Of a DNA stretch of 64,000 bases, positions 1 through 64,000 are shown piece after piece. The stretch spans positions 66,219 to 130,218 of the forward strand of contig JBBDXB010000006.1 of NCBI GenBank assembly GCA_040902515.1. The letters run 5' to 3'. The position numbers were made by a program, and so were the translations under genes. Each line of letters opens with the position of its first letter. Positions within the stretch are counted from its first letter, which is position 1. The notes below the pieces were generated by a model that did no database searches, was not told the origin of the DNA, and was given only the letters and a program-made list of their open reading frames with translations. The stretch comes from Patescibacteria group bacterium. GTDB taxonomy: Bacteria; Patescibacteriota; SICC01.

Positions 1-2
1 AC

Positions 3-509
3 GGCAAGCGCGTACTCTGCGTAGGCAAGGACGATGACGGCGTAGACATGACGCTCCGACTGCGGCAGTTCACGAAACGCCTGACGTTCACGGCGGAAAG
101 TTTCTCGAAGATTTCCCGACCTGCCCTGAAAAAGCTGGAACGCGCCGGCATCCCGGCGTACGAAGGGACGCTCAAGGAGGTCGTCGGCCGCCCGAAGGGC
201 CACGTGCGCTCGGTCACCCTGGCGCTTAGGGACGGTCAGGAAAAGACCCTTGCTACCGACGCAATCTTTCACCGGCTCGGCATCATGCCATACAACGACG
301 TCGCCAAAAAGCTCGGGGTCAGGCTCGACCACCGCGGCCTGATCAAGGTCGACGCCGGCACGATGGAAACCAACGTGAAGAACGTCTACGCCGCCGGCGA
401 CATCCGTTCCGACGCGCTCCACCAGTTGCACGCCGCCACCTACTCCGCCACCCGCGCCGTGATCGAAGCGAACCGCCGCTTGTACAAGAAACGGTACGAG
501 GTCCGATGA
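3..509 (+). CDS. Pyridine nucleotide-disulfide oxidoreductase, TrxR-like C-terminal part. 5'-truncated by the window edge; the frame is open back to nt 3.
   Basis: The C-terminal NAD/FAD region carries a VYAAGD-type motif typical of the thioredoxin-reductase family. The ORF has no stop upstream to the window start. Confidence 0.6.
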   Translation, partial: GKRVLCVGKDDDGVDMTLRLRQFTKRLTFTAESFSKISRPALKKLERAGIPAYEGTLKEVVGRPKGHVRSVTLALRDGQEKTLATDAIFHRLGIMPYNDVAKKLGVRLDHRGLIKVDAGTMETNVKNVYAAGDIRSDALHQLHAATYSATRAVIEANRRLYKKRYEVR

Positions 510-1042
510 AGATCCTACTCGTCGCCGTCTGCATCGTGGAGCACGAAGGGCGGATCCCGCTGATCAAGTTCAAACGGAACTATCTGACCGGATTCTGGGG
601 ACTGCCCGGCGGCAAGCTTGAGGCGGACGAACATCTCGACGCCGGCGCGGCACGGGAGATCAAGGAGGAGCTGGGACTGGATGCGCGCGTCGATGAATAC
701 CTCGGCGTCGTGGATGAGCTGGCGATTCATGCCGACGGCGCCGTCACCCGCCCCCTGCTGTTCGTCACCCGGATGACGCCGAAAGGTCCGGTTTCCACGA
801 AGCCGCGCGAACTGCCGGAAGGCACGGTCCGCTGGTTCACGCCGGAAGAGATCGACCGGCTCGAGCCGGAGATCGTCCCGTCCGACTTCCGGATCATTAA
901 GCACATGCACGAAACCGGCCACGGCGGCTACTACCGATCGAAGCTGGTATGGGACGGTGATCGGATCAGGCTGGACTACTTCGACGGCGTCGGCGGCGCT
1001 ACTTCTGCTGCTGACCCTGCTGCTGCGCCTGCACGGCAGTGA
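506..1042 (+). CDS. NUDIX hydrolase
   Basis: A Nudix box is present: GGKLEADEHLDAGAAREIKEELGL (GX5EX7REUXEEXGU). There is a 4-nt ATGA overlap with the upstream gene. Confidence 0.8.
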   Translation: MKILLVAVCIVEHEGRIPLIKFKRNYLTGFWGLPGGKLEADEHLDAGAAREIKEELGLDARVDEYLGVVDELAIHADGAVTRPLLFVTRMTPKGPVSTKPRELPEGTVRWFTPEEIDRLEPEIVPSDFRIIKHMHETGHGGYYRSKLVWDGDRIRLDYFDGVGGATSAADPAAAPARQ

Positions 1043-1508
1043 TCTCCATCTCGGCCAGCTCGTCTTCACCGGATTCGATGGTGATGAAGAGCTTGCCCGG
1101 CTTCTCGATCCGGAACGCGTCGAAGTTCAGGTTGAAGTTGAGGTTGGCCGCCTCCTTCTTCTTGGCGGCACCTTCCTGGCGCTTGATCTCGAACGTGCCT
1201 GAGAACGGCGGTACCACATCCTTGCCGTCTTCGTCACGGAATGTGACGCTGACCGGCAGCTCGTCCGCGGTCGTTGCCAGGCCGACGGCCATCGCCAGCC
1301 GCGGGTAAATCGCCGGGAACTGCCCGAGGCCGATCCGGCCCGGGGCATTGAGACCGCCGAAGACGCCGATCAGGTTAAGCTTGCCGCCGTCGGACGGAAA
1401 CGTCTGGTCGGCGAGATGCGCATAGAGGATGTTCGCCTTCGCCATGTCCCCAGCTTCGCGGTGTTTGCCGGCGGATGCAAGCGAAGGCGCTTGCATGACC
1501 CCGGACAC
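999..1508 (-). CDS. Hypothetical protein. The start may instead be the internal Met (MAKANILY, about nt 1448).
   Basis: A 169-aa ORF with normal composition and no recognisable motif. Confidence 0.4.
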   Translation of the reverse strand: MSGVMQAPSLASAGKHREAGDMAKANILYAHLADQTFPSDGGKLNLIGVFGGLNAPGRIGLGQFPAIYPRLAMAVGLATTADELPVSVTFRDEDGKDVVPPFSGTFEIKRQEGAAKKKEAANLNFNLNFDAFRIEKPGKLFITIESGEDELAEMEITAVQAQQQGQQQK

Positions 1509-1967
1509 TCTTGTTAACTGGACCTACGGCTTAACGCCATCACCTTAACTTCGTCCGCGTTCCGCCACTCGTTTTAACCCACGCGACGCATCTAGCGCGC
1601 GCTGGTCTACAAAACAAGTCGGAATCGTCGGACAAGCGTGAGTCTGTGCCTAGAGACCGGGATATGCAGGACACTTCGGACGGCAGACGGCGTCCGAGGG
1701 AGGAGAGCGAATCAAGGGACATCCCGTCTCCCAGCAGGACTCACGAAACTTCAATACTTGGAGAACAGGGACCGGTAGGGTCGAAAAGCAAACGATCCCT
1801 GACCCACCTTGACTACCTGTCGGGTGCCGAGCGGCGGCAAAATCCCCTTTTGCAGTCGCATTCTCCAAGACCCGGGCGGTCGTCGCACACCATCAGCTAT
1901 CTCGCCAGCTGACTGCGACGACCGCCCATTTTCTTTTGCCCGCTCCGAAACACACGACCGTTTTCGC

Positions 1968-1973
1968 TATACT
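1968..1973 (+). promoter_or_regulatory. TATACT -10-like box about 10 nt upstream of tRNA-Ala
   Basis: The sequence TATACT precedes the mature tRNA 5' end by about 10 nt. The same hexamer precedes glmS. Confidence 0.4.
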
Positions 1974-1983
1974 ACGGAAGCAC

Positions 1984-2057
1984 GGGGCCATAGCTCAGCT
2001 GGCCAGAGCGCCTGCATGGCATGCAGGAGGTCGGCGGTTCGAATCCGCCTGGCTCCA
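1984..2057 (+). tRNA. tRNA-Ala (anticodon GGC)
   Basis: Cloverleaf hand-folded: 7-bp acceptor with the G3:U70 Ala identity pair, D stem GCTC/GAGC, anticodon stem CCTGC/GCAGG with loop ATGGCAT (anticodon GGC), T arm GGCGG-TTCGAAT-CCGCC, discriminator A. A 3' CC follows. Confidence 0.85.
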
Positions 2058-2081
2058 CCGCGTTCCCGCCGCCAACCCTAA

Positions 2082-2840
2082 GTGATATGCTCAGCGGTCA
2101 TGAGTGCGGAACGACCAGAACCCGGCATTCCCGAGATACCGGAGAAACTACCGAGGTGGCACAGACGCCCCCAGGTCATCACCGTGGAGGGAGAGCTGGC
2201 TGCCGGAAAGGATACGCTGTGCGCCACGCTCTGCGAAGCGTATGGCTTCCGTTATCTGGACGTCAGCGGCATCGGACGCGGGCTGGCAGCAGCCACGTTG
2301 CGTGAGGGCGTAGATCTGGAGAACGAAACGGCTGTCGGCAGGTTCTACGCGGAAGCGGACGTCGACTTCGCGATGGAGGGATCGGAGGCTTCGGTGTGCG
2401 TGAACGGGGCGGACGTCACGGCGGACCTGAAGACGCCGGAGACTTACGATACCAGTGCCAGGTTGATACGTTATCCGTTCGCTCCGCTGCGCGTCGGTGA
2501 GATCGCGCGCGACTTCATCCGGCCGGGAAACGTGGTCGTCAACGGACGCAGGCTGACGAACGACATCTGGCCGGGCGCGGAACTCCAGTTGTTCCTGATC
2601 GGTGATTTCGAGGTACGCCTGGAACGGCGATTCCGCGAGCTATACAAAGCGAATCCCGCGACGACTCGCAAAGCGGTGGCGGACGCGATGCGCCGACGTG
2701 AAGCGGAAGAAGCGGCCGCCGGTACCGGCACGGCATCCACCTCTAGCCTAATCATCGATACGACGGCACTGGCCCCTGATGGAGTAGCCAGCACCGTCGT
2801 TGAATCCCACAACAGAAAGATTCGTTTCACGACCAAATAA
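2082..2840 (+). CDS. Cytidylate kinase-like paralog with degenerate active-site motifs (GELAAGKDT P-loop; NGRR in place of DGRD). Possibly a non-catalytic or repurposed Cmk homolog. The start may be 2100.
   Basis: Clear Cmk-family similarity. VVNGRRLTNDIWPGAELQLFLIGDFEVRLERRFREL matches the canonical MDGRDIGTV..PDA.KIFL.AS.E.RA.RR motif of the bona fide cmk at 60422-61111. Confidence 0.6.
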   Translation: MICSAVMSAERPEPGIPEIPEKLPRWHRRPQVITVEGELAAGKDTLCATLCEAYGFRYLDVSGIGRGLAAATLREGVDLENETAVGRFYAEADVDFAMEGSEASVCVNGADVTADLKTPETYDTSARLIRYPFAPLRVGEIARDFIRPGNVVVNGRRLTNDIWPGAELQLFLIGDFEVRLERRFRELYKANPATTRKAVADAMRRREAEEAAAGTGTASTSSLIIDTTALAPDGVASTVVESHNRKIRFTTK

Positions 2841-2874
2841 AAAAGACCAGTAAATCTAGGGTAATTTACTGGTC
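2839..2874 (-). terminator. Rho-independent terminator for the minus-strand unit ending at 2952. The hairpin also lies just 3' of the plus-strand gene.
   Basis: Perfect 11-bp stem GACCAGTAAAT/ATTTACTGGTC with loop CTAGGGTA. An A-run on the + strand gives a U-tract for the minus-strand transcript. Confidence 0.7.
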
Positions 2875-2951
2875 TGAACCCGCACGTAGCCGAAGCTACA
2901 CGGACGACACTCATCAGTGGTGCGCGGATGGGTCCGTTGTGAAGGGTGGTA

Positions 2952-3281
2952 TCACCACCAGTGCTCCCAATTCGTCGTGCCAATCTCGACCGTGATCCAG
3001 GCGCCTAGATTCATCCCCGCTGCACATATCACGACGAGCCCCAACATTGTCGGCAGGAGTACACGAATGAGGCTATCGGACGGATCGCAATAGTCGTGCA
3101 GCACTCCAAGCGCCACGATGGTGAACAGGACCAGCATGCTTAGCCCGGCGATCGGCACCGACGCGCTATCAGTGCCGGTGAGGGGCATGAGTACCGCCCC
3201 CGCCAGCCCGACTATGAACGTGGCGAAGACATAGAAAACGACACCTGCCCAACCGGCTTTCGTCTCCCGAACGGCAGTCAT
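2952..3281 (-). CDS. Small integral membrane protein (3 predicted TM helices)
   Basis: A hydrophobic 109-aa ORF followed by an intrinsic terminator. Confidence 0.5.
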   Translation of the reverse strand: MTAVRETKAGWAGVVFYVFATFIVGLAGAVLMPLTGTDSASVPIAGLSMLVLFTIVALGVLHDYCDPSDSLIRVLLPTMLGLVVICAAGMNLGAWITVEIGTTNWEHWW

Positions 3282-3338
3282 GATTATCCTTTCGTTGTTT
3301 GCTTTTACTCACGGAGCCATCTTGAGAACGGTTGTCCA

Positions 3339-3653
3339 TTGCCGGACGAACCAGCCCCAGACAGCCGTCCCCAACCACTGCTAAGCTGCGACAATCAATT
3401 ATATTTTATGGTTAAGCAAAAAAACAAGACGCCACGCTTGCTGTGTTACTATGCCGGTATGATTCGACGCGAACCTGGGATTGCTGCTGAACTGCATGCC
3501 GCGGGGGCAGCCCTTGAGGCCGCTCCTCAATGGCTTCAGGAGCTACCCATCGAGAATACCGACCGAGTTATCAACGCCGCGCATCGCGAAGGAGTGCCGC
3601 CGGCCGATATGGCCGCGCGGATGGCGGGCAGACAGACTCTCCATGCTTCTTAA
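3339..3653 (+). CDS. Hypothetical small protein. A more plausible start is ATG 3459 (MIRREPG..., 64 aa), preceded by TTGCTG/TACTAT promoter-like hexamers.
   Basis: An ORF in an AT-richer intergenic island. It is the only + strand ORF inside a long minus-strand array. Confidence 0.3.
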   Translation: MPDEPAPDSRPQPLLSCDNQLYFMVKQKNKTPRLLCYYAGMIRREPGIAAELHAAGAALEAAPQWLQELPIENTDRVINAAHREGVPPADMAARMAGRQTLHAS

Positions 3654-3662
3654 GCGCCTGGC

Positions 3663-4646
3663 TTAATCCGTAACGATCGCGCCCTTGGCGTGCCAGTCGG
3701 CGCGCGGGTCGTTGAGATACTCGTAGACGTCTCCGGCCGCGACCGACCCCTCCCCAACCGCCGTACCGATCTGGCGGAACATCGCGGACGCCGTGGTGTT
3801 GTCGCCGGCACCCCACACCCGCTCCGCGCTGGTCCGCTGGTGGTCGTTCACGATCAGGAACTGCCCGTCATCCACCTTGGCTCCGAGCATGTCGGGAATC
3901 GCCCGCTCCGGCGTCGAGCCGATCTCCACGAACAGCCCGTCCACCGCGATCTCGCCTTTCCCCTCGTACGACTGGTCCAACGTAACGCCGGTCACCGTCT
4001 GTTCGCCGAGCACCTTCGTGACGCTGTTCGACAGCACGAACGTCACGTTCGGCTTCGACTTCACGCGATCCACCCAGATGGGCTCCGCCCGGAACGTGTC
4101 CCGACGGTGGATCCAGAAGACTTCCTTCGCGAATTCGCTGAGGTGCAGCGCACCCTTGGCACCGGAATCGCCGCCGCCCACGATCGCCACGCGCTTGTCC
4201 TTGAAGAACGCCGCATCACAGGTGACGCAGTACGACACGCCCTTGCCTTCGAATTCCTTCTCACCCGGCACGCCGAGCTTGTTGTGCTCGGTACCGGTTC
4301 CGACCAGCACCGCACGGGCCGACAGCTCCGCTCCCGCCCATCCTTTCAGGTGGAACAGGTCGCCGTCCCGGGATACCTCGGTGACCTTTTCCGGAAGCAG
4401 CGTCGCCTCGTCGTATGCCTTCGCGTGATCCCCGAAGTGCTTCGCCAGGTCCATGCCGCTTATCGACTGGAACCCGAGGTAGTCCTCGACCAGGTGGGTC
4501 GTGGAGACGTACCCACCGAGCTCCGGCCCCATGACGACGTTCGTCAGCTTGTACCGCGACGCGTAGACGGATGCCGCGAGACCTGCCGGGCCGGCACCGA
4601 TGATGGCGATATCGTAGCGGTCAGGAGTGTTTGTCTTTTCCGTCAC
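3663..4646 (-). CDS. trxB: Thioredoxin reductase (327 aa from a GTG start; the longer ORF to 4892 is an Arg-rich artefact)
   Basis: FAD motif IIGAGPAG, redox centre CVTCD (CxxC), NADPH motif VGGGDSG. The GTG start is preceded by the RBS GGGAGGA. Confidence 0.9.
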   Translation of the reverse strand: MTEKTNTPDRYDIAIIGAGPAGLAASVYASRYKLTNVVMGPELGGYVSTTHLVEDYLGFQSISGMDLAKHFGDHAKAYDEATLLPEKVTEVSRDGDLFHLKGWAGAELSARAVLVGTGTEHNKLGVPGEKEFEGKGVSYCVTCDAAFFKDKRVAIVGGGDSGAKGALHLSEFAKEVFWIHRRDTFRAEPIWVDRVKSKPNVTFVLSNSVTKVLGEQTVTGVTLDQSYEGKGEIAVDGLFVEIGSTPERAIPDMLGAKVDDGQFLIVNDHQRTSAERVWGAGDNTTASAMFRQIGTAVGEGSVAAGDVYEYLNDPRADWHAKGAIVTD

Positions 4647-4657
4647 GTCGATCCTCC

Positions 4658-4978
4658 CTAGAGATGCGGCGTCAGCTTGCCCTCGAGTTCCGGCTTCGGT
4701 AGCACGCCGATGATCGTCTCGACCGGCTGTCCGCCCTTGAACAGGATCAGGGTCGGGATGCTCATCACGCCGAACTGCTGCGCCAGCTCCTGCTGCTCGT
4801 CCACGTTGACCTTGCCGACGGCCAGCCGATCCTTCTTCTCGTCGGCGACGGCATCGACGATCGGATCGAGCACCTTGCAGGGGCCGCACCACTCCGCCCA
4901 GAAATCCACGAGTACCGGCTTGTCGGACTGCTCGACCTCCTTCGTGAAATTCTCCTTGGTAACTACGGTTTCGGGCAT
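4658..4978 (-). CDS. trxA: Thioredoxin
   Basis: WCGPC active site in a 106-aa protein, immediately upstream of trxB (12-nt gap). Confidence 0.9.
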   Translation of the reverse strand: MPETVVTKENFTKEVEQSDKPVLVDFWAEWCGPCKVLDPIVDAVADEKKDRLAVGKVNVDEQQELAQQFGVMSIPTLILFKGGQPVETIIGVLPKPELEGKLTPHL

Positions 4979-4982
4979 AGCT

Positions 4983-5204
4983 CTAGTTTACCAATCCCAG
5001 GCTGAAGAAGAGTACCGTTCCTGCCGCCGCCAGCGCCCAGAAGACCAACATCGCCAAAATCAGGCCGATCCCAAATCGGAATCCGTCCCGCACGGTGACG
5101 TTAAGCTCGGGCGGCAATACGTACGGATCGTTCTGCCGATCGAAGTACTCCTCGTCGGGAGTTTCCTTGATGTTCACGTCGCTGGTTTTCCCCTTCTTTG
5201 CCAT
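4983..5204 (-). CDS. Small membrane protein (1-2 TM)
   Basis: A 73-aa ORF with a hydrophobic C-terminal half, 4 nt upstream of trxA. Confidence 0.4.
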   Translation of the reverse strand: MAKKGKTSDVNIKETPDEEYFDRQNDPYVLPPELNVTVRDGFRFGIGLILAMLVFWALAAAGTVLFFSLGLVN

Positions 5205-5258
5205 ACGTAAATGGGTTACCGTTCCACTTTAGTATCCCGACACCCTCCCGGGCAACTG

Positions 5259-6599
5259 TCAGGAGCGTGCCGCATGCAGTTTCCTGGCCCGTTCCAGGAG
5301 ATATTCCCGAGTGTTCCGCTTCGGATCGTCAAGGACTTCCTCGAGCAGCGCATCCAGGGTCCGTCCGATCCCCGGGCCCGGTTTCATGCCCAGCTCCTTC
5401 ATCAGGTCGTGCCCGTCGACCTTGAGCATCCGCGTGGAGATCGGCTCTTTCTGTACTTCGAGCGAACGTTCCTTGAATAACTGGAGCTTTTTCGTGAGTC
5501 CGATCTTGCAACCCGAGCCGATCCGGTCGCCGACCCGCAGCGCGATCAGGTCGTCGACATGCTCCGGTCCCACCCGCCGGACGATCCGCCGGACCGCTTT
5601 GTCCGTGGACTCGAACTGGAACAGGAACATGTGGTGCCGGACGAGATTGGTCACGCGCTTCAGGTCGTCGTTGGAGAACCGGAGGCGGCGCATGATCTCC
5701 TTGGTCATCCTGGCGCCGATCACTTCGTGGCCGTGGAACGTGCGGTTGGCGCCGCTGCCGCGCGCGCTCCGGGGCTTGCCGACATCATGCAGGAGCGCCG
5801 CGAGCCGGACCAGCGGGTCCGTGCTCGGCGTATGCTCGAGTGACCGGAGGTTATGCTCGAGCACCGGATACTTGTGATGCTTCGGCTGGTCTAGGTCCGC
5901 GCCCTCCAAAAGCTCCGGCAGGAACTGCGCGAGCAATCCGGTCTTCAGGAGCAACCGTACGCCTTCGGCCGGCCGGTCCGAGATCAGGATTCCCATGAAT
6001 TCGTCGCGGATCCGTTCGGCGGAGATGTACTGCAACCGTTCCGCGTTGGCCCGGACGGCCGTCAGCGTCTTCGCCTCGATCGCGAACCTGAGTTGTGCCG
6101 CGAACCTGACGGCGCGGATCAACCGCAGCGCATCCTCTTGGAACCGCTCGTCCGGGTCGCCGACCGCTCGGATCGCCTTGGCCCGCAAATCGGCCTGTCC
6201 GCCGAACGGATCGACCAGCTTCCGGCCGTCGGTGGCGATCGCGTTCACCGTGAAGTCCCGCCGGGCCAGGTCATCCCCGAGCCGTTTCACGAACACGACC
6301 TTCTCCGGGTGGCGCGCGTCGCGGTACTCCGTTTCCGCCCGGTAGGTCGTCACCTCGTAGGTCTTCTTCCCATGCCGTACGCCCACGGTCCCGTACCGGT
6401 TCGCGTACACGGCGTTCGGGAATATGCGTTGGATATCCTCCGGCGTAGCCGGCGTCGCGACGTCCCAGTCCTTCGGTTCGCGACCGAGCAGCAGGTCCCG
6501 GACGCCGCCGCCGACGGCGTACGCCTCGAAACCCGCTTTCGCGAGTCCGTCCATCACCCACCGGACGCCGGCGGGAAGCCGGATGTCGGGATTCGTCAT
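5259..6599 (-). CDS. cca: CCA-adding tRNA nucleotidyltransferase with HD domain
   Basis: Pol-beta NTase motif GGGVRDLLLG...DxD, and an HD-domain signature LLHDVGK. Confidence 0.85.
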   Translation of the reverse strand: MTNPDIRLPAGVRWVMDGLAKAGFEAYAVGGGVRDLLLGREPKDWDVATPATPEDIQRIFPNAVYANRYGTVGVRHGKKTYEVTTYRAETEYRDARHPEKVVFVKRLGDDLARRDFTVNAIATDGRKLVDPFGGQADLRAKAIRAVGDPDERFQEDALRLIRAVRFAAQLRFAIEAKTLTAVRANAERLQYISAERIRDEFMGILISDRPAEGVRLLLKTGLLAQFLPELLEGADLDQPKHHKYPVLEHNLRSLEHTPSTDPLVRLAALLHDVGKPRSARGSGANRTFHGHEVIGARMTKEIMRRLRFSNDDLKRVTNLVRHHMFLFQFESTDKAVRRIVRRVGPEHVDDLIALRVGDRIGSGCKIGLTKKLQLFKERSLEVQKEPISTRMLKVDGHDLMKELGMKPGPGIGRTLDALLEEVLDDPKRNTREYLLERARKLHAARS

Positions 6600-6645
6600 G
6601 TCACCAGCTTACCGAGCAGGGGCGGCGGCGAACAGGACGCGGCGT

Positions 6646-8241
6646 TCAGATCAGCCCGTATCCTTCCATCCCCGGCGATACCGGAATGCCCATCAGCTTC
6701 AGGACGGTCGGCGCCACGTCTCCGAGCAGGCCGGTCGCGGCCGTGTCCTTGTCCATCGTCAGGCGGCCGGAGGCCAGCAGCTTGCCCGGGTCCCCGGACG
6801 CCGGCGGGCAGATGATCAGCGGCACGGGGTTGGTCGTATGTTCCTTGTCCGGTACGCCGTTCGCGAAGTTGACCATCTGTTCCGCATTACCGTGGTCGGA
6901 AGTGATGACCAGGTACGCGCCCGCCTTGCGGCTGGCTTCGGCGATCTCGCCCAGGCTCTTATCGATGGTCTCGACCGCCTTGACCGTCGCCTCGAAGTTA
7001 CCAGTGTGACCCACCATATCCGGATTCGCGAAATTGACCATGATGAACCCGTAGGCCTCGTCGCCGATCCGCTTGACCAACTCGGCCGTGATTTCCTTCG
7101 CGCCCATCGCCGGCTCCTGGTCGTAGGTCGCGACCTGCGGAGAGGGAATCAGCAGCCGCTCCTCGAGGGGATACGGCTCTTCATGTCCGCCGTTCAGGAA
7201 GAACGTGGCATGCGGGTACTTCTCGGTCTCCGCGATGTGGAACTGGCGGATACCCGCGTCCGAGAGCACCTTGGCCAGCGGGTCCACGACGTTCTGCGGG
7301 AAGAATGCCACGTGGACCGGCAGGTTCGGCTCGTACTGGGTCAACGTAGACACGTAGCCCGGGCCGACGTAGTCCTTGCGGGGAAATCGCTCGAACTGGG
7401 CGTGCGCGATCGCTTCCGCGAGCTGCCGGATCCGGTCCGAACGGAAGTTGAAAAAGATCGCGGAGTCACTGCTCCGGAGCGGCTGCGGCTTCTCCCCGTC
7501 ACGCAGGATTACGGTCGGCTCGATGAATTCATCCGTCAGCCCCTGCTTGTAAGCCCGGGAGATCGCCGCCTCGACGCTCGATGCCGTCGGACCTTTCCCC
7601 TGCGCGATCGCTTCGAACGCTTTGCGGGTCCGGTCCCATCGGTTGTCGCGGTCCATGGCGTAGTACCGGCCGCAGATGGTACGGATCTTCCCCACGCCGG
7701 TGTTGGCAATCTCGCCTTCCAGCTTCTTGAGCGAATCCAGGATCGCCTTCGGCGGCGTGTCGCGCCCGTCGGCAAAGATGTGGAGCGCCACGTCCTTCAC
7801 CTTTTCCCGACGGGCAAGGTCGAGCAGGGCGATCAGGTGGCGCAGGTGCGCATGTACGCCACCCGACGAGGCCAGGCCGATCAGGTGCAGGGTACCCGAA
7901 GCGTTACGGGCATGCCCGCAGGCCGCCTTCAGCGCGTCATTCTCATAGAACGAGCCGTCCGCGATCGCGGCGGATACACGCGGCAGGTCCTGGGGAACGA
8001 CCCTGCCCGCGCCGATGTTCAGGTGGCCGACCTCGGAGTTGCCCATCTCGCCCCACGGCAATCCGACCGCTTCACCGGATGCCTGGAGCAACGTATGCGG
8101 ATTATCCTGCCACAACCGGGCGAAATGTCCCGTCCGGGCATTGGCGATGGCGTTGCCTTCGAAGACCGGGGAGTGCCCCCAGCCGTCCAGTACCGCCAGC
8201 ACCAACCGGCGCCGGCCCGTGGAAGCGGGCTTCTTCGTCAT
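6646..8241 (-). CDS. gpmI: 2,3-bisphosphoglycerate-independent phosphoglycerate mutase (copy 1)
   Basis: iPGM N-terminal Ser-phosphatase motifs (LDGWG, SEVGHLN) and C-terminal metal site (ITSDHGN), 531 aa. Confidence 0.85.
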   Translation of the reverse strand: MTKKPASTGRRRLVLAVLDGWGHSPVFEGNAIANARTGHFARLWQDNPHTLLQASGEAVGLPWGEMGNSEVGHLNIGAGRVVPQDLPRVSAAIADGSFYENDALKAACGHARNASGTLHLIGLASSGGVHAHLRHLIALLDLARREKVKDVALHIFADGRDTPPKAILDSLKKLEGEIANTGVGKIRTICGRYYAMDRDNRWDRTRKAFEAIAQGKGPTASSVEAAISRAYKQGLTDEFIEPTVILRDGEKPQPLRSSDSAIFFNFRSDRIRQLAEAIAHAQFERFPRKDYVGPGYVSTLTQYEPNLPVHVAFFPQNVVDPLAKVLSDAGIRQFHIAETEKYPHATFFLNGGHEEPYPLEERLLIPSPQVATYDQEPAMGAKEITAELVKRIGDEAYGFIMVNFANPDMVGHTGNFEATVKAVETIDKSLGEIAEASRKAGAYLVITSDHGNAEQMVNFANGVPDKEHTTNPVPLIICPPASGDPGKLLASGRLTMDKDTAATGLLGDVAPTVLKLMGIPVSPGMEGYGLI

Positions 8242-8248
8242 CGCTGCC

Positions 8249-9829
8249 TCATGTCAGGAAGGGCCCTTCCGACCGTTCCAGCAAGCTATACCCGGTCATC
8301 GCTTCCGGCTTGGGGATATTCAGCAGGTCGAGCACCGTCGGCGCCACGTCCGCCAGCATGCCGGAAGGCAGGCTCCCGTCCATGATCGAACGGTCCTGGC
8401 CGGAAAGCGCCAGATCGTCGTCACTGACCAGGATCATCGGTACCGGATTGTTCGAGTGGTCGACGTTACTGACTCCGGTCCGGGCGCTGGTCATCTGCTC
8501 GGCGTTGCCGTGGTCGGCGGTGATCAACATCGTGACCCCCTGTTCCTCGCAGGCGTGGATAACCTTGCCGATCTCCACGTCCAGCGCCTCGGCGGCCCGG
8601 ACGGCGGCTTCGAAGTTACCGGTATGACCGACCATGTCGAGGTTGGCGTAGTTGGCGACGTACAGGTCGGCGGCCTTGCCCGTGATCGCCGCGACCAATT
8701 TCTCGGTCACCTGGGCCGCGGCCATCTCCGGCTGCTCGTCGTAGCCGCGCACCTCGGGCGACGGGACCTTCTCGTCTTGTTCGCCGGTGAACGGCTGGTC
8801 GTGCCCGCCGTTCAGGAACGTGGTGATGTGCGCGAACTTCTCGCTCTCCGCGACCCGGTACTGGGTCAGCCCCGCTTTGGAGACGGTCTCGCCCAACGTA
8901 TCGGGCAGCTTCTCCGCGGCGAACGCCGCCTTCACGCTCATGTCGTCGGCGAACGAGCTCATCGTCACCAGGTAGAGGTTCTTGAGCGGTTCGCCATGCT
9001 CGAACTGACCGAAGTACGGCGCTACGAACGCCTTCGCCAACTGCCGGCTGCGTTCCGGCCGGTAATTGAAGAAGATGATCGAGTCGTTGTTGTCGATCGT
9101 CGGCGGCTCGCCGATCCGGGTCGGCTCGATGTACTCCGTCGGCGTATCCGTGGACCGCGCCTGGGTGAGCACCTCTTTCACGCTAACAGCCTGCGGCCCT
9201 TTCCCGGCCACCATTAGACTGTACGCCCGGGCCGTGTGTTCCCAGCGCTTCTCGCGGTCCATCGCGTAATACTCGCCGGAGATGGTCGCGATCGTGCCGA
9301 CGCCGACTTCGGCGATGGTCTTGGCAAGCTGGTCGAGGTACTTGTCCATGCTGTTCTCCATCTGCCCCTCCTTGTCGAGCAGGACGTGGACATAAACGTT
9401 CGAGAACCCCTGCTGCTTGGCGAGCTCCAACAGCGCCCGGACGTGTTCCAGACCTTTCGCACCCTCCTCCGGGCTCAACGCCCCGATGAAGTGCAGCGAG
9501 GAATCGTGCTTCTTCACGTGCTCGACCGCGTCGATGAACACCTGGTTCTGGAAAAACGAGCCGCTGGCGAGCGCCGTGGCGATCGCCGGGACCTCCTGGA
9601 AGACGATCCGCCCGGCGCCGAGGTTAAGGTGGCCGACCTCTGAGTTGCCGGCCTCCCCCCACGGCAGGCCGACGGCGGTCCCGGCCGCCTGGAGTGCCAT
9701 CGAGGGGTAGTCCCGGAGCAGCCGGTGCATGTTCGGCGTCCGGGCGCTGGAAATCGCGTTCCCTTCCGTGACCGGGGAGATTCCCCAGCCGTCCAGGACC
9801 AGCATCGCGACCGGGCGGCGCTCAGGCAT
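8249..9829 (-). CDS. gpmI: 2,3-bisphosphoglycerate-independent phosphoglycerate mutase (copy 2; tandem paralog)
   Basis: Same motif set (LDGWG, SEVGHLN, ITADHGN), 526 aa, with an 8-nt overlap onto eno. Confidence 0.85.
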   Translation of the reverse strand: MPERRPVAMLVLDGWGISPVTEGNAISSARTPNMHRLLRDYPSMALQAAGTAVGLPWGEAGNSEVGHLNLGAGRIVFQEVPAIATALASGSFFQNQVFIDAVEHVKKHDSSLHFIGALSPEEGAKGLEHVRALLELAKQQGFSNVYVHVLLDKEGQMENSMDKYLDQLAKTIAEVGVGTIATISGEYYAMDREKRWEHTARAYSLMVAGKGPQAVSVKEVLTQARSTDTPTEYIEPTRIGEPPTIDNNDSIIFFNYRPERSRQLAKAFVAPYFGQFEHGEPLKNLYLVTMSSFADDMSVKAAFAAEKLPDTLGETVSKAGLTQYRVAESEKFAHITTFLNGGHDQPFTGEQDEKVPSPEVRGYDEQPEMAAAQVTEKLVAAITGKAADLYVANYANLDMVGHTGNFEAAVRAAEALDVEIGKVIHACEEQGVTMLITADHGNAEQMTSARTGVSNVDHSNNPVPMILVSDDDLALSGQDRSIMDGSLPSGMLADVAPTVLDLLNIPKPEAMTGYSLLERSEGPFLT

Positions 9830-11099
9830 GTCGCGCCTCCGTGGTAACCAGTGCGTTCCGGCCGTGGTAGACGGCCTGGCTGCCGATCGCTCGTTCGATC
9901 GCGAGGAGGCGATTATACTTCGCTACGCGCTCGCCGCGTGCCGGGGCGCCGGCCTTGATGAATCCCGTCTCCCAACCGACCGCGAGGTCGGAGATCCAGG
10001 CATCCGTCGTCTCGCGGGAACGATGGCTGGCGATCGCCGCCAATCCCTGCTCCGCGGCGACACGGCGGGCAGCCGCGGCTTCGGTGTACGTCCCCGCCTG
10101 GTTGGGTTTCAGGATCACACCGGAAATGCCGGCCTCCGTCGCGGCCTTGGTAATGCGCTTGGCATCCGTGACGGTAAGGTCATCGGCCACGACCTGGGTC
10201 GCGACCCTGCCTTTCAGCGCCTTCCAGCCGCCCCAGTCATCCTCGGCATACGGATCTTCCAGCGAGACCAGGGGGTACCGTTGTGTCAGCGTTTCGTATT
10301 CGATCGCCAGCTGTTCGGCGCTCAAGGTGTGCCCGTCGAAACGGTACCCGCCGCCGCGGTACAGTTCGGACGCGGCCACGTCGAGCGCGAGTGCGATCTG
10401 TTCCCCGGGACGGTACCCGGCGCGCTCGATCGCCTGGAGCAAGAGGTCCAGCGCGTCGTGATGACCGTCCAATTCCGGCGCGAAACCGCCCTCCAGGCCG
10501 ACGCCCGTGGATAAACCGCGGTCGACGAGGATGTCGTAGAGCGCGCGATACGTTTCCGCCCCGGCGCGGAGCGCCTCGGAAAACGCGTCGAACCCGATCG
10601 GCAGGATCATGAACTCCTGGATGGAGAGGCCGTTGTCGGCATGGGCACCACCATTCAGGACGTTCAGCATCGGGACGGGAAGACCGCGGGGTTCACCCTC
10701 CGCGACGTAACGCCAGAGCGGTTCCTTCGCGGCCTCCGCCGCGGCCTGGAGTGTCGCCAGGCTCACCGCCAGTAGCGCGTTGGCGCCGAGACCCGAGCGC
10801 TTGGCGCGGTCCAGTTCCTGTAGCCGGGCGTCGATCGCCCCCTGGTCGGCGGCGTCGGCGCCGCGGAGCGCCCGTGCGATTTCCACGTTCACGTGGCTCA
10901 CGGCCTTGCGGACGCCCTGGCCGTTCCATCGGCGATCGCCGTCGCGCACCTCCCGTGCTTCATGGGCTCCGCTGGACGTACCGGCCGGCACGGATGCCGT
11001 ACCCTCGCTCCGGTCGGTCCGGACGGTCGCCTCGACCGTCGGGATTCCGCGGGAGTCCAAGACCATCCGGGCAATGATACCGGTGATCTTCACGCTCAT
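9822..11099 (-). CDS. eno: Enolase (phosphopyruvate hydratase)
   Basis: Enolase signature ILKPNQAGT and SHRSGETED-like SHRSRETTD, 425 aa. Confidence 0.9.
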   Translation of the reverse strand: MSVKITGIIARMVLDSRGIPTVEATVRTDRSEGTASVPAGTSSGAHEAREVRDGDRRWNGQGVRKAVSHVNVEIARALRGADAADQGAIDARLQELDRAKRSGLGANALLAVSLATLQAAAEAAKEPLWRYVAEGEPRGLPVPMLNVLNGGAHADNGLSIQEFMILPIGFDAFSEALRAGAETYRALYDILVDRGLSTGVGLEGGFAPELDGHHDALDLLLQAIERAGYRPGEQIALALDVAASELYRGGGYRFDGHTLSAEQLAIEYETLTQRYPLVSLEDPYAEDDWGGWKALKGRVATQVVADDLTVTDAKRITKAATEAGISGVILKPNQAGTYTEAAAARRVAAEQGLAAIASHRSRETTDAWISDLAVGWETGFIKAGAPARGERVAKYNRLLAIERAIGSQAVYHGRNALVTTEARHA

Positions 11100-12133
11100 A
11101 GCGGATCCTCCGCCAATCGGGCCTTCAGGGAGTCGATCACCTCGTTCGGCGACGGGTCGACGCCGTTCAGCTTCGCCAGCTCGCAGCTCGCCAGGTCGCC
11201 CCAGAAGATGACGGAAGCCTGGCAGGCCAGCCGGTTCGGGCCGGTCCCTTGGATCGTCACGTGCGGTAGGTTCCGGCGGTCGAGTTGCTCCTTCAGGAAT
11301 TCGAAGCGGAGGGCATGGCGCGGATGCTCCATGTCCGTGCGCAGCAGCACAAAAAGCGCCTGCTGCCCCAGGGAATCCGGGTACTCCAGGCCGACGATCC
11401 CGTTATGGTTCTGCTCGGGAAGCACGTCCCAGGCGGCCGTCTGCTTGGCGTTCTCGGCAAGCTGTCCCTTGAGCCGTCGGCCAGCTTCCGTGAGGAAGCC
11501 GGTACTGTAGATGACCGGTATCCGGCCATGGAGCCGTTCGGCCAGCTCGGCACCGAGATGCCGCTGCGTTGACCGGGCCGTCTCCGCCAGCTCGCGTACG
11601 TGTTCGACGGCCGGTTTCACCGCTTCCGAGCAGTCGGCAGCGAATCCCAGCGTCACCAGGACCTTCAACATCAGTCCGAACGTATAGGGGGTCGCCGCGC
11701 GGGGCGGGATCGCGCTAACGTACGTGACGAGCGCCTGCTTGTCCCGCTGGGCATCATCGGCAAGCGGCCCGCCGGTCGTCACCGCCAGGACCGGTGCCTT
11801 GCGCTCCCGGGCCGCGGCGTAGGCGGAGCGGGTTTCCTCCGTGCTGCCGGAATGGCTTACGCAGATCACGAGCGTCCGCTCGTCTACGTACTCGGGTACG
11901 CCATAGTCACGATGGATCACATATGGAACCTTGAGCTGGTCCGCCAGGTAATCCCCTGCCAACGCGGCTCCGATCCCCGAGCCTCCCATGGCACAGACCA
12001 TGATCCGTTCGGCACGCTTCAGTCGCGGCGGAAGCGTTACCGCCGTCCCGTATCCCGATTTGAACAGTTCGGGCCACGCCAGGATGTGCCCCAGCATGTC
12101 TCCCGGATCGACCGGTGGTTTCTTGGAAGTCAT
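11096..12133 (-). CDS. Bifunctional phosphoglucose/phosphomannose isomerase, archaeal-type SIS domain. The start is uncertain: the ORF is open to 12220.
   Basis: SIS-domain PGI/PMI family pattern (GGSGIG...VICVSHSGSTEET). It overlaps eno by 4 nt (operon pgi-eno-gpmI-gpmI). Confidence 0.7.
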   Translation of the reverse strand: MTSKKPPVDPGDMLGHILAWPELFKSGYGTAVTLPPRLKRAERIMVCAMGGSGIGAALAGDYLADQLKVPYVIHRDYGVPEYVDERTLVICVSHSGSTEETRSAYAAARERKAPVLAVTTGGPLADDAQRDKQALVTYVSAIPPRAATPYTFGLMLKVLVTLGFAADCSEAVKPAVEHVRELAETARSTQRHLGAELAERLHGRIPVIYSTGFLTEAGRRLKGQLAENAKQTAAWDVLPEQNHNGIVGLEYPDSLGQQALFVLLRTDMEHPRHALRFEFLKEQLDRRNLPHVTIQGTGPNRLACQASVIFWGDLASCELAKLNGVDPSPNEVIDSLKARLAEDPL

Positions 12134-12441
12134 ACCCGAATGTGTGTTCGTGTTCGCTCTCATTCTACCTAGATTACGTGGCTGCCGCAGGATGACGTCA
12201 CGAATGCAGCAGTTCGCCATCGTCGTCCTCCTCGACCTCGGAGAGCCGGAGGTGGAGGTAGGCGACCGCGTGGAACACGGCCAGGACCGAGAGCGCGGTC
12301 ACGAACGGAAGGACGATTTGAAGGATGTCGTTCATATTTTTATGCGTTTGTTTCCTGCAAAATTACCAAAACATACCATAAAATACGCCATCAGTCAATG
12401 GCTCCGGGCACGATCGCGGGAGAACGGGCCGTTTCGCCGGG

Positions 12442-13290
12442 CTACTCCAGCGTGAACGTTTGGATAACCTGGTCGTAGAGCTTACGGTTCGGCGAATCCT
12501 GGACCTGCTGGAGCAGGAACGCCTGGCCCTTGCCGGTCACGATGGTGATCAAGTACGGCACGAAGCCGTATGGGGTCTCATACTGGTAGCCGGGGCGTTC
12601 GTTCACCGTAATTCCTCGCTGCTCGATCGCGGCCTGGTCCTCGTGCGGATATTCCTCGCGCGCCTTGTACCAGGCCTCCGGACCGAGGTTCTTCGGGTTT
12701 CCCTGGACGAGAATGGTCAGCGGTGCGGTATGCTCCCCTTCGTCATGACCATCCTCACCATGGTCATGGTCTTCCTCGGGGCGCGGACCGCTTACCTCAT
12801 AGAACACGACGACCTCGGACGACTGTTCCCGCGGTTCCCAGCGGGACGGGTACCGGATGCGATATCCGTACTTGGCGTTCCGGTACGTCTTAAAGTCATC
12901 CGCGGATTCGTCCGTGACGGTCTCGCCGTCGCGCACGAACGTGTGTTCGATCACCGCCGGCTGGTCCTCGAACACCTCGATGGGAATCTCCGCCTCGTCA
13001 TAGCCGGCGAGTTGCAGTGTGACCTCGTGTGTCCCGATGCCTACTTCGATCTTGGCATCGCTGCGCTCGGATCGTTCCTTGCCGTCGATCAGGATGGTGG
13101 CGTTATCCGGGTCGGTATAGATCTCGATGATGCCGGTCTTGGCGTCTTCCGCTTGCTTGACCGACGGCTGCTGCGCCAGGAAGAACAGAGCCGCCCCTGC
13201 GGCAACCACGGTGGCGATGGACGTCGCCCCCCAGAACTTCCGTCGCTTATAGAGCGGTACGCGTTTCTTTTTCGCGGTTTTGGTTTGCAT
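12442..13290 (-). CDS. Membrane-anchored extracellular protein with a PEGA-like domain and a His/Asp/Glu-rich segment
   Basis: N-terminal TM helix, a beta-rich PEGA-like stretch (VTLQLAGYDEAEIPIEV), and an acidic HDHGEDGHDEGEH cluster. Confidence 0.5.
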   Translation of the reverse strand: MQTKTAKKKRVPLYKRRKFWGATSIATVVAAGAALFFLAQQPSVKQAEDAKTGIIEIYTDPDNATILIDGKERSERSDAKIEVGIGTHEVTLQLAGYDEAEIPIEVFEDQPAVIEHTFVRDGETVTDESADDFKTYRNAKYGYRIRYPSRWEPREQSSEVVVFYEVSGPRPEEDHDHGEDGHDEGEHTAPLTILVQGNPKNLGPEAWYKAREEYPHEDQAAIEQRGITVNERPGYQYETPYGFVPYLITIVTGKGQAFLLQQVQDSPNRKLYDQVIQTFTLE

Positions 13291-13343
13291 GCAGGCCTAT
13301 TTTACACGTTTCACGGCGACGTCCAGTAGGCGACCATGGGCGG

Positions 13344-14609
13344 TCAGGACGGTCCGGGCCAGGACAGGGTGCGTCCTGCGACGGTCAACGTGGCGCCCGG
13401 TCCGGCCCCCAGCTTCTCCAGGCGGGCATCGAGGCCGAGCCGCCGGGCCGTCCACCAGAAACGTTCCACGGCTTCCGGGTTCTCGAAGTCGGTCTGGGTA
13501 GCCAAACGTTCCAGCCGGGGTCCGCGGACGATGAATCCGTCCCCGTCCGGTTCGACGCTCAAGGATCGTGGCGCCAGCTCCGCCAGGCCGATGCGGGACA
13601 CCGGCTCTTTCCGGGCTTTCGTCCGGTGCCGCTTCGCCAGCGCGGCGGCTTCCGTGAGCAGGACGTCCACGCCGGTCCCGGCGGCCGCCGACACGGCGAA
13701 CACCGGTTTCCGGATCCGCCGGGAAAGGCTTTTGGCCGCCTCCGCGGCCGCTTCCGCCGTCAGCGCGTCGACCTTGTTCAGCGCCACGACCTCCGGCTTC
13801 CGCGCCAGGGTCCGGTCGAATGCCGTGAGCTCCTTCCGGACGCTCCGGTAATCCGCCGCCGGATCTTCGGCGGTGACGTCGAGCAGGTGGACGATCGCCT
13901 TGGTCCGTTCGATGTGCCGGAGGAAGGCGTCGCCAAGCCCCTTGCCCCGGTGGGCACCTTCGATCAGCCCGGGGATGTCGGCCAGCACCAAACGCTGTCC
14001 GCCGGTCATCGCGATGCCGAGGCCCGGCACGGTGGTCGTGAACGGATAGTCGGCGACCTTGGGTTTGGCCGCGGTCACGCGGGACAGCAGCGTCGACTTG
14101 CCGGCCGACGGCACGCCGACCAGCCCGATATCCGCCACCAGTTTCAGTTCCAGTTCGAGTTGTTTGGCCTCGCCGGGCTCGCCGCGCTCGGCCAGCCGGG
14201 GCGTCTGCCGCCGGGAGCTGGTGAAATGGGCGTTGCCGTACCCTCCCGTACCGCCCCGGGCCAGGACCGTCCGTGCGCCCGGTTCGTCGAGGTCGGCCAG
14301 CAGCGCGCCGGATTCCCGGACCACGGTTCCGACGGGCACCTCAAGCACCAACTCGTCCGCCGATTTGCCATGGCGTTTGCCCTTCCCGCCGGGGGCGCCG
14401 GCCTTAGCCGCGAACGTCTTTTTCCGCGCGTACTCCGCCAGCGTGTTGATACCCGGATCGGCGACCAGCACCACGCTCCCGCCGTCACCGCCGTCACCGC
14501 CGTCGGGACCTCCCCGTGACTCACCGCGGGCGTGACGGAAGCTGATCAGCCCGTCACCGCCCTTGCCGGCACGAACGTCGATATCTACCTGGTCCCAGAA
14601 CGTCGCCAT
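13344..14609 (-). CDS. obg: GTPase Obg/CgtA
   Basis: Gly-rich Obg fold N-terminus (GGDGGDGG), G1 GLVGVPSAGKST, G3 DIPG, G4 NKVD, and a C-terminal OCT/TGS-like extension. Confidence 0.9.
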   Translation of the reverse strand: MATFWDQVDIDVRAGKGGDGLISFRHARGESRGGPDGGDGGDGGSVVLVADPGINTLAEYARKKTFAAKAGAPGGKGKRHGKSADELVLEVPVGTVVRESGALLADLDEPGARTVLARGGTGGYGNAHFTSSRRQTPRLAERGEPGEAKQLELELKLVADIGLVGVPSAGKSTLLSRVTAAKPKVADYPFTTTVPGLGIAMTGGQRLVLADIPGLIEGAHRGKGLGDAFLRHIERTKAIVHLLDVTAEDPAADYRSVRKELTAFDRTLARKPEVVALNKVDALTAEAAAEAAKSLSRRIRKPVFAVSAAAGTGVDVLLTEAAALAKRHRTKARKEPVSRIGLAELAPRSLSVEPDGDGFIVRGPRLERLATQTDFENPEAVERFWWTARRLGLDARLEKLGAGPGATLTVAGRTLSWPGPS

Positions 14610-14641
14610 GCCTCCAGCCTACCGGGATGCGACACCGGCCG

Positions 14642-15643
14642 TCACTGCAGGTGCTCGGTCTTGTTGGCTTCGTGCTCTTCGTCGGTCTCGGCGTAATACG
14701 TGGTGCCATCCGGCGCCGAGAGGTAAAAGAGGTACGGCGAATCGGTCGGGTCGAGCACGGCCAGGATCGCATCCAGGCTGGGATTGGCGATCGGCCCCGG
14801 CGGCAATCCCTTGAACCGGCGCGTGTTATACGGATCGTCGGTCGCCAGATCGTCGACGGTCAGCGCGTCGGTCGGCTTGTTAAGGGCATACCGCACGGTC
14901 GCGTCGATGTCGAGCCGGATGTCCTCCTCGAGACGCCGGAGGATGATACCCGCGACCAGCTTCCTGTCCTCCGTGGTCCGCACTTCTTCCTCGACCAACG
15001 AGGCGATCGTCACGATCTCATGGAGCGATCGGCCGTTGTTCGCCACCTGGTTCTGGAATCCCGCCAGTTCCGTCCGGAACTGGTCGAGCATGATCCGGGC
15101 GACATCTTCCGCCGAAGTGTCGGGGAGCGGTATCGCATAGGTTTCCGGGAACAGGTAGCCTTCGAGCGACGCGCCGTCGGGGAGGATCCGCAGGAAGTCG
15201 TACTCCGGGAAGTCGGCCGCCCGCAGCTCCTTGAATGTATCGGCATCCGTGATCTCCAACCGGTCGAGCCGCTCCGCGGTCTCAGTTTGCGTCAGGCCTT
15301 CGGGAATCGTGAACTGGGTCGCGAGCTGCGATTCTTCGGTCAGCGCCTGGGCGATCTCCTGCGCCGACTGTTCGCCGGAAAGACGGAATCGCCCGGATTT
15401 GATGTCCGTGGCCAGGCCCTCGAACTTCACGTGCAAGGTGAATGCCCGCTCGGAACGGATCAGGTCCTGCTCCTTGAGCTTTTCCGCGATCAGGTCCGGC
15501 GTATCGCCCTGCCTGACCACCACCACCGCTTCCGGGGCGCCGGTCGCCTGCAGCCCGGTCCGGTACCAGTGGACGATACCGACCGCTGCCACGATGACGA
15601 CAGCGACGCCGAGCGCGAACCGCCGGCTGTTACGCACGTTCAT
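14642..15643 (-). CDS. mltG: Endolytic murein transglycosylase MltG/YceG
   Basis: YceG-family architecture (N-terminal TM, LysM-like region, catalytic region with the E..YYF..PDGTTYYAETDEEH motif). Confidence 0.8.
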   Translation of the reverse strand: MNVRNSRRFALGVAVVIVAAVGIVHWYRTGLQATGAPEAVVVVRQGDTPDLIAEKLKEQDLIRSERAFTLHVKFEGLATDIKSGRFRLSGEQSAQEIAQALTEESQLATQFTIPEGLTQTETAERLDRLEITDADTFKELRAADFPEYDFLRILPDGASLEGYLFPETYAIPLPDTSAEDVARIMLDQFRTELAGFQNQVANNGRSLHEIVTIASLVEEEVRTTEDRKLVAGIILRRLEEDIRLDIDATVRYALNKPTDALTVDDLATDDPYNTRRFKGLPPGPIANPSLDAILAVLDPTDSPYLFYLSAPDGTTYYAETDEEHEANKTEHLQ

Positions 15644-15995
15644 TAAGATACCCCTGTAGGATCACGCGAGCGGCAGCAGCATCGCTGCCGTCTCCGCCGG
15701 CTTCCGCTTCCGTCGTGCTGGCGGTCTCGTCCTCATAGACGAACGTGGCCGGGAGGGCCAGCTTGAGCCGGGAGACTTGGTCTTCGACCCATTTGGCTTG
15801 CGGTCCCAGCCCGCCGGAGAGCGTCCGCGGCCGACCGACGACTACCGTGGAGATGCCGCCCTTGACCAGCTTCCCCAGTTCCTCGGCCAACCGGTCGGTC
15901 GGCACCGTCGTCAGCGGACGGGCCGTGATGCCTGCCTCATCGGAGACGGCCAGGCCGCTGCGCGCTTTCCCGAGGTCTACCGCGACGATCCTCAT
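15630..15995 (-). CDS. ruvX: Holliday-junction resolvase-like RuvX/YqgF (pre-16S rRNA nuclease)
   Basis: RNase H-like fold with N-terminal MRIVAVDLG and conserved acidic residues, 121 aa, overlapping mltG. Confidence 0.8.
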   Translation of the reverse strand: MRIVAVDLGKARSGLAVSDEAGITARPLTTVPTDRLAEELGKLVKGGISTVVVGRPRTLSGGLGPQAKWVEDQVSRLKLALPATFVYEDETASTTEAEAGGDGSDAAAARVILQGYLNERA

Positions 15996-17848
15996 GTGCC
16001 CGGCGTCACCCCTGGAGACGGGCTGGCGCCGGCCGCCGGACGTGCTTCCAGCCGCACGCGGACCTTGCCGGCATCCCCCGGCACCGACCGGACCCAGAAC
16101 GGCGACAGGTCGACGGTCGCGCCGGTCGCCTTGCCGGTCTCCCTGATGATCCGCTCCGCTTCCTCCTTGCTCTTGCCGGCGATGTCCCGGGCGATCCGCT
16201 CCGCCGAAATGCCCGATGCCGTGAAGGTGTCGACGACCAGCAGGGTGCTCAGTTGCGCGGCGGACCGTTCCTTGACCCGGAACGTCTCGGACCGTTCGTC
16301 AACGAGGTTCGTACCGCCGGGAATCTTGGCCTCAAGGTCACCGTCCAGTACGCGCTCGAGGACATCCTCTTCGTACGAGAAGTAGGTGATGCGAGCACGG
16401 CCGCTGATCGTGAATCGCTCGGCCGAAGCGCCCACGTCGGGATCGGCTTCGCTATCCAGCACGGTTACGGCCGCGACTTCCGGATTCACCACGTGGTCGA
16501 CCGCCGTCCTGTTCTCGGCCTCCTCGAGTCCCTCCCGGGCAAGGTGTTGGCCGAGCTGGGTCCGGGCCCGGTCGATGTCCTCACGTGAGATGGTCGTGCT
16601 GTCGGCATCCGTGCCGCCGGTCAGCGGCTCTTCGATCTGGCCGTAGACCGCGGTCGTGCTGCGGAGTCCGGGTATCGAAAGCCTGGTGTCCGCCGGAAGG
16701 TTGCCGTCGGTGCCGCCTTCGTCCGCCACCACCTGCACGGTGGTCGTGCCGCCGGCCGGCACGACGATGCCGGACTGGGAACGGAAGAGTCTGCCATCAG
16801 GAGCCTGGAAGCGCGTCCGGATGACCAACGGTTGGTTCCGGTTGAGTTCGTTGACCACGGTGATCTCACCGCGGGCCGATTCGCCACCGATCGAACGCCC
16901 GGTGGCCCGGGCTTCCAGCGAACCCTCCCGGGTGACTTCGATGGTCTTGGCGGGGACCACGTTTTCCTCGGCATCGGCTTGGGGCGCGGTCGTCGAGAAC
17001 CGTACCGGCACTTCCGCCTTGAACGGTTCCGTCTTGGGGACGATCGTCACCGTCGCGCTCGGCAACATCACGGCCGCGGCCGTGCCGCCGGTCAGGATAA
17101 TCGCGAGTGCGGCGACCGCACCGATCAGTTTCCAACGCCGCCGGCCCTTCCCGGCACCCTTCCATCCCGACATCCGGAACTTGGGACGGGAGAACCGCGG
17201 TAGTCCCGGCAGTGCGAACCTGAACCGCTTGCCGGATGACCGTGACTCGTCCGGCGCCGGCGCTTCGTCCTGGCTGGCGCGGGTCACGGGGATCGTCACT
17301 CCTGGGGACGCGTCCGGAGCCGTCGCTGCCTCGGGATCGGATTCCGGCTCCGTATCCGCAGGGCTGACCGTTTCGACAGGTTCCGGTTCCCCCGGATCAG
17401 CGCTGGCCCCTTCAGTCGGGACACCGGCTATCTCCCGCTTCACCAGCTCGGGATCCTTGCCTTTCTTGTAGCCGATGTCGGCGCCGCCCGCCTCGTCCGA
17501 CGGTTTCTTCGGTTCCTCCGGCTGCCGCTTCTTGAATCCGATCCGCACCGGTTCACCAGTCTCCTTGACCGCCGACTCCTTCACCGCCTTGCCGCCTTCA
17601 GGCAGCTTCTGGTGCACGGTCAACCCGACTGCCGAGGCCAGGTTGCGGCCGGTCTTGTCGCTGGTGACGATGCTGATCCGTTTGCCCTGTTGCTCAGCCT
17701 GGTATCGGAGCAGCTTCAGGTTGACGATGCTCTGCAGGAGCGCCGCCCGCTTGGGCACGATGATCGCCACGTCCTCGTCGTCCAGCTCCTTCAGGCGGTC
17801 GACGACGCTGGTAATCTCCTCGTCTGGCTCTAGGTATATCGCTTTCAT
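15992..17848 (-). CDS. Bitopic membrane protein of unknown function: ~70-aa conserved N-terminal cytoplasmic module, low-complexity Pro/Glu linker, single TM, ~350-aa extracytoplasmic domain
   Basis: 618 aa with a TM at WKLIGAVAALAIILTGGTAAAVML. It lies 6 nt downstream of the ftsA-like gene, in the position where ftsZ normally sits. Confidence 0.5.
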   Translation of the reverse strand: MKAIYLEPDEEITSVVDRLKELDDEDVAIIVPKRAALLQSIVNLKLLRYQAEQQGKRISIVTSDKTGRNLASAVGLTVHQKLPEGGKAVKESAVKETGEPVRIGFKKRQPEEPKKPSDEAGGADIGYKKGKDPELVKREIAGVPTEGASADPGEPEPVETVSPADTEPESDPEAATAPDASPGVTIPVTRASQDEAPAPDESRSSGKRFRFALPGLPRFSRPKFRMSGWKGAGKGRRRWKLIGAVAALAIILTGGTAAAVMLPSATVTIVPKTEPFKAEVPVRFSTTAPQADAEENVVPAKTIEVTREGSLEARATGRSIGGESARGEITVVNELNRNQPLVIRTRFQAPDGRLFRSQSGIVVPAGGTTTVQVVADEGGTDGNLPADTRLSIPGLRSTTAVYGQIEEPLTGGTDADSTTISREDIDRARTQLGQHLAREGLEEAENRTAVDHVVNPEVAAVTVLDSEADPDVGASAERFTISGRARITYFSYEEDVLERVLDGDLEAKIPGGTNLVDERSETFRVKERSAAQLSTLLVVDTFTASGISAERIARDIAGKSKEEAERIIRETGKATGATVDLSPFWVRSVPGDAGKVRVRLEARPAAGASPSPGVTPGT

Positions 17849-17854
17849 GTTTGA

Positions 17855-19126
17855 TCAGGTTGTCATCGCCTTCACGGCACGTCGCAATATCGATGGTAGC
17901 AGCTCCTCGGGGCCCGCGAGATCCAGCGCCAGGTTCGCGAGCGCCATCGGCGTCACGTCCTGCGGACCGGTCAGGCTCCGGGTGTGGTCCTTTACGTTCG
18001 GAATGTCCTCCGGACGGATGAAGTTGACCGTCGGTTTCTTGGCGAACGGAAGCTGTTTATACCATTTGGCGCCGTTCAGCACCTTGGAGACCTCGGGCAG
18101 TTCCGAGCCGCCGCCGCAGAGCAGGATCCGGGCCGGCAGCAGGTCGAGGTTGCCGAACTCCGAGAGCGTGAGTTGCACGCCGGACAGCCAGACGTCGGCA
18201 TCCGCGGCGACGGCCTCCTTCACGAGCTTGGTGGAAGGCTGATCGAGCAATTGGCTGGTGTAGGCCAGCTTCACCTCTTCCGCCTTCTCGAACGGCGAGT
18301 TGAGCGCCTGCGCGAGCCGGCGGGTGAACGTGCGGCCGCCGAGCGCGAACATCTTGGTGCCGACCACGCCGCCGTTGCTGACCACCGCCACGTCGGTGGT
18401 GCCGCCGCCGATGTCGATGAACACCGCCGAGAACTCGGTCTGGTCCTCGATTCCCAGGCAGCGCGCTACCGCGTACGGCTCCGCCGCGATCGAGAGCAGG
18501 TCCAGCCCGAGCTCCTCGGGAATCGCCTGGAGCGCGGTCAGGTGCACGAGCGGCGCGAACGCGTTGAAGATCCCGATCGTCACGTCCTTGCCCTGGAAGC
18601 CGACGGGGTTGGTCACGCGGTAACCGTCGATCCGGACGTCAACGATCGCCGCGTTCACCAGCTTCACGTCAATCTCCGCGTGGCCGGTCTCCCAGGCAAG
18701 CTGCTGGCGCACCTGGTCGAACGCCTTCCATTGCACCTTATGCACGATGTTCTTGAGTTCGGTGAGGTCGATCTTGGTACTCGGCTTGGCACGCTCGTAA
18801 TGGACGGTGGTGGTCGCGCCCTTCACCAGTTCGCCGGCGATGCCCATCACCACCTGTTCCGGCATCACGCCGGCCATCTGCTGCGCCCGTTCCAGTGCCT
18901 TCTCGCAATTCTCGATCACGCCGCCGATGTCGGTGACCGCGCCGCCCTGCATGTCGCCGAGCCGCTGGCGCTGCCGACCGCTACCGATCACCACTGCCTT
19001 GCCATCGACGATCTCACAGATCAGCGCTTTCACGAACTCGGTACCGATGTCGAGCGCGATAAAGTAGTTCGAGAGCGTCTGGTTCGAACCCGCGAAAACC
19101 GAACCGACCTTGTCGAGCAGGCCCAT
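17855..19126 (-). CDS. ftsA: Actin-like ATPase of the FtsA family (cell division protein FtsA-like; PilM-like not excluded)
   Basis: Phosphate-1 motif LDIGTEFVKAL and phosphate-2 FIDIGGGTTDVAVV, with a length (423 aa) typical of FtsA. Confidence 0.65.
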   Translation of the reverse strand: MGLLDKVGSVFAGSNQTLSNYFIALDIGTEFVKALICEIVDGKAVVIGSGRQRQRLGDMQGGAVTDIGGVIENCEKALERAQQMAGVMPEQVVMGIAGELVKGATTTVHYERAKPSTKIDLTELKNIVHKVQWKAFDQVRQQLAWETGHAEIDVKLVNAAIVDVRIDGYRVTNPVGFQGKDVTIGIFNAFAPLVHLTALQAIPEELGLDLLSIAAEPYAVARCLGIEDQTEFSAVFIDIGGGTTDVAVVSNGGVVGTKMFALGGRTFTRRLAQALNSPFEKAEEVKLAYTSQLLDQPSTKLVKEAVAADADVWLSGVQLTLSEFGNLDLLPARILLCGGGSELPEVSKVLNGAKWYKQLPFAKKPTVNFIRPEDIPNVKDHTRSLTGPQDVTPMALANLALDLAGPEELLPSILRRAVKAMTT

Positions 19127-19216
19127 CAGGCAGCGTGGTTATGGTGTTGATGTGTCACCCGTCCATTGTAGCGGGCGGGCGGGCTTCGGCCAGAGAAAGT
19201 CCCCAATCATTGCACG

Positions 19217-19681
19217 ATGACGTCCCCGACCATAAACTGGGTTGTCATGGACCATCCTGAACCGCACCCCACCGAAGCCCTGGAGCAGGCACTCAGCGCG
19301 CACCTGGAAGCGCTGCGGGTAGCAACTCATTGCTACGATCACGAACACGCCAAGGAAATCGCCGGGGAGCTGGCGACGTACGGTCAGCCGGACGAGTTCC
19401 GCTTGGAAGGGCTGTTCGCGCTCGGTGAACTGGCCGAGCAGGAACACGAGTTCGACGAGGCACTCGCGTTCTATGAGGAAGCACGGCAGCTGGCGGTCAG
19501 CACCGAAAGCTATGAACGTGCCGCTGACATCCAGCGATCGGTCGGCTGGCTGTACCGCAACCAGCTCGGGGACCGGGAGCGGGCCCGCGAAGCATTCATG
19601 GCACGAAATGAATACTCCCGGGCCGCGAAACGGTTCCCGCCGCGGCGATTCGGGCGGTTGGTTTCCCACGACGACGATTAA
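19217..19681 (+). CDS. Hypothetical cytoplasmic helical (TPR-like) protein
   Basis: 154 aa, Glu/Ala-rich helical repeats. It is the only + strand gene in this region. Confidence 0.4.
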   Translation: MTSPTINWVVMDHPEPHPTEALEQALSAHLEALRVATHCYDHEHAKEIAGELATYGQPDEFRLEGLFALGELAEQEHEFDEALAFYEEARQLAVSTESYERAADIQRSVGWLYRNQLGDRERAREAFMARNEYSRAAKRFPPRRFGRLVSHDDD

Positions 19682-19743
19682 TCGCGGGCAAAAGAAAAAC
19701 CGCCCCGGCATCTGGTGTGATGTCGGGACGGGTGCCCGTGCGG

Positions 19744-20208
19744 TCATGTATCGGCAGGTCGGGAGTTCGCAACGGCGCGCTTGATGATGCCGCGATGCGC
19801 CGCCACTTTCCGATCCGAAAAGGACTCGTTGACGCGACGGACCGCTGCGGCCAGGATCAGCAGATGCTCCTTCTGCACGGAGACCTCCTCCGGCCGTACG
19901 ACCTCCAGGGCCAGGTAGAGAGCAGGGCGGCTGTGGAGGAAGTCTTTCTTGTCGTCGAACAGGCGCTTCATCAGCGCGTATCGGACGTACTGGACGCGGG
20001 CCTCGTGGAGTACCTCGGGCGTCAATCCGAGCGCACCCGGCGTGACGCCGTGTGCCAGCGCATTGTCGATACCGATGATCGCGTGCTCGTCCCGGTCGAC
20101 GATGCGTTTGGCCCAGCGAAGCTCCTTCTGATTCGGCTTCATCGGGGCAACTGTTGCCATGGCTTTCCTTTCGTCGGGTGAAAGTGCGGTATCCCATGCG
20201 TCATGCAT
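19744..20208 (-). CDS. Hypothetical protein
   Basis: A 154-aa ORF between ftsA and alaS on the same strand, with no motif recognised. Confidence 0.4.
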   Translation of the reverse strand: MHDAWDTALSPDERKAMATVAPMKPNQKELRWAKRIVDRDEHAIIGIDNALAHGVTPGALGLTPEVLHEARVQYVRYALMKRLFDDKKDFLHSRPALYLALEVVRPEEVSVQKEHLLILAAAVRRVNESFSDRKVAAHRGIIKRAVANSRPADT

Positions 20209-20251
20209 CGCGCATAAGACACCTCAGCATAGACGAGGCCGTGCGGCTTGC

Positions 20252-22072
20252 CTACTCGACGATCGCTTTGATCCGCCGCACGCCGGCGCCGACGGACTCC
20301 TGTTTCTTGATCCTGAACGTGCCGATCTGACCGGTGTGTTCCACGTGCGGTCCGCCGCAGAATTCCATGGACCGGACGCTGTCCGGATCGCCGATGACGT
20401 AGACGGAGACGATGTCCGGGTACTTGTGCCCGAATTCCATCTGCGCGCCGAGCCGCTCCGCTTCCTCACGCGGCATCTCCTTGCGGGTAACCGGCAGGTC
20501 CTCGCGGATCCACTCGTTCACCAGCGCCTCGACTTGGTTGAGTTCCTCCTCCGCAAGCTTCTCGGGATGCGCGAAGTCGAAGCGGAGCCGCTCCGCGGTG
20601 ATGTTGCTGCCGCGCTGCTTCACCTGGTCACCCAGTACGTCACGGAGCGCCGCCAGCAGCAGGTGCGTGGCGGTGTGTTGCCGGACGACCTTCTCGGAGT
20701 GGTCGGCGAGGCCGCCGGCGAACTTCTGCTTGGCGCCGGCACGGGACTTTTGCTGGTGGGCTTTTTGAGCTTTGTAAAATTCTCCTTCAACCCTTCTGTG
20801 ATTTACGGTAATGCTACGGCGTCGTAGTTCTTCGATACTAACTTCCAGTGGAAATCCATACGTCTGAAATAAATCGAAAAGAATTGCGCCACTCGTAAAG
20901 ACTGGCAGTGTTTGGGGCGTAAACTTTTCACGAAATTCCCGTTCAAATTCATCAAATTTTCGCAGTCCTTTGGTCAGAGACTTATGGAACTTCTCTTCTT
21001 CCTTGAGTAGCTCATCCCGGATCGTCTTCGCCTCGCGCTCAAGCTCCGGGTACGCATCCTTGAACTTTGCTACGACGACCTCCGCGACCGATTCACTGAA
21101 CGGATACTCGATCTTCAGGAGTCGTGCCTGCCGCACCGCCCGGCGGACCAACCGCCGCAGGATGTAGCCGCGGTCCGTGTTCGATGGTCGCACGCCGTCC
21201 GCGATCATGAACGTCTCGGCTTTCAGATGGTCCGCGATGATCCGTTCCGCCCGGACCAGCTCCGGGTTGTCCTCGTGCCGCTCCTTCACGTTCGCGAGTT
21301 TCCGGATCCGCTCGATGATCGGCGCGAACAGGTCGGTCTCGTACACGTTCCGCTTCTGCTGCAATACCACTGCCAGCCGCTCGAGTCCCATCCCAGTGTC
21401 CACGTTCTTCTGCGCCAACGGTTCGAACGCGCCGTCCGCCGTCTTCTCGTACTGCATGAAGACGTTGTTCCAGACCTCCAGCCAGCGATCGTCCTCGGCG
21501 GGCTCGGATTCGGGAGCGCCCTTACCGATCCAGTAGAATATCTCGGTGTCAGGGCCGCACGGGCCGGTCTCACCGGCCGGTCCCCACCAGTTGTCTTCCT
21601 TGCCGTAGAAGAAGATCCGATCCTTCGGCACGCCCTGCGTTTCCCAGAGCTTCGCGGCTTCTTCGTCCTTCGGGACGCCAGGTGTGGCTTTATCGCCCGC
21701 AAAACACGAAACGGCGATTTTATCTTTCTCAAGCCTGAGATTCTCCGTCAGCAGCTCCCAGCTCCAGGCGATCGCCTCTTCCTTGAAGTAGTCACCGAGC
21801 GACCAGTTGCCGAGCATCTCGAAGAACGTGAGGTGCGATTCGTCGCCGACCTCGTCGATGTCCACGGTGCGGATGCACTTCTGCGCGTCCGCCAGGCGCT
21901 TGCCGGCCGGATGCGGCTCGCCGAGCAGGTACGGCACCAGCGGGTGCATGCCGGCGGTCGTGAAGAGGACCGTCGGATCGTGCTGCGGTACCACCGGCGC
22001 GCTCGGGATGATCGCGTGCCCGCGTTCCTCGAAGAACTGCAGGAACGTGTTCCGAATGTCGGAGGCTTTCAT
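20252..22072 (-). CDS. alaS: Alanyl-tRNA synthetase, short form (606 aa) ending right after the editing domain, so it lacks the C-Ala domain
   Basis: N-terminal class II catalytic core (FTTAGM, LGNWSLGDYFK), editing-domain HxxxH/CGG motifs (HTATHLL; CGGPHVEHTGQIGTFRI...GVRRIKAIVE at the very C-terminus). Confidence 0.85.
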   Translation of the reverse strand: MKASDIRNTFLQFFEERGHAIIPSAPVVPQHDPTVLFTTAGMHPLVPYLLGEPHPAGKRLADAQKCIRTVDIDEVGDESHLTFFEMLGNWSLGDYFKEEAIAWSWELLTENLRLEKDKIAVSCFAGDKATPGVPKDEEAAKLWETQGVPKDRIFFYGKEDNWWGPAGETGPCGPDTEIFYWIGKGAPESEPAEDDRWLEVWNNVFMQYEKTADGAFEPLAQKNVDTGMGLERLAVVLQQKRNVYETDLFAPIIERIRKLANVKERHEDNPELVRAERIIADHLKAETFMIADGVRPSNTDRGYILRRLVRRAVRQARLLKIEYPFSESVAEVVVAKFKDAYPELEREAKTIRDELLKEEEKFHKSLTKGLRKFDEFEREFREKFTPQTLPVFTSGAILFDLFQTYGFPLEVSIEELRRRSITVNHRRVEGEFYKAQKAHQQKSRAGAKQKFAGGLADHSEKVVRQHTATHLLLAALRDVLGDQVKQRGSNITAERLRFDFAHPEKLAEEELNQVEALVNEWIREDLPVTRKEMPREEAERLGAQMEFGHKYPDIVSVYVIGDPDSVRSMEFCGGPHVEHTGQIGTFRIKKQESVGAGVRRIKAIVE

Positions 22073-22123
22073 ACTCTCTAGCTTACGTTCGTTGTTTGCG
22101 TGAAGCGAGAATAAGTCAGCACA

Positions 22124-23860
22124 TCAAAACTGCGTCAAGTCAATCAAATACTCTTTCGATCCGGGCATGGGTTTGTAATGCGGCGGTTCCAACGGACACA
22201 TTAACTCAAAAGCCGGTAAAAGCGGCCAGCAACTTTCCAGCACGGGCACCACCCCATTCATCCGTCGCTGTACCGCATGCTCATAGAAGCCATTGCGATC
22301 GAGGAACCGGTGCTTCAGCGGCTTCGCAAGCACCAGATCGCGAAATCCTCCCGACACCATCGATAACCCTGTTGCGTGCGACGCCATAAACGCTGACAAC
22401 ATCACGGGAGTGCTGGGCGAAACCTGCCGAATCGCTTTCGTCAGCAACTTGAGGATAGCGCTGCTCGTATAACGCGGGGCTAAACCGAAAGTGTAGAGCC
22501 GTGTGGATTCAACCGCGTTGTCGATAGGGAATCCCTGATAGAGCAAGGCATCCTCTTTGTATTCCCGATTTACTCTGGCAGCCGAGATTACGGAAAAAGG
22601 CAGGCTCGCTCCCTTTGCAAACAGACCGAAAGCCCAATCGGCTCGAGGAGAGTGGATGTAATGCAATGAGGCATGTATAACCCTTGCCAGCTCTATCGGT
22701 ACGGGCCTGAATTCGAGTGGAACGAAGCCGCCCCGCTGCTCAGCGGCTCCCAGTTCTCCACCTACCCGGTGAATATGCCAGGTACCTTCAGTAAAATTCC
22801 TGTACTCCCCTTCAATTTCCGACACGAGAGAACTGACGACTTTCAGGCGTTGCTCAACCAAAGCCAGCTGTTCTTCGGCAATGTTCTTAAGCACTTCGGG
22901 CTTCAGCCGATGCTGCGCGATTTTCTCAGCGGACAGCCGCGTGATATTTGACCAATCATTGAAAGCGCCTGCATCGGTAAGATACTCGGCGAGCACGGCA
23001 CCATCGGACACGGCTTTTTCAAACGGAATCGTCGTAAGCCGAAAGGCGATTTGATACTTAAGATCCGTCCTGTCGGCATGTTTCGGCAGCTTCAAATTCC
23101 GCACATAGGAGCTGATTTGTCCCTGCGCCCACCGCATGAGCGGGTCAGTCGGCCAATTCTTGACGGTAGGTTTGGGAGTCAGCTTCGTTCTTCCCTCGAG
23201 GATCGATTTGCGTAAGTTCGTACGACGACTATGGGAACGCTCGGCTTGGGCCATGGCCAAGACCAGACGTGAGAAAAAAGTGTCCAATGGGTACAGGGGA
23301 ATTCGCCAATCCGATCGTTCGCAACATGACCCGGCGGAACCCTTGGGGCAGATATGTATACGATGCCAGCCAGGAGGAAAGTCGGTGGCCTGATTAGCCA
23401 GTAACGCGATGCCTTGGTTGGTGGGTAACCGCCCCAGTGCTCGAGTTACCAACGAATATGCTTTTGCATAGTGCTCGGAGAGGTCCGGGTACTCCATGGC
23501 TTGTCTTTTCAGAGCACCCGCCGTGACTTGTAACGCCTCTTCTTCCGTAAGAAGACAATCATCCGTACGCAGTTGTTTCATCGCACGCCGCGATGCCTGG
23601 CGAGAAGCACCCTCTGTAAGGCCAAACTCCCGGAAGCGCTTCGCCATACTAGGCACCAAAGCATTAAGCCAGATAAGACGATACCCTGTCCTCGGAAAAA
23701 CCTTGGAAAGCAGTCGTGCCGCATTATGCTGTTCGGCTCGTTCACAGACCAGGATAAGGTTTGCCCGGCGAACCAAAGTGCCGGTTGGTGGAGCCGTCCC
23801 GGACGTCGTCAGGTCGGTTTCCATTGGCCGCTTAACCATCGGACCGCCTTCCGGTCTCAA
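22124..23860 (-). CDS. Large orphan protein (578 aa), no recognisable domain; third gene of the low-GC island
   Basis: A long ORF with normal amino-acid composition and lower-GC codon usage than its neighbours. It overlaps the upstream Ham1-like gene by about 29 nt. It contains the Cys cluster HICPKGSAGSCCERSDW. Confidence 0.55.
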   Translation of the reverse strand: MRPEGGPMVKRPMETDLTTSGTAPPTGTLVRRANLILVCERAEQHNAARLLSKVFPRTGYRLIWLNALVPSMAKRFREFGLTEGASRQASRRAMKQLRTDDCLLTEEEALQVTAGALKRQAMEYPDLSEHYAKAYSLVTRALGRLPTNQGIALLANQATDFPPGWHRIHICPKGSAGSCCERSDWRIPLYPLDTFFSRLVLAMAQAERSHSRRTNLRKSILEGRTKLTPKPTVKNWPTDPLMRWAQGQISSYVRNLKLPKHADRTDLKYQIAFRLTTIPFEKAVSDGAVLAEYLTDAGAFNDWSNITRLSAEKIAQHRLKPEVLKNIAEEQLALVEQRLKVVSSLVSEIEGEYRNFTEGTWHIHRVGGELGAAEQRGGFVPLEFRPVPIELARVIHASLHYIHSPRADWAFGLFAKGASLPFSVISAARVNREYKEDALLYQGFPIDNAVESTRLYTFGLAPRYTSSAILKLLTKAIRQVSPSTPVMLSAFMASHATGLSMVSGGFRDLVLAKPLKHRFLDRNGFYEHAVQRRMNGVVPVLESCWPLLPAFELMCPLEPPHYKPMPGSKEYLIDLTQF

Positions 23861-24494
23861 AGAACGTACGAATCGCTTTCTCTAGGCGGTCCCAGGAAAC
23901 TTCCCCTTTGGCCAGCTCGCTTGGCGATAAGTCGAAGAAGTTCTTGCCGAATTGCGGGTAATACCAGAGACTGCAAAGCCAGATTCCCGGCCTGTACTTA
24001 CGACGATCGTAGGATTCCTGCATGATCCCTTTGGAACCATCGACCTCCAGTGAAAAGATCCGCTTCCCTTTGTGGGCGATGGCGGCTGCTTCCCGCCAAA
24101 TCATTTTCCGTTCATCGCCGCGCTTGTCCTTCATAAGCTCAAGGATCGCGTCGAGCCGTTCGAAATCCGTGGCGTTCTCTCGGTTGATGAAACGCCTGGT
24201 GAAAAGTTTATTCCATCTACTGCCCAGAGCAGGAATGTCAATTCCGCCGTCTGTAGCAATGGCATATCCGTCGTACCGCTTGGAAAAAGTAACCGCTTTA
24301 TCCGTCGCGATACTTTCGAAACTTTGTCCTTCTTCATTCAACTCAGCAGAGATGGACGTGTCTTCCAGTCTTACCGGCTCGAAGTATCCGCTGACAATCC
24401 GTGAGAGTTTTTGGATTTTGTGCGGATTGGTCGTGCCTAATAAGATGGTTCTGGTCACAGTCGTACCGCTACATTTTCTTCTAGTAATCGCCAA
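23832..24494 (-). CDS. Ham1/ITPase-family non-canonical purine NTP pyrophosphatase (RdgB-like). The true start is probably internal (around VTRTILLGTT).
   Basis: Motifs GTTNPHKIQ (compare TGNxGKLRE), ATDGGIDIPALG (compare ADDSGL.VDALxGxPG), and a C-terminal W..YYPQFGKNFFDLSPSELAKGEVSWDR (compare GFGYDPIF...EEKN..SHR). Confidence 0.7.
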   Translation of the reverse strand: MAITRRKCSGTTVTRTILLGTTNPHKIQKLSRIVSGYFEPVRLEDTSISAELNEEGQSFESIATDKAVTFSKRYDGYAIATDGGIDIPALGSRWNKLFTRRFINRENATDFERLDAILELMKDKRGDERKMIWREAAAIAHKGKRIFSLEVDGSKGIMQESYDRRKYRPGIWLCSLWYYPQFGKNFFDLSPSELAKGEVSWDRLEKAIRTFFETGRRSDG

Positions 24495-25054
24495 TTCCGG
24501 CTAAATGTCTCCGGGGTATTGTTGATGCGAACGAAACGCGCGCCAACATACTCTGCTAGATACGCTGTGGCAGCCCTTGCGATATCCTGGTGAAGGCCGA
24601 TTGTGGTTGAATCTTCCGGATCACGGTCGCGCGTGGTGTCGCACGCACGCCAGTCAGCAATTTGTTCAGGATCAGCTTCAATGAACGCATAAACGTTCGC
24701 GCTAATCTGCTGTTCAATTTTTGGGTTGATTACCAGTGATTCACCTTGCCTGTACAGTACATGAGTATTTAGCACGGCTGGACCCCTGCTTCGGATGTCA
24801 CAAGCCAGCTCTTCGATGATTCGGTAGAGCTCGCTTTGGGGAATCTCCTGAGAGATTCGATCACGGTCAGAAAGTGATGGCCTAAGCGCCTGGGCTCGTT
24901 CGAACAGCTCTTGGCCGAAATTAACTACCTCTACCGAAAGTTTACTCTGGTCTCGAAAAGCCTCGATCAAGTAATCTTTCCCTGATCCAGACACACCTGT
25001 CACAACCATAAGAGGATTGCGTTCGTCGGGATTTGATGGGTTCTCAGGAGTCAT
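24455..25054 (-). CDS. Archaeal-type adenylate kinase (AdkA-like NMP kinase)
   Basis: P-loop VTGVSGSGKD and strong similarity along its length to archaeal AdkA (VLNTH..., FIEADPEQIADWRACDTTRDRDPEDSTTIGLHQDIARAATAYLAEYVGARFVRINN versus the archaeal [22 protein letters not shown]...). Low GC. Confidence 0.7.
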   Translation of the reverse strand: MTPENPSNPDERNPLMVVTGVSGSGKDYLIEAFRDQSKLSVEVVNFGQELFERAQALRPSLSDRDRISQEIPQSELYRIIEELACDIRSRGPAVLNTHVLYRQGESLVINPKIEQQISANVYAFIEADPEQIADWRACDTTRDRDPEDSTTIGLHQDIARAATAYLAEYVGARFVRINNTPETFSRNWRLLEENVAVRL

Positions 25055-25118
25055 GAAAACTAACGATAGTGGCCGTTAGTTATACAACCATGCTTACCAC
25101 AAGTCAACGATAAGCTGG

Positions 25119-25451
25119 CTACTCGTCCTTGCGCAGAATCCGCCGCTTCTCCTTGGCGGCTTCTCTCTTACCCTCACCGGCGGCGTCCTTGATGTCTACG
25201 ATCACGCCGTCCGCGGCTTTCCGGACCTGCGCGACGATCTCGTCCACCGACCGGCCCTGCCTCAACTGTTCGAATTTCTGCTTGGCCTGCTTGCGGGTCT
25301 TCTCGCCCTTATCCGGCGCCAGGAACGCCGCGGCCGCAGCGCCAAGCGCCGCACCGACCGCAAAGCCCGAACCGCCTCCGCCCGACCGCTGGTGCGGACA
25401 GTCCTTGCAGTTGCATTCGTGTCTATGACTCATCGCCCCCAGTATACGCAA
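25119..25451 (-). CDS. Small YtxH/DUF948-like protein (Cys/His-containing N-terminus, Ala/Gly hydrophobic segment, Lys/Glu-rich helix)
   Basis: 110-aa ORF whose pattern (CNCKDCPH, GAALGAAAAAFLAP, charged C-terminal helix) is typical of general-stress YtxH-like proteins. Confidence 0.45.
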   Translation of the reverse strand: MRILGAMSHRHECNCKDCPHQRSGGGGSGFAVGAALGAAAAAFLAPDKGEKTRKQAKQKFEQLRQGRSVDEIVAQVRKAADGVIVDIKDAAGEGKREAAKEKRRILRKDE

Positions 25452-25550
25452 ACGCCTGTCGCTGGTGAAACGCTATTACTGATGAGCGAGGTGCATCCCA
25501 ACGGTTGGAGCACTGAGCGTAGCGTTGAGCCGGTGACAGACGTTTGCGTG

Positions 25551-26618
25551 CTACCTGATGACCGCACTGCCGATCAGTTCATCACCGTCATACAGCACCG
25601 CGAACTGGCCCGGCGTGGGCCCGCGCTGCTCCTCGTCGAACTCGATCGTCAGGCCGGTCATCGACCGGCGGACCGTCGCGGGCGCGGGCTGCATCCGGTA
25701 GCGGATGCTCACCTCGCAGCGCCACTCGCCGCCCGCCAGCTCCGCCGGCTCCTCGCCGATCGCCCAGTGTGGCTGCTCCGTCGCCAGCTTATGCTTGTAG
25801 AGGTCGCGCTCGTGCCCCACGGTAACGGTGTTCGTCTCCACGTCCGTCTGTAGCACGTACATCGGCACCTGCTTCACCACACCCACGCCACGGCGCTGCC
25901 CGACCGTATAGAACGCCGCGCCCTGGTGCCGGCCGACCACCTCACCGTCCGGCGTCTGCACGTCGCCCGGCTTCGGCGGGATCTTCTGCTGCAGGAACTC
26001 CTTCATCTCGATCTGCCCGACGAAGCAGAGCCCCTGGCTGTCCGGTTTGTCCGCCACATGCAGGCCGAGCTTTACCGCCTTGCGGCGCACCTCATGCTTC
26101 TTCCAGTCACCGAGCGGGAATTCCGCGTGCCAGAGTTGCTCCTGCGAAAGCTGCGAGAGGAAATACGACTGGTCCTTTTCCGGATCCATGCCCTTCCGGA
26201 GGTGCGTATGGTCCTCGCACCGTTCCACGCGGGCATAGTGGCCGGTCGCCACGGCTTCGAAGCCGTGCTCCTTGGCCCAGGCCAGCAGCATCCCGAACTT
26301 GATCTCACGGTTACAGAGCACGTCCGGGTTCGGCGTCCGGCCCGCCGCGTATTCCGAAAAGAAGTAGTCGAGCACCGACTTCTTGTACCCTTCCTCGAAA
26401 CTCACCGTCTTGAACGGGATGCCGAGATCCTTGGCCACGCGCAGTGCATCGCGCCGATCCTTCGGCCACTGCGCACAGCCTTTCTGGAACCGGCCGTCCG
26501 TCCAGTTTTCCATATAGACGCCGGTCACGTCGTGCCCCTGTTCCTTGAGCAAGGCGGCCGCCACGGAGGAGTCCACTCCGCCGCTCATCCCGACGACGAT
26601 CTTCTGGGGCTTTTCCAT
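25551..26618 (-). CDS. mnmA: tRNA-specific 2-thiouridylase MnmA
   Basis: PP-loop VVGMSGGVDSSVAA, 355 aa, and the conserved MnmA C-terminal region. Confidence 0.9.
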   Translation of the reverse strand: MEKPQKIVVGMSGGVDSSVAAALLKEQGHDVTGVYMENWTDGRFQKGCAQWPKDRRDALRVAKDLGIPFKTVSFEEGYKKSVLDYFFSEYAAGRTPNPDVLCNREIKFGMLLAWAKEHGFEAVATGHYARVERCEDHTHLRKGMDPEKDQSYFLSQLSQEQLWHAEFPLGDWKKHEVRRKAVKLGLHVADKPDSQGLCFVGQIEMKEFLQQKIPPKPGDVQTPDGEVVGRHQGAAFYTVGQRRGVGVVKQVPMYVLQTDVETNTVTVGHERDLYKHKLATEQPHWAIGEEPAELAGGEWRCEVSIRYRMQPAPATVRRSMTGLTIEFDEEQRGPTPGQFAVLYDGDELIGSAVIR

Positions 26619-26627
26619 GTCTTTATT

Positions 26628-27602
26628 CTAGCGCGCCTGCGTAGTGGCCGGTGCTTGGTCGGCAGGAGTCCCCGCCTTGTCCTTGAGCTGTCCGCGGGCG
26701 GCAGCCGGATCGGCGTAGCCGTGTTCCTCGAGCACGGCGGCAAGCTCATGGTTCAGCCGCATGAACACCGCCGGGCCCTCGTTCACCAGCGCCGTCCCCA
26801 CGCCGACCGCGCTGGCGCCGGCCAAGAGGTGTTCAAACACGTCGGTACCGGACGCCACGCCGCCCGCGCCGATGACCGGAAGCTTGCCGTCCAGCAGCCG
26901 ATGGAACATGTGGACGTTCGCGAGCGCGGTCGGCTTCACGTAGCTACCGCCCAATCCGCCGAAACCGCCGTTCGGCGCGATCACCTTCTCTTCCTTCTCC
27001 GGGTCGATCACGAGCGCGTTGCCGATCGAGTTGATCGTCACGACGAAGTCCACGTTCGCCTCGCGCAGCACCTCCGCCATCGCCTCGAACTGGCTGGCGT
27101 CGAAGTATGGCGGCAGCTTCACGCCGAGCGGTCGCCGGGTCACGGCGCGGCAGCTCGCGAGCATCTTCCGCGATGCCGCGAAGTCGTAGCCGAGCTGGCC
27201 CTTGCCGGCCAGATTCGGGCACGACAGGTTCACTTCGATCATGTCCACGCCGACCTTGTCGTAGGCCGCGATCATCTCTTCGTTATCGCCCTCTTCGATC
27301 CCGGATACCGATGCGATCAGCGGCTTGTTCCAGCGCTTCAGTACCGGCACCAGCTCCACATACCGCTCGATGCCGAGGTTCGGCAGGCCCATCGAGTTGA
27401 GGCTTCCCTGGGCATCGGCGTGCCACCGCGGCAGGTCGTTACCCGCCCGGAACGCCGTGGTCGTCGTCTTGATTACGATCGCCCCGGACTCCGCCTGGCC
27501 GAGCGCCTCCAGGTCGCCGGCACTTACGTCTTTCGCCCCGGCCGCGTTCATCACCGCCGAGGGGAACCGTACGCCGCAGATATCGGTCGCGACCTCGCTC
27601 AT
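26628..27602 (-). CDS. pyrD: Dihydroorotate dehydrogenase (class 1)
   Basis: TIM-barrel DHOD motifs (NAAG, EVNLSCPN, VIGAGGV), 324 aa. Confidence 0.85.
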   Translation of the reverse strand: MSEVATDICGVRFPSAVMNAAGAKDVSAGDLEALGQAESGAIVIKTTTTAFRAGNDLPRWHADAQGSLNSMGLPNLGIERYVELVPVLKRWNKPLIASVSGIEEGDNEEMIAAYDKVGVDMIEVNLSCPNLAGKGQLGYDFAASRKMLASCRAVTRRPLGVKLPPYFDASQFEAMAEVLREANVDFVVTINSIGNALVIDPEKEEKVIAPNGGFGGLGGSYVKPTALANVHMFHRLLDGKLPVIGAGGVASGTDVFEHLLAGASAVGVGTALVNEGPAVFMRLNHELAAVLEEHGYADPAAARGQLKDKAGTPADQAPATTQAR

Positions 27603-27645
27603 TGGTTGTATGGTAGCACGCCGGAAGTCGCCCGGCGGCAGTCGG

Positions 27646-28851
27646 CTACTTCGGCTCCAGCGCGATGTACTGGACTACCGCGCCCTTGGAATAATGGCTC
27701 TCGAAACGTCGGCCCGGGCCTTCGATCGGGTCGTGCATTACATGATACCCGTTCTTCTTCTCCAATAGGACGACGTAGTGATTGTACTGACCCGGGCGGT
27801 CCACCCAGACGATCACCGGATGTCCCGCCGCGAGCTGGCGGTCGATGTGCGCCCAGTCCACGCTGCCGGAGGGGTCGTTGGTGACCGTCAGGCGCCCGGC
27901 GGAGGCCAGATGGACCTTCCTCCAGTAGAGCAGGTCTCGTTCGAACGCCTGCACGCCCTTGAGCGCCGCGTTCAGACGGATCGGGTCGGTATCGATGCCA
28001 TGCCGCTTGAATACCATCGCCGCGGCCGCGACTCCGCATCCGTAGTCGCCGATCGTCGAGGTGCTGAAGCCGAGCGTGGCATCGGCCCAGCGGCTGTCAC
28101 ATTGGTTGAAGTAGCCGCCCTCGCCGTCCCAGACCCGGTGACCTACCCGCTCGCAGCCGGCCCGGCCGAACAGACCGAGCTGCTCGAGCTTTTCCCTGGC
28201 CGCTTCGTATTCCGACTGGAACCGGCGTTCTTCCCCGCGAGTCTGCTTGAGCACATCGGCCCGCACCTCCCGGACGGCGGCGAGCTCCCGGAACTGGCGG
28301 GCAGCCGCCAACTCCAGCTCCTCAAGGCGATGGGTGCGCGACAGCAACGTCTTGCGATCCCGCTCGATCCGTTCGCTCGTCGCGGCCAGCTCTTCGGCCA
28401 GCGCCATCGCGTAATCACCCAGCGATCCGTTGGCCGCCCGTTCGCTGAACGATTCGGAGGCGCCGCTCGAGGCGGCCAGCACCTCCCAGGCGCCCGGCGA
28501 ACCGCCGAGGTAGTCCACGCGGACCACGGACCCGAGGGACTCCTTCCGTTGCTCATACTGGTCGAGCAGCGTGGTCAGCTTCTCCGTGGCCGCATCCAGC
28601 TCCCGACGGACTGCCGTGATCTGCGCCCGGATGCCGGCCAGCGCTTCCAGCTTGGCCTCGATCGTCTCGTCGAGCACAGCCAGCTTGTCTTCCAGCGATT
28701 CGACTTCGGCGGCCTTTTCGTGGAGCCGTTGTTCGCGCTCCGCGAACTCGGCGAGCGGATCGGCGGACGCTCCCTGCGGCCAGGAAAGCGCGGCCGCCGC
28801 GAACAGGACGAGCAGTGATCCGGAAATCGTTTTTCGTTTTGCTGTCAGCAT
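27646..28851 (-). CDS. Secreted coiled-coil protein with C-terminal cysteine-peptidase (C39-like/NlpC-P60-like) domain; putative peptidoglycan hydrolase
   Basis: Signal peptide, about 200 aa of heptad-like Glu/Leu/Ala/Arg coiled coil, then GDYGCGVAAAAMV (putative nucleophile Cys) with downstream His residues. Confidence 0.55.
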   Translation of the reverse strand: MLTAKRKTISGSLLVLFAAAALSWPQGASADPLAEFAEREQRLHEKAAEVESLEDKLAVLDETIEAKLEALAGIRAQITAVRRELDAATEKLTTLLDQYEQRKESLGSVVRVDYLGGSPGAWEVLAASSGASESFSERAANGSLGDYAMALAEELAATSERIERDRKTLLSRTHRLEELELAAARQFRELAAVREVRADVLKQTRGEERRFQSEYEAAREKLEQLGLFGRAGCERVGHRVWDGEGGYFNQCDSRWADATLGFSTSTIGDYGCGVAAAAMVFKRHGIDTDPIRLNAALKGVQAFERDLLYWRKVHLASAGRLTVTNDPSGSVDWAHIDRQLAAGHPVIVWVDRPGQYNHYVVLLEKKNGYHVMHDPIEGPGRRFESHYSKGAVVQYIALEPK

Positions 28852-28924
28852 CGTTTAGGTCGTTTCGGCTTTATCGTACCGCCGTGCGCACCCATGGACA
28901 ACGCGACGGGGCGCTCTCGGGTCG

Positions 28925-29710
28925 TCACTCGCCGAGCCCGAACAACCGTTCGGCGTTCGCCGTGGTCGCGGCCGCCACTTCTTCGAGCGGAATCCCTTTG
29001 ATCTCCGCGATCTTCCGCGCCGTGCCGACCATGAACGCCGGCTCGTTCCGTTCACCGCGGCGATCAGCCGGCGGCAGGAACGGCGCATCGGTCTCGACCA
29101 TCATCCGGTCCAGCGGCACCGCCCTCACCACCTCGCGCAGGGCATCGTTCTTCGGGTACGTCACCGGCGCGGTGAATGAGATCAGGAATCCGAGCGACAG
29201 AACCTCGTCGGCGAACCCCCGTGACCCCGTGAAGCAGTGGACCACGCCCGGAAGCTTCGGTAGGGTTCCGCGGACGTTGCCGAGCGCCTGCACGGTACGG
29301 TCCTCGGCGTCCCGGGAGTGGATGATCAGCGGTTTTCCGGCCGCGGCGGCGACCGCCGCCTGGCGCTCGAAGGCCTTCCCCTGCACGACCTCGTCCGGTC
29401 CGTCTTCGTAGTGTGAATCGAACCCGCATTCACCGATCGCCACGACCCGCGGGTGCTCCGCCAGCCGCCGTAATTCGTCCGCGCCTGCTTCCGTGACGTC
29501 GCGTGCATCGTACGGGTGAATTCCCACGGCCGCCCACACGTCGGGAAACCGCTCCGTGAGCGCCGCCGCCTTCCGGCTCCGCTCCAACGTCGTGCCGACG
29601 TTGACCAGTCGCGTGACACCTGCCGCCCGTGCCCGCTTAAGCACGGCCTCTTCTTCGCCGGCGAACTGCTCGAAGTCGAGATGGACGTGGGTATCGATCA
29701 GATCGGCCAT
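28925..29710 (-). CDS. tatD: TatD-family metal-dependent DNase/hydrolase
   Basis: N-terminal DTHVHLD, 261 aa TIM-barrel hydrolase pattern. The position next to metG matches the conserved metG-tatD synteny. Confidence 0.85.
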   Translation of the reverse strand: MADLIDTHVHLDFEQFAGEEEAVLKRARAAGVTRLVNVGTTLERSRKAAALTERFPDVWAAVGIHPYDARDVTEAGADELRRLAEHPRVVAIGECGFDSHYEDGPDEVVQGKAFERQAAVAAAAGKPLIIHSRDAEDRTVQALGNVRGTLPKLPGVVHCFTGSRGFADEVLSLGFLISFTAPVTYPKNDALREVVRAVPLDRMMVETDAPFLPPADRRGERNEPAFMVGTARKIAEIKGIPLEEVAAATTANAERLFGLGE

Positions 29711-29717
29711 GCTCCCC

Positions 29718-30866
29718 CTACCGGATCCACCGTACCCCCAGGCTCATCGGTACCGCCAATCCGATCAGCACCAGCAGGGCGGTTTTCTCGGGAAACACCT
29801 GCAATAAGGCCAGCAGGACGCTCAACTGTACGGTCAAGCCGATCGCATGGCTGGTCTCCATGCCCACGATGTACTCCAACCGCGGATCTCGGTCGGCGTG
29901 CTTGTAGTAGCGGCTGAGGTAAGACGTGCTGAGGAGCGATTGCCCGAGTCCGCTGATCAGGTTGATGCCTGCCACGTGGGTCGTGGACGTGGCAAACAGG
30001 CGGAACAGGTGGGTCCCGGACATCGTCGCTGCTCCCCGGCGCAGGTAGCGTCGCTCACCGTGGCGCTCTTCGCGCCGTCCCACGGACAGCGCCACTGCCG
30101 CGGCACTGAGCACCGCGAGCGAACTGAGTGCGCCGATGCCCGCGTACGTCGGGATGATCAGGAAGATCAGGAGCGGCCAGAGTATCCCTTCGATCACGTA
30201 GTACGTGCTGTGGGTGAAGTTGGCCGCGAAGTCGGGAACCATCCGGCGGCTGAAGTTGCGGAGCCGGATCGGCCGGTGCTTCACCACGTCGGGCGAGTTA
30301 AGCAGGATCACCGAGGCGGTCAGCATCAGGCCGGCCGCGATACCGTAGACCAGCCCGATCCCGAATACCGTGGCCAGCACACCACCGAGGGCCGGCGCCA
30401 GTCCGTGCGCCGCGATCACGACGGCATTCATCGCACCGACCTGCCGCCCGCCGCGGCGGTGCGCCTTCACCTTCGAGAAACTCGCGTGGAACGCCGGCCA
30501 GTAAAAGGCCCTGTCGGCTGCCTTGAAGACCGCAGCAAACCAGATCGGTAACCCGAGTTCCGGCAGCAAGAACAGCGAGATGAAGAACAGCGCGATCCAC
30601 AGTTCACCGAGCGCCATCACCCGGTTGGCATTGATCCGGCTGATCAGCCACCCGGACACGCCGTACAGCGGGACGGAGATCACGAACGCGATCAGGAAGA
30701 AAAGGATGACCTGCTCCACCGAGTAGCCGATCTTGAGCAGGTAGACCGGTGCCAGCACTTGGACCGAGGCCGCTCCCAATGCCGCCAGGCCGTGCGACCA
30801 ATAGAGATGGCGGAGTTCCGTCAACCGCGGCGTGTGGTAGTGGCTATGGTGGGCGAAGTTGAGCAT
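29718..30866 (-). CDS. MFS-type transporter, paralog 1 of 3 (His-rich N-terminus HHSHYH)
   Basis: About 12 TM helices, 382 aa, with a conserved N-terminal block shared by the two upstream paralogs (..H.H.P.L.E....YWSH). Confidence 0.6.
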   Translation of the reverse strand: MLNFAHHSHYHTPRLTELRHLYWSHGLAALGAASVQVLAPVYLLKIGYSVEQVILFFLIAFVISVPLYGVSGWLISRINANRVMALGELWIALFFISLFLLPELGLPIWFAAVFKAADRAFYWPAFHASFSKVKAHRRGGRQVGAMNAVVIAAHGLAPALGGVLATVFGIGLVYGIAAGLMLTASVILLNSPDVVKHRPIRLRNFSRRMVPDFAANFTHSTYYVIEGILWPLLIFLIIPTYAGIGALSSLAVLSAAAVALSVGRREERHGERRYLRRGAATMSGTHLFRLFATSTTHVAGINLISGLGQSLLSTSYLSRYYKHADRDPRLEYIVGMETSHAIGLTVQLSVLLALLQVFPEKTALLVLIGLAVPMSLGVRWIR

Positions 30867-30871
30867 GGCTG

Positions 30872-32026
30872 TCAGCGGATCTTCGTGATCAGGTAACTCA
30901 TCGGGATAGCGAAGAGGATGCCTGCCAGGAGCACTTCCCGTTCGGCGAGGCCGGGCAGCAGCAGCGTCAGCACCAACAGCAGCCCGAACGCGATGATCCA
31001 GGCGACCGCGCTCACCAGCTGCATCATGAACAGATACGGCAGCCCTCGCCGCTCGATGTTCTCATAGTAGGTCGTGTTGAACGCGGTGTGATACAGCGAG
31101 TACCCCACGCCCGACGCCAGGTTGATGGCGAACACGTGTGAACCGCTGATGGTGAACACCCGCAGGAAGTGTCCGAGACCGTTGATGGTAGCACCCTCAT
31201 TGACGTAATGACGCACGCCCTTGGTCTCTTCGCGGGTACCCACGTACAGCGATACCACGATCGACGTGAGAATCAGCACCGAACTCAGCAGGCCGACGCC
31301 GGCATAGCTTGGGATCACGAAGAACACGAAGAGGGGCCACGTCTGGTTAAGCGTCCCGTCGTTGTACGTCTCGGCAAGGTTGGCGATGAAGTCGCTCCGG
31401 TACTTCTTCAGTTTCCGCCAGGAAAGCTTGAACGGCTGGTTCCTGACGAAGGTCGGCCCGCCGAAGAGCGGCGCGGCGGCGACCACGAACAGTGCGATCG
31501 AGGCGATGTACAGCGCGTCGATCCCGAACTCCGTGGCGACCAGGCCGCCCACCGCCGGGGCGACGCCGACCGCCAGCATCTGCGTGCTGCTCCATACGCC
31601 GACCAGCCGACCGGTGCGCCTGTGGGCGAGATTGGCCGCAAAGGCGCCGCGGAAGGCCGGCCAGTAGATCGAGGTGTACCACGCCCAGGCGAACGCGATG
31701 ATCCAGAGCGGCCAGTGGTACGTCGGCAGCGTGAGAAGCAGCAGGAACTGCATGACGTTGCCGACCATGCTGATCACCATCAGGCGGGTCGCTCCGAATC
31801 GGTTGATCAGGCGCATCATCGGATAGATCAGGAAAATCCAGAAGATGCCGCCCAGCAGCAGGTACTCGAAGATCTGGGACAGCGTGTACCCGAGCTGGTA
31901 CAGGTAGATCGGGATGAAGATGACGACCAGGTTCTCCGCCAGGGAGCGGATGCCGTGCGCCCAGAACAGCTCTGTGATCCCTTGCAGGCGCGGGGCGTGG
32001 TAGTGATGGTGAAGGATACTCTGCAT
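30872..32026 (-). CDS. MFS-type transporter, paralog 2 of 3 (N-terminus HHHYH)
   Basis: 384 aa, the same topology and conserved blocks as its neighbours, with a 5-nt intergenic gap. Confidence 0.6.
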   Translation of the reverse strand: MQSILHHHYHAPRLQGITELFWAHGIRSLAENLVVIFIPIYLYQLGYTLSQIFEYLLLGGIFWIFLIYPMMRLINRFGATRLMVISMVGNVMQFLLLLTLPTYHWPLWIIAFAWAWYTSIYWPAFRGAFAANLAHRRTGRLVGVWSSTQMLAVGVAPAVGGLVATEFGIDALYIASIALFVVAAAPLFGGPTFVRNQPFKLSWRKLKKYRSDFIANLAETYNDGTLNQTWPLFVFFVIPSYAGVGLLSSVLILTSIVVSLYVGTREETKGVRHYVNEGATINGLGHFLRVFTISGSHVFAINLASGVGYSLYHTAFNTTYYENIERRGLPYLFMMQLVSAVAWIIAFGLLLVLTLLLPGLAEREVLLAGILFAIPMSYLITKIR

Positions 32027-32031
32027 ACGTT

Positions 32032-33192
32032 TTAACGGATCAGGCGGATCAACAGCGTGAGCGGCACGACCGCGGCCAGACCGGCGACCAGCACCGTCTT
32101 GTCCGGCACGACCGCGGCCAATACGAAGAGAATCCCGAAGAACACCGTGTCGAAGAGCGCGCAGGCGGTCATCATGACGTACACGTAGGGCAGGCGGGGT
32201 TCCCGGTCGGCTTCGCGGTAGTACTCGGTCGCGTACGGCGTCGAAAGCATCGCGTGACCGACGCCGCTCACCAGGTTCACCGTCGCGATCTGGCCAGCGG
32301 TCTCCGTAGCCAGCCGCGCCGCGTTGGACGTGGCTGTCACGGCCACCCCCTGGTTCAAGTATCGATGCGTACCGCGGCGCTCCTCGCGCCGCCCGATGTA
32401 GATGGCGATCACGATGCCGCTGATCACGGCCAGCGAGCTGAGGATCCCGACGCCCGCGTACGTCGGGATGATCAGAAAGATCAGGAGCGGCCAGAGGCTC
32501 GACAGCGCGACGTCATCCACTTCCGAGGAGCCGTTCGCCAGAAGGTCGCGCCAGATCCGGCGCAGCCGGAGCTTCGAAAGATCGAAGGGATCGTTCTTGA
32601 TGATCTCCGGACCGGTCAGGAGCGGCAGGGCCGCTACCACGAGCAGGACCATCGCCGCGACGTATACCGCGTTGATGCCGAACACGGTCGCGACGATACC
32701 GCCGATCGCCGGCGCGATGCCATAGGCCATCATGATCAACGCGCTGGAAAGCCCGACCGAACGGCCCGGGTGCTCGCCGGTCAGCCCTTTGGCGAAACTG
32801 GCCCGGAAGCACGGCCAGTACAGCCCGATATAAGTCCCCCAGCTCAGGGCGATCAACCAGAGCGGCCATCCGGCGGACGGCAGGGTCGCGAGCAGCACCA
32901 GCTGCGCGAAATGCACGACGAAGCTGAGCGCCATCGCCTTGTTCGTCCCGATGCGGTTACTTAACTTGAACAGGGGATACTGCAGGAGACCCCAGAACGC
33001 TGCCATGAGCAGATAGAACAGCAGGATCTCGCCCAGGTCGTAGCCGAGCTTCGTCAGGTAAATCGGAATGAAGATGCTCACCAGGTTGGTGGCGACCGAC
33101 TTGAGGCTATGCGACCAATAGATACGGCGGATTTCCGTCAGCTGCGGCAGATGGAAATGGAGATGGGAATGGGACGCTCTGAGTCCTGGCAT
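32032..33192 (-). CDS. MFS-type transporter, paralog 3 of 3 (N-terminus SHSHLHFH)
   Basis: 386 aa, the same family as the two above. Confidence 0.6.
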   Translation of the reverse strand: MPGLRASHSHLHFHLPQLTEIRRIYWSHSLKSVATNLVSIFIPIYLTKLGYDLGEILLFYLLMAAFWGLLQYPLFKLSNRIGTNKAMALSFVVHFAQLVLLATLPSAGWPLWLIALSWGTYIGLYWPCFRASFAKGLTGEHPGRSVGLSSALIMMAYGIAPAIGGIVATVFGINAVYVAAMVLLVVAALPLLTGPEIIKNDPFDLSKLRLRRIWRDLLANGSSEVDDVALSSLWPLLIFLIIPTYAGVGILSSLAVISGIVIAIYIGRREERRGTHRYLNQGVAVTATSNAARLATETAGQIATVNLVSGVGHAMLSTPYATEYYREADREPRLPYVYVMMTACALFDTVFFGILFVLAAVVPDKTVLVAGLAAVVPLTLLIRLIR

Positions 33193-33220
33193 GCTGTTTG
33201 TTTCCGGTTCTTATCTTAAG

Positions 33221-34753
33221 CTATCGTTCGCTCGGTTGCCGGGGAAAGAGCGGATCGCCGCGGCGGACGGCGGTTCCCGGCGGAACCTTCTTCCATTCGA
33301 GCAGTGACTCGGCATCCCAACCGACGGCCTTCAGGCCGAGACATCGCTGGAGTTCCGCCGCCTTGTCGGGGATGAACGGCGCGTAGAGCAGGCTCAGATG
33401 GCCGAGCACCTGGGCCAGGGTGTAGAGCGCGTCGGCGACCGGCCGACCCTCCTGTTTGTACGGCTGGGTCTCCTCGATGAACCGGTTCGCCAGGGAGACG
33501 AGCCCGTTCAGGTGCTCCAGTGCCTCCGCGAATTTCGGCGCCTCAAGCAGATTGGCCAGCTCGTGGTGCGTCTGGCCGACGTGCTCCTTGAGCTTCGGAT
33601 CGGCGGCGCCTTCCGGTACTTTGCCGCCGCACTTCTTCTCGATCAGCGTGAGTACCCGACTGGCCAAGTTGCCGAGGTCGTTGGCGAGCTCGGCGGCGTA
33701 GACCTCGGTGAAGTGGCGTTCCGAGAAATCGCCGTCCTCGGCGTACGGGAGCGCCCGCAGCAAGTAGTACCGGACCGGGTCGACCCCGTGCCGTTCCACC
33801 AGTTCGAACGGATCGATCACGTTGCCTTTCGATTTGCTCATCTTCTGGCCGTCGATCGTGAAGAAACCGTGGATGTAGAGCTTCCTGGGGAGCGGCAGTT
33901 CCGCACCGAGCAGCATCGCCGGCCAGTAGACGGCATGGAACTTCCAGATGTCCTTGCCGATGACGTGCAGGTCTGCCGGCCAGTACCGGGCGTACCGCGC
34001 ATCGTCCCAGCCGTACCCGATGCCGGAGACGTAATTGGTCAGCGCGTCGCACCAGACGTACATCCGCTGCGAATCATCACCCGGGACCGGGACGCCCATC
34101 TCCAGCTTCTTCGCCGGGCGGGAAAAGCTGATGTCCTTGAGTTCGTTGTCAAGGAACGCCAGCACCTCGTTCCGTCGTGACTCCGGCTCGATCGCGTATT
34201 CGCCGGATTCGATGACCTCCCGGATCCGTCCGCCGAATGCCGACAGCCTGAAGAAGTAGTTCTCTTCCTCGACCTGTTCCGGCGGCGTACCGTGGACCGG
34301 ACAGTTCCCGTCGATAAGCTCCGCCTCGGCGTAGTACTGTTCGCAATCGATGCAGTAGAGACCGCGGTACGTGCCCTTGTAAATCAGGTCCCGTTCGACG
34401 AGTCGCTGCCAGATCCTGATGGCGGCCGGATAGTGGCGCTCCCGGTCGGTCGTGCGAATGAAATCATCATTCGAAAGGCCGAGCGTGGTCGCGAGTTTCT
34501 TGAACCGCTCAGCGTACCGGTCGGCGACCTGCTGCGGCGTGGTTCCCTCGCGCTCCGCGGCCTTGATCAGTTTCTGGCTGTTCTCGTCGGTGCCGGTCAG
34601 GAAGAACGTGTCATCGCCACAGAGCCGGCGCCAGCGAGCGATCACGTCGGCTTGCGCCGCCTCCGTGGCATGCCCGATGTGCGGATCGGCATTCACGTAC
34701 GGAATCGACGACGTGACGTAGAACTTCTGCGATGACTGTACGATTTTTCCCAT
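33221..34753 (-). CDS. metG: Methionyl-tRNA synthetase (short form, 510 aa)
   Basis: HIGH motif (PYVNADPHIGH), KMSKS motif, and a zinc knuckle CIDCEQYY...CPVHG. Confidence 0.9.
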   Translation of the reverse strand: MGKIVQSSQKFYVTSSIPYVNADPHIGHATEAAQADVIARWRRLCGDDTFFLTGTDENSQKLIKAAEREGTTPQQVADRYAERFKKLATTLGLSNDDFIRTTDRERHYPAAIRIWQRLVERDLIYKGTYRGLYCIDCEQYYAEAELIDGNCPVHGTPPEQVEEENYFFRLSAFGGRIREVIESGEYAIEPESRRNEVLAFLDNELKDISFSRPAKKLEMGVPVPGDDSQRMYVWCDALTNYVSGIGYGWDDARYARYWPADLHVIGKDIWKFHAVYWPAMLLGAELPLPRKLYIHGFFTIDGQKMSKSKGNVIDPFELVERHGVDPVRYYLLRALPYAEDGDFSERHFTEVYAAELANDLGNLASRVLTLIEKKCGGKVPEGAADPKLKEHVGQTHHELANLLEAPKFAEALEHLNGLVSLANRFIEETQPYKQEGRPVADALYTLAQVLGHLSLLYAPFIPDKAAELQRCLGLKAVGWDAESLLEWKKVPPGTAVRRGDPLFPRQPSER

Positions 34754-34786
34754 ACGGAGCCATTGTAGAGCACCCGGCCGAGGGAA

Positions 34787-35059
34787 TCAGCGAAGGATCC
34801 GGAAACCGTCGTAGGCGCCGGACGCCGCGGTCCGATGCTCGTCGAGCGATTCGACCCGGGCAGCATCGGGACCCGTCCGGACCCACTCGAGCAACCGGTC
34901 CAGCGTCGTATCCGGACCTTCGGCGACGATCGTCACCGAACCGTCGGGGTTGTTCCGGACCGTACCGACCAGCTCGAGCCGGTCCGCCATCGCTTTGGCA
35001 TGCGCCCGGAAGCTCACGCCCTGGACCGTTCCACGGACGGTGACCGTGAGCCGCGTCAT
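34787..35059 (-). CDS. acyP: Acylphosphatase
   Basis: 90 aa with motifs VxGxVQGVxFR and GxVxN. Confidence 0.8.
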   Translation of the reverse strand: MTRLTVTVRGTVQGVSFRAHAKAMADRLELVGTVRNNPDGSVTIVAEGPDTTLDRLLEWVRTGPDAARVESLDEHRTAASGAYDGFRILR

Positions 35060-35751
35060 TCCTGCCGGCCCTTGTCCGCGACCCGCACCACCGCCACGAT
35101 CTCACCTTTCGGCGGGTGGACCGCGAAGTGTGCGGCGAGCTCCGCGGGCGTCCCTACCCGGATGTCCTCGAATTTCTTGGTAATCTCTCGGGCCGCCGAC
35201 ACCTGAGCGGCGGGATGCCGCGCGGCAAGCTCGCCGAGGAGCTTTTCCAGCCGATGCGGCGACTCGTACAACACCACCGGCGAGATCATGCCGCCGAGTC
35301 GGTCGAGCTTCTTCTGGCGGCCTTTCTTGTGCGGGAGGAACCCGAGGAAGGTGAACTGGTCGCCGCCGAGCCCGACCGCGGAAAGTGCCGTGGTCACCGC
35401 CGAAGCGCCGGGAATCGGGACCACCGGGACGCCGCTGCGTCGTGCCAGTTCCACCAGACGCCCACCCGGATCGGCGATCGCCGGAGTACCGGCGTCGGTC
35501 ACCAGGGCAAAGTCGGCGCCGCCTTCCAGTTCCGCGACGATATCCTGCTCCTTACGCCCGCGGGAATGCTGGTGATACGACCGGATCGGGGTATCGATGT
35601 CATACCGGCTCAGAAGCTTCCGGGACGTCCGCGTGTCCTCCGCCAGGATCACGGCGACGTTCCGGAGCGTCTCGATCGCCCGGAAAGTAATGTCGTTCAG
35701 GTTGCCGATCGGCGTCGCGACGACGAACAGGGTTCCTGCCTGTTCAGCCAT
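35056..35751 (-). CDS. rsmI: 16S rRNA (cytidine1402-2'-O)-methyltransferase RsmI
   Basis: Tetrapyrrole-methylase-fold N-terminus LFVVATPIGNLNDIT; the position upstream of metG matches the Firmicutes-type rsmI-metG-tatD array. Confidence 0.8.
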   Translation of the reverse strand: MAEQAGTLFVVATPIGNLNDITFRAIETLRNVAVILAEDTRTSRKLLSRYDIDTPIRSYHQHSRGRKEQDIVAELEGGADFALVTDAGTPAIADPGGRLVELARRSGVPVVPIPGASAVTTALSAVGLGGDQFTFLGFLPHKKGRQKKLDRLGGMISPVVLYESPHRLEKLLGELAARHPAAQVSAAREITKKFEDIRVGTPAELAAHFAVHPPKGEIVAVVRVADKGRQE

Positions 35752-36424
35752 CGAGCTCCTTCCGCACGGTGTTCACCAATCGTTGTGGCGACAGGGCGAC
35801 GTTGTGATGGCTGCCAGGTACCTGTTTTACGGACACGTTCGGAAACCGCGTTGAGACACGGTCCGCATGCTCCTGCGGGACGATCTCTTCCCGCTTCGGG
35901 AATAGGATGGTCGCATTCCGGAGTCTCGGCAAGTCGTCCGAAAGGTCGATCGTATGCACGAAGTCGTAGAGCTTCCGCCCCCGGCCGCCGGAGGCCCGGG
36001 CCCGGATCGCCCGTAAGGACCGGATCGCGTGCGGCAGGTTCCAGCCGCGGATGGCCAGCACTGCGTTCCGCAGGCTTTCACGAATCCGGTGGCGGTGCCG
36101 TTTGAACGGGAACAGGATCGGTGCGACGGCAACGACCTTCCGGACCCGCCGCGGATGATCGGCGGCATACTTGAGCGCGATCGCGCCGCCCATTGAGTGA
36201 CCGACCAGGTATCCCGGCGTGCCCTGCAACGCCCGGTCGATCGGATCGAAGAAGAAGTCCCAGGTAAGGTCGCCGTCGGGCAATGCGAGCGGGTGGTCGG
36301 CCGAACGGACGTCGAAATCCTTACGGAGTGCCCGTAGGAACGGCGCATAGACCGATCCATCGGCCGCCAGTCCCGGCACGAAGACCAGGACCGGCTTGGA
36401 TTGCGTGACATCCTCGACGGACAT
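35744..36424 (-). CDS. Alpha/beta-hydrolase fold protein (226 aa from MSVEDV; the longer ORF to 37264 is an artefact)
   Basis: GHSMGG nucleophile elbow plus downstream Asp/His (PGSHH). Confidence 0.7.
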   Translation of the reverse strand: MSVEDVTQSKPVLVFVPGLAADGSVYAPFLRALRKDFDVRSADHPLALPDGDLTWDFFFDPIDRALQGTPGYLVGHSMGGAIALKYAADHPRRVRKVVAVAPILFPFKRHRHRIRESLRNAVLAIRGWNLPHAIRSLRAIRARASGGRGRKLYDFVHTIDLSDDLPRLRNATILFPKREEIVPQEHADRVSTRFPNVSVKQVPGSHHNVALSPQRLVNTVRKELDG

Positions 36425-36448
36425 GCGTCCAGTGTACGACGGGCGCGG

Positions 36449-36454
36449 TATACT
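36449..36454 (+). promoter_or_regulatory. TATACT -10 box 6 nt upstream of the glmS ATG, implying a leaderless or near-leaderless transcript
   Basis: The hexamer is placed 6 nt before the ATG at 36461. Only 36 bp separate the two divergent start codons. Confidence 0.45.
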
Positions 36455-36460
36455 GTCGGC

Positions 36461-38302
36461 ATGTGCGGCATCGCCGGATACGTAGGGGCCGAAACGGCGC
36501 GGCCGGTCCTGATCGGAGGACTGAAGCGGTTGGAATACCGAGGATATGATTCGGCGGGCATCGCCGAACTCGACGGCGCGGAACTGACCGTGACCAAGGC
36601 GGCCGGCCGGGTCGCGGAGCTTGAGGCAAAGCTGCCGGATTCGACGGCGACCGCCGGCATCGCCCACACCCGCTGGGCGACCCACGGCGTACCCAGCGAG
36701 ACGAACGCCCATCCGCATGTAGCCGGACGGATCGCCCTGGTGCATAACGGCATCATCGAGAACTACCGCTCCCTCCGGGAGATGCTCGGGGCGGGCGGCG
36801 TGCACTTCGCCAGCGAGACCGACACCGAAGTGCTGGCGCAGCTCATCGCGAAGCACGTCGCGAAAGCCGGGATGAAGAAAGAGACCCGGCCGCTCTGCGC
36901 GGGCGTACGCGCGGCGCTCCGCGAGGTGCGGGGAACGTTCGGCATCGTCGTGCTCTCCGCCGACTACCCCGACACGCTGGTAGCCGCCCGGCGCGGAAGT
37001 CCCCTGGTGATCGGCTACGGCGAGGGCGAGCACCTGGTCGCGTCGGATACCTCGGCCCTGCTCGGGCGGACCCGGCGGGTCGTCTACCTGGAGGATGACG
37101 AGATCGCGGAAGTCACCGCCGATGCCGTGAAGCTGGAGACGCTCGAGGCCCGGCCGGTCAGCCGCTCCGTCACCCGGATCAGCGGCAAGGTCGACGACGT
37201 ACAGAAGCAGGGGTTCGCGCACTTCATGCTTAAGGAGATCCACGAACAACCGGAAGCGTTGCATGACGTCTTCCGTGGACGGCTGCGGCCCGATACCGGC
37301 GGGGCCATGCTCGGCGGCATCAACCTGACCGACGACGAACTCCGTGAGATCGACCAGGTGGTCCTGATCGGCTGCGGGACGGCACTCTACGCCGGACAGG
37401 TAGGCGCCTGGTGGCTGGAGCGATTGGCCCGCGTCCCGACGGCCGCGGTGGTCGCCAGCGAATGGCGGTACCGCAACCCGATCATCGGGCCGCGGACACT
37501 CTGTGTCGCGTTGTCACAATCCGGCGAGACCGCGGACACCCTGGCCGCGATCCGTGAAGCCAAGGCGAAGGGCGCTCGGACGATCGGCCTGATTAACGTG
37601 GTCGGCTCGACGATCGCCCGCGAGGTCGCGGACGGCGGGACGTACCTGCACGCCGGGCCGGAGATCGGCGTAGCCTCGACCAAGGCGTTCACGAACATGC
37701 TCGGCGCGCTGCTCCTGCTGTCCGTGCAATTCGGCCGGATCCGGAATCTCTCGCGGGAAGAAGGCCTGGCGATCATCTCCGAAGCCGGACGGTTGCCGGA
37801 CCTGCTCGCCGGCCAGGTGAAGCAGCGAAGGGTCATCGCGGAGACCGCGAAACGGTACGGCGCGGCCAGGAACGCATTGTACCTGGGCCGCGGACCGGCG
37901 TACCCGATGGCGCTCGAGGGCGCGCTCAAGCTCAAGGAGATTTCATACGTACATGCCGAGGCGTATCCGGCCGGCGAGATGAAGCACGGACCGATCGCCT
38001 TGGTGGAACCGGACCTGCTTTCCGTCTTCCTGGCGCCCCGGAACGCCCTCTACGAGAAGACCAAGTCGAGCCTGGAGGAGGTCCGGGCCCGGGAGGGTGC
38101 GATCATCGCCATCACCACGGAAGGCAACCGTGAGCTGGACGGGCTGGCGGATGCGGTCATCGGAGTGCCGGAAACACACGAGGTGCTTGAGCCGTTCACC
38201 CTGGCGGTGCCGCTCCAGCTCCTCGCCTACGAGATGGCAGTTTCCCGCGGCAAGGACGTGGACATGCCCCGCAACCTCGCCAAGAGCGTCACCGTCGAGT
38301 AG
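36461..38302 (+). CDS. glmS: Glutamine--fructose-6-phosphate aminotransferase (GlcN-6-P synthase)
   Basis: N-terminal MCGIAGY (Ntn Cys), two SIS domains, 613 aa. Confidence 0.9.
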   Translation: MCGIAGYVGAETARPVLIGGLKRLEYRGYDSAGIAELDGAELTVTKAAGRVAELEAKLPDSTATAGIAHTRWATHGVPSETNAHPHVAGRIALVHNGIIENYRSLREMLGAGGVHFASETDTEVLAQLIAKHVAKAGMKKETRPLCAGVRAALREVRGTFGIVVLSADYPDTLVAARRGSPLVIGYGEGEHLVASDTSALLGRTRRVVYLEDDEIAEVTADAVKLETLEARPVSRSVTRISGKVDDVQKQGFAHFMLKEIHEQPEALHDVFRGRLRPDTGGAMLGGINLTDDELREIDQVVLIGCGTALYAGQVGAWWLERLARVPTAAVVASEWRYRNPIIGPRTLCVALSQSGETADTLAAIREAKAKGARTIGLINVVGSTIAREVADGGTYLHAGPEIGVASTKAFTNMLGALLLLSVQFGRIRNLSREEGLAIISEAGRLPDLLAGQVKQRRVIAETAKRYGAARNALYLGRGPAYPMALEGALKLKEISYVHAEAYPAGEMKHGPIALVEPDLLSVFLAPRNALYEKTKSSLEEVRAREGAIIAITTEGNRELDGLADAVIGVPETHEVLEPFTLAVPLQLLAYEMAVSRGKDVDMPRNLAKSVTVE

Positions 38303-39086
38303 CCTGCCGGGCCAGCGTCGCCCACTCCTCGACGGTCAGCGTTTCCGCCCGCCGTGTCGGGTTGATGCCCGCGCGTTCCAGCAGCACCGCGGACTGCTCA
38401 TGGGACAGGTCGAGGTTCCGCGCCAGGCTATTGTGGACCTGCTTCCGCTTCTCGGCGAACCCTGCCCGCACGACGGCGAAGAACGCTTCCTCCGACACGC
38501 CGCCGAGCATTTCTTCCAGATTCCGGCCGATGTCCTCAATCCGCAGGATCGCGGAATCAACCTCCGGTGGCGGTGAGAACGCGCCGGCCTTGATCCGGCC
38601 GACGATCCGGGGGCGTCCGTACAGCTGGACCGACACCGCCAGTACGCTCATCTTCGGCGGCCGGGCACAGATGCGTTCGGCCACTTCAGCCTGGATCGTC
38701 AGGGTCATCGCCTCCGGCCGCGCCGGGGACTCCAGGAAGTGGCGCACGATCGCCGACGTGATGTAGTACGGCACGTTCGCGACCACCTGGTACGGCCGCG
38801 GGAGCTCGGAAAGGTCCGTTTCCAGGATGTCGCCCTGACGGATCTCCAGGTTCCCGCATTCCGCAGTGCGCTCCTTAAGCTTCGGGATCAATCGCCGATC
38901 GAGCTCGACCGCGACCACCCGCTCCGCCCGCTCGCAGAGGCCCGGGGTCAGGATGCCCGGCCCCGGACCGACCTCGACTACGGTCTCCGAACCGGTCAAG
39001 CTGGCCGCATCCAACACGCTTTGGACGGCGCTGGGATCCGCCAGCCAGTGTTGGCCGAGGGACTTCCTGGCATGGATCCGCTCCAT
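38289..39086 (-). CDS. rsmA: 16S rRNA (adenine1518/1519-N6)-dimethyltransferase RsmA/KsgA (265 aa from MERIHARKSLGQHWL; the longer ORF to 40082 is an artefact)
   Basis: KsgA N-terminus LGQHFL-like (LGQHWL), SAM motif VVEVGPGPGILT, and NVPY(Y) motif. Confidence 0.85.
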   Translation of the reverse strand: MERIHARKSLGQHWLADPSAVQSVLDAASLTGSETVVEVGPGPGILTPGLCERAERVVAVELDRRLIPKLKERTAECGNLEIRQGDILETDLSELPRPYQVVANVPYYITSAIVRHFLESPARPEAMTLTIQAEVAERICARPPKMSVLAVSVQLYGRPRIVGRIKAGAFSPPPEVDSAILRIEDIGRNLEEMLGGVSEEAFFAVVRAGFAEKRKQVHNSLARNLDLSHEQSAVLLERAGINPTRRAETLTVEEWATLARQATRR

Positions 39087-39088
39087 CG

Positions 39089-41320
39089 CTACTCCTTCTT
39101 CAGCATTCCGGCGAATGCGGATGAGAGCTTCTTCACCGCACCGTTGAATTCCACCGACAGGACTGAGTCGGTGACTTCCGTCACGGTCCCGCGCCCGAAC
39201 TTCGGGTGCGTGACGGTATCGCCGGCTTCCAGGTAGACCGGTTCCTGACTGAACTCCTCGGACGGATGCGGCTGGTCCTGCGCTGGTGACTTGTAACGCG
39301 GCGCACTCCGGCCTTGCATCGACCAGTCGCCGAATCCCTGGCCCGCTTGTCCGGCGGCGGTCCGGACCCCGCCGGTCACTTCGAGCAAACCCTCTGGAAT
39401 CTCCGACAGGAACCGTGACGGCAGGTTGGCCTGGATGTTCCCGTAGAGCACCCGCGACGATGCATGCAGCAGGTAGAGCCGCTGCATCGCCCGGGTCATC
39501 CCGACGTAGGCCAGTCGGCGCTCTTCTTCCATCTCGCTGACATCGAGCAAGCTCCGGGAGTGCGGGAAGATTCCCTCCTCCAACCCGACGATCATCACCA
39601 CCGGGAACTCCAGCCCCTTGGCGGCGTGCAGGGTCATCAGCGTGACGCTGTCCGCCCGGTCGTCGTACTGGTCCACGTCCGTGATCAGCGAGACGTCCTC
39701 CAGGAACACCGAAAGCGCTTCCTCGCCTTTGAGATGATCGTACCGCTTGGCGGCCGTGGAAAGTTCCTTGAGGTTCTCGAGGCGCGCCGCCGCTTCGACG
39801 GTGCCGTCGTCGATCCACTCGGCGTAGCCGGTCTCCTTGAGGATCGCGGCGATCAGCTCGTCCACCGTCCCGCCGTCGTCCACCAGTTTCCTGAGTTTCG
39901 CGTAGAGTTCCGCGAACCGCTGCACCGCCTTGCGGCTGCCCGGTGCCAGTTCGCCGAGCTCGTCGGCCCGTTCGACGACGCCTTTCAGGGAAAGCCCCTG
40001 CCGGTCCGCGGTCTCCAGCAGCACCGCCAACGCCTTGTCGCCGATGCCGCGGGTCGGCACGTTGATGATCCGCTTCCAGCACAGGCCGTCGTTGGGGTTA
40101 TGCAGCGCCTGGAGGTACGCCAGGATGTCCTTGATCTCCTTCCGTTCGTAGAACCGGACGCCGCCGACCACACGGTACGGCAGGTTCGCCGCGATCAGGC
40201 GTTCTTCCACGACCCGGCTTTGCGCGTTGGTCCGGTAGAGTACCGCGACGGTCCGGAGCGCGAATCCCTCGGATTGCAGCCGGCGGATTTCCTTCACGAT
40301 CTGGTCGGCCTCGTCCCGCTCGTTCCGGGCCTCGAAGACGCGGAGCTTCTCGCCGGGACCGGCTTCCGTCCAGAGCGCCTTCTCCTTCCGGCCGGTGTTC
40401 TTCTCGATCACCGCCTGGGCCGCGTCGAGGATGTTCTGGGTGGAGCGGTAGTTGCGTTCGAGCTTCACCACGACCGCGTCGGGATAGTCCTTCTCGAACT
40501 GCAGGATGTTCCGGATATCCGCGCCGCGCCAGGAATAGATGCCCTGGTCCGGATCGCCGACCACGCAGAGGTTCTGGTGCCCTTGGGCCAGCAGTTTCGT
40601 GAGCGTGTACTGGACATGGTTGGTGTCCTGGTACTCGTCCACCATCACGTAGCGCCAGCGCTGCTGGTACTTCTTCAGGACCTCCGGGCGGGTCGCGAAG
40701 AGCCGGACCGTCTCGACCAGCAGGTCATCGAAGTCGAGCGCGTCGTTCCGTTTGAGCAGCTTCTGGTACTCGCGGTAGATCGCCGCGATCGTCGCCTGCG
40801 GTTCCCCTTGGGCCCGTTCGCCGTACTTCGCGGGATCCATCAACTCGTTCTTGGCCGCGGAGATCTCGTGCCGGACGAACCCCGGGTTGTACTGTTTCTG
40901 TGAGATCTGCAGGTAATCCATCGCCGCCTTTACCGCGACCTGGGAATCGTGGGCGTCGTAGATCGTGAATCCGGGGGCCAGGCCGATCTGCTGGCCGTCC
41001 GCCCGGAGAATCCGGACGCAGATGGCGTGGAACGTGCCGATCGTCGGCAGGTCCGCGCGCTGCGGCCGGCCGGATGAGTCGTCCGTATTTCGCCGGAGCA
41101 GGTCGCGGACGCGTTCCTTCATCTCGCCGGCGGCCTTGTTGGTGAACGTCACGGCCAAGATCGCCAGGGGCGGCACACCGCGCTCCCGGATCAGGTGCGC
41201 CACCCGGTACGTCAGTGCCCGGGTCTTGCCGGAGCCGGCGCCGGCCAGGATCAGTACCGGGCCGTCCGTGGTCGCGGCGGCCTTGCGTTGGTCTTCGTTG
41301 AGTTCGTCGAGAAGGGTCAC
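39089..41320 (-). CDS. pcrA: ATP-dependent DNA helicase PcrA/UvrD (SF1)
   Basis: Walker A AGAGSGKT, motifs through to the C-terminal Tudor-like domain, 743 aa. Confidence 0.9.
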   Translation of the reverse strand: MTLLDELNEDQRKAAATTDGPVLILAGAGSGKTRALTYRVAHLIRERGVPPLAILAVTFTNKAAGEMKERVRDLLRRNTDDSSGRPQRADLPTIGTFHAICVRILRADGQQIGLAPGFTIYDAHDSQVAVKAAMDYLQISQKQYNPGFVRHEISAAKNELMDPAKYGERAQGEPQATIAAIYREYQKLLKRNDALDFDDLLVETVRLFATRPEVLKKYQQRWRYVMVDEYQDTNHVQYTLTKLLAQGHQNLCVVGDPDQGIYSWRGADIRNILQFEKDYPDAVVVKLERNYRSTQNILDAAQAVIEKNTGRKEKALWTEAGPGEKLRVFEARNERDEADQIVKEIRRLQSEGFALRTVAVLYRTNAQSRVVEERLIAANLPYRVVGGVRFYERKEIKDILAYLQALHNPNDGLCWKRIINVPTRGIGDKALAVLLETADRQGLSLKGVVERADELGELAPGSRKAVQRFAELYAKLRKLVDDGGTVDELIAAILKETGYAEWIDDGTVEAAARLENLKELSTAAKRYDHLKGEEALSVFLEDVSLITDVDQYDDRADSVTLMTLHAAKGLEFPVVMIVGLEEGIFPHSRSLLDVSEMEEERRLAYVGMTRAMQRLYLLHASSRVLYGNIQANLPSRFLSEIPEGLLEVTGGVRTAAGQAGQGFGDWSMQGRSAPRYKSPAQDQPHPSEEFSQEPVYLEAGDTVTHPKFGRGTVTEVTDSVLSVEFNGAVKKLSSAFAGMLKKE

Positions 41321-41386
41321 CGGTCTATTTTAGCGGGTTATGAAAACGGGAGCGCGCTGCGCTCCCTCCCCCCTGGCCAGTGGTGC

Positions 41387-41848
41387 TTAATATCCGGGAA
41401 TGCCGTACAGTTCGATCGTCGCCTGGTCCGGTGTGCCGTTCCCTTGGAAGACGACGGTCCATCCGTCGCCGGCCTGCTTCAGGATCTGCGCGAAACCGGT
41501 CGGCTCGTTATTGCACTCGACCCCGGTACGGGCGAAACCGTCCTCTACCGACGTGATCGTGAATCCGGTCACGGCGTCGCAACCGACTGAGGCCAGGGCG
41601 TGGGTCCGGCCGGCTTCCCTGATTTGCTCAGTATCAGTAGGTGGTTCCGTATCCCCTCCCGACGCGGGCGAAGGGACAGACGTCGGGGTCGGTAGCGGTG
41701 AGACCGACGGCGTGGGCGACACCGTCGCGGCCGGCTCCGTGTCGCCCTGTACCAGGAGGAGCCCCGCCGCGACGATACCGCCACCGAGTATGGCAGCTCC
41801 GGCAAGCGAGGCGGTCAGTTTTCCTCTCGAGAGAATCATCAATCTCAT
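41387..41848 (-). CDS. Secreted/lipoprotein-like hypothetical protein with a Pro/Thr/Ser-rich linker
   Basis: Signal peptide/TM, a PTPSVSPLPTPTSVPSP linker, and a small C-terminal domain with two Cys. Confidence 0.45.
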   Translation of the reverse strand: MRLMILSRGKLTASLAGAAILGGGIVAAGLLLVQGDTEPAATVSPTPSVSPLPTPTSVPSPASGGDTEPPTDTEQIREAGRTHALASVGCDAVTGFTITSVEDGFARTGVECNNEPTGFAQILKQAGDGWTVVFQGNGTPDQATIELYGIPGY

Positions 41849-41863
41849 TTTCCACCAGGCTCA

Positions 41864-43099
41864 CTAGACAGGCAAGGGGAAGCGGGCCGTCAGCCCGCGG
41901 ACGGCCGCCGCGACTTCCTGCCGGACGGACTCACTGCCAGTATCCTTAAGCACCGTGGTGATCAGTCCGGCGATCTGCTTCATCTCGCCTTCCTGCATTC
42001 CCCGCGTGGTCACCGCCGGCGTCCCGATTCTGAGGCCGCTGGTCACGAACGGGGACTCGGGATCGCTCGGGATGGTGTTCTTGTTCAGCGTGATCATCGC
42101 CCGGTCGAGTGCGAGCGCCGCCTCCTTGCCGGTCAGCTCTTGCGGACGCAGGTCGACCAGGAGCAGATGGTTGTCCGTACCGCCGGAAACGAGTTTGCAC
42201 CCCTGCGCCGAGAGCTCGTCCGCGAGCGCCTTAGCGTTCGCAACGACTTGCCGGGCATAGGCTTTGAACTCCGGCCGAAGCGCTTCGCCGAACGCGACCG
42301 CCTTGCCGGCGATCATGTTCATCAGCGGGCCACCCTGCGTGCCGGGGAATACCGCCTTGTCGATCTTCTTTGCGATCTCCGCATCGTTGGTAAGGATCAT
42401 GCCGCCGCGCGCGCCCCTGAGCGTCTTGTGGGTCGTGGTCGTCACCACGTGCGCGTGTGGGAACGGGTTCGGATACGCACCGGCCGCCACCAGTCCGGCC
42501 ACGTGCGCGATGTCTGCCATCAGGATGGCTCCCACCGAATCGGCGATGTCCCGGAACCGCTGCCAGTCTAGGGTGCGCGAATAGGCGGAGAATCCGGCGA
42601 CGATCAGCTGCGGGCGGTGCTGCTTGGCAAGCTTTTCCACCGCATCGTAGTCGAGCATCTCGCTCTTCGGATCGACTCCATAGAGCGCCGATCGATAGAG
42701 TTGTCCCGACGCGTTGACCGCCTGCCCGTGCGAGAGGTGGCCGCCGTGGGAGATTTCCTGGCCCATGATCGTATCGCCCGGTTTGAGTAGTCCCAAGTAC
42801 ACCGCCATGTTCGCCTGGGCGCCGGAATGTGGCTGCACGTTCGCGAACGCGCAGCCGAACAGTTCCTTCGCCCGTTCGCGAGCCAGCTCCTCAACCTCAT
42901 CGACGATCTGATTCCCCTCGTAATAGCGTTTGCCGGGATAGCCCTCCGCGTATTTATTGGTCAGTACCGAACCGGTCGCTTCGCGGACGGCCGCGGAAGC
43001 GTAGTTCTCGGACGCGATCAGCTGCAGGCCTTCCTGCTGCCGCGCGGTTTCCCGCCGAATCGCGTCGAAAAGGTCCGGATCTTGCTGCTGGAGGTTCAT
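41864..43099 (-). CDS. glyA: Serine hydroxymethyltransferase
   Basis: PLP site [11 protein letters not shown], 411 aa. Confidence 0.9.
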
Positions 43100-43128
43100 G
43101 ACCCCAGCTTACCGCACCCGGTGGACGG

Positions 43129-43518
43129 TTACTCTTCTACCACGAGTTCGTCATAACCGGTTCGGGAATCGGGTTTCCGTCGATACGTTCCCTGGACGAC
43201 ACCGATGACAATCTCGGCAGTCGTCCTGACAACACAACCTTTGCTCAGGTGACCACCGACTGTCTTCCCTTGATCATCCGATACCGACAAATGGAGATGT
43301 GAGCCGTTCCGGGATATCGTGCCGGTAAGCGAGACGATCTCATAATCCTGTTCCGCCTCAAGAAACCGTCCTGCGTCGGCCAGTCTGATACGGGCACGTC
43401 GTAAGCTGCCCACGCCGGACAGGATAACGCCTGCATCGATAGCATGTTGGTCGACTACCCGCTGGATCTCCTCCCGAAGATCCTGATCCGGTTCTATACG
43501 GAATGAATACGTCTGCAT
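43129..43518 (-). CDS. PPC (DUF296) domain protein
   Basis: 129 aa matching the plants-and-prokaryotes-conserved PPC fold pattern (..ILSGVGSL..A.IRL...). Confidence 0.5.
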   Translation of the reverse strand: MQTYSFRIEPDQDLREEIQRVVDQHAIDAGVILSGVGSLRRARIRLADAGRFLEAEQDYEIVSLTGTISRNGSHLHLSVSDDQGKTVGGHLSKGCVVRTTAEIVIGVVQGTYRRKPDSRTGYDELVVEE

Positions 43519-43523
43519 GATTA

Positions 43524-44156
43524 CTACCCCACCGTCTCGATGATATCAGCCTCCGAAATCGCCGCTTCGCGGAGTACCCGCACGCCGTCCGTCACGTCGA
43601 CGACCGTCGAGACCGGACGGATCGGGAGCGAGCCGGCATCGATTACGAGGTGTGGCAACTCACCGCCCTCGACCTGCTCCAGGAATTCTTCCGGCGTGAA
43701 TGCCGGGGGTCGTCCAGAAAGGTTGGCACTGGTCGCCGTGTATGGTCGCTCCAGACGTTCGGCCAGCTGCGCCGCGAACGGGTAATCGGGATACCGCACA
43801 CCGACGGCCTGTCCTTCGCCCACGCATTGCGGCACGAGACCCGCACCGGTGGAAACGGGAAGCACTAACGTAAGCGGTCCCGGCATGAAACGGTCCCAGA
43901 GGCGAGCCGCAGCCGGATTGAACGTGGTGATAGCCTCGGCCTGGCGTCGTCCGTCCGTGATTACCGAAAGCGGCTTCCCGGATATGTCCTGTTTGAGCCG
44001 GAGTACCACCTCCACCGCTTCTTCCCGTGCCGCATCCGCGGCCAGGCCGTAGCTCGTGTCGGTCGGGAAGAGCACCACGCCTCCTTCGATCAGGAACTCG
44101 ACCGCCGTAGCCACGGTCTCCTCCACGTTGTGGGCACTCAGCTTGATGGTTTTCAT
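43524..44156 (-). CDS. tsaC: L-threonylcarbamoyladenylate synthase (Sua5/YrdC family)
   Basis: YrdC motifs (VVLFPTDTSYGLAAD; SANLSG), starting at MKTIKL. Confidence 0.8.
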   Translation of the reverse strand: MKTIKLSAHNVEETVATAVEFLIEGGVVLFPTDTSYGLAADAAREEAVEVVLRLKQDISGKPLSVITDGRRQAEAITTFNPAAARLWDRFMPGPLTLVLPVSTGAGLVPQCVGEGQAVGVRYPDYPFAAQLAERLERPYTATSANLSGRPPAFTPEEFLEQVEGGELPHLVIDAGSLPIRPVSTVVDVTDGVRVLREAAISEADIIETVG

Positions 44157-44181
44157 GTTTTTCTCGACACTCCCTGTTACC

Positions 44182-45393
44182 ATGCATCGTAGCATGACCT
44201 CACCGACCTACGCCGCCATCTTCGGCCGCAACCCGGCCCTCACCGTCGCGGAGCTGACCGCGCTCTCGGAAACGCACGGGTTCGCCATCCGGCCGCTCGG
44301 GAAATACGCGGTCGAGCTGGACGGGTTCGACCCGGCGCTCGCCGACCGGAGCGGCGCCGTCACCAAGCTGATCCGGCTTTCCGCGCGGCCCTACCCCGAT
44401 GCGACCGTGGCGCTCCAAGCCGAGGCCGCCGCGGTCTCGGCCGATGCCAAGTTCCCGTTCGGCGTGAGCTCGTACGCCGACGACCGCGCTACCCCGCTCG
44501 CCACCGCCCTCAAGCGGCACTTCAAGGAACGGGGCGTCCCGGCACGGTTCATCGGTCAACCCAAGGGACGCTCCGGGCGCTGGCCGGACGGGGAGCTCTC
44601 CGCCGTCCAGGTCCGCCACGGCGACCTGCTCACGCGGGGCGCCGATTTCTGTATCTTCGGAACGCCGGACGGCTACCGGAGCGGCCGGACCGTCTGGGTC
44701 TACGACTTCGAGGGCTTCGCCGTGCGGGACTACGACAAGCCGGCCGCCGACGCTCGCCGCGGCATGCTGCCGCCACAGCTTGCCCGCACCATGGTGAACC
44801 TCGCCACCTGCGGCGATCCGGACCTCGCCGTCTACGATCCGTTCTGCGGCAATGGGAATCTCCTGATCGAATCGGTCATGCTCGGCCATCGCACGCTCGG
44901 ATCGGACATCACGGAAGACGCCGTGGATGCGGCGAAGCGGAACCTCCGCTGGCTGGCGGAGCGGCACCCGGAACTGCCCAAGGCCGAGGTAACCCTTCAC
45001 GACGCTACCATGTCGCTGGACGCCGACGCCCCCGCGGTCCTCGCGACGGAAGGCTACCTCGGCGACCCGCTCGGCCAGCAGGCGACCGCCGCCGACATGG
45101 AGCATCAGGCGAAGTTCGTGGAGACGCTGATCGGCAAGTTCCTGCAACGCGCCGCCGACTTCCTGGAGCCGAAGCGGCGCCTGGTAATCACGTTTCCGGC
45201 CTGGCGGACCCCCGGTTCGCGGCAGCCTCACCGCCTCCTGGACGTTGAACTGATTTCCCGCCTTGGTTACACTGTAATTCGACCCGTTCCGGAGGGATTC
45301 TCCTTCCCGGAACTCACCAGCCGCGGATCGATTGACGTCGCCCGGCCGAAGCAGCGGGTCGTCCACGAATTATTCATTTTTCAAAAGCACTGA
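44182..45393 (+). CDS. THUMP-domain RNA (guanine-N2)-methyltransferase-like (Trm11/RlmL family)
   Basis: SAM-dependent N6/N2-MTase motif DPFCGNGNLLIE. It diverges from tsaC and lies 3 nt upstream of rpmA. Confidence 0.6.
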   Translation: MHRSMTSPTYAAIFGRNPALTVAELTALSETHGFAIRPLGKYAVELDGFDPALADRSGAVTKLIRLSARPYPDATVALQAEAAAVSADAKFPFGVSSYADDRATPLATALKRHFKERGVPARFIGQPKGRSGRWPDGELSAVQVRHGDLLTRGADFCIFGTPDGYRSGRTVWVYDFEGFAVRDYDKPAADARRGMLPPQLARTMVNLATCGDPDLAVYDPFCGNGNLLIESVMLGHRTLGSDITEDAVDAAKRNLRWLAERHPELPKAEVTLHDATMSLDADAPAVLATEGYLGDPLGQQATAADMEHQAKFVETLIGKFLQRAADFLEPKRRLVITFPAWRTPGSRQPHRLLDVELISRLGYTVIRPVPEGFSFPELTSRGSIDVARPKQRVVHELFIFQKH

Positions 45394-45396
45394 ACC

Positions 45397-45672
45397 ATGG
45401 CACATACTAAAGCCGGCGGTACTACCAAACTGGGGCGCGATTCGAACGCCCAACGCCTCGGCGTGAAGGTCGGCGACGGCCAGCAGGTCCACGCCGGCGC
45501 GGTCCTCGTCCGTCAGCGCGGCCGCTGGATGGAACCCGGGGAGAACGTCGGTATCGGCAAGGACGATACCCTTTTCGCTACCGCGACCGGTGCCGTGCAG
45601 TACGGCAAACGGCAGAAGACCCGCTTCAGCGGCTCCCGGATCCGGAAGACGGTCGTTTCGGTCCAGGCCTAG
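45397..45672 (+). CDS. rpmA: 50S ribosomal protein L27
   Basis: N-terminal [23 protein letters not shown], 91 aa. Confidence 0.9.
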
Positions 45673-45680
45673 GAAGACGC

Positions 45681-47345
45681 TCAGGCTTGCTGCGCCTGAA
45701 GAGCGGCCTTGTGTTGCGAGACCGCGGCCTTGATGAATCCCTGGAACAGCGGGTGCGCCCGGTCGGGCCGTGACTTGAACTCCGGGTGGAACTGGCTGCC
45801 GACCATGAACGGATGGTCCTCGACCTCCACGATCTCCACCAGCACGTCGTCCGGCGTGGTCCCGGCGATCCGGAGACCCGCTTGCGCCAGCTGGTCGCGG
45901 TACTCGTTGTTGAACTCATAGCGGTGACGGTGCCGTTCGACGATCTCGTCCATGCCGTACGCCTTCCGGGCCAGCGAACCTTCCGCCAACGTGCACGGGT
46001 AGTCCCCGAGCCGCATGGTACCGCCCTTCGTGTAGACCGACTTCTGGGATTCCATCAGGTCGATCACCGTGTGTGTCGCTTTCGGTGAGAATTCCGCGGA
46101 GTGGGCCGCGTCGTCTCCGAGCACGTGCCGCGCGAACTCGATGGTCAGGACCTGCATGCCAAGGCAGAGGCCGAGATACGGCACCCGGTTCTCCCGGCAC
46201 CAGTGGGCGGTCATGATCTTGCCCTCCACGCCGCGGTCGCCGAAGCCGCCCGGGACGACCACGCCGTCCACGCCGTCCAGGAGACGGGGGCCTTCCTTCT
46301 CGATGTCTTCCGAATTCACCCAGCGGATCTTCACGCTGCGGCCCGCCGGCGATTGCGCCAGTGCCGCGGCCTTCACGGCCTCGGACACGGAGATGTACGC
46401 GTCGTTCAGTTCCACGTACTTGCCGACGATCGCGACCTCGATCCCGTCCTCGCGTTTCAGTGCCTCGGCCCGGTCCACCATCTTCGCCCAGCCTTTCAGG
46501 TCCGACGTAGTGCCGCCGAGCCCGAGCACCCGGTCGATGTACGCCCCGAGTCCCCGCTGCTCGAACCGGACCGGCACGTCATAGATGTTCCTGGTCGTGG
46601 CCATCGGGATCACTGCCTCGCGGTCCACGTCACAGGTGGCCGCCAGCTTGTCCAGCGTCTCCTCAGGAATCGGATGGTCGGCACGGGCTACCAACACCTG
46701 CGTCGGCAGTCCGTAGCTCCGCAGCTCCCGCACGCTGTACTGCGCCGGACGCGTCTTGAGCTCCCTGGTCGTGCCGAGGTGCGGCAGCAGCGTCACGTGC
46801 ACGGAGAGGACGTTATCCCGTCCCCTGCGGTTACGGAGCTGCCGGAACGCCTCCAGGAAGACCATGCCCTTGATGTCGCCGATCGTCGAACCGAGCTCGA
46901 CCAGCAGCACTTCCGCGCCGGTCTTCTCCGCGGCGGCGTTGATCCGGCGGATGATCTCATCGGTGACGTGCGGGACCTCCTCCACGGTCTTGCCGAGATA
47001 GTCGCCGCGGCGCTCCGCCTCGATCAGCGACTGGTAGACCTGTCCGGTGGTGAAGTTCGACTCACGGACCAGCTCCTCGTCGATGAAGCGCTCGTAGTGG
47101 CCCAGGTCCTGGTCGGTCTCCGCGCCGTCGGCGGTCACGAACACTTCCCCGTGTTCGTAGGGGTTCATGGTCCCTGGATCGACGTTGATGTACGGATCGA
47201 TCTTGAGGATGCTCACCTTCACGCCGCGGCCCTTGAGGAGCCGCCCCAGTGCCGCCGTGGTCACGCCCTTGCCGAGCGAGCTGACCACGCCGCCAGTGAC
47301 GAAGATGAACTTCGTCTGCATGCGGGCGTCGTGCTTCTTAGCCAT
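45681..47345 (-). CDS. pyrG: CTP synthase
   Basis: N-terminal synthetase domain (KFIFVTGGVVSSLGKG) and C-terminal GATase domain (GLCLGMQ catalytic Cys), 554 aa. Confidence 0.9.
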   Translation of the reverse strand: MAKKHDARMQTKFIFVTGGVVSSLGKGVTTAALGRLLKGRGVKVSILKIDPYINVDPGTMNPYEHGEVFVTADGAETDQDLGHYERFIDEELVRESNFTTGQVYQSLIEAERRGDYLGKTVEEVPHVTDEIIRRINAAAEKTGAEVLLVELGSTIGDIKGMVFLEAFRQLRNRRGRDNVLSVHVTLLPHLGTTRELKTRPAQYSVRELRSYGLPTQVLVARADHPIPEETLDKLAATCDVDREAVIPMATTRNIYDVPVRFEQRGLGAYIDRVLGLGGTTSDLKGWAKMVDRAEALKREDGIEVAIVGKYVELNDAYISVSEAVKAAALAQSPAGRSVKIRWVNSEDIEKEGPRLLDGVDGVVVPGGFGDRGVEGKIMTAHWCRENRVPYLGLCLGMQVLTIEFARHVLGDDAAHSAEFSPKATHTVIDLMESQKSVYTKGGTMRLGDYPCTLAEGSLARKAYGMDEIVERHRHRYEFNNEYRDQLAQAGLRIAGTTPDDVLVEIVEVEDHPFMVGSQFHPEFKSRPDRAHPLFQGFIKAAVSQHKAALQAQQA

Positions 47346-47414
47346 GCCGGACCTCCTGCATCAAGAGAAACTCCTCCCCCGTACAAGAACGGTGGGAAGG
47401 GCGGATCATGGTCA

Positions 47415-47960
47415 TTATGCGGTGGCTGGTTCCGTGGTATCGGCGTCCGGCTCGGATTCTTTCGCCTTGGCGGGAGCCTTCGCGGCTTTCACGCCCTTGA
47501 CGACTACGGGAACCTGCGCCGTCACGCCTAATCCCAGTTTAGCAGACACCTGCCCGGGGCCCAGTGCCGAGAGCGGGAGTCCGCCCAGCTGCTTCGGGTC
47601 CACGTCCAGCTTCCGCTGCTCCTTCACCGCCTTGGCGAACTCCGCCGCCGTGACCGAACCGAATACCTGGCCGCCGGGGCCGGTCTTGAGCTGGAGCTCC
47701 ACCGGCGTCTCGGCCAGCGCGGCAGCCAGCTCCTCACGGGCGGCCGTCTCCTTCCGACGACGCTCCTCTGCCTTGGCGATGTCCTTCTCACGCTCGGCGA
47801 TCCGTTCGGGCGTCGCGACGGCCGCCAGGCCCTTCGCGAGCAGGAAGTTCCGGGCGAAGCCGGCGCGGACGCGCACCAGCTCGCCGGCGAAGCCGATCCC
47901 CTCGAGATCGTCACGTAGGATGACCGGAAGCTGCCGATGGCTGCGTCTCATAGGCTCCAT
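47415..47960 (-). CDS. rplI: 50S ribosomal protein L9, with an Ala/Lys-rich acidic C-terminal extension. The start is probably the second ATG (47951).
   Basis: N-terminal ..VIL..D..G.G..GE.V.V..G.ARNFLL.KGLA. Confidence 0.75.
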   Translation of the reverse strand: MEPMRRSHRQLPVILRDDLEGIGFAGELVRVRAGFARNFLLAKGLAAVATPERIAEREKDIAKAEERRRKETAAREELAAALAETPVELQLKTGPGGQVFGSVTAAEFAKAVKEQRKLDVDPKQLGGLPLSALGPGQVSAKLGLGVTAQVPVVVKGVKAAKAPAKAKESEPDADTTEPATA

Positions 47961-47999
47961 GCTACCGCCTCGGGGAGCGGGAAACCAGCCTGGGAAACG

Positions 48000-49160
48000 C
48001 TACAGCGCCTCGATCGCCCGGCGAAGCTGGGCGTCGGGGTCGTCCGACGGGACCGCGATGTCCGGCCGCAGCCCGTCCTCGGCGAGCGATTGCCCGCTCG
48101 GCGTGAGCCATTCGGCGATCGTCAGCTTGAGCACCGCGCCGTCGTCGAGTTCGATCAGGTCCTGCACCGACCCCTTGCCGAACGTCTTCTGGCCGACCAG
48201 CGGCACGTCGCGATTGTCGCGGAGAGCCCCTGCCAGGATTTCCGCGGCACTGGCGGTGCCCTCGTTCACCAGGACGACCGTCGGGACGCCGGCCAGCCGT
48301 CCGCCGTTTGAGACGGAGCGTTCCTCGGTCTTGTCCTTGAACCGCTCCTTGACCACCACGCCGTCATCGAGGAACAGCGCCGCGGCATCGATCGCGCCGT
48401 CGAGGAACCCGCCGGGATTGCTCCGCAGGTCCAGGACGATGCCACGCGATCCCCGCTCGAGTATCTCGTCCGCCGCCTGCTTCAGCTCTTCCGTGGTCGC
48501 GTCGCCAAAGCGGGAGATCTCCAGCACCGCCACGTCGCCGCGGAACTCCAGGTCGGTCGACGGCGCCTTCAGCTGCGCCCGGGTGATCGTGAGTTCGCGC
48601 GGGCGTTCGCCGGGCGTCTGGACAGCGACCCGGACCTCGGTGCCCGCCTCGCCGCGGATCCGGTCCGCGACCTCGTCGATGGTCAGCCCGACCGTCGGCG
48701 TGTCCTCCACCCCGACGATCCGATCGCCGGCGCGGATGCCGGCGCGGGCCGCCGGCGAATCCGGCAACGGCGCGATCACCACGACCCGTTCGTCCCGAAC
48801 GCCGATCTCGATGCCGATGCCCTCGACCTCGCCGGAAAGCGAGTCCTCCAGATCCTCGACTTCGGACGGCGTCAGGTAGTCGCTATAGGAATCGTCCAGG
48901 CCGTCCACGAGCCCGTCGGTGGCCGCATCGACCAGTTCCTGCGGGCCGACCTCGCCGACATGTCGGTCCTCGATCAGCCGCTTGGCCTCATAGAATTCCG
49001 AATAATCGGCGAATGCGCCGGTGTCACCGGCCTCGTACTGGCGCGGCGGGATGCCGTACTTGCCGGCGGAGAATCCTACGGCGTAGACCAACAGGCCTGC
49101 CAGCACGGCAGCGATGACCATGCGGGGGTTTCCGGCAAACCTGCGTTTCTCTTTCGGCAC
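48000..49160 (-). CDS. ctpA: Carboxyl-terminal processing protease (S41 family)
   Basis: N-terminal TM, PDZ domain, and S41 catalytic region (GIVLDLRSNPGG). Confidence 0.8.
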   Translation of the reverse strand: MPKEKRRFAGNPRMVIAAVLAGLLVYAVGFSAGKYGIPPRQYEAGDTGAFADYSEFYEAKRLIEDRHVGEVGPQELVDAATDGLVDGLDDSYSDYLTPSEVEDLEDSLSGEVEGIGIEIGVRDERVVVIAPLPDSPAARAGIRAGDRIVGVEDTPTVGLTIDEVADRIRGEAGTEVRVAVQTPGERPRELTITRAQLKAPSTDLEFRGDVAVLEISRFGDATTEELKQAADEILERGSRGIVLDLRSNPGGFLDGAIDAAALFLDDGVVVKERFKDKTEERSVSNGGRLAGVPTVVLVNEGTASAAEILAGALRDNRDVPLVGQKTFGKGSVQDLIELDDGAVLKLTIAEWLTPSGQSLAEDGLRPDIAVPSDDPDAQLRRAIEAL

Positions 49161-49223
49161 GGGACTATTGTAGCGGAAAACACCCGCCTCTCCGGCGCCA
49201 CCCTCGCTCCCTTGCTTGCCGGA

Positions 49224-49243
49224 TAGTATACAAAGGTATACTA
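49224..49243 (+). promoter_or_regulatory. Perfect palindromic operator TAGTATAC-AAAG-GTATACTA overlapping the promoter of the small-ORF-dinB operon; putative SOS (LexA-type) box
   Basis: 8-bp inverted repeat with a 4-bp spacer, 13 nt upstream of ATG 49256. It overlaps a TATACT -10-like hexamer. Confidence 0.5.
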
Positions 49244-49255
49244 TTCCTCATTGCT

Positions 49256-49513
49256 ATGGCTACGGTGACGGAACCAAAGGAACGGGTGTCGGTATTGGCC
49301 AAGTTCGAGGGCGGCCGGGCGTTGCCCGTGCTCATGCGCCGGCAGGGTCGCCGCCATTGGATCCAGAAGCTGAACCTCCACCACACGCAGCGCCAGGGCG
49401 CGGACACGATCCACTACTACGCCGTGACCACCGATGCCGGTGATTGCGTGCTGGCCTACTCCCAGCAGCACCTCACCTGGACGCTCGACGAGGTCCGTTT
49501 CGACGGGAGCTGA
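49256..49513 (+). CDS. Small protein (85 aa) co-transcribed with dinB; possible YolD/UmuD-like accessory
   Basis: The ORF begins 13 nt after the palindrome and ends 9 nt before dinB. Confidence 0.45.
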   Translation: MATVTEPKERVSVLAKFEGGRALPVLMRRQGRRHWIQKLNLHHTQRQGADTIHYYAVTTDAGDCVLAYSQQHLTWTLDEVRFDGS

Positions 49514-49522
49514 GGCTCCGCG

Positions 49523-50746
49523 ATGACCGTCCTCCACCTCGACATGGACTCGTTCTTCGCGACGGTCGAACAGCAGGCCCGACCGTCGCTGCGCGGTCGG
49601 CCGGTAGGCATCGCCCCGGTGGATTCGCCGGGCGGGACGATCGTGGCCGCCTCGATCGAGGCCAAACGGCACGGCGTAGGCACCGGCACCAAGGTGGCCG
49701 AGGCCCGGCAGCTGATTCCCGACATCGAGCTCCTGCCGCCGACGCCGGAGAAGTACCGGGCGGTCCACCGCCGGTTCCGGCGGATCATCGAGGAGTACCG
49801 CGGCACGGCGAAGCCCCGTTCGGTCGACGAGATCGCGCTGTGGCTGGAACCGCAGGAGGCGCCGCGGGCCCGGGAGATCGGTGCCGAGATCAAACGGCGG
49901 ATCCGGAGCGAGGTCGGCGAATGGCTGTCCTCGTCGGTCGGGATCGGGCCGAACTGGCTGCTCGCGAAGACCGCCTCCGCGATACGGAAGCCCGACGGCC
50001 TCTTCGAGATCACGCGGGACAACCTCCGGGAGGTACTTGGCGGACTGGCACTGACCGACCTCTGCGGCATCGCCGGGCGGACCGCGGCCCGGATGCAGCT
50101 CGTCGGCATCTCCTCGCCGCGCGACCTGTACGATCTGCCGCCCTGGGAACTGAAGCGGCGGCTCGGCATCGTCGGCTACTACTGGCACCTCCGGGTGCAC
50201 GGCCACGCGATCGACAGCGAGGACTGGGGTACGAAGACGCTCGGCCACTCTTCGGTGCTACCACGGCCGACCGCCGACCCAACGCGACTGAAGCCGCTCC
50301 TCCACAAGCTCTGCCACCGGGTCGCCCGTAGGCTCCGTCGCGACGGCTGGCAGGCCGGGGCGGTCAGCGTGTCCGGGCCGGTGGCCGGCGGCGCCGACGG
50401 GTGGGACGGAAGCCGCTGGACGGCGGGAGTCCGCCTGAGTCCCACCGACCGCCACCACGACCTCTTCATCGCCGCCTGGCGGCTGCTTACGGCCGAACCG
50501 CCGCCGGCACCGCTCCGGAAGCTCGCGGTGACCACCCACGCACTGCGTCCGGCCGATCCGGAGCAGCCCTCGCTGTTCGACCCCGTCCGGCGGCGGACGC
50601 GGCTATCGGTGGGCGTGGACCGTGCCAATGACCGCTGGGGCGAGTTCACGGTAATCCCGGCCGGCATGCTCGGTACCGACGGCGTCGCGAACGACGCGAT
50701 CGCGTTCGGGCAGGACCTGAGGCTCCAGCGGGAAGCGACGGGCTAG
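49523..50746 (+). CDS. dinB: DNA polymerase IV (Y-family)
   Basis: N-terminal HLDMDSFFATVE, a Y-family palm/fingers/little-finger pattern, 407 aa. Confidence 0.85.
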   Translation: MTVLHLDMDSFFATVEQQARPSLRGRPVGIAPVDSPGGTIVAASIEAKRHGVGTGTKVAEARQLIPDIELLPPTPEKYRAVHRRFRRIIEEYRGTAKPRSVDEIALWLEPQEAPRAREIGAEIKRRIRSEVGEWLSSSVGIGPNWLLAKTASAIRKPDGLFEITRDNLREVLGGLALTDLCGIAGRTAARMQLVGISSPRDLYDLPPWELKRRLGIVGYYWHLRVHGHAIDSEDWGTKTLGHSSVLPRPTADPTRLKPLLHKLCHRVARRLRRDGWQAGAVSVSGPVAGGADGWDGSRWTAGVRLSPTDRHHDLFIAAWRLLTAEPPPAPLRKLAVTTHALRPADPEQPSLFDPVRRRTRLSVGVDRANDRWGEFTVIPAGMLGTDGVANDAIAFGQDLRLQREATG

Positions 50747-50749
50747 CGC

Positions 50750-51304
50750 CTACCGGAACCCGCGGATCATGCCGCGTGGGAACCGGGTCTGGCCGCCGTA
50801 ATAGTTCTGGTGACGGACCTCGATGTCGCCGTTTCGCCAGATGCCGGTCACGACGCCCACGTGGTTCCAGGTGAACACCGCCGTGGCGCCGATCCAGGGC
50901 TCCTGGGATGTCACGGGCCAGCCGGCAGGGTTCCCGTAGCCGGGGTTGTTCACGCCGGGCTCGTTCACGCAGTTGCCGCCAGCCACGGCATACCCGGTCG
51001 TACCGATCAGCTCGGGGACGGGCGCCGGCCGCTGAGGAGCCGGTTTCGGGACCGGTTTCTTCGCCGCAGCGGGCTTGGGAGCAGCCGGTGAGGACATTGG
51101 CTCGGGGGTAGGTGTCAGCAGGCGTTGCTCACGTACCAGCTCAATGAGGGCCTCCTCAGAGCCTTGGGCCAGGCGTTCACCCTGCGCACCCTGGCTGCGG
51201 CCGGGATCGAACTGGGCGGCGAGGGTACCCAGAAGCAGGACCCCCGCCAGGGTCAATAAACGGACTTGAGACAAAATAAAAAAGCCGGAGCTCTTTTTAC
51301 GCAT
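50750..51304 (-). CDS. Secreted CHAP-domain amidase/peptidase with Pro/Ala/Lys-rich linker
   Basis: Signal peptide, PAAPKPAAAKKPVPKPAPQRPAP linker, and a CHAP domain with conserved Cys (GGNCVNE) and His (WNHVGVVTG). Confidence 0.65.
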   Translation of the reverse strand: MRKKSSGFFILSQVRLLTLAGVLLLGTLAAQFDPGRSQGAQGERLAQGSEEALIELVREQRLLTPTPEPMSSPAAPKPAAAKKPVPKPAPQRPAPVPELIGTTGYAVAGGNCVNEPGVNNPGYGNPAGWPVTSQEPWIGATAVFTWNHVGVVTGIWRNGDIEVRHQNYYGGQTRFPRGMIRGFR

Positions 51305-51344
51305 GGCTTTGGGAAATTCCTCGTTTTCTAGTACAACCTGCGGA

Positions 51345-51372
51345 ATTATACGGATGTTCCGAATCCTGTCAA
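51345..51372 (-). promoter_or_regulatory. Consensus sigma70-type promoter TTGACA-N16-TATAAT driving the CHAP gene at 50750-51304
   Basis: On the minus strand: TTGACAggattcggaacatccgTATAAT, about 40 nt upstream of the ATG, with a GAGGAA RBS. Confidence 0.6.
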
Positions 51373-51381
51373 ATTTTGACT

Positions 51382-51402
51382 TAACGAACTAAAAAACCTG
51401 CC
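51382..51402 (-). terminator. Rho-independent terminator after the PcsB-like gene
   Basis: Hairpin CCTGCC-CCA-GGCAGG followed by T6 on the minus strand (A6 on the plus strand). Confidence 0.6.
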
Positions 51403-51460
51403 TGGGGCAGGATTCTGGACTTGTAATGGGTGATCTCAGGCGTGAACCACGCCTAGGGTG

Positions 51461-52456
51461 TTAGTAGAATTTACCCGTGGAGCGGAAGGTTTCCGTAGAA
51501 ACCACGCCTACGCCGCGCCAGTTCATGTGTCGGATCGTGACGGTGTTGCCGCTCACCCCGACGACCACGCCGACGTGGCCGGCGCCAGCAGCGCCCTGCT
51601 CACCTGCGCTCCAGATCATGATCTTGCCAACGGCAGGAGTAGAACTGGTTGCTCCCCACGTACCTGCATTGCCGTTCTGACCACGGCCGGTCGCGCTGTA
51701 GACGTACCAAGTGCACTGTCCCCAAGGGAACGGGTTATTGCCGTGGACGCCAGAGACATGCTGGGGTGCACCACCGCCTCCGCCGCTCGAGGGAGCGCTG
51801 GTGTTGTTATTGCCCGTCGCCTGGACGATAGCCGCGGCGGCTTCCTGTTCGTTGGCTTCCCGCGCCTGCTCGCACTGCTCCTTGTCGAGTTGTTCAGCCG
51901 CCCGCTTAGCCGCTTCCTGGTCCTCGGCCGTGGTAAGCCGTTCTTGGCGCTGACCTTGGAGCGTCAGCAAGCCATCACGCTTCTCCTTCGCTTCGGCAAG
52001 CTTCTCGTCGAGTGTCTCCAATGTGTCGAGATACCGCTCGATCTTCTCCTGGAGATCCTCGTTGATCTTGTTCCGGTAGTGCTCGCTGCTGAAGAAAGCA
52101 GATAGGCGTTCGCTGGAAACCAGGGCGTCGAAAGGAGTGGACGAGGAGTCGACCACGTAGCCTTCCTTCATCCCTTCCAGGATCGCCTCCCAAAGGCTTT
52201 CCGCTTCCTTTTCGAGCTGCGCGTGTTCCGCCTTCAGCTCCGCGACCCGGGCGTTCACCTCGGATATCTGGCCGTCCAGTTCACCGACCTGGGAACGTAA
52301 CGCGAGGAGGTTCTCGTTCACACCGCTGATCAGCGCGGCACATTCATCGGTAGCTTCCTGCGCCTGTCCGGGTGCCGGAGCGACCGTCAGGATTCCGGTT
52401 AGCAACGTGGCGCTAGCGGCGATCGCCGAGAGGGTTCGTCGTGGACGTATATTCAT
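51461..52456 (-). CDS. PcsB-like secreted peptidoglycan hydrolase: coiled-coil domain plus C-terminal CHAP domain
   Basis: Signal peptide, about 170 aa of coiled coil, Gly/Ser linker, and a CHAP domain (PWGQCTWYV Cys; GHVGVVVG His). It sits immediately downstream of ftsX on the same strand. Confidence 0.7.
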   Translation of the reverse strand: MNIRPRRTLSAIAASATLLTGILTVAPAPGQAQEATDECAALISGVNENLLALRSQVGELDGQISEVNARVAELKAEHAQLEKEAESLWEAILEGMKEGYVVDSSSTPFDALVSSERLSAFFSSEHYRNKINEDLQEKIERYLDTLETLDEKLAEAKEKRDGLLTLQGQRQERLTTAEDQEAAKRAAEQLDKEQCEQAREANEQEAAAAIVQATGNNNTSAPSSGGGGGAPQHVSGVHGNNPFPWGQCTWYVYSATGRGQNGNAGTWGATSSTPAVGKIMIWSAGEQGAAGAGHVGVVVGVSGNTVTIRHMNWRGVGVVSTETFRSTGKFY

Positions 52457-52651
52457 TCTTGTGAGAGTTTCCGAACGAGAGGGTTCTCTTTTGGATAACG
52501 AGGGTCATTATAGGGCGCCGACGGAGGGTGTCAAAAAGTACAAATTCTGCTTAACGAACATGGTTTATTGGAATTCCAGGCACATTTCCAAGCCCGGCTT
52601 CCACACGCCGCGTCATCCATCCCTGTGGATAAGGGTTTGTCAATTCCGTGG

Positions 52652-53569
52652 CTAGGCACGAAGGTGACGGCGGATCGCGATATAGCTGGAGAGCACGCCC
52701 ACGCCGATGCCGGTCACCAGCTGGACCGCCACGATCAGCGGCAGGTTCGCCCGGAAGTAGGCCGGCACGTCCTCGTTGATATCACTCAGGTAGCTGGAGA
52801 GCGCCGGCCCGAATGCCAGCACGATCAGGTACACCACCAGCAGGGCGATGCCCGTGCCGATGATGCCGTAGAACGCGCCCTCGAGTACGAACGGACCCCG
52901 AATATACGCATTGGACGCGCCCACCAGCCGCATGATCTCGATTTCCTCGCGGCGCGAGAAGATCGTGATCCGGATCGTGTTGAAGACCACGAGGACTGCG
53001 AACGTGAGTACGACCAGCGAGATGAACAGTCCCACGTTCCGGATGAAACTCACGATTCGCTGCAAGCGCTGAATAATTTCTCTGTTCTCCTTGTCGGACC
53101 GGCTGGCCACCAGTGGTTCCGCGAAGTCGGATTCCAGCACCGGATTGAACGCATCCAAATCATCCGGATTCTTGGCCTTGATCTGGATACTGGCCGGCAG
53201 CGGGTTCTCCTCCTCGGAGATCTGCTCGACCAAACGCTGGTTCCGCTCGGACTGCCCCTTGTAGATCTCGAGCGCCTGCGTCTTCGAGACGTACTCCACC
53301 GACGCCGCGTTCGGGTGTTTCTCGACCTGTTCCTTGAGCGTCAGGATGTCGGCCACCTTGGCGTCCTCGCTGAAGAACACCTCCACGTCGATCTTCTCCT
53401 GGATCGCCGTGATCACGTTGGTGCCGAGCAGCATCAGGAGCGCGAAGATCGAGACCAGCACCAGCGAGAACGTCACGATGCCGGTCGCTGCCACGGAGAG
53501 CCAGCCGTTCCGGTAGAAGCTCGTGAACGCCGACTTGATCAGCCGGGGGCCGGTGACAAAGACGCTCAT
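52652..53569 (-). CDS. ftsX: Cell-division ABC transporter permease FtsX
   Basis: Four TM helices with a large first extracellular loop, 305 aa, overlapping ftsE by 4 nt. Confidence 0.8.
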   Translation of the reverse strand: MSVFVTGPRLIKSAFTSFYRNGWLSVAATGIVTFSLVLVSIFALLMLLGTNVITAIQEKIDVEVFFSEDAKVADILTLKEQVEKHPNAASVEYVSKTQALEIYKGQSERNQRLVEQISEEENPLPASIQIKAKNPDDLDAFNPVLESDFAEPLVASRSDKENREIIQRLQRIVSFIRNVGLFISLVVLTFAVLVVFNTIRITIFSRREEIEIMRLVGASNAYIRGPFVLEGAFYGIIGTGIALLVVYLIVLAFGPALSSYLSDINEDVPAYFRANLPLIVAVQLVTGIGVGVLSSYIAIRRHLRA

Positions 53570-54258
53570 GTTTCCTTCCGTAGCGCGTACTTGCCAACTT
53601 TTTGGTCACGGACGATCTTCCCGTCCTCCAGCGTGACCACGCGCTTCTTCAGCGCATCCACTACCTCGCGGTTGTGGGTCGCCAGGATCACGGTGGTGCC
53701 GAACTGGTTGATCTTGAGCAGTAGCTGGATGATCTCCCAGGCGTTCACCGGGTCGAGGTTGCCGGTCGGCTCGTCGGCGATCAGGAGTTTCGGCTGGTGG
53801 ACCAGCGCCCGGGCGATCGCCGTCCGCTGGATCTCACCGCCGGAGAGCTGGTGCGGGAACCGGTCCGCCTTCTCAAGCAGGCCGACCATCTTCAGGATCT
53901 TCGGCACCGACTTCTTGATCTCGAGGCTCTTCATGCCGGAGACCTCCATCGCGAACGCCACGTTCTCGGCCACCGTCTTGTGGTCGAGCAGCTTGAAGTC
54001 CTGGAAGACCACGCCGATCTTCCGGCGGTAGAACGGCACCTGTTTGTGCGAGAGATGCGAGATATCGCGGTCGTTGACGAAGATCTTCCCTTCCGACGGC
54101 CGCTCCTCGGCGATCAGCATCCGCACCAGGGTGCTCTTTCCGGCACCCGACGACCCCACCAACGAGACGAACTCGTTAGGGTTGATCGAGAGGTTCACGT
54201 CCTCCAGTGCGACATTTCCTTTCGGATACGCTTTCTTGACGTGCACCATCCTGATCAT
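53566..54258 (-). CDS. ftsE: Cell-division ABC transporter ATP-binding protein FtsE (start at MIRMVHV; the ORF is open to 54324)
   Basis: Walker A GSSGAGKST, ABC signature LSGGEIQR, Walker B LLIADEP. Confidence 0.85.
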   Translation of the reverse strand: MIRMVHVKKAYPKGNVALEDVNLSINPNEFVSLVGSSGAGKSTLVRMLIAEERPSEGKIFVNDRDISHLSHKQVPFYRRKIGVVFQDFKLLDHKTVAENVAFAMEVSGMKSLEIKKSVPKILKMVGLLEKADRFPHQLSGGEIQRTAIARALVHQPKLLIADEPTGNLDPVNAWEIIQLLLKINQFGTTVILATHNREVVDALKKRVVTLEDGKIVRDQKVGKYALRKET

Positions 54259-54411
54259 CGGCGCCCCCGGTAGCTGCGACTGTGCATACGGAATCACGGT
54301 ACCGCCTCGGCTGGGACGGGTCAATTTCCAGGGACGTATCCACCGGTCGTCCCCGGTTTCGAGTCACGGTTTGGGAGATTGAACAAACGATACGTATGTC
54401 CCGGCACGGTG

Positions 54412-54483
54412 CGGCCCTACGGGGAATCGAACCCCGGTTTCCAGGATGAAAACCTGGCGTCCTAACCACTAGACGATAGGGCC
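54412..54483 (-). tRNA. tRNA-Glu (anticodon TTC); 3' end encodes CA, not a full CCA
   Basis: Hand-folded on the minus strand: acceptor GGCCCTA/TAGGGCC, D arm GTCT-AGTGGTTA-GGAC, anticodon stem CCAGG/CCTGG with loop TTTTCAT, T arm CGGGG-TTCGATT-CCCCG, discriminator G. Confidence 0.8.
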
Positions 54484-54534
54484 GTGGTTACTACTTATAA
54501 CTGTACCAGCGTACCGCGGTGTGGGCGCGGCGGT

Positions 54535-55485
54535 CTACGCTGGGATCACGATCCGGTAGATCGCCGATTGGCCTTCCGCCGCGCTGTGCAGGTAGAGGTA
54601 CTCCCCGTCCGTCACCGGACCGACGAGCGGCCCCGGCAGGTCGGTGAGCAGGACCTGATGCCGCTCCCCGGCGGCGGTGAACAGCGTCAGCGCCCCGCGA
54701 CCGTCCACGACGTGTCCGACCAGTAGGTTCTTGCGATCGTCGTAGAGCAGGCTCTCCGCGTCCGTGAGCCCGCCCAGCACCATGGACATCTTGCCGTTAT
54801 CGAAGATCTGGACCACCGACGCCTCTTCATCCGCGAACTGCGCCACGCGGATGATGTTGTCGTTGTCCACCACGAGGCCCGCCGGCTCCTTGAGGTCCCG
54901 GGCGACCGTCCGGTGCTTGCCCGCCGGCGTCAGCTTGATGATCGTGCCACCGCCGTTATTCGACACATAGAAGTTCCCGTCCCGCGCGCGGGCGATGCCG
55001 TTCGGACCGTCCAGGCCGTCCGTCAGCTCCCGGACTTCGCCGGTGTCGGGATTGATCCGCACCACGCGCCCCTCCTTGAAGAGCGGCGTGACGATCCAAC
55101 CCTCGTCGTCCTGGACCATGTCGTGCGCCCCGCCGAGCTCGTCCGCGAGCAGGCGTTTCTGCCCGGTCTCCGGGTCCACGGCGTAGAGCTTGTCGTCGCC
55201 CCAGTCGGAGACGTACAGCGTCCCGTCGAAGAAACCGATGCCGTGCGGCTGGTCGAACCCGCCCGCGACCTGCTCCAGGTCGTCGGCGGATAGGGTCCGC
55301 CCGGCCAGCGGCGCGAAGAGCGCGGTGTCCGGCGAACCGGACGGGGGTGCCGCGTCGCCGAGCTGCTCCTGGGCCACCTTGGTCGCGGTCGTCCCAACGA
55401 TGAAGAAGAGCGCCGCGCCGGCGGCGATCACCGCCGCCATGGCCGCCATCAGCAGGACCTTACGGCGGCGTTTAGCCACGGGCAC
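54535..55485 (-). CDS. Membrane-anchored NHL/SMP-30-like beta-propeller protein
   Basis: N-terminal TM followed by repeated ..G..YV.D...G.I..... blades. Confidence 0.55.
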   Translation of the reverse strand: MPVAKRRRKVLLMAAMAAVIAAGAALFFIVGTTATKVAQEQLGDAAPPSGSPDTALFAPLAGRTLSADDLEQVAGGFDQPHGIGFFDGTLYVSDWGDDKLYAVDPETGQKRLLADELGGAHDMVQDDEGWIVTPLFKEGRVVRINPDTGEVRELTDGLDGPNGIARARDGNFYVSNNGGGTIIKLTPAGKHRTVARDLKEPAGLVVDNDNIIRVAQFADEEASVVQIFDNGKMSMVLGGLTDAESLLYDDRKNLLVGHVVDGRGALTLFTAAGERHQVLLTDLPGPLVGPVTDGEYLYLHSAAEGQSAIYRIVIPA

Positions 55486-55500
55486 TCCCGCCGCCGGGCT

Positions 55501-56307
55501 TTATGCGAGACGGTTGCGGATCCAGTCGATGATTCGTGAAAGCCATGAGGTGTCTTCGGCGTCATCCGAGGCGCTGCTGACCTTGAGTGCCGGCGCGGGC
55601 GTCGGGTCGGAAGTCGGGGTCGCCGCGGTCAACCGCGGGTCACGGCCGGCGCCATGCCGGACCAGCCAGTCGTCCGGATTGTACCATTCGGCCCGGAGGT
55701 GCTCACGCGTCTGTTCGTACCCGTCGAAATCCAACGCCGGACCCTTGTGGATGCCGAAGTGCAGGTGCTTGCGTGCGCCGCTGGTTTCCGCGGAGAAGTT
55801 CTTGCCGAGGAACGCTACCGTCTGCCCGGCCGTGACCCGCTGGCCGGTCCGGACGCGGACGTCGCTGAGCCGGACGTGGCCGTAGAGCGACGTCACGACC
55901 TCCGGTTCATGGTGCCGGACGACCACCAGACCGCCGTACCCCGGTACGGTGCCGACATAGATGACCTCTCCGTTCGCGATCGCCCTCACGGGAATCTCAC
56001 TCCGCGCATCCTGCCCGGAGTAGAACTCCACGTCCGCGCCGGCATGGAATCCGGTGAACTGGTTGCGCAGGCCGTTATGCGGGAAGAGGTCGCGGCGGCG
56101 TTCGTGGTAGGCACGGTCGACCAGCACGTCGAAGCCCTTGAGCGTCTGGTTCTCGAAGTAGCGCTCGACGGGAAGGACGACTGGCGCGGCGGCATGGACT
56201 GGAGCTGGGCCGGCTAAAGCCAGAACGACAACATTCACAACTGCGATGACGTAAGTTGTCACAATGCCTGAACGTATATATTTCGCTAAAGCCATATGCC
56301 GACCCAA
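55501..56307 (-). CDS. M23 (LytM) family metallopeptidase
   Basis: N-terminal TM, HxxxD motif (GFHAGADV), and HxH motif (HLHFGIH). Confidence 0.7.
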   Translation of the reverse strand: MGRHMALAKYIRSGIVTTYVIAVVNVVVLALAGPAPVHAAAPVVLPVERYFENQTLKGFDVLVDRAYHERRRDLFPHNGLRNQFTGFHAGADVEFYSGQDARSEIPVRAIANGEVIYVGTVPGYGGLVVVRHHEPEVVTSLYGHVRLSDVRVRTGQRVTAGQTVAFLGKNFSAETSGARKHLHFGIHKGPALDFDGYEQTREHLRAEWYNPDDWLVRHGAGRDPRLTAATPTSDPTPAPALKVSSASDDAEDTSWLSRIIDWIRNRLA

Positions 56308-56409
56308 GGTAATTCAACTAAGGCCAGAAACCCACTAACCAACCGTGGAGAAGTTATTTTATCTTCTGTTGGCTGTACTTTCTAAACCAAACGGAAACAA
56401 TGTAATTAC

Positions 56410-56438
56410 TTGACGAAACGATGAAAATATGCTTTAAT
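56410..56438 (+). promoter_or_regulatory. Putative promoter TTGACG-N17-TTTAAT upstream of xfp
   Basis: An AT-rich intergenic region with -35/-10-like hexamers. This placement argues for the xfp start at ATG 56475 rather than 56421. Confidence 0.4.
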
Positions 56439-56474
56439 AACACAATTTTGCCGGAATCGGACACCGCCTACGCC

Positions 56475-58868
56475 ATGCAACAGAAACGCAAACGACAACT
56501 CGACGCCTACCTCCGCGCGGCCAACTACCTGTCGGCCGCCCAGGTCTACCTCAAGGACAACTTCCTGCTCAACCGGCCGCTCGTGCCCGAAGACATCAAG
56601 CCGCGGCTGCTCGGCCACTGGGGATCCAGCCCGGGCATCAACTTCATATACGCGCACCTCAACGAGCTGATCCGCCGCGAGGGTTCGGAAATCCTGTTCG
56701 TGATGGGTCCCGGCCACGCCTACGCCGCCCTGCAGGCGAACCTGTTCCTCGAGGGTTCGCTGGAGAAGTTCTACCCGAAGGCGAAGCGGAACGCCGCCGG
56801 CGTCAGCTACATCGTGAAGGAGTTCAGCTGGCCGTACGGGTTCCCCAGCCACTCCAACCCCGGCACGCCCGGCGTGATCCTCGAGGGCGGCGAGCTCGGC
56901 TACGCGCTCTCCACCGCTTACGGCGCCGCGCTCGACAACCCGGACCTGATCGTCGCCACGGTGATCGGTGACGGCGAGGCCGAGACCGGCCCGACCGCCA
57001 CCGCCTGGCACCTGAACAAGCTGCTCGACCCGGCCACCTCCGGCGCGGTCCTGCCGATCATCCATCTCAACGAATACAAGATCTCCGGCCCGACGATCTA
57101 CGGCCGGATGTCGGACGCCGAACTCAAGCAGCTCTTCCGCGGCTACGGCTACGAGCCGATCTTCGTCCGCGGCAGCGCGGGCCGGACGCCGCACGACCGG
57201 ATGCACGACGCGCTCCAGGCCAGTTATCGGAAGATCCGGAAGGTCCAGCAGGCGGCACGGAAGGACCGGAGCCGGAACGCCGGCCGCAACACCACAGGGA
57301 ACGGCACCGAAACCGTCCGGCCCAGGTGGCCGCTGATCATCCTCCGGACCCCGAAAGGATGGACCGGCATCAAGCGGCTCGACGGCGAGCCGGTCGAAGG
57401 CAGCTTCCGCTCGCACCAGGTGGTCGCGCCGGACGTCCGCGACAACCCGGCGCACCTGGCCGCGCTCGAACGCTGGCTCCGCTCCTACCGGTTCGACGAA
57501 CTCTTCGATCCGCGGCGCGGCTTCACGGCCGACGTCCGGGTGAACGTTCCCGCTGGCCGAAAGCGCATGGGTCTCAGTCGCCACACTCACGGCGAGCGAC
57601 GGAAGTCACTGAAGCTGCCGAACCCCGCTTCGCTGGCAGTCCGGCCGCAGCAGCCCGGCGAGCTGGCAAACGGCGGCATGCACTACGTGGGTGACTACCT
57701 CAAGGAGACGTTCGCCAAGAACCGCCGCACCAAGAACCTCCGGATCTTCTCGCCCGACGAGACCTACTCGAACCGGCTCGACAAGGTATTCGATGAGACC
57801 GCCCGCGCCTGGCAGTGGCCGCTCAAGTCCGCCGACGTGGACATGGCCCGCGACGGGCGCGTGATGGAGATGCTCTCCGAACACTCACTGCAGGGTATGC
57901 TCCAGGGCTACGCGCTCACCGGCCGGTACGGCCTGTTCGCCTCGTACGAAGCCTTCATCCAGATCGTCACCAGCATGGTCGACCAGTACGCGAAGTTCGT
58001 GAAGATCGCCCGGACGATTCCGTGGCGGAAGCCGAACCCGTCGCTGACCTACCTCCTGACTTCGTCCGCCTGGCGGCAGGAGCACAACGGCTTCTCCCAC
58101 CAGAACCCCGGCTTCATCGACGACCTGCTGCAGCGGCACGGCGACTTCATCACCGTCTACTTCCCGCCCGATGGCAACGCCACGTTGGCGGCGCTCGACG
58201 AAAGCCTCCGCTCGACCGACCGGATCAACGCGCTGGTCGTCGCCAAGAAGAACCAGCACATCTGGTTGCCGTACGCCGACGCCAAGCGCGGGATGCAGGA
58301 CGGGCTCGCGACCTGGCGGTTCGCCTCCGACGCGCGGCCTGACCTGGTCTTCGCCGCGGCCGGCGGACACCTCACTACGGAAACGCTGGCGGCGCTGGCG
58401 ATCGTCAAGGAGGAGGTACCAAGCGCCCGTCTACGGTTCGTCTCGATCGCCGCGCTCTCCGACTGCGGGTTCGGGCCGGCCGGCCGGAAGGTCGGCGAGG
58501 CCGCCTTCCAACGCCACTTCACGAACGACAAACCGGTGATCGTCAACTTCCACGGCTACCCCGAGACCCTCAAGTCCATCCTCTTCGACTACGAACGCCG
58601 GGCGGGACGCTTCTCCGTGCACGGCTACCTTGAGTCCGGCTCCACTACCACGCCGTTCGACATGCACGTACGGAACGAGACCGACCGCTACCACCTGGCG
58701 ATGGAAGCCTTCGGCCGGCTGGCCGACCAGAAGGCCCTGGACCGCCGCACCGCGAACGCGCTCCGTAAGAAGTACGCCGCGAAGCTCGCCGCCGAACGGC
58801 GCTATATCGTCGACCACGGAATCGACCCGAAACACATCGAGGAGTGGCAATGGCCGGATCCGTCCTGA
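56475..58868 (+). CDS. xfp: Xylulose-5-phosphate/fructose-6-phosphate phosphoketolase (ORF open from 56421; the likely start MQQKRK matches the Xfp N-terminus)
   Basis: TPP-dependent phosphoketolase signatures (GHWGSSPG, EGGELGY), about 800 aa. Confidence 0.85.
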   Translation: MQQKRKRQLDAYLRAANYLSAAQVYLKDNFLLNRPLVPEDIKPRLLGHWGSSPGINFIYAHLNELIRREGSEILFVMGPGHAYAALQANLFLEGSLEKFYPKAKRNAAGVSYIVKEFSWPYGFPSHSNPGTPGVILEGGELGYALSTAYGAALDNPDLIVATVIGDGEAETGPTATAWHLNKLLDPATSGAVLPIIHLNEYKISGPTIYGRMSDAELKQLFRGYGYEPIFVRGSAGRTPHDRMHDALQASYRKIRKVQQAARKDRSRNAGRNTTGNGTETVRPRWPLIILRTPKGWTGIKRLDGEPVEGSFRSHQVVAPDVRDNPAHLAALERWLRSYRFDELFDPRRGFTADVRVNVPAGRKRMGLSRHTHGERRKSLKLPNPASLAVRPQQPGELANGGMHYVGDYLKETFAKNRRTKNLRIFSPDETYSNRLDKVFDETARAWQWPLKSADVDMARDGRVMEMLSEHSLQGMLQGYALTGRYGLFASYEAFIQIVTSMVDQYAKFVKIARTIPWRKPNPSLTYLLTSSAWRQEHNGFSHQNPGFIDDLLQRHGDFITVYFPPDGNATLAALDESLRSTDRINALVVAKKNQHIWLPYADAKRGMQDGLATWRFASDARPDLVFAAAGGHLTTETLAALAIVKEEVPSARLRFVSIAALSDCGFGPAGRKVGEAAFQRHFTNDKPVIVNFHGYPETLKSILFDYERRAGRFSVHGYLESGSTTTPFDMHVRNETDRYHLAMEAFGRLADQKALDRRTANALRKKYAAKLAAERRYIVDHGIDPKHIEEWQWPDPS

Positions 58869-60019
58869 TCGTCAATCCCGGCAGTTCCTCGAAAAAGCTG
58901 GCGCTGTATCGCGGCACGCGGCAGGTCGCCTGCGCGCACATCGAGCATGAGGGCGGCGGGGTGACCGCCGCGCTGGAGCTCGCCGGGACGGCATCGACCC
59001 ACCGGCTTTCGACCGACACGTTCGCACGCGGCACCGACTGGTTCCTGCGCCGAGCGGAACGGGCCGGCGTGCTCCGGAACGCATCGGACGTCTCCGCCGT
59101 GGGACTGCGGACCGTCGCGTCCGGCGAAGCGTTCCGGCGCCACCGGATGATCGACGAACACTACGAACGCCAGCTCCGGACGGCGTACGAGCGAAGCCCG
59201 CTGCACCTCGGGCCCGCCCTCGCGGAACTCGACCACGCCCGAGACGTCCTGCCGCACGTGCCGGTCGTCGGCGTCTCGGACAGCGCCTTCCACCTGACGC
59301 TGCCGGAAACCGCCCGCCGCTACGCGATCCCCGCCGGCGACGCGGAACGTCGCGGCCTGTTCCGCTACGGGTTCCACGGGATATCGGTCGGCTCGGTCGT
59401 TCGGACCGTCCGCCGCGAGCTGGGCCGCATGCCGGCCCGCACGGTCGTCTGCCACCTGGGCAGCGGCGCCAGCATTACCGCCCTTCAGCGCGGTAAGAGC
59501 GTGGACACCTCGATGGGCGCGACGCCGATGGAAGGATTGATCATGGCGACCCGTGCCGGAGACGTCGACCCCGGCATCCTCCTGGAGATGGCTCACGAAC
59601 GCTCGGCGCGCCAGGTCGAGACGGACCTCAACCGTCACTCCGGGCTGCTCGCCCTCGGCGGCAGCGACGACATCCGCGAGCTCCTGAAACGGGAACGCAA
59701 GGGTGATTCCCGCGCCAAGCTGGCGCTCGACACCTATGCCTACCGGGTCCGCAAGTACATCGGCGCGTACGCCGCCGTACTGGGCGGCCTGGACCTGCTG
59801 GTCTTCACCGGCACGGTCGGCGAGCGCTCGGTACCGATGCGTAAGCGCATCTGCCGCGACCTCGACTACCTCGGCGTCCGGCTGGACGCCGCCAGGAACC
59901 GGAAGACCGATACGGCCTTCGCCGCGATCAATGCCCCCCGGACAAAGGCCCGCGTGCTGGTCGTCCCGACCGACGAGCTGGGCGAGATGGCCCGGGCGAC
60001 CACGGCCCTGCTCGCATAG
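58850..60019 (+). CDS. ackA: Acetate kinase
   Basis: N-terminal LIVNPGSSS. GAGGAG RBS 6 nt upstream. It overlaps the xfp end, indicating an operon. Confidence 0.85.
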   Translation: MAGSVLIVNPGSSSKKLALYRGTRQVACAHIEHEGGGVTAALELAGTASTHRLSTDTFARGTDWFLRRAERAGVLRNASDVSAVGLRTVASGEAFRRHRMIDEHYERQLRTAYERSPLHLGPALAELDHARDVLPHVPVVGVSDSAFHLTLPETARRYAIPAGDAERRGLFRYGFHGISVGSVVRTVRRELGRMPARTVVCHLGSGASITALQRGKSVDTSMGATPMEGLIMATRAGDVDPGILLEMAHERSARQVETDLNRHSGLLALGGSDDIRELLKRERKGDSRAKLALDTYAYRVRKYIGAYAAVLGGLDLLVFTGTVGERSVPMRKRICRDLDYLGVRLDAARNRKTDTAFAAINAPRTKARVLVVPTDELGEMARATTALLA

Positions 60020-60120
60020 CAACGCCTTTTCCTGTACGCTGAATGCGTCGTTAAAGTTAAGTCAGAGTCGTAGCGCAGGTCCAGGCCGAGGCTCCTCTGC
60101 ACAAGAAAGGAGCCACCACC

Positions 60121-60369
60121 ATGGCAAAAGAACTATTCGTCGGGAATCTCCCGTTTAGCACGACCAACGAGTCGCTGCAGCAGCATTTCGCGAGCTATAA
60201 CCCGACCGCCGCGAGCGTGATCACTGATCGGGACTCGGGTCGCAGCCGCGGCTTCGGTTTCGTGAAGTTCGATGACGACGCGCAGGCCGACAAGGCCGTC
60301 GAAGAGCTCAACGGCAAGGAGATCGATGGTCGCCCGCTGACCGTGCGCGAAGCACGTCCGCGCGAGTAA
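60121..60369 (+). CDS. RRM-type RNA-binding protein
   Basis: RNP-2 LFVGNL and RNP-1 RGFGFVKF, with a strong AAAGGAG RBS 11 nt upstream. Confidence 0.8.
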   Translation: MAKELFVGNLPFSTTNESLQQHFASYNPTAASVITDRDSGRSRGFGFVKFDDDAQADKAVEELNGKEIDGRPLTVREARPRE

Positions 60370-60386
60370 TCGCCGAACAGACAATG

Positions 60387-60420
60387 CATAAAGGCGCATC
60401 CTCGGATGCGCCTTTATCGT
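60387..60420. terminator. Bidirectional intrinsic terminator between the RRM gene and cmk
   Basis: 12-bp perfect stem AAAGGCGCATCC-TCG-GGATGCGCCTTT flanked by A/T runs on both strands. Confidence 0.65.
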
Positions 60421-60421
60421 G

Positions 60422-61111
60422 CTACGTGCCCTTGAGATACTCGAGTGCGCGCTCGAATACCTCGTCCGGAGTCATGTCGGTGGTGTCGATGATCAGTGCG
60501 TCTTCCGCCGGACGGAGCGGGTCATGCTTCCGGTTCATATCCCGCTCATCCCGCCGGTTCACGTCGGCGAGGATGGTTTCGTAATCCGCATCGATGCCCC
60601 TGTCCTGCAGCTCCTTCACCCGTCGCGCAGCCCGCACCTCGGGCGACGCGGTGAGGTAGATCTTGTACCGGGCATCCGGCACCGTCACGGTGCCGATGTC
60701 GCGGCCGTCCATCACGACGTCGCCCTCCTTGGCGAACGCCCGCTGCACCCGGTGGACGTGATCGCGTACCGTCCGGTAGGCGCTCACCCGGGAGGCTGCC
60801 TCGCCACCCTCATGGCTGCGGAGCTTTTGCACGTCGGCCGGCTTGCCGTTGATGAAGAGCCCGGCCGGGTGCCGGAGCTCGAATCTGAGCCCATGGATGA
60901 TCCGTTCGCACATGGCTTCGTCGTCAAGATCCGCTCCGGCCTCCGCCACCGCCAGTCCGCCCGCACGGTACATCAGGCCGGTATCCAAAAGCGGCCACCC
61001 CAGATGCTCCGCGAGCCGCCTGCTGAGACTGCCTTTGCCGGATGCGTTCGGACCGTCGATCGCGACGACTGAACGCTTGGCCGGCGTATCGTTCGTGTGC
61101 GTTTCGTTCAT
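60422..61111 (-). CDS. cmk: Cytidylate kinase (canonical)
   Basis: P-loop AIDGPNASGKGS, and MDGRDIGTV and NRRD motifs. Confidence 0.85.
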   Translation of the reverse strand: MNETHTNDTPAKRSVVAIDGPNASGKGSLSRRLAEHLGWPLLDTGLMYRAGGLAVAEAGADLDDEAMCERIIHGLRFELRHPAGLFINGKPADVQKLRSHEGGEAASRVSAYRTVRDHVHRVQRAFAKEGDVVMDGRDIGTVTVPDARYKIYLTASPEVRAARRVKELQDRGIDADYETILADVNRRDERDMNRKHDPLRPAEDALIIDTTDMTPDEVFERALEYLKGT

Positions 61112-61338
61112 GCGTATGTACCGCTGATGCGTTCCCGACGCACCTCATCAATCGTACCCGAAATGGGGCGCCGCTTCCCTTTCGACCCGAACTTCCCGGG
61201 TCTCGTCAGTCGCTAGGCGAGAGGGAGCCGAGAATGAAAACTGGAGTTACCAGAAACTATTCTCGGCGGGCAAGCAGAAAGGATGATATGTCCTGGTTCT
61301 TGCCGTGGTTTTTTAGGGTGGTGCTAGGTGCCGACGGG

Positions 61339-62181
61339 CTAGGGAGCGATACCCTCGAGGGCCGCGGCCACCCAGTGGTAGTCCTCGCCGATCGACGCCA
61401 GGACCTGCTCGGTCTCGCTGAAGTCGCCGGCGTCGACGAAATCGCGGAACCGCTGCTTGTCCTTCATGGCGTTCTCGTCACCGCCCGGCCAGATGCGCCA
61501 GGAGTCGTTGTCGATGACGTCGGCCACGACGATCCGGCCATCGCCGGTGATGCCGCACTCGATCTTGAGGTCGACAAGCGTGATGTCGATGCCCGCCAGC
61601 GCCCGCTCGAGCGCGAGGAACGTCCACTCCCCGAGCCGCTTGAGCTCCTGGGTCTGGTCGAGCGTCAGGCCGAACGGCAGCCCGGGCACGTCGTCGATGA
61701 ACGAGCCGGGCTCGTACATCGGCTGCTTGGCCTCGAACAGGAGCGTCTGGTCCGTGATCGGATTCACCACCATCAGCGGATCGCCGGCATCGTCGTCCTT
61801 CTTGAAGAACTCGACCCGGACCGGCTCGAAGCGATACTTCGGCGCGATGACCGGGTGGCGCTTCAGGAACGACCCGTACGCCACCCGCCGCATCACGATC
61901 TCGATGGGAATCATCGTGACGGCCTTCGCCCGGAACGTGCGCTCATCGACACGACCCCTGAAGTGGGTCGGGATGTTCGCCGCCTCCAGGAGCAGGAACG
62001 TCGCGCAGGTCGTGGTCGTCGCGGCCACACCCTTCCCGGTGAGAAGCTCGTGCCCCTCGCCGTCGTTGGCGGTGATGTCGTCCTTGGACTCGAGGAGTAC
62101 GGAGCCCGGATCGTCCGGATCCTTCCAGACCCGCTTGGTCTTGCCCTTGATCACCAGCTCTTTCTCTTGCGTATCCGTCAT
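61339..62181 (-). CDS. purC: Phosphoribosylaminoimidazole-succinocarboxamide synthase (280 aa from MTDTQEK; the longer ORF to 62517 is an artefact)
   Basis: SAICAR synthetase motifs (LLLEAANIPTHF; VDLKIECG). AAGGA RBS before ATG 62181. Confidence 0.8.
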   Translation of the reverse strand: MTDTQEKELVIKGKTKRVWKDPDDPGSVLLESKDDITANDGEGHELLTGKGVAATTTTCATFLLLEAANIPTHFRGRVDERTFRAKAVTMIPIEIVMRRVAYGSFLKRHPVIAPKYRFEPVRVEFFKKDDDAGDPLMVVNPITDQTLLFEAKQPMYEPGSFIDDVPGLPFGLTLDQTQELKRLGEWTFLALERALAGIDITLVDLKIECGITGDGRIVVADVIDNDSWRIWPGGDENAMKDKQRFRDFVDAGDFSETEQVLASIGEDYHWVAAALEGIAP

Positions 62182-62185
62182 GTGA

Positions 62186-62692
62186 TTATCCTTTCGATGT
62201 CCGTAGGTTGAGTTGCGGGGACTTGACGGTGTTGCGGTAGTACTCGCGGAACCGCTCGTACTGGACGTTGTCCATGTCGACGATCTGGCCCGCGAGCCAG
62301 GCCGCGTTCTTGAGTCCGGGCTTGTCGATCCCGGTGAACGCCACCGGGACGCCGGGCGGCATGCGGCAGATCGCCAGCAGGGCGTCGAGACCGTCCAGGT
62401 TGTCACTGGAGAGCGCGACCCCGACGACCGGCGTAGCAAGGCGACCCTGCGCCAGCAGCTGGGAGACGACCGCCCCCGGCAGCGCTGCCGACAGGCCGGC
62501 GACGGCGATGTAGACACCCACCGATTGTATCTCGATGTACTCCTTGAGGTCGTCGGGATTGCGGTGCGCCGAGATCACCGAGACGGTCCAACTCGCGCCG
62601 GCACCATCGAGGATGTCGGTCATGCCTGACTTCTCCACGATCTCGAGGTCGCTCGCGCTCCCGACGATGATCGCGACGTCCGGATTCTGCAT
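62186..62692 (-). CDS. purE: N5-CAIR mutase / AIR carboxylase catalytic subunit
   Basis: IIVGSASD and SAHR motifs, 168 aa, 4 nt upstream of purC. Confidence 0.85.
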   Translation of the reverse strand: MQNPDVAIIVGSASDLEIVEKSGMTDILDGAGASWTVSVISAHRNPDDLKEYIEIQSVGVYIAVAGLSAALPGAVVSQLLAQGRLATPVVGVALSSDNLDGLDALLAICRMPPGVPVAFTGIDKPGLKNAAWLAGQIVDMDNVQYERFREYYRNTVKSPQLNLRTSKG

Positions 62693-62828
62693 AATGTTCC
62701 TTTCTTGGTCGGTTGGCAGTCAGGGTCATCGGCACGGAACGCGATCACCCATTCCCGCCAACCGGGTGTGAAGGTACGACTTATCAGGATACCCTCTCTG
62801 GCGGGCAAACCAAACCGTCCCGGCCTGC

Positions 62829-63356
62829 CTACCCCCAGCCTTCGTCGCGCGCTTGCCGGAGCTTGGTACGCCGCTCCTCGATCTGGTCACGCAGGTCCGG
62901 CCGTGCCCGCCACAACATTTCGCAATGCTCCAAGAGTCCGTAAAGGCGCTCCCGGTTCTGGATCAGGGCAAGGTCGGAATCGGTTTCCCACACGGAAACA
63001 GTCATCGGCTCCTCTGTTCCCCGTTCCCGCACCTCGATGCGCAGCAGATCGGGAGCCTTGGGATCTTCGCTCGGTGCCCGGGCGTCCAATCTGCCCCGAT
63101 ACGTCTTCCCGCCGACCCACCAGGCGACGTCAGTGCAATCGGTGATATCCACCGGCTCGAACGATCCTTCGAGTCCGGACTTGTCGGGCGGACGCTCCGG
63201 CTTACATTTCAGCAGCGCCGCCCGGCGGCGCTTTTCCGTCTGAAGCTGATCCATCGAAAGCCCCCTGAATTTGTGCATCAGCGTGCGTATGGATGTCTCG
63301 GTCCCATCCAGGGGATGGGGCGTGGGGCGTTCGGGGGTCCGAGTGCGCTTGTTCAT
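62829..63356 (-). CDS. Hypothetical protein
   Basis: A 175-aa ORF with no motif recognised. Confidence 0.35.
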   Translation of the reverse strand: MNKRTRTPERPTPHPLDGTETSIRTLMHKFRGLSMDQLQTEKRRRAALLKCKPERPPDKSGLEGSFEPVDITDCTDVAWWVGGKTYRGRLDARAPSEDPKAPDLLRIEVRERGTEEPMTVSVWETDSDLALIQNRERLYGLLEHCEMLWRARPDLRDQIEERRTKLRQARDEGWG

Positions 63357-63368
63357 ATGGATTCATGG

Positions 63369-63536
63369 TTACCCTACCGGCCTCCCGGGACGCTTCGCCT
63401 TGCGGATCCCACCGGTCTCATCCTTGGTAACCCGGGTTCCGTCCGGCTTCACCTTCTTGACGGGTTCCACTTTCACGCTTTCCGCCCGCATGCGGACGAC
63501 TTCGTCTCCGGCCCGAGTATCCTTGTCGGCAATCAT
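63369..63536 (-). CDS. Small basic protein (55 aa from ATG; the track ORF start is actually the RBS)
   Basis: GGGAGG Shine-Dalgarno 7 nt upstream of the ATG. Lys/Arg-rich. Confidence 0.4.
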   Translation of the reverse strand: MIADKDTRAGDEVVRMRAESVKVEPVKKVKPDGTRVTKDETGGIRKAKRPGRPVG

Positions 63537-63662
63537 GGCATTACCTCCCACCGACCATGCTAAGCGATGCGCCCGCTACCGTAACCGATATTCCTCCAAA
63601 AACCGGCTTCCCGGAATGAGCCCGCTCGGCATTCTGCACAAGACGCCTGGTGCGCCAATCCG

Positions 63663-63989
63663 TCAGATCCGGTAGAAGGGATCGATACCGAGCGCGGACA
63701 GCGCCACGTTCACGACCAGATAGGCCGTGAATACGATGACCAACCCGATGATCGCGCTGAAGAAAGTCTTTGCGGCCCGGGCGCGCGCTTCATCCCTGCC
63801 GAAGGACAGGATGAACATGATGCCCGAGATGATGATGAAAAGGACCGCCAGGATGCCGGCCCCGATAAATAGGATATTGAAGACCTGCGCTACCAGGGTA
63901 TCGAATACGAATCCGGGTTCTGTCGCGATCGGATTCGGGACCGCGGGGTCACCCAGCGGCGCAGGCGCTTGCGCGAGTATATGTGCCAT
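63663..63989 (-). CDS. Small two-TM membrane protein; a conjugative-pilin (TrbC/VirB2)-like topology is possible
   Basis: 108 aa, two long hydrophobic helices separated by a charged loop. Confidence 0.4.
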   Translation of the reverse strand: MAHILAQAPAPLGDPAVPNPIATEPGFVFDTLVAQVFNILFIGAGILAVLFIIISGIMFILSFGRDEARARAAKTFFSAIIGLVIVFTAYLVVNVALSALGIDPFYRI

Positions 63990-64000
63990 GGCACCACGCT

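Follow-up and report, generated by a model that had tools for sequence, protein, structure and literature searches.

An FtsA-like ATPase and its bitopic membrane partner are conserved as a gene pair across the CPR

Introduction

The closest described counterparts of the gene pair reported here are three systems in which an actin-like ATPase works with a membrane protein, namely FtsA–FtsN, MreB–RodZ and PilM–PilN. FtsN touches FtsA through a short basic peptide. In PilN the binding peptide is N-terminal, about 20 residues ahead of the transmembrane (TM) helix, and the periplasmic domain is small and ferredoxin-like. RodZ has a folded cytoplasmic N-domain of roughly 80 residues, from which a disordered stretch and a TM helix lead to an outer domain. 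The phage-tail wedge proteins, which assemble into rings (T4 gp6), are a further point of comparison.

Here we analyse a 64-kb stretch of DNA (the window) from a Saccharimonadia-like member of the Patescibacteria (CPR) that encodes an FtsA-like ATPase followed by a 618-residue bitopic protein. The pair comprises an extra, very strongly conserved FtsA-like ATPase, which is not the ordinary FtsA of the cell, and a membrane partner that a cultured relative needs in order to grow.

Results

The pair lies in a housekeeping operon

Both ORFs named by an earlier, sequence-only reading of this DNA, an FtsA-family ATPase and a 618-residue protein 6 nt further on, are present in the ORF list exactly as described, in the same frame (...AMTT*SNMKAIY...), and so is the obg–mltG–ruvX–alaS neighbourhood, all on the minus strand (Table 1). 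GCA_040881485.1 carries a protein identical to the partner. The partner gene and ruvX are probably part of one transcript; we found no terminator-like sites between them. The ATPase gene is the sole actin-fold gene of the window, the pair shares the GC content of its surroundings, and PADLOC gave nothing of note.

The Bacillus gene order is alaS-yrzL-yrrK-yrzB-yrrL, and alaS-ruvX-mltG forms an ancient cluster that is conserved in other bacteria. Judged against the Bacillus order, the ATPase–partner pair is inserted into this cluster. Because the cluster is old and conserved, adjacency to mltG may have been inherited and is weak functional evidence; neither Parcubacteria nor Moranbacteria show it.

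Table 1. Features of the gene pair and its neighbours, in window coordinates.
Feature	Position	Strand	Remarks
obg	13344-14609	-	
mltG (YceG family)	14642..15643	-	Downstream, same gene string
ruvX	15630..15995	-	Overlaps partner gene by 4 nt
Bitopic membrane partner, 618 aa	15992..17848	-	NCBI name 'baseplate J/gp47 family protein'
Partner, extracytoplasmic multi-domain module, residues 263-603	16040..17062	-	Folded, pLDDT 90-98 (model)
Partner, beta-barrel of Baseplate_J / GlxA type, residues 324-417	16598..16879	-	
Partner, single TM helix, residues about 236-262	17063..17143	-	N-in
Partner, disordered linker, residues 81-235	17144..17608	-	P/G/E/A/K-rich; pLDDT below 50
Partner, conserved cytoplasmic N-module, residues 1-80	17609..17848	-	Folded alpha/beta, pLDDT 93-98 (model)
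FtsA-like actin-fold ATPase, 423 aa	17855..19126	-	ORF; DIGTEFVKAL and DIGGGTTDVAV
ATPase, C-terminal amphipathic helix LLPSILRRAVKAM, residues about 407-421	17864..17908	-	Presumed membrane-targeting sequence
ATPase, phosphate-2 motif DIGGGTTD, residues 238-245	18392..18415	-	D238, G240, G241, G242, T243, D245 invariant
ATPase, putative 1C-type (SHS2-like) inserted subdomain, about residues 100-195	18542..18829	-	
ATPase, phosphate-1 nucleotide-binding motif DIGTE, residues 26-30	19037..19051	-	D26, G28, T29, E30 invariant
alaS	20252..22072	-	Upstream neighbour of pair, conserved across CPR

The ATPase is a third FtsA/PilM-superfamily paralogue

The ATPase retains intact actin-fold nucleotide-binding motifs, with DIGTE, DIGGGTTD and LCGGGS invariant family-wide. 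It is 62–93% identical to its CPR homologues (mean column identity, 69%), and its most conserved stretch, with long runs of invariant columns, is the region of the putative 1C-type subdomain. The C-terminal tail is conserved across the CPR as LLPSILRKVVKxMQT, and the hydrophobic moment at residues 410–420 (0.75) is the maximum of the protein (95th percentile, 0.58).

Profile scores place the ATPase nearer to FtsA than to PilM, in agreement with the earlier reading. It scored 58 bits against PF14450 (FtsA) and 110.5 bits against TIGR01174 (ftsA), the latter four times its score of 27.9 bits on the PilM model TIGR01175 (cut-off, 133); the other PilM model, PF11104, gave 22.9 bits against a cut-off of 27, and MreB models gave 30–40 bits. 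The best PDB sequence matches were FtsA structures (E values of 1e-18 to 3e-12, compared with 1e-8 for PilM). The FtsA-structure alignments cover residues 21–289, those of E. coli and Xenorhabdus FtsA spanning the 1C-type region. In a published domain parse of the Southlakia epibionticum orthologue, residues 21–225 were assigned to S. aureus FtsA (3wt0), and the fold matches of this orthologue carry the name 'SHS2 domain-containing' (PMC10633639).

Several results argue against a canonical divisome FtsA: the TIGR01174 score is under the equivalog cut-off of 175.85, NF007009 gave 64 bits against a cut-off of 409, PF02491 (SHS2_FTSA) was not matched at E values up to 0.1, and no ftsZ is adjacent. 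The syntenic locus of S. epibionticum, a cultured Saccharibacterium, is instructive in this respect, with SEML1_0657 (alaS), SEML1_0656 ('PilM'), SEML1_0655 ('baseplate J/gp47'), SEML1_0654 (RuvX) and SEML1_0653 (MltG) (PMC10633639). This bacterium also has a canonical, essential ftsA–ftsZ pair with the SHS2 domain (SEML1_0174/0175) and a type IV pilus PilM (SEML1_0104) separate from SEML1_0656 (PMC10633639). Because SEML1_0656 coexists with both, the ATPase is a third paralogue, found across the CPR and distinct from divisome FtsA and pilus PilM, and FtsZ has not been replaced. The suggestion that the partner takes the usual place of FtsZ is thus not supported. The earlier reading had proposed a search for ftsZ elsewhere in the genome; in this relative ftsZ lies in the SEML1_0174/0175 pair, and the window itself contains no ftsZ-like tubulin signature. 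The other option raised at the outset, a PilM-like system with an unusual partner, is likewise not favoured: PilM scores are under the family cut-offs, pilM is separate in S. epibionticum, and neither pilN, pilO nor other pilus genes were found near the pair in the window region or the fetched loci, the gene downstream being that of the 618-residue protein. CPR genomes have separate, bona fide PilM–PilN–PilO sets.

The partner combines a cytoplasmic module with a baseplate-like ectodomain

The layout proposed for the partner held up, with an N-module of 80 residues, a linker of roughly 155, one TM helix and an ectodomain of roughly 340. In the model, the N-module folds into four strands with three or four helices; its alignment contains 15 invariant columns and the invariant motifs YLExDEEITS, QSxVNLKLL and D64. 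We found it in 3,431 cluster representatives at 50% identity, and among the best 150 of these it was always N-terminal, in proteins of roughly 520–680 residues or in shorter, presumed fragments. The N-module matched no known family or domain in Pfam, PDB or STAS comparisons.

No alignment of the linker is possible across lineages. Its end next to the membrane has hydrophobic-Pro-x repeats (at least two in the 45 residues before the TM helix in 40 of 68 homologues), followed by a Lys/Arg cluster with a net charge of +6 over the last 15 residues. As this positive excess precedes the TM helix, the positive-inside rule predicts that the N terminus is cytoplasmic. The helix itself spans residues 236–260 in the model, and hydropathy peaks at residues 239–267.

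The modelled ectodomain resembles phage baseplate wedge proteins of the J/gp47/gp6 type. Foldseek searches of the PDB returned baseplate proteins with E values of 5e-8 to 2e-4 and probabilities of 0.97–1.0, most 3Di alignments (phi812, A-1(L), Pa193, Mu gp47 and diffocin) extending over 325–370 columns, and the BFVD matches were Baseplate J-like proteins. TM-scores were only 0.14–0.25, with an r.m.s.d. above 20 Å; therefore, either the domain arrangement differs or the likeness is confined to individual domains. The barrel is also matched in sequence, both to the wedge-protein class (P2 gpJ / Mu gp47 / T4 gp6 type; PF04865) and to GlxA (PF21110): the partner scored 25.9 bits against PF04865 (gathering cut-off, 21.1) over 93 of 255 profile positions, which correspond to the barrel; profile matches of the barrel included GlxA (4unm, 3e-9) and Mu gp47 (1e-7); and distant homologues matched PF21110 instead of PF04865. 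We know of no role for baseplate-J-like ectodomains in cell-wall metabolism.

The pair is co-conserved and unequally constrained

Relatives of the partner, in conserved synteny, were found in 351 species genomes, and the pair ranges from Saccharibacteria to Gracilibacteria, CPR2 and Moranbacteria. The ATPase gene was upstream of the partner gene in 78 of 80 species-level loci, at most 200 nt away in 71; one of the remaining two loci offers no upstream sequence. As these loci are independent, the pairing is far beyond chance, and together with the 3,431 clusters this distribution argues against a lineage-sporadic partner.

The pair persists in CPR2 and Gracilibacteria while the flanking genes change. 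In CPR2 and Saccharibacteria, mltG and LysM-CHAP genes adjoin it; in Gracilibacteria, a PBP transpeptidase and an FtsQ-type POTRA protein are encoded nearby; and in Moranbacteria it is followed by rpsM-rpsK-rpsD-rpoA-rplQ. The 80 species loci showed no tubulin signature, and gene calls in the CPR2 and Gracilibacteria loci included no ftsZ.

Conservation is distributed unequally. In 70 distant loci, median identity was 59% for the ATPase, 49% for the N-module and 45% for AlaS, and in the same loci 32% for RuvX, 31% for MltG and 24% for the partner ectodomain. With the N-module near the ATPase in identity and the ectodomain low, the N-module appears constrained as if it touched the hyper-conserved ATPase.

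Tn-seq calls the partner gene essential in a cultured relative

In the S. epibionticum Tn-seq dataset, the partner gene SEML1_0655 was called NE/ES/ES (normalized reads of 373, 34 and 24), which classes it as essential after outgrowth; the ATPase gene SEML1_0656 was called NE/NE/GD (2,427, 660 and 221), a milder phenotype with a 'growth defect' at the final time point only (PMC10633639). Both were flagged as core, Patescibacteria-enriched families, and neither was discussed in that study. As ruvX was likewise called ES (PMC10633639), part of the partner phenotype could be a polar effect on ruvX. MreB, MreC and RodZ annotations are absent from the published S. epibionticum tables (PMC10633639).

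Discussion

A candidate link between an actin-like assembly and the envelope

We put at about even the chance that the pair is a dedicated, CPR-wide two-component module across the cytoplasmic membrane that links an actin-like assembly to the envelope. The ATPase, its nucleotide-binding motifs retained, would sit on the inner membrane face through its C-terminal amphipathic helix and would probably oligomerize there, as its cytoskeleton-like degree of conservation suggests. The N-module of the partner would dock onto it, and the flexible tether and TM helix would join this contact to the baseplate-J-like ectodomain in or on the cell wall. As the cell grows or divides, positional or nucleotide-state information could thus be relayed from the membrane-bound assembly to the envelope. 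What survives of the initial interpretation is an envelope partner, specific to the lineage, of an FtsA-like protein, because of the FtsA-like scores, the non-sporadic partner and the N-module without a known-domain match; a divisome FtsA with a substitute for FtsZ is not supported, with ftsA–ftsZ located elsewhere in S. epibionticum.

This inferred link is analogous to FtsA–FtsN, MreB–RodZ or PilM–PilN, and the pair differs from each. Like FtsA–FtsN (7Q6D/F/G/I), it combines an actin fold best matched by FtsA and a C-terminal amphipathic membrane helix with a bitopic partner in which a flexible linker and a single TM helix tie a cytoplasmic N terminus to a folded extracytoplasmic domain. Unlike FtsA, the ATPase scores under the FtsA cut-off, is encoded away from ftsZ and coexists with a canonical FtsA; unlike FtsN, the partner has a folded 80-residue cytoplasmic domain on a tether of roughly 155 residues, and its ectodomain is baseplate-J-like rather than a SPOR domain. 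With MreB–RodZ the pair shares a membrane-associated actin homologue, a bitopic protein of the same N-domain, disordered, TM and outer-domain layout, and a genetic tie to wall enzymes such as MltG. The ATPase, however, belongs to the FtsA/PilM branch, and the N-module, an alpha/beta sheet domain, is unrelated to the RodZ HTH in sequence or fold; Pfam profile searches of the partner gave no HTH or RodZ family match. As in PilM–PilN, the gene of an FtsA-like ATPase with a putative 1C-type subdomain lies directly upstream of that of a bitopic partner, and some ATPase orthologues are named PilM by NCBI, but the PilM scores are 23–28 bits and pilN, pilO and pilin genes are absent nearby.

Alternative explanations

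The pair might instead anchor a cell-surface structure (for instance an appendage, an adhesion or a host-contact platform) as its base in cytoplasm and membrane. A PilM-like ATPase would then order the inner face, and the ectodomain, like its phage relatives, would oligomerize on the outside to form a platform resembling a wedge or ring. Baseplate wedge proteins are the only relatives of the ectodomain, NCBI labels the S. epibionticum ATPase PilM, and the partner is essential only in outgrowth on the host (class II). However, no pilin, tube, sheath, secretin, PilN/O or other structural genes were linked to the pair in roughly 85 loci, the contexts are housekeeping ones (alaS, ruvX and a ribosomal operon), TM7x pilus loci have their own PilM1 and PilM2, and the FtsA-over-PilM margin of the ATPase points elsewhere. 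We therefore regard a surface structure as unlikely.

Still less probable is that the two proteins are co-transcribed and form no complex, with the N-module acting as a ligand-binding or partner-switching (STAS-like) regulator of something else and the ATPase acting on its own, for example as an additional tether for FtsZ. The invariant E7, D9, T13, S14, Q39, S40 and D64 lie in N-module loops after strands 1, 2 and 3, where Rossmann- or receiver-like folds would usually bind a ligand. The STAS protein TM1081 (2ka5) appeared at rank 24 of the fold search (TM, 0.52/0.41), and the published DPAM parse calls residues 6–105 of the S. epibionticum partner orthologue 'SpoIIaa-like' (0.888; PMC10633639). 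That call is the sole support for a STAS/SpoIIAA-like N-module, which our own comparisons do not bear out: hhalign against B. subtilis SpoIIAA gave a probability of 0.1%, Pfam offered no match, and the best Foldseek E value was 0.014, to generic beta-alpha-beta fragments of unrelated folds. Moreover, the ATPase-then-partner order is kept while all other neighbours vary, and both cytoplasmic parts are under similar, unusually high constraint.

That the ATPase is the cell's divisome FtsA, with the 618-residue protein a lineage-specific divisome partner in place of FtsZ, is very improbable and largely refuted for Saccharibacteria. Some pipelines do label it 'cell division protein FtsA' (KEGG K03590; TM7x_02800), and ftsZ was not found nearby; but the model scores and the canonical, essential ftsA–ftsZ of a cultured relative with the same locus stand against it, and in TM7x the gene named ftsA (TM7x_02800) is far from ftsZ (00785).

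The Pfam Baseplate_J match and the baseplate fold matches might finally mark the partner as a prophage-tail or contractile-injection remnant paired incidentally with the ATPase, which is scarcely credible. Unlike virion proteins, the partner is anchored by a TM helix and carries a cytoplasmic domain. It lies, with no tail or contractile-injection genes nearby, in a housekeeping operon of unremarkable GC and PADLOC profile, and the pair keeps its synteny in 351 species genomes.

An FtsA-like ATPase gene is tightly linked to the gene of a bitopic partner

The gene of a 423-aa FtsA-like protein (hereafter the ATPase) is followed after 6 nt, in the same frame, by that of a 618-aa bitopic membrane protein (the partner). 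The partner gene overlaps ruvX by 4 nt, with mltG and then obg further downstream, and alaS lies upstream of the ATPase gene across a variable insert; in a related locus (L006), only ~90 nt separate alaS from the FtsA-like gene. The sequence-only reading had described the two ORFs, their positions and spacing, and this obg-mltG-ruvX-alaS neighbourhood accurately. A promoter and terminator scan of 12–22.5 kb, which was uninformative in that its counts equalled the shuffled expectation, gave no terminator-like sites between the genes of the string. A gene for a PEGA-domain membrane protein adjoins obg in the window. Between mltG and obg, CPR2 and Southlakia epibionticum, a cultured Saccharibacterium, carry a LysM-CHAP hydrolase gene, where the window has a 32-nt gap only.

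Features of the window and their positions (nt)
Feature	Position	Strand	Remarks
PEGA-domain membrane protein	12442–13290		
Partner ORF, 618 aa	15992–17848	minus	
Pre-TM repeats of partner	17144–17250		partner residues about 200–235
ATPase ORF, 423 aa	17855–19126	minus	contains DIGTEFVKAL and DIGGGTTDVAV
Insert between alaS and ATPase gene	19127–20251		variable, 1.1 kb
TPR protein in insert	19217–19681	opposite to alaS and ATPase genes	
154-aa ORF in insert	19744–20208		no family match
Low-GC stretch	22100–25500		
578-aa ORF	22124–23860		TTG start; no Pfam or PADLOC match
Ham1-like NTP pyrophosphatase	23832–24494		
AAA_17 kinase-like protein	24455–25054		
YtxH-like protein	25119–25451		
Three tandem MFS transporter genes	29718–33192	minus	382, 384 and 386 aa

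The ATPase is very probably a third FtsA/PilM-type paralogue

FtsA models score best on the ATPase (PF14450, 58 bits; TIGR01174, 110.5 bits), with PilM models reaching 23–28 bits only, and the TIGR01174 score is well under the curated FtsA cut-off of 175.85 bits. The top matches among solved structures are FtsA proteins (E = 1e-18 to 3e-12), followed by EutJ (5e-10), PilM (1e-8) and MreB (2e-7). The C-terminal tail, LLPSILRRAVKAM, is conserved, and nowhere else in the protein is the amphipathic moment as high, in line with an FtsA-like membrane-targeting helix.

In S. epibionticum, the canonical FtsA is SEML1_0174, which has PF14450 twice plus an SHS2 domain and is parsed as T. maritima FtsA (PMC10633639, supplementary tables). 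FtsZ (SEML1_0175) follows immediately, and the type IV pilus PilM (SEML1_0104) has a PilN-like neighbour (PMC10633639). A separate locus comprises alaS (SEML1_0657), a 'pilus assembly protein PilM' (SEML1_0656; 427 aa, PF14450 only, KEGG K03590), a 'baseplate J/gp47 family protein' (SEML1_0655; 556 aa), RuvX (SEML1_0654), MltG (SEML1_0653), a LysM protein (SEML1_0652) and Obg (SEML1_0651) (PMC10633639). As this locus has the synteny of the window and coexists with separate ftsA-ftsZ and pilM genes elsewhere in the genome, it argues that the ATPase of the window is a third FtsA/PilM-type paralogue and that FtsZ has not been replaced. The earlier suggestion that the partner occupies the place of FtsZ is therefore not supported; the assignment of the ATPase to the FtsA family holds as to its best-scoring models, and must be qualified by the curated cut-off and by its standing as a further paralogue. 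We are highly confident of this third-paralogue identity and of a dedicated pairing with the partner. No ftsZ or tubulin signature was found within the window or in the 80 homologous loci of a species-level set. In TM7x, a gene annotated ftsA (TM7x_02800) lies far from ftsZ (TM7x_00785), and each of the two pilus loci has its own PilM (PilM1 and PilM2).

The pair is conserved as a unit across Patescibacteria

The ATPase has more than 8,000 matches, the best 120 of which are 62–93% identical and include CPR2 and Gracilibacteria. In a 20-sequence alignment across these CPR lineages, mean column identity is 69% and the nucleotide-binding motifs are invariant. Homologues of the partner all come from Patescibacteria/CPR assemblies, the closest being labelled Saccharibacteria or Saccharimonadia, and an identical protein in GCA_040881485.1 carries the name 'baseplate J/gp47 family protein'. 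With each species represented by a single genome, 351 genomes encode a relative, and these range over Saccharibacteria, Berkelbacteria, Moranbacteria, Portnoybacteria, Paceibacteria and other Parcubacteria. When the N-module, the cytoplasmic N-terminal domain of the partner, was used alone as a profile, 3,431 cluster representatives at 50% identity matched (E up to 1e-3); among the top 150 the module is always N-terminal and sits mostly on proteins of ~520–680 aa, the remainder being shorter and presumably truncated.

Co-conservation of the two genes, which the sequence-only reading had put forward as a test, is borne out: the ATPase gene lies upstream of the partner gene on the same strand in 78 of the 80 species loci, at a distance of at most 200 nt in 71 and with short insertions (up to 2.5 kb) between them in seven. 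One of the two remaining loci ends before the upstream region, leaving L009 (8000–11716) as the sole true exception, where the ample sequence upstream of the partner homologue holds small ORFs (161 and 211 aa) and no FtsA-like gene. The pair is also kept in CPR2 (N-module 51% identical) and Gracilibacteria (57%). In CPR2 and Saccharibacteria its surroundings are ruvX, mltG, LysM-CHAP and obg; in Gracilibacteria they are ruvX and an FtsQ-type POTRA protein, not far from a PBP transpeptidase; and in Moranbacteria they are the rpsM-rpsK-rpsD-rpoA-rplQ operon. Thus, the pair persists while its surroundings change by lineage, which marks it as a conserved unit. The most division-like context among the loci examined is that of the Gracilibacteria locus L083 (1–7786), with a PBP transpeptidase fragment upstream and ruvX and an FtsQ-type POTRA protein downstream; here an extra 178-aa ORF without a family match separates the two pair genes. 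Two loci labelled Bdellovibrionales (L051) and Magnetospirillaceae (L077) nevertheless have typical CPR synteny, and are probably mis-binned CPR contigs.

Across 70 distant loci, median identity was 59% for the ATPase, 49% for the N-module, 45% for AlaS, 32% for RuvX, 31% for MltG and 24% for the partner ectodomain, with the linker unalignable.

The partner joins a conserved N-module to a baseplate-like ectodomain

An AlphaFold2 model built on 65 homologues, together with hydropathy, supports the layout first read from the sequence, namely N-module, disordered linker, one TM helix and ectodomain. The N-module (residues 1–80) is a confident alpha/beta fold (pLDDT 94–97), residues 81–235 are disordered, and the ectodomain (263–603) is confidently modelled (pLDDT 90–98). 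The single hydrophobic helix, at about residues 239–262, is preceded by a Lys/Arg cluster. Shortly ahead of this helix, many homologues carry 2–6 tandem 'hydrophobic-Pro-Lys/Arg/Ser' repeats, for example LPKVSVPKLAVPKLSVPKL; at least two are present in 40 of 68 homologues, although the rest of the linker is unalignable.

In the ectodomain, a barrel at residues 324–417 matches Pfam Baseplate_J (25.9 bits; cut-off 21.1), and in distant family members the barrel matches the GlxA barrel PF21110 instead. Of the solved structures, the family profile likewise picked out GlxA (3e-9) and Mu gp47 (1e-7). Foldseek matched the ectodomain to baseplate wedge proteins (phi812, cyanophage A-1(L), Pa193, Mu gp47 and diffocin; E = 5e-8 to 2e-4, probability 0.97–1.0), mostly over 325–370 alignment columns, but with TM-scores of just 0.14–0.25. 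The domain composition is therefore wedge-like, while the global arrangement may differ. A viral structure library returned Baseplate J-like proteins. An independent published parse of the S. epibionticum orthologue likewise lists a barrel, a G3P-like domain and a 'gp6 C-terminal domain III' (PMC10633639).

The N-module folds into four strands and three to four helices and carries the invariant motifs YLExDEEITS, QSxVNLKLL and D64. In the model, these residues appear to occupy the loops that follow strands 1, 2 and 3, where folds of this type usually bind. In keeping with the first description, the module matched no known domain in Pfam (searched with one member, then 23) or in a profile search of PDB sequences; Foldseek returned only generic beta-alpha-beta fragments (best E = 0.014), PADLOC nothing significant, and hhalign against SpoIIAA a probability of 0.1%. 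The published call of this region as 'SpoIIaa-like' (0.888; PMC10633639) is therefore unconfirmed.

A possible membrane-linked actin-like system

The pair shares its anatomy with FtsA–FtsN, MreB–RodZ and PilM–PilN, in which a membrane-bound, actin-fold nucleotide-binding protein is coupled to a bitopic partner whose cytoplasmic binding element is joined through a TM helix to an outer domain. A PilN-like partner is itself unlikely, having the wrong architecture. On the anatomy of these couples, we propose that the N-module would dock on the ATPase, that the ATPase, given its cytoskeleton-like conservation, would oligomerize on the membrane, and that the ectodomain would act in the wall during growth or division. 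By this analogy, contact between ATPase and partner and a role in the envelope are suggested with evenly balanced confidence. Adjacency to mltG adds little support, since other bacteria share alaS-ruvX-mltG as an ancient cluster and Parcubacteria have lost the linkage.

In S. epibionticum Tn-seq, both pair genes were flagged as core, Patescibacteria-enriched families (PMC10633639). Over three successive time points (NE, non-essential; ES, essential; GD, growth defect), the partner was called NE/ES/ES (class II essential; normalised reads 373, 34 and 24) and the ATPase NE/NE/GD (2427, 660 and 221), with RuvX NE/ES/ES and MltG non-essential (PMC10633639). Insertions in the partner gene may be polar on ruvX.

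The main alternative, that the pair forms a surface or host-contact platform exploiting the ring-forming habit of wedge proteins, seems to us rather unlikely. Independent function of ATPase and partner, with a ligand-binding N-module, is more doubtful still. Despite its best-scoring models, the ATPase is hardly the divisome FtsA, a reading largely excluded by the separate ftsA-ftsZ genes of a relative that also has the syntenic locus. Least probable, and also largely excluded, is a prophage remnant: the partner resembles baseplate proteins, but tail genes are absent, GC content is like that of the surroundings and synteny is CPR-wide.

The proposed ATPase–partner system can be extended, speculatively and with somewhat low confidence, to a third universal actin-like cytoskeletal system in Patescibacteria, in which a membrane-assembled, hyper-conserved FtsA paralogue would organise, via a tethered docking domain, an extracellular ring or lattice of a domesticated or ancestral baseplate-wedge fold. 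If so, ultra-small episymbionts would possess a previously unrecognised cytoskeleton-to-envelope machine, perhaps underlying their unusual budding/division cycle or cell-surface architecture.

The pair is undiscussed in the main text of Wang et al. 2023 (PMC10633639) and in Meheust et al. 2019, and our search of the literature on FtsA-like, PilM, actin-like and baseplate J proteins of Patescibacteria, CPR and Saccharibacteria found no paper discussing it. Database names are inconsistent ('FtsA', 'PilM', 'baseplate J' and 'hypothetical'). The genes were already deposited and flagged as CPR-enriched, with the module itself uncharacterised; new is the combination of a putative docking domain and a baseplate-like ectodomain within the known plan of actin-like ATPase and bitopic linker. 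Much of bacterial diversity lies within CPR/Patescibacteria, whose cell biology has barely been charted; few of their lineage-enriched genes are as conserved as this pair, with the ATPase above AlaS and the partner required for growth in the sole genome-wide screen available. Treating the pair as a third FtsA/PilM-type system in its own right keeps the divisome from being mis-scored in CPR genomes, and poses an evolutionary puzzle: how a fold of baseplate wedges was taken up for an envelope function in cells, or how the reverse happened. Because genetics now exist for S. epibionticum and TM7x, the hypothesis of an actin-like protein with a transmembrane linker is open to genetic tests in either.

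Other regions of the window

Between alaS and mnmA, which adjoin in S. epibionticum, GC content falls to 54–57% against ~65% around, and this stretch is possibly an inserted island. Further along, the three tandem MFS transporter genes are paralogous.

Follow-up and report, generated by a model that had tools for sequence, protein, structure and literature searches.

[quoted passage not shown] Pre-replicative phage pathways work with several enzymes, as in the dCTPase gp56, dCMP hydroxymethylase gp42 and dNMP kinase gp1 of T4, or MazZ/PurZ of the Z-genome phages. Mom takes Gly-tRNA(Gly) as donor and acts on the N6 of adenine in dsDNA after replication, as a single enzyme without a partner; residues H58/Y59, R111 and S124 are functionally important, D149 and R151 at the end of beta5 are essential, and an HTH-like insertion (about 175-209) is required for activity and has been proposed to serve DNA binding (PMC13219725). 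Fusion proteins of Mom with a restriction enzyme (Mom-REase) are known from jumbo phages (PMC7824862). The Kongming system comprises the deaminase KomA, the HAM1-like KomB and the SIR2 protein KomC, in which KomB is dead (Asp to His) and obligately paired with SIR2 (bioRxiv 10.1101/2024.12.20.629578). In this work, we analysed a window of 64,000 nucleotides from a Patescibacteria genome, in which a three-gene island encodes a 571-aa protein that, judged by profile comparison and structural modelling, is a distant multi-domain relative of Mom with a GNAT domain of the Mom superfamily. The reading to which we lean, while stopping short of calling it probable, is that this acyl- or aminoacyl-transferase is the base modifier of a horizontally mobile three-gene module for purine-nucleotide modification.

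The Mom-like gene is the last of the island, as the first-pass annotation had described it; the two genes before it run in the same direction, and both junctions are overlaps. The long open reading frame reported in that annotation (22124..23860, minus strand) is present, giving 578 aa when counted from the TTG. An ATG at 23839 is the likelier start and would give the 571-aa form beginning with MVKRPMETD; it shares bases with the stop of the upstream Ham1 gene (ATGGTTAA), and GGAAGG is located 7 nt upstream of it. Residue numbers refer to the 571-aa form, and adding 7 converts them to the 578-aa form. At the other junction, the TGA of the kinase gene overlaps a GTG of the Ham1 gene as GTGA, and the likely Ham1 start is this GTG at 24458, not the TTG at 24494 of the mechanical ORF. 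The promoter-like site upstream of the kinase gene is a weak candidate, and a consensus scan did not report it.

Table 1 Features of the three-gene island and of the Mom-like protein.
Feature	Positions in the window	Strand	Remarks
Gene 1, archaeal-adenylate-kinase-like P-loop NMP kinase, 199 aa	24455..25054	-	Walker A GVSGSGKD
Gene 2, Ham1/ITPase-family NTP pyrophosphatase	23832..24458	-	Pfam Ham1p_like, E 3.5e-12
Gene 3, Mom-like multidomain protein, 571 aa	22124..23839	-	stop codon 22124-22126; ORF reaches TTG at 23860
Intergenic region upstream of the kinase gene	25055..25118	-	TTGACT-17 nt-TATAAC promoter-like site, by eye
N-terminal domain, residues ~20-215	23195..23782	-	degenerate cytidylate-kinase-like NMP-kinase fold
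Cys cluster C164, C172, C173	23321..23350	-	CPKGSAGSCCERSDW, from residue 164
Conserved helical domain, residues 223-351	22787..23173	-	pLDDT >90
Mom-like GNAT domain, residues 352-571	22127..22786	-	Foldseek and hhalign to Mom

The ORF is genuine, coding and kept by purifying selection. Compared with a 62%-identical orthologue (locus L009), pN was well below pS in all three parts of the gene, with values of 0.32 versus 0.79 in the N-terminal part, 0.29 versus 0.77 in the middle part and 0.13 versus 0.74 in the C-terminal part. The base composition of the island is foreign, and the three-gene unit is mobile: GC is lower in the island than in the window (0.527 versus 0.639), and GC3 is 0.47-0.60 versus 0.78-0.87 in the flanking alaS and mnmA genes. 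The genes that flank the island in the window are housekeeping genes. No flanking repeats, integration scars or tRNA gene were found at the island, and the only Rfam RNA elements in the window are two tRNA genes, both located away from it.

Scans of the Mom-like protein alone against Pfam, NCBIfam, PADLOC, PHROGs and PDB sequences gave no matches, and neither did an 83-sequence profile against PDB sequences. A word-indexed homologue search returned just 6-7 relatives, and an exhaustive profile search 309 representative ones; every relative looked up was unnamed or called 'hypothetical protein'. The protein is thus not the orphan that the first-pass annotation had taken it for, and its description as lacking detectable domains is right for direct HMM scans but fails for profile-profile and structure comparison, which brought out a Mom-like GNAT domain and a degenerate NMP-kinase-like domain.

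Remote-homology comparison, which had been advised along with that annotation, gave Mom as the nearest structure by both Foldseek and profile alignment. With 6 sequences, AF2 gave a poor early model (pLDDT 55), whose Foldseek matches served as a lead only; the model from the 83-sequence alignment reached a pLDDT of 91.3 and a pTM of 0.90. Its best PDB match was Mom (8bv8_B, E 1.8e-9, target-normalised TM-score 0.68), and the next match (E 2.9e-4) was about five orders of magnitude worse. By hhalign, the family aligned to the Mom family with Prob 89.9 and E 1.7e-6, and the GNAT domain alone with Prob 94 and E 1.3e-7 over 186 columns. The Pfam model of Mom (PF25680) was matched by 50 of the 83 relatives (E<=0.01), among them P0016 with 31.5 bits against a gathering threshold of 27.1; the window protein itself gave no match to it at E<=1, which counts against our reading.

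The GNAT domain carries the motifs H393-Y394-I-H396-x-x-R399, K428, R447-x-Y449, P455-R-Y-T-S-S460, S493, K506, H510, E520 and R525. The counterparts of Mom H58/Y59 are H393 (conserved in 83/83 sequences) and Y394 (82/83), that of R111 is R447 (82/82), and that of S124 is S460 (73/81). Two C-terminal blocks that had been flagged as conserved-looking are present, HYIHSPRADWAFGLFAKG from residue 393 and LYTFGLAPRYTSS from residue 448; no catalytic signature had been recognised there, yet the invariant H393-Y-I-H396-x-x-R399, R447-x-Y449 and P455-x-x-x-S-S460 lie in this part of the protein. Against our reading, the window protein has Y457 where Asn stands in 68 of 81 relatives. The region of Mom D149/R151 aligns only with gaps, the family having F-M-P-x-Y-A-x-G and the window protein FMASHATG, with no conserved Asp or Arg; the lack of confidently aligned counterparts of these two residues weighs against our reading as well.

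The two preceding domains are of different character. The N-terminal domain is variable through the family and absent from short homologues (345-390 aa). After every row with a P-loop had been removed, hhalign matched it to the Cmk-like domains of fused relatives with Prob 94.3 and E 9.5e-8, compared with E 0.66 for a reversed-sequence control; the core-clade alignment matched the same domains with E 3.1e-5, and Foldseek gave weak matches of this domain to phage dNMP kinases. The Walker A motif G-x4-G-K-[ST] occurs nowhere in the Mom-like protein, and VCERAEQHN stands at the P-loop position. Because the homology to kinases goes together with the loss of Walker A, we read the domain as a pseudo-kinase. 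Its homology extends to Cmk-like domains only, since the comparison with the stand-alone AAA_17 partner kinase was not significant (E 0.03-0.19). The helical domain had no match among known families; its near-invariant residues are W229-P230, D256, D259, Q263, FRLTT, E323 and Q324, of which D256-x-x-D259-x-x-x-Q263 forms a catalytic-looking signature. The Cys cluster to which the first-pass annotation had drawn attention exists, but it is not conserved and carries no weight as a family feature. Among the sequences inspected it occurs only in the window protein and its close homologue P0002, in a variable loop that falls in an alignment gap corresponding to the lid-type segment of related kinase domains; a metal-binding role for it across the family was rejected, as it is confined to these two closest sequences.

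Both partner enzymes look active, with the catalytic residues of Ham1 and the P-loop of the kinase kept. The kinase matched Pfam AAA_17 (E 6.5e-12) and, below the model cut-off, the NCBIfam archaeal adenylate kinase PRK04040 (E 3.8e-22); among proteins of solved structure, it came closest to archaeal adenylate kinases (1ki9, E 4e-10). The best match of the partner-Ham1 profile was Mj0226 (1b78, E 4.3e-39). Residues T21, N23, K26 and D82 are invariant in 10 aligned Ham1 partners, so that the T-x-N-x-x-K motif is kept together with D82, which we take to be the catalytic Asp.

Related loci were found with the 6-sequence alignment, and the closer clade comprised 17 informative loci. The coupling of the gene to two nucleotide enzymes, on which the first-pass annotation had built its functional guess, recurs throughout this genomic-context survey: an NMP-kinase-type gene adjoins the Mom-like gene in all 17 loci, and a Ham1-like gene is present in 16 of them. 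The kinase is AAA_17-like in 14 loci and guanylate-kinase-like in 3, the latter being a case of non-orthologous displacement, and gene order and orientation differ between loci. The same partners recur as fusions to the Mom-like domain, with Ham1 (P0032, P0041, P0150), with AAA_17 (P0069, P0075) and with a cytidylate-kinase-like domain (P0121, P0129, P0131, P0135, P0143, P0152). In all, such fusions with a kinase or Ham1 domain were seen in at least 11 relatives, and in at least 8 of these the fused domain is a kinase. Because these fusions join the Mom-like domain to small-molecule nucleotide enzymes, they argue for a nucleotide as acceptor.

The loci have a patchy spread over phyla, with members in Patescibacteria, DPANN archaea and proteobacterial MAGs, and viral contigs gave a single match only. 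Other recurrent neighbours are nucleotide hydrolases of the NUDIX, HIT and HAD types; DUF4406 adjoins members of the distant clade, several loci adjoin tRNA genes, and the distant member P0006 is surrounded by radical SAM, methyltransferase and TPP-decarboxylase genes. An aminoacyl-tRNA synthetase link was considered and dropped: the next gene is alaS here and hisS in locus L003, and elsewhere nothing consistent appears. That no aminoacyl-tRNA synthetase or tRNA gene is a consistent neighbour across loci counts against the reading we favour. The literature searched described no module of Mom-like, Ham1 and kinase genes, and an earlier mention by Iyer et al. (2009, on DNA-modification systems, or 2013) is possible.

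We propose that the module is an undescribed route to modified purine nucleotides. In a first step, the Ham1-type pyrophosphatase would convert a purine (d)NTP to the (d)NMP; in a second, the Mom-like enzyme would acylate an exocyclic amine of the base, with an aminoacyl-tRNA as the donor by analogy with Mom and with the inactivated kinase-like N-terminal domain as its nucleotide-binding module. In a third step, the adenylate-kinase-like enzyme would re-phosphorylate the modified NMP, which would then enter the triphosphate pool and reach polymerases. A purine, specifically adenine, is suggested as substrate because the kinase is nearest to archaeal adenylate kinases, Ham1 is a family of purine-NTP pyrophosphatases and Mom acts on adenine N6; by this analogy, the target position is probably adenine N6. 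We infer, and go no further than that, a free nucleotide and not DNA or RNA as the acceptor, the donor, the order of the steps and the biological purpose. A cell, as distinct from a phage, that adds a modified purine triphosphate to its own pools would be unusual, and this counts against the proposal. So do the action of Mom on dsDNA after replication and without a partner (PMC13219725), the moderately basic GNAT domain, and the shorter and differently modelled segment that stands where Mom has its HTH-like insertion. Because the Mom family modifies nucleobases, the homology found here is not to a family unrelated to nucleotides. The gene had been guessed to encode the effector or specificity component of the island, and on the proposed scheme it would plausibly carry out the specificity-defining step.

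In a narrower and more doubtful version, the island would be a mobile pathway of ultra-small, symbiotic CPR and DPANN organisms, in which the Mom-related enzyme aminoacylates the base of a free purine nucleotide from a charged tRNA, served by a dedicated pyrophosphatase that provides the monophosphate and a dedicated kinase that brings the product back to the triphosphate pool. If true, a mononucleotide would for the first time be known to be modified in a tRNA-dependent reaction. The pathway would also be the first in cells to hypermodify a nucleotide before its incorporation, or else its product would open a new class of base-modified nucleotides that act in immunity or as poisons. In this family, the Mom catalytic scaffold is part of a larger protein that is consistently coupled to nucleotide-pool enzymes, in organisms dependent on scavenged nucleotides. 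With a free nucleotide as acceptor, modified purine nucleotides would be reached by a new path, and aminoacyl-tRNA would gain a new role outside the ribosome; with DNA or RNA as acceptor, CPR and DPANN lineages would carry an unrecognised modification of nucleic acids. Either result would give a name to a family that counts at least 309 sequence clusters.

Purine triphosphates that are N6-modified or deaminated are classic targets of sanitation by Ham1 enzymes, which speaks for another arrangement of the same parts. The Mom-like protein could modify adenine in DNA or RNA after replication, in the manner of Mom, and Ham1 and the kinase could sanitise or salvage the modified mononucleotides that are released. 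This alternative survives best, and we consider it somewhat unlikely. The closest relative, Mom, does modify dsDNA (PMC13219725), and the GNAT domain is moderately basic (median pI 9.1), which fits nucleic-acid binding. However, its net charge of +5 is far under the +16 of Mom, and the segment equivalent to the Mom HTH-like insertion (about 512-542) is shorter and is modelled otherwise, as a beta-hairpin and a one-turn helix. Pool sanitation, moreover, needs no dedicated NMP kinase, yet the kinase is the most constant partner, both as a neighbour (17/17) and in the fusions. Nor is a restriction or nuclease partner conserved, unlike in the phage Mom-REase fusions (PMC7824862).

An antiviral role is unlikely in our judgement. 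By analogy, the enzyme and the kinase might together produce a purine triphosphate with a modified base, which would poison polymerases or serve as an immune signal, while Ham1 would protect the producer or reset the signal; viperin together with a kinase offers an analogue. The mobile and compositionally foreign nature of the island would fit such a role, as would the patchy distribution over phyla and the tRNA genes beside several loci. Kongming sets a precedent, since it unites a HAM1-like protein with a base modifier and a dNMP kinase around dITP (bioRxiv 10.1101/2024.12.20.629578), and the partner-Ham1 profile matched KomB with E 2.1e-25. On the other hand, the Ham1 partner keeps the Asp that is His in KomB, no SIR2 or other effector is linked, PADLOC matched 0 of the 3 island proteins, and the island sits among housekeeping genes in the window. 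Neighbouring radical SAM genes do match pVip models, yet viperin was not among their matches in PDB sequence searches, where one matched peptide-maturase-type radical SAM enzymes and the other two had no match; we attribute the pVip matches to generic radical SAM similarity.

It is more improbable still that the protein is an ordinary acyl-CoA-dependent GNAT whose substrate for acetylation is a small molecule resembling a nucleoside or nucleotide, as might occur in antibiotic resistance or in the tailoring of natural products. The GNAT fold itself, the many acetyl-CoA-dependent GNATs at Foldseek E values of about 1e-3 and the gene neighbourhood of P0006 are in keeping with it. However, Mom outscored all CoA-dependent GNATs by about five orders of magnitude, and the gene surroundings in the closer clade show no conserved biosynthetic cluster. 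The CoA pyrophosphate loop Q/R-x-x-G-x-G/A between beta4 and alpha3 is also missing, with a Mom-type P-x-N-x-S-S in its place ((S)-x-P-G-x-P-x-N-T-S-S in the family, F-G-L-A-P-R-Y-T-S-S in the window protein). Finally, a GNAT toxin acetylating aminoacyl-tRNA (TacT/AtaT type), hinted at by tRNA-acetylating toxins among the weak Foldseek matches of the first, low-confidence model, or a metalloprotein built on the C-x7-CC cluster is extremely improbable, since TacT, AtaT and KacT are single domains of about 170 aa with a small antitoxin whereas this protein has 571 aa, three domains and no antitoxin, and since the cluster is limited to the two closest homologues inspected, in a domain that is dispensable in the short forms.

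Among known systems, malonyl-CoA decarboxylase has the same two-part layout of a helical and a GNAT domain as the Mom-like protein (Foldseek E about 3e-4), but with very low TM-scores of 0.16-0.20, an rmsd of 16-20 Å, no sequence relationship and other catalytic residues. Like Kongming, the module combines a purine base modifier, a HAM1-like protein and a nucleotide kinase step. We rejected membership of that system, since Ham1 D82 is invariant in the 10 aligned partners and SIR2 is absent from the conserved or recurrent neighbours; furthermore, the kinase is encoded by the module and not borrowed from a phage, and the modifier is a GNAT and not a deaminase.

The T4 and MazZ/PurZ pathways resemble the module in co-encoding an NTP pyrophosphatase, a base modifier, which in those pathways works at the NMP level, and an NMP kinase, and this likeness speaks for our reading. 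The enzyme families are wholly different: the modifier is a Mom-like GNAT here and thymidylate-synthase-like or PurA-like there. The module described here is cellular and has a purine exocyclic amine as its putative target. The jumbo-phage Mom-REase proteins, recovered as structural neighbours, are likewise multidomain members of the Mom family; their partner is a restriction-type nuclease that follows a modification-restriction logic, whereas the partners here are an NMP kinase and Ham1, and a nuclease is not conserved. With Mom itself the family shares the GNAT fold, the H-Y motif, the beta4 Arg, the P-x-N-x-S-S loop in place of the CoA-binding motif and a basic character. Whereas Mom has about 231 aa, this protein counts 571 aa, including two additional domains, and has a second invariant His, H396. 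Its genes lie on chromosomes of Patescibacteria (CPR) and DPANN and not, as for Mom, in phages, and, where Mom works as a single enzyme, the closer clade is always linked to nucleotide enzymes.

On the minus strand, the open reading frame picked out by the first-pass annotation proved to be real and, read from its TTG start, encodes 578 aa. An alternative ATG at 23839, which shares nucleotides with the upstream gene's stop codon (ATGGTTAA) and is preceded by GGAAGG 7 nt upstream, would give 571 aa and seems the more probable start; residues are numbered here on this form. Against the orthologue in the related locus L009 (62% identical), pN was 0.32, 0.29 and 0.13 for the N-terminal, middle and C-terminal thirds of the comparison, and pS was 0.74-0.79, meaning saturated synonymous sites. 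Since pN lies far below pS in all three parts, this comparison indicates that the frame is coding over its whole length, so that the 376-aa call in the NCBI entry for the identical protein (a Patescibacteria MAG) is probably a truncated version of the true protein.

Direct scans of the target against Pfam, NCBIfam, PADLOC, PHROGs and PDB sequences gave no match, and a word-indexed search found six relatives only. Using an alignment of these relatives as seed, an exhaustive HMM search (E<=1e-3) retrieved 309 representative clusters, 90 of them at E<=1e-30, and the protein can no longer be called an orphan. All source names seen were "hypothetical protein" or blank. With MAG taxonomy taken as deposited, genome matches came from Saccharibacteria, other Patescibacteria and a few proteobacterial MAGs, and from the archaeal Micrarchaeota, Nanoarchaeota and Woesearchaeota; IMG/VR viral contigs gave a single weak match.

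An AlphaFold2 model built on an 83-sequence alignment was confident (pLDDT 91.3, pTM 0.90) and comprised three parts. Its top Foldseek match in the PDB was phage Mu Mom (8bv8_B, E 1.8e-9, TM-score 0.68 normalised to Mom), and the next matches, malonyl-CoA decarboxylase and generic GNATs, were weaker by about five orders of magnitude. Profile-profile comparison with hhalign, whose E-values refer to single pairwise comparisons, matched an alignment of 47 Mom homologues at Prob 89.9 and E 1.7e-6, and for the GNAT domain alone (residues ~352-571) at Prob 94 and E 1.3e-7 over 186 columns. The Pfam Mom family (PF25680) was matched at E<=0.01 by 50/83 aligned relatives, with P0016 above the gathering threshold, and not at all by the window protein. 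The earlier statement that no domain is detectable thus holds for direct scans but not for structure and profile searches, and we are highly confident that the target is a Mom-superfamily GNAT.

Mom moves glycine from Gly-tRNA(Gly) onto adenine N6 in dsDNA, where the glycyl group rearranges into a carbamoylmethyl group; residues R111, S124 and R151 are essential and D149 important, activity drops strongly in H58A, Y59A and Y159A, and an HTH-like insertion is required (Silva et al., PMC13219725). In the target, H58/Y59 correspond to H393/Y394 (83/83 and 82/83 in the family) and R111 to R447 (82/82). The P-R-N-S-E-S loop of Mom, ending in S124, corresponds to P455-R-Y-T-S-S460 (P in 81/81, S460 in 73/81), where position 457 is Asn in 68/81 relatives and Tyr in the window protein; Mom and the target family share this type of loop in place of the canonical CoA-binding Q/R-x-x-G-x-G/A. 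Unlike Mom, the family has H396, a second invariant His, and R399, likewise invariant, carries F-M-P-x-Y-A-x-G where D149/R151 would lie, with no confidently aligned counterpart of either residue, and has a shorter segment replacing the insertion; the net charge of the target GNAT domain is +5 versus +16 for Mom. The target would work like Mom and is taken as a member of its superfamily, yet it is not filed as a Mom orthologue, because the Pfam threshold, D149/R151 and the insertion each separate the two or leave the matter open, as does Mom proper's single-enzyme, phage-borne, dsDNA-acting character.

Preceding this domain, a helical domain (residues ~223-351) is kept throughout the family, with near-invariant W229-P230, D256, D259, Q263, E323 and Q324, and matches no known family. 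The short natural versions of the protein in L020-L022 and L024 (345-390 aa) lack the variable alpha/beta N-terminal domain (residues ~20-215), which in L002 has an ORF of its own. After rows with any P-loop-like motif were removed, its alignment matched the cytidylate-kinase-like N-terminal domains of longer relatives in a single hhalign comparison (Prob 94.3, E 9.5e-8; E 3.1e-5 with only 24 core sequences; E 0.66 for the reversed-sequence control), in the kinase order of beta1/P-loop, helical insert, beta3, beta4 and C-terminal helix. Because of this match and the loss of Walker A (VCERAEQHN), the domain is best described as a putative degenerate, catalytically dead NMP-kinase-like domain. 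This suggests that kinase and Mom were fused in an ancestor and that the kinase activity later passed to a separate gene. The previously noted Cys cluster (C164, C172, C173) and two C-terminal blocks were found in place. The cluster falls in an alignment gap matching the lid-type segment of related kinase domains and, among the sequences inspected, is common only to the target and its closest homologue P0002; it was rejected as a family feature, and the reading as a Cys-cluster metalloprotein is not supported.

The target comes last, as first described, among three genes that run in the same direction and overlap at their junctions (kinase TGA and Ham1 GTG overlap as GTGA). The three form a compositional island, with GC of 0.527 against 0.639 for the window and GC3 of 0.47-0.60, compared with 0.78-0.87 for alaS and mnmA on its flanks. 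The promoter-like site was absent from consensus-scan output. A small protein similar to YtxH (Pfam E 3e-11) is encoded between mnmA and the island, and its N-terminal part contains an H-x-C-x-C-x2-C-x-H stretch. The high-GC flanks hold two long ORFs, rich in Arg, Pro and Gly, that resemble frame or antisense artefacts of real genes nearby, such as a 423-aa ORF. Since only 51 nt (22073-22123) separate the Mom-like stop from the alaS start on the same strand, co-transcription is possible; in other related loci no linkage to an aminoacyl-tRNA synthetase was seen, save hisS in L003. Genes for tRNA lie no more than a few hundred bases from the module in L014, L015, L020, L022 and L025, and their differing identities (Ser/Arg, Asn, Cys, Gln, Phe) fit island-type insertion, not a specific tRNA partnership.

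Location of features in the window and in related loci (L-numbers)
Feature	Location	Strand
Mom-like gene (TTG start)	22124-23860	minus
Its variable N-terminal domain	23195-23782	minus
Ham1/ITPase-family pyrophosphatase gene	23832-24458	minus
Kinase gene, archaeal-adenylate-kinase-like P-loop	24455-25054	minus
Promoter-like site TTGACT-17 nt-TATAAC, directly upstream of kinase gene, spotted by eye	within 25055-25118	
YtxH-like protein	25119-25451	minus
Arg/Pro/Gly-rich ORF	19139-20197	minus
Arg/Pro/Gly-rich ORF	17984-19150	plus
423-aa ORF	17855-19126	minus
Stretch with guanylate-kinase-like gene adjoining Ham1, no AAA_17 kinase	L014:5705-6745, L019:5547-6651, L023:5599-6910	
DUF4406 protein adjoining distant-clade gene	L025:7407-7925, L029:7370-7852, L030:8057-8518	
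Context of P0041 fusion	L034:3800-10600	
Neighbourhood of P0006	L003:272-4693	

For synteny, HMMs from the kinase and Ham1 genes were run over the ORFs of all fetched loci, with gene calls taken as longest ORFs. Among 18 non-redundant closer-clade loci, all 17 with usable flanks had an adjacent NMP-kinase-type gene (14 AAA_17-like, 3 guanylate-kinase-like) and 16/17 a Ham1-like gene, the Ham1-like genes belonging to two divergent subfamilies. The genes vary in order and orientation, which argues for selection on linkage rather than one inherited operon. Fusions of the Mom-like domain to Ham1 (P0032, P0041, P0150), AAA_17 (P0069, P0075) and cytidylate-kinase-like domains (at least six representatives) were also found. 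The tight coupling to two nucleotide enzymes proposed at first reading is thus borne out, and its functional nature is very probable. The partner Ham1 profile matched Mj0226 best (E 4.3e-39), and all 10 aligned partners keep T-x-N-x-x-K and D82, which we take to be the catalytic Asp. A YunG-family (PF24585) gene accompanies the guanylate-kinase-like and Ham1 genes in L014 and L019, the two scanned. Around the P0041 fusion are NUDIX, Sua5/YciO-family, acylphosphatase, GIY-YIG, 2H (LigT-like) phosphoesterase and histidine phosphatase genes and a 219-aa protein with a GS...DxD nucleotidyltransferase-like motif, with a PLD nuclease and SNF2 helicase close by. In the distant clade (L003, L025-L030) neither partner was found; DUF4406, which we take to belong with nucleoside deoxyribosyltransferase-like families, adjoins the gene in three loci. 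P0006, the most divergent full-length member (L003, also L004 and L005), has next to it a pair of radical SAM genes, a TPP-dependent decarboxylase that is split, a methyltransferase and hisS; these may be an unrelated biosynthetic cluster. Scanning 132 neighbouring ORFs gave no further conserved partner and no conserved nuclease or effector; the nucleotide hydrolases NUDIX, HIT and HAD recurred.

The best-supported reading is that the target would be a nucleobase acyl- or aminoacyl-transferase central to a purine-nucleotide modification pathway. Acylation of a nucleobase exocyclic amine is, on balance, probable. A free nucleotide as acceptor is a serious possibility slightly short of that, favoured because the modifier is fused to small-molecule nucleotide enzymes, the target carries a pseudo-kinase domain, partner kinases show non-orthologous displacement and the positive charge is lower than Mom's. 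Adenine N6 is suggested by the likeness of the partner kinase to adenylate kinases, by the purine specificity of the Ham1 family and by the target of Mom itself, and the non-canonical donor loop common to Mom and the family leads us to propose, more tentatively still, aminoacyl-tRNA as donor.

Modification of DNA or RNA in the manner of Mom, the kinase and Ham1 processing released modified nucleotides, is plausible, as Mom acts on dsDNA and the target domain is still basic, but it leaves unexplained why the kinase is the most constant, and also a fused, partner. An antiviral or signalling nucleotide module is suggested by island mobility and the Kongming precedent; however, the Ham1 partner retains the Asp that is His in defensive KomB (bioRxiv 10.1101/2024.12.20.629578), no SIR2 or other effector is linked in related loci, and PADLOC matched none of the three island proteins. 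Neighbours with apparent pVip matches did not hit viperin when searched against PDB sequences: one resembled peptide-maturase-type radical SAM enzymes and two gave no match. A conventional GNAT that uses acyl-CoA to modify a small molecule is disfavoured, given the absence of the CoA loop and the ranking of structural matches, and a GNAT toxin is not supported.

No description of a Mom-like/Ham1/kinase module was found in the searchable literature, and earlier mention in older comparative-genomics papers is possible. The purine-nucleotide modification pathway that we favour follows the logic of pre-replicative phage pathways such as T4 gp56/gp42/gp1 and MazZ/PurZ, which join an NTP pyrophosphatase, a base modifier and an NMP kinase: the pyrophosphatase gives the monophosphate, the modifier acts and a dedicated kinase takes the modified product. 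The island presents this same combination of pyrophosphatase, putative modifier and NMP kinase.
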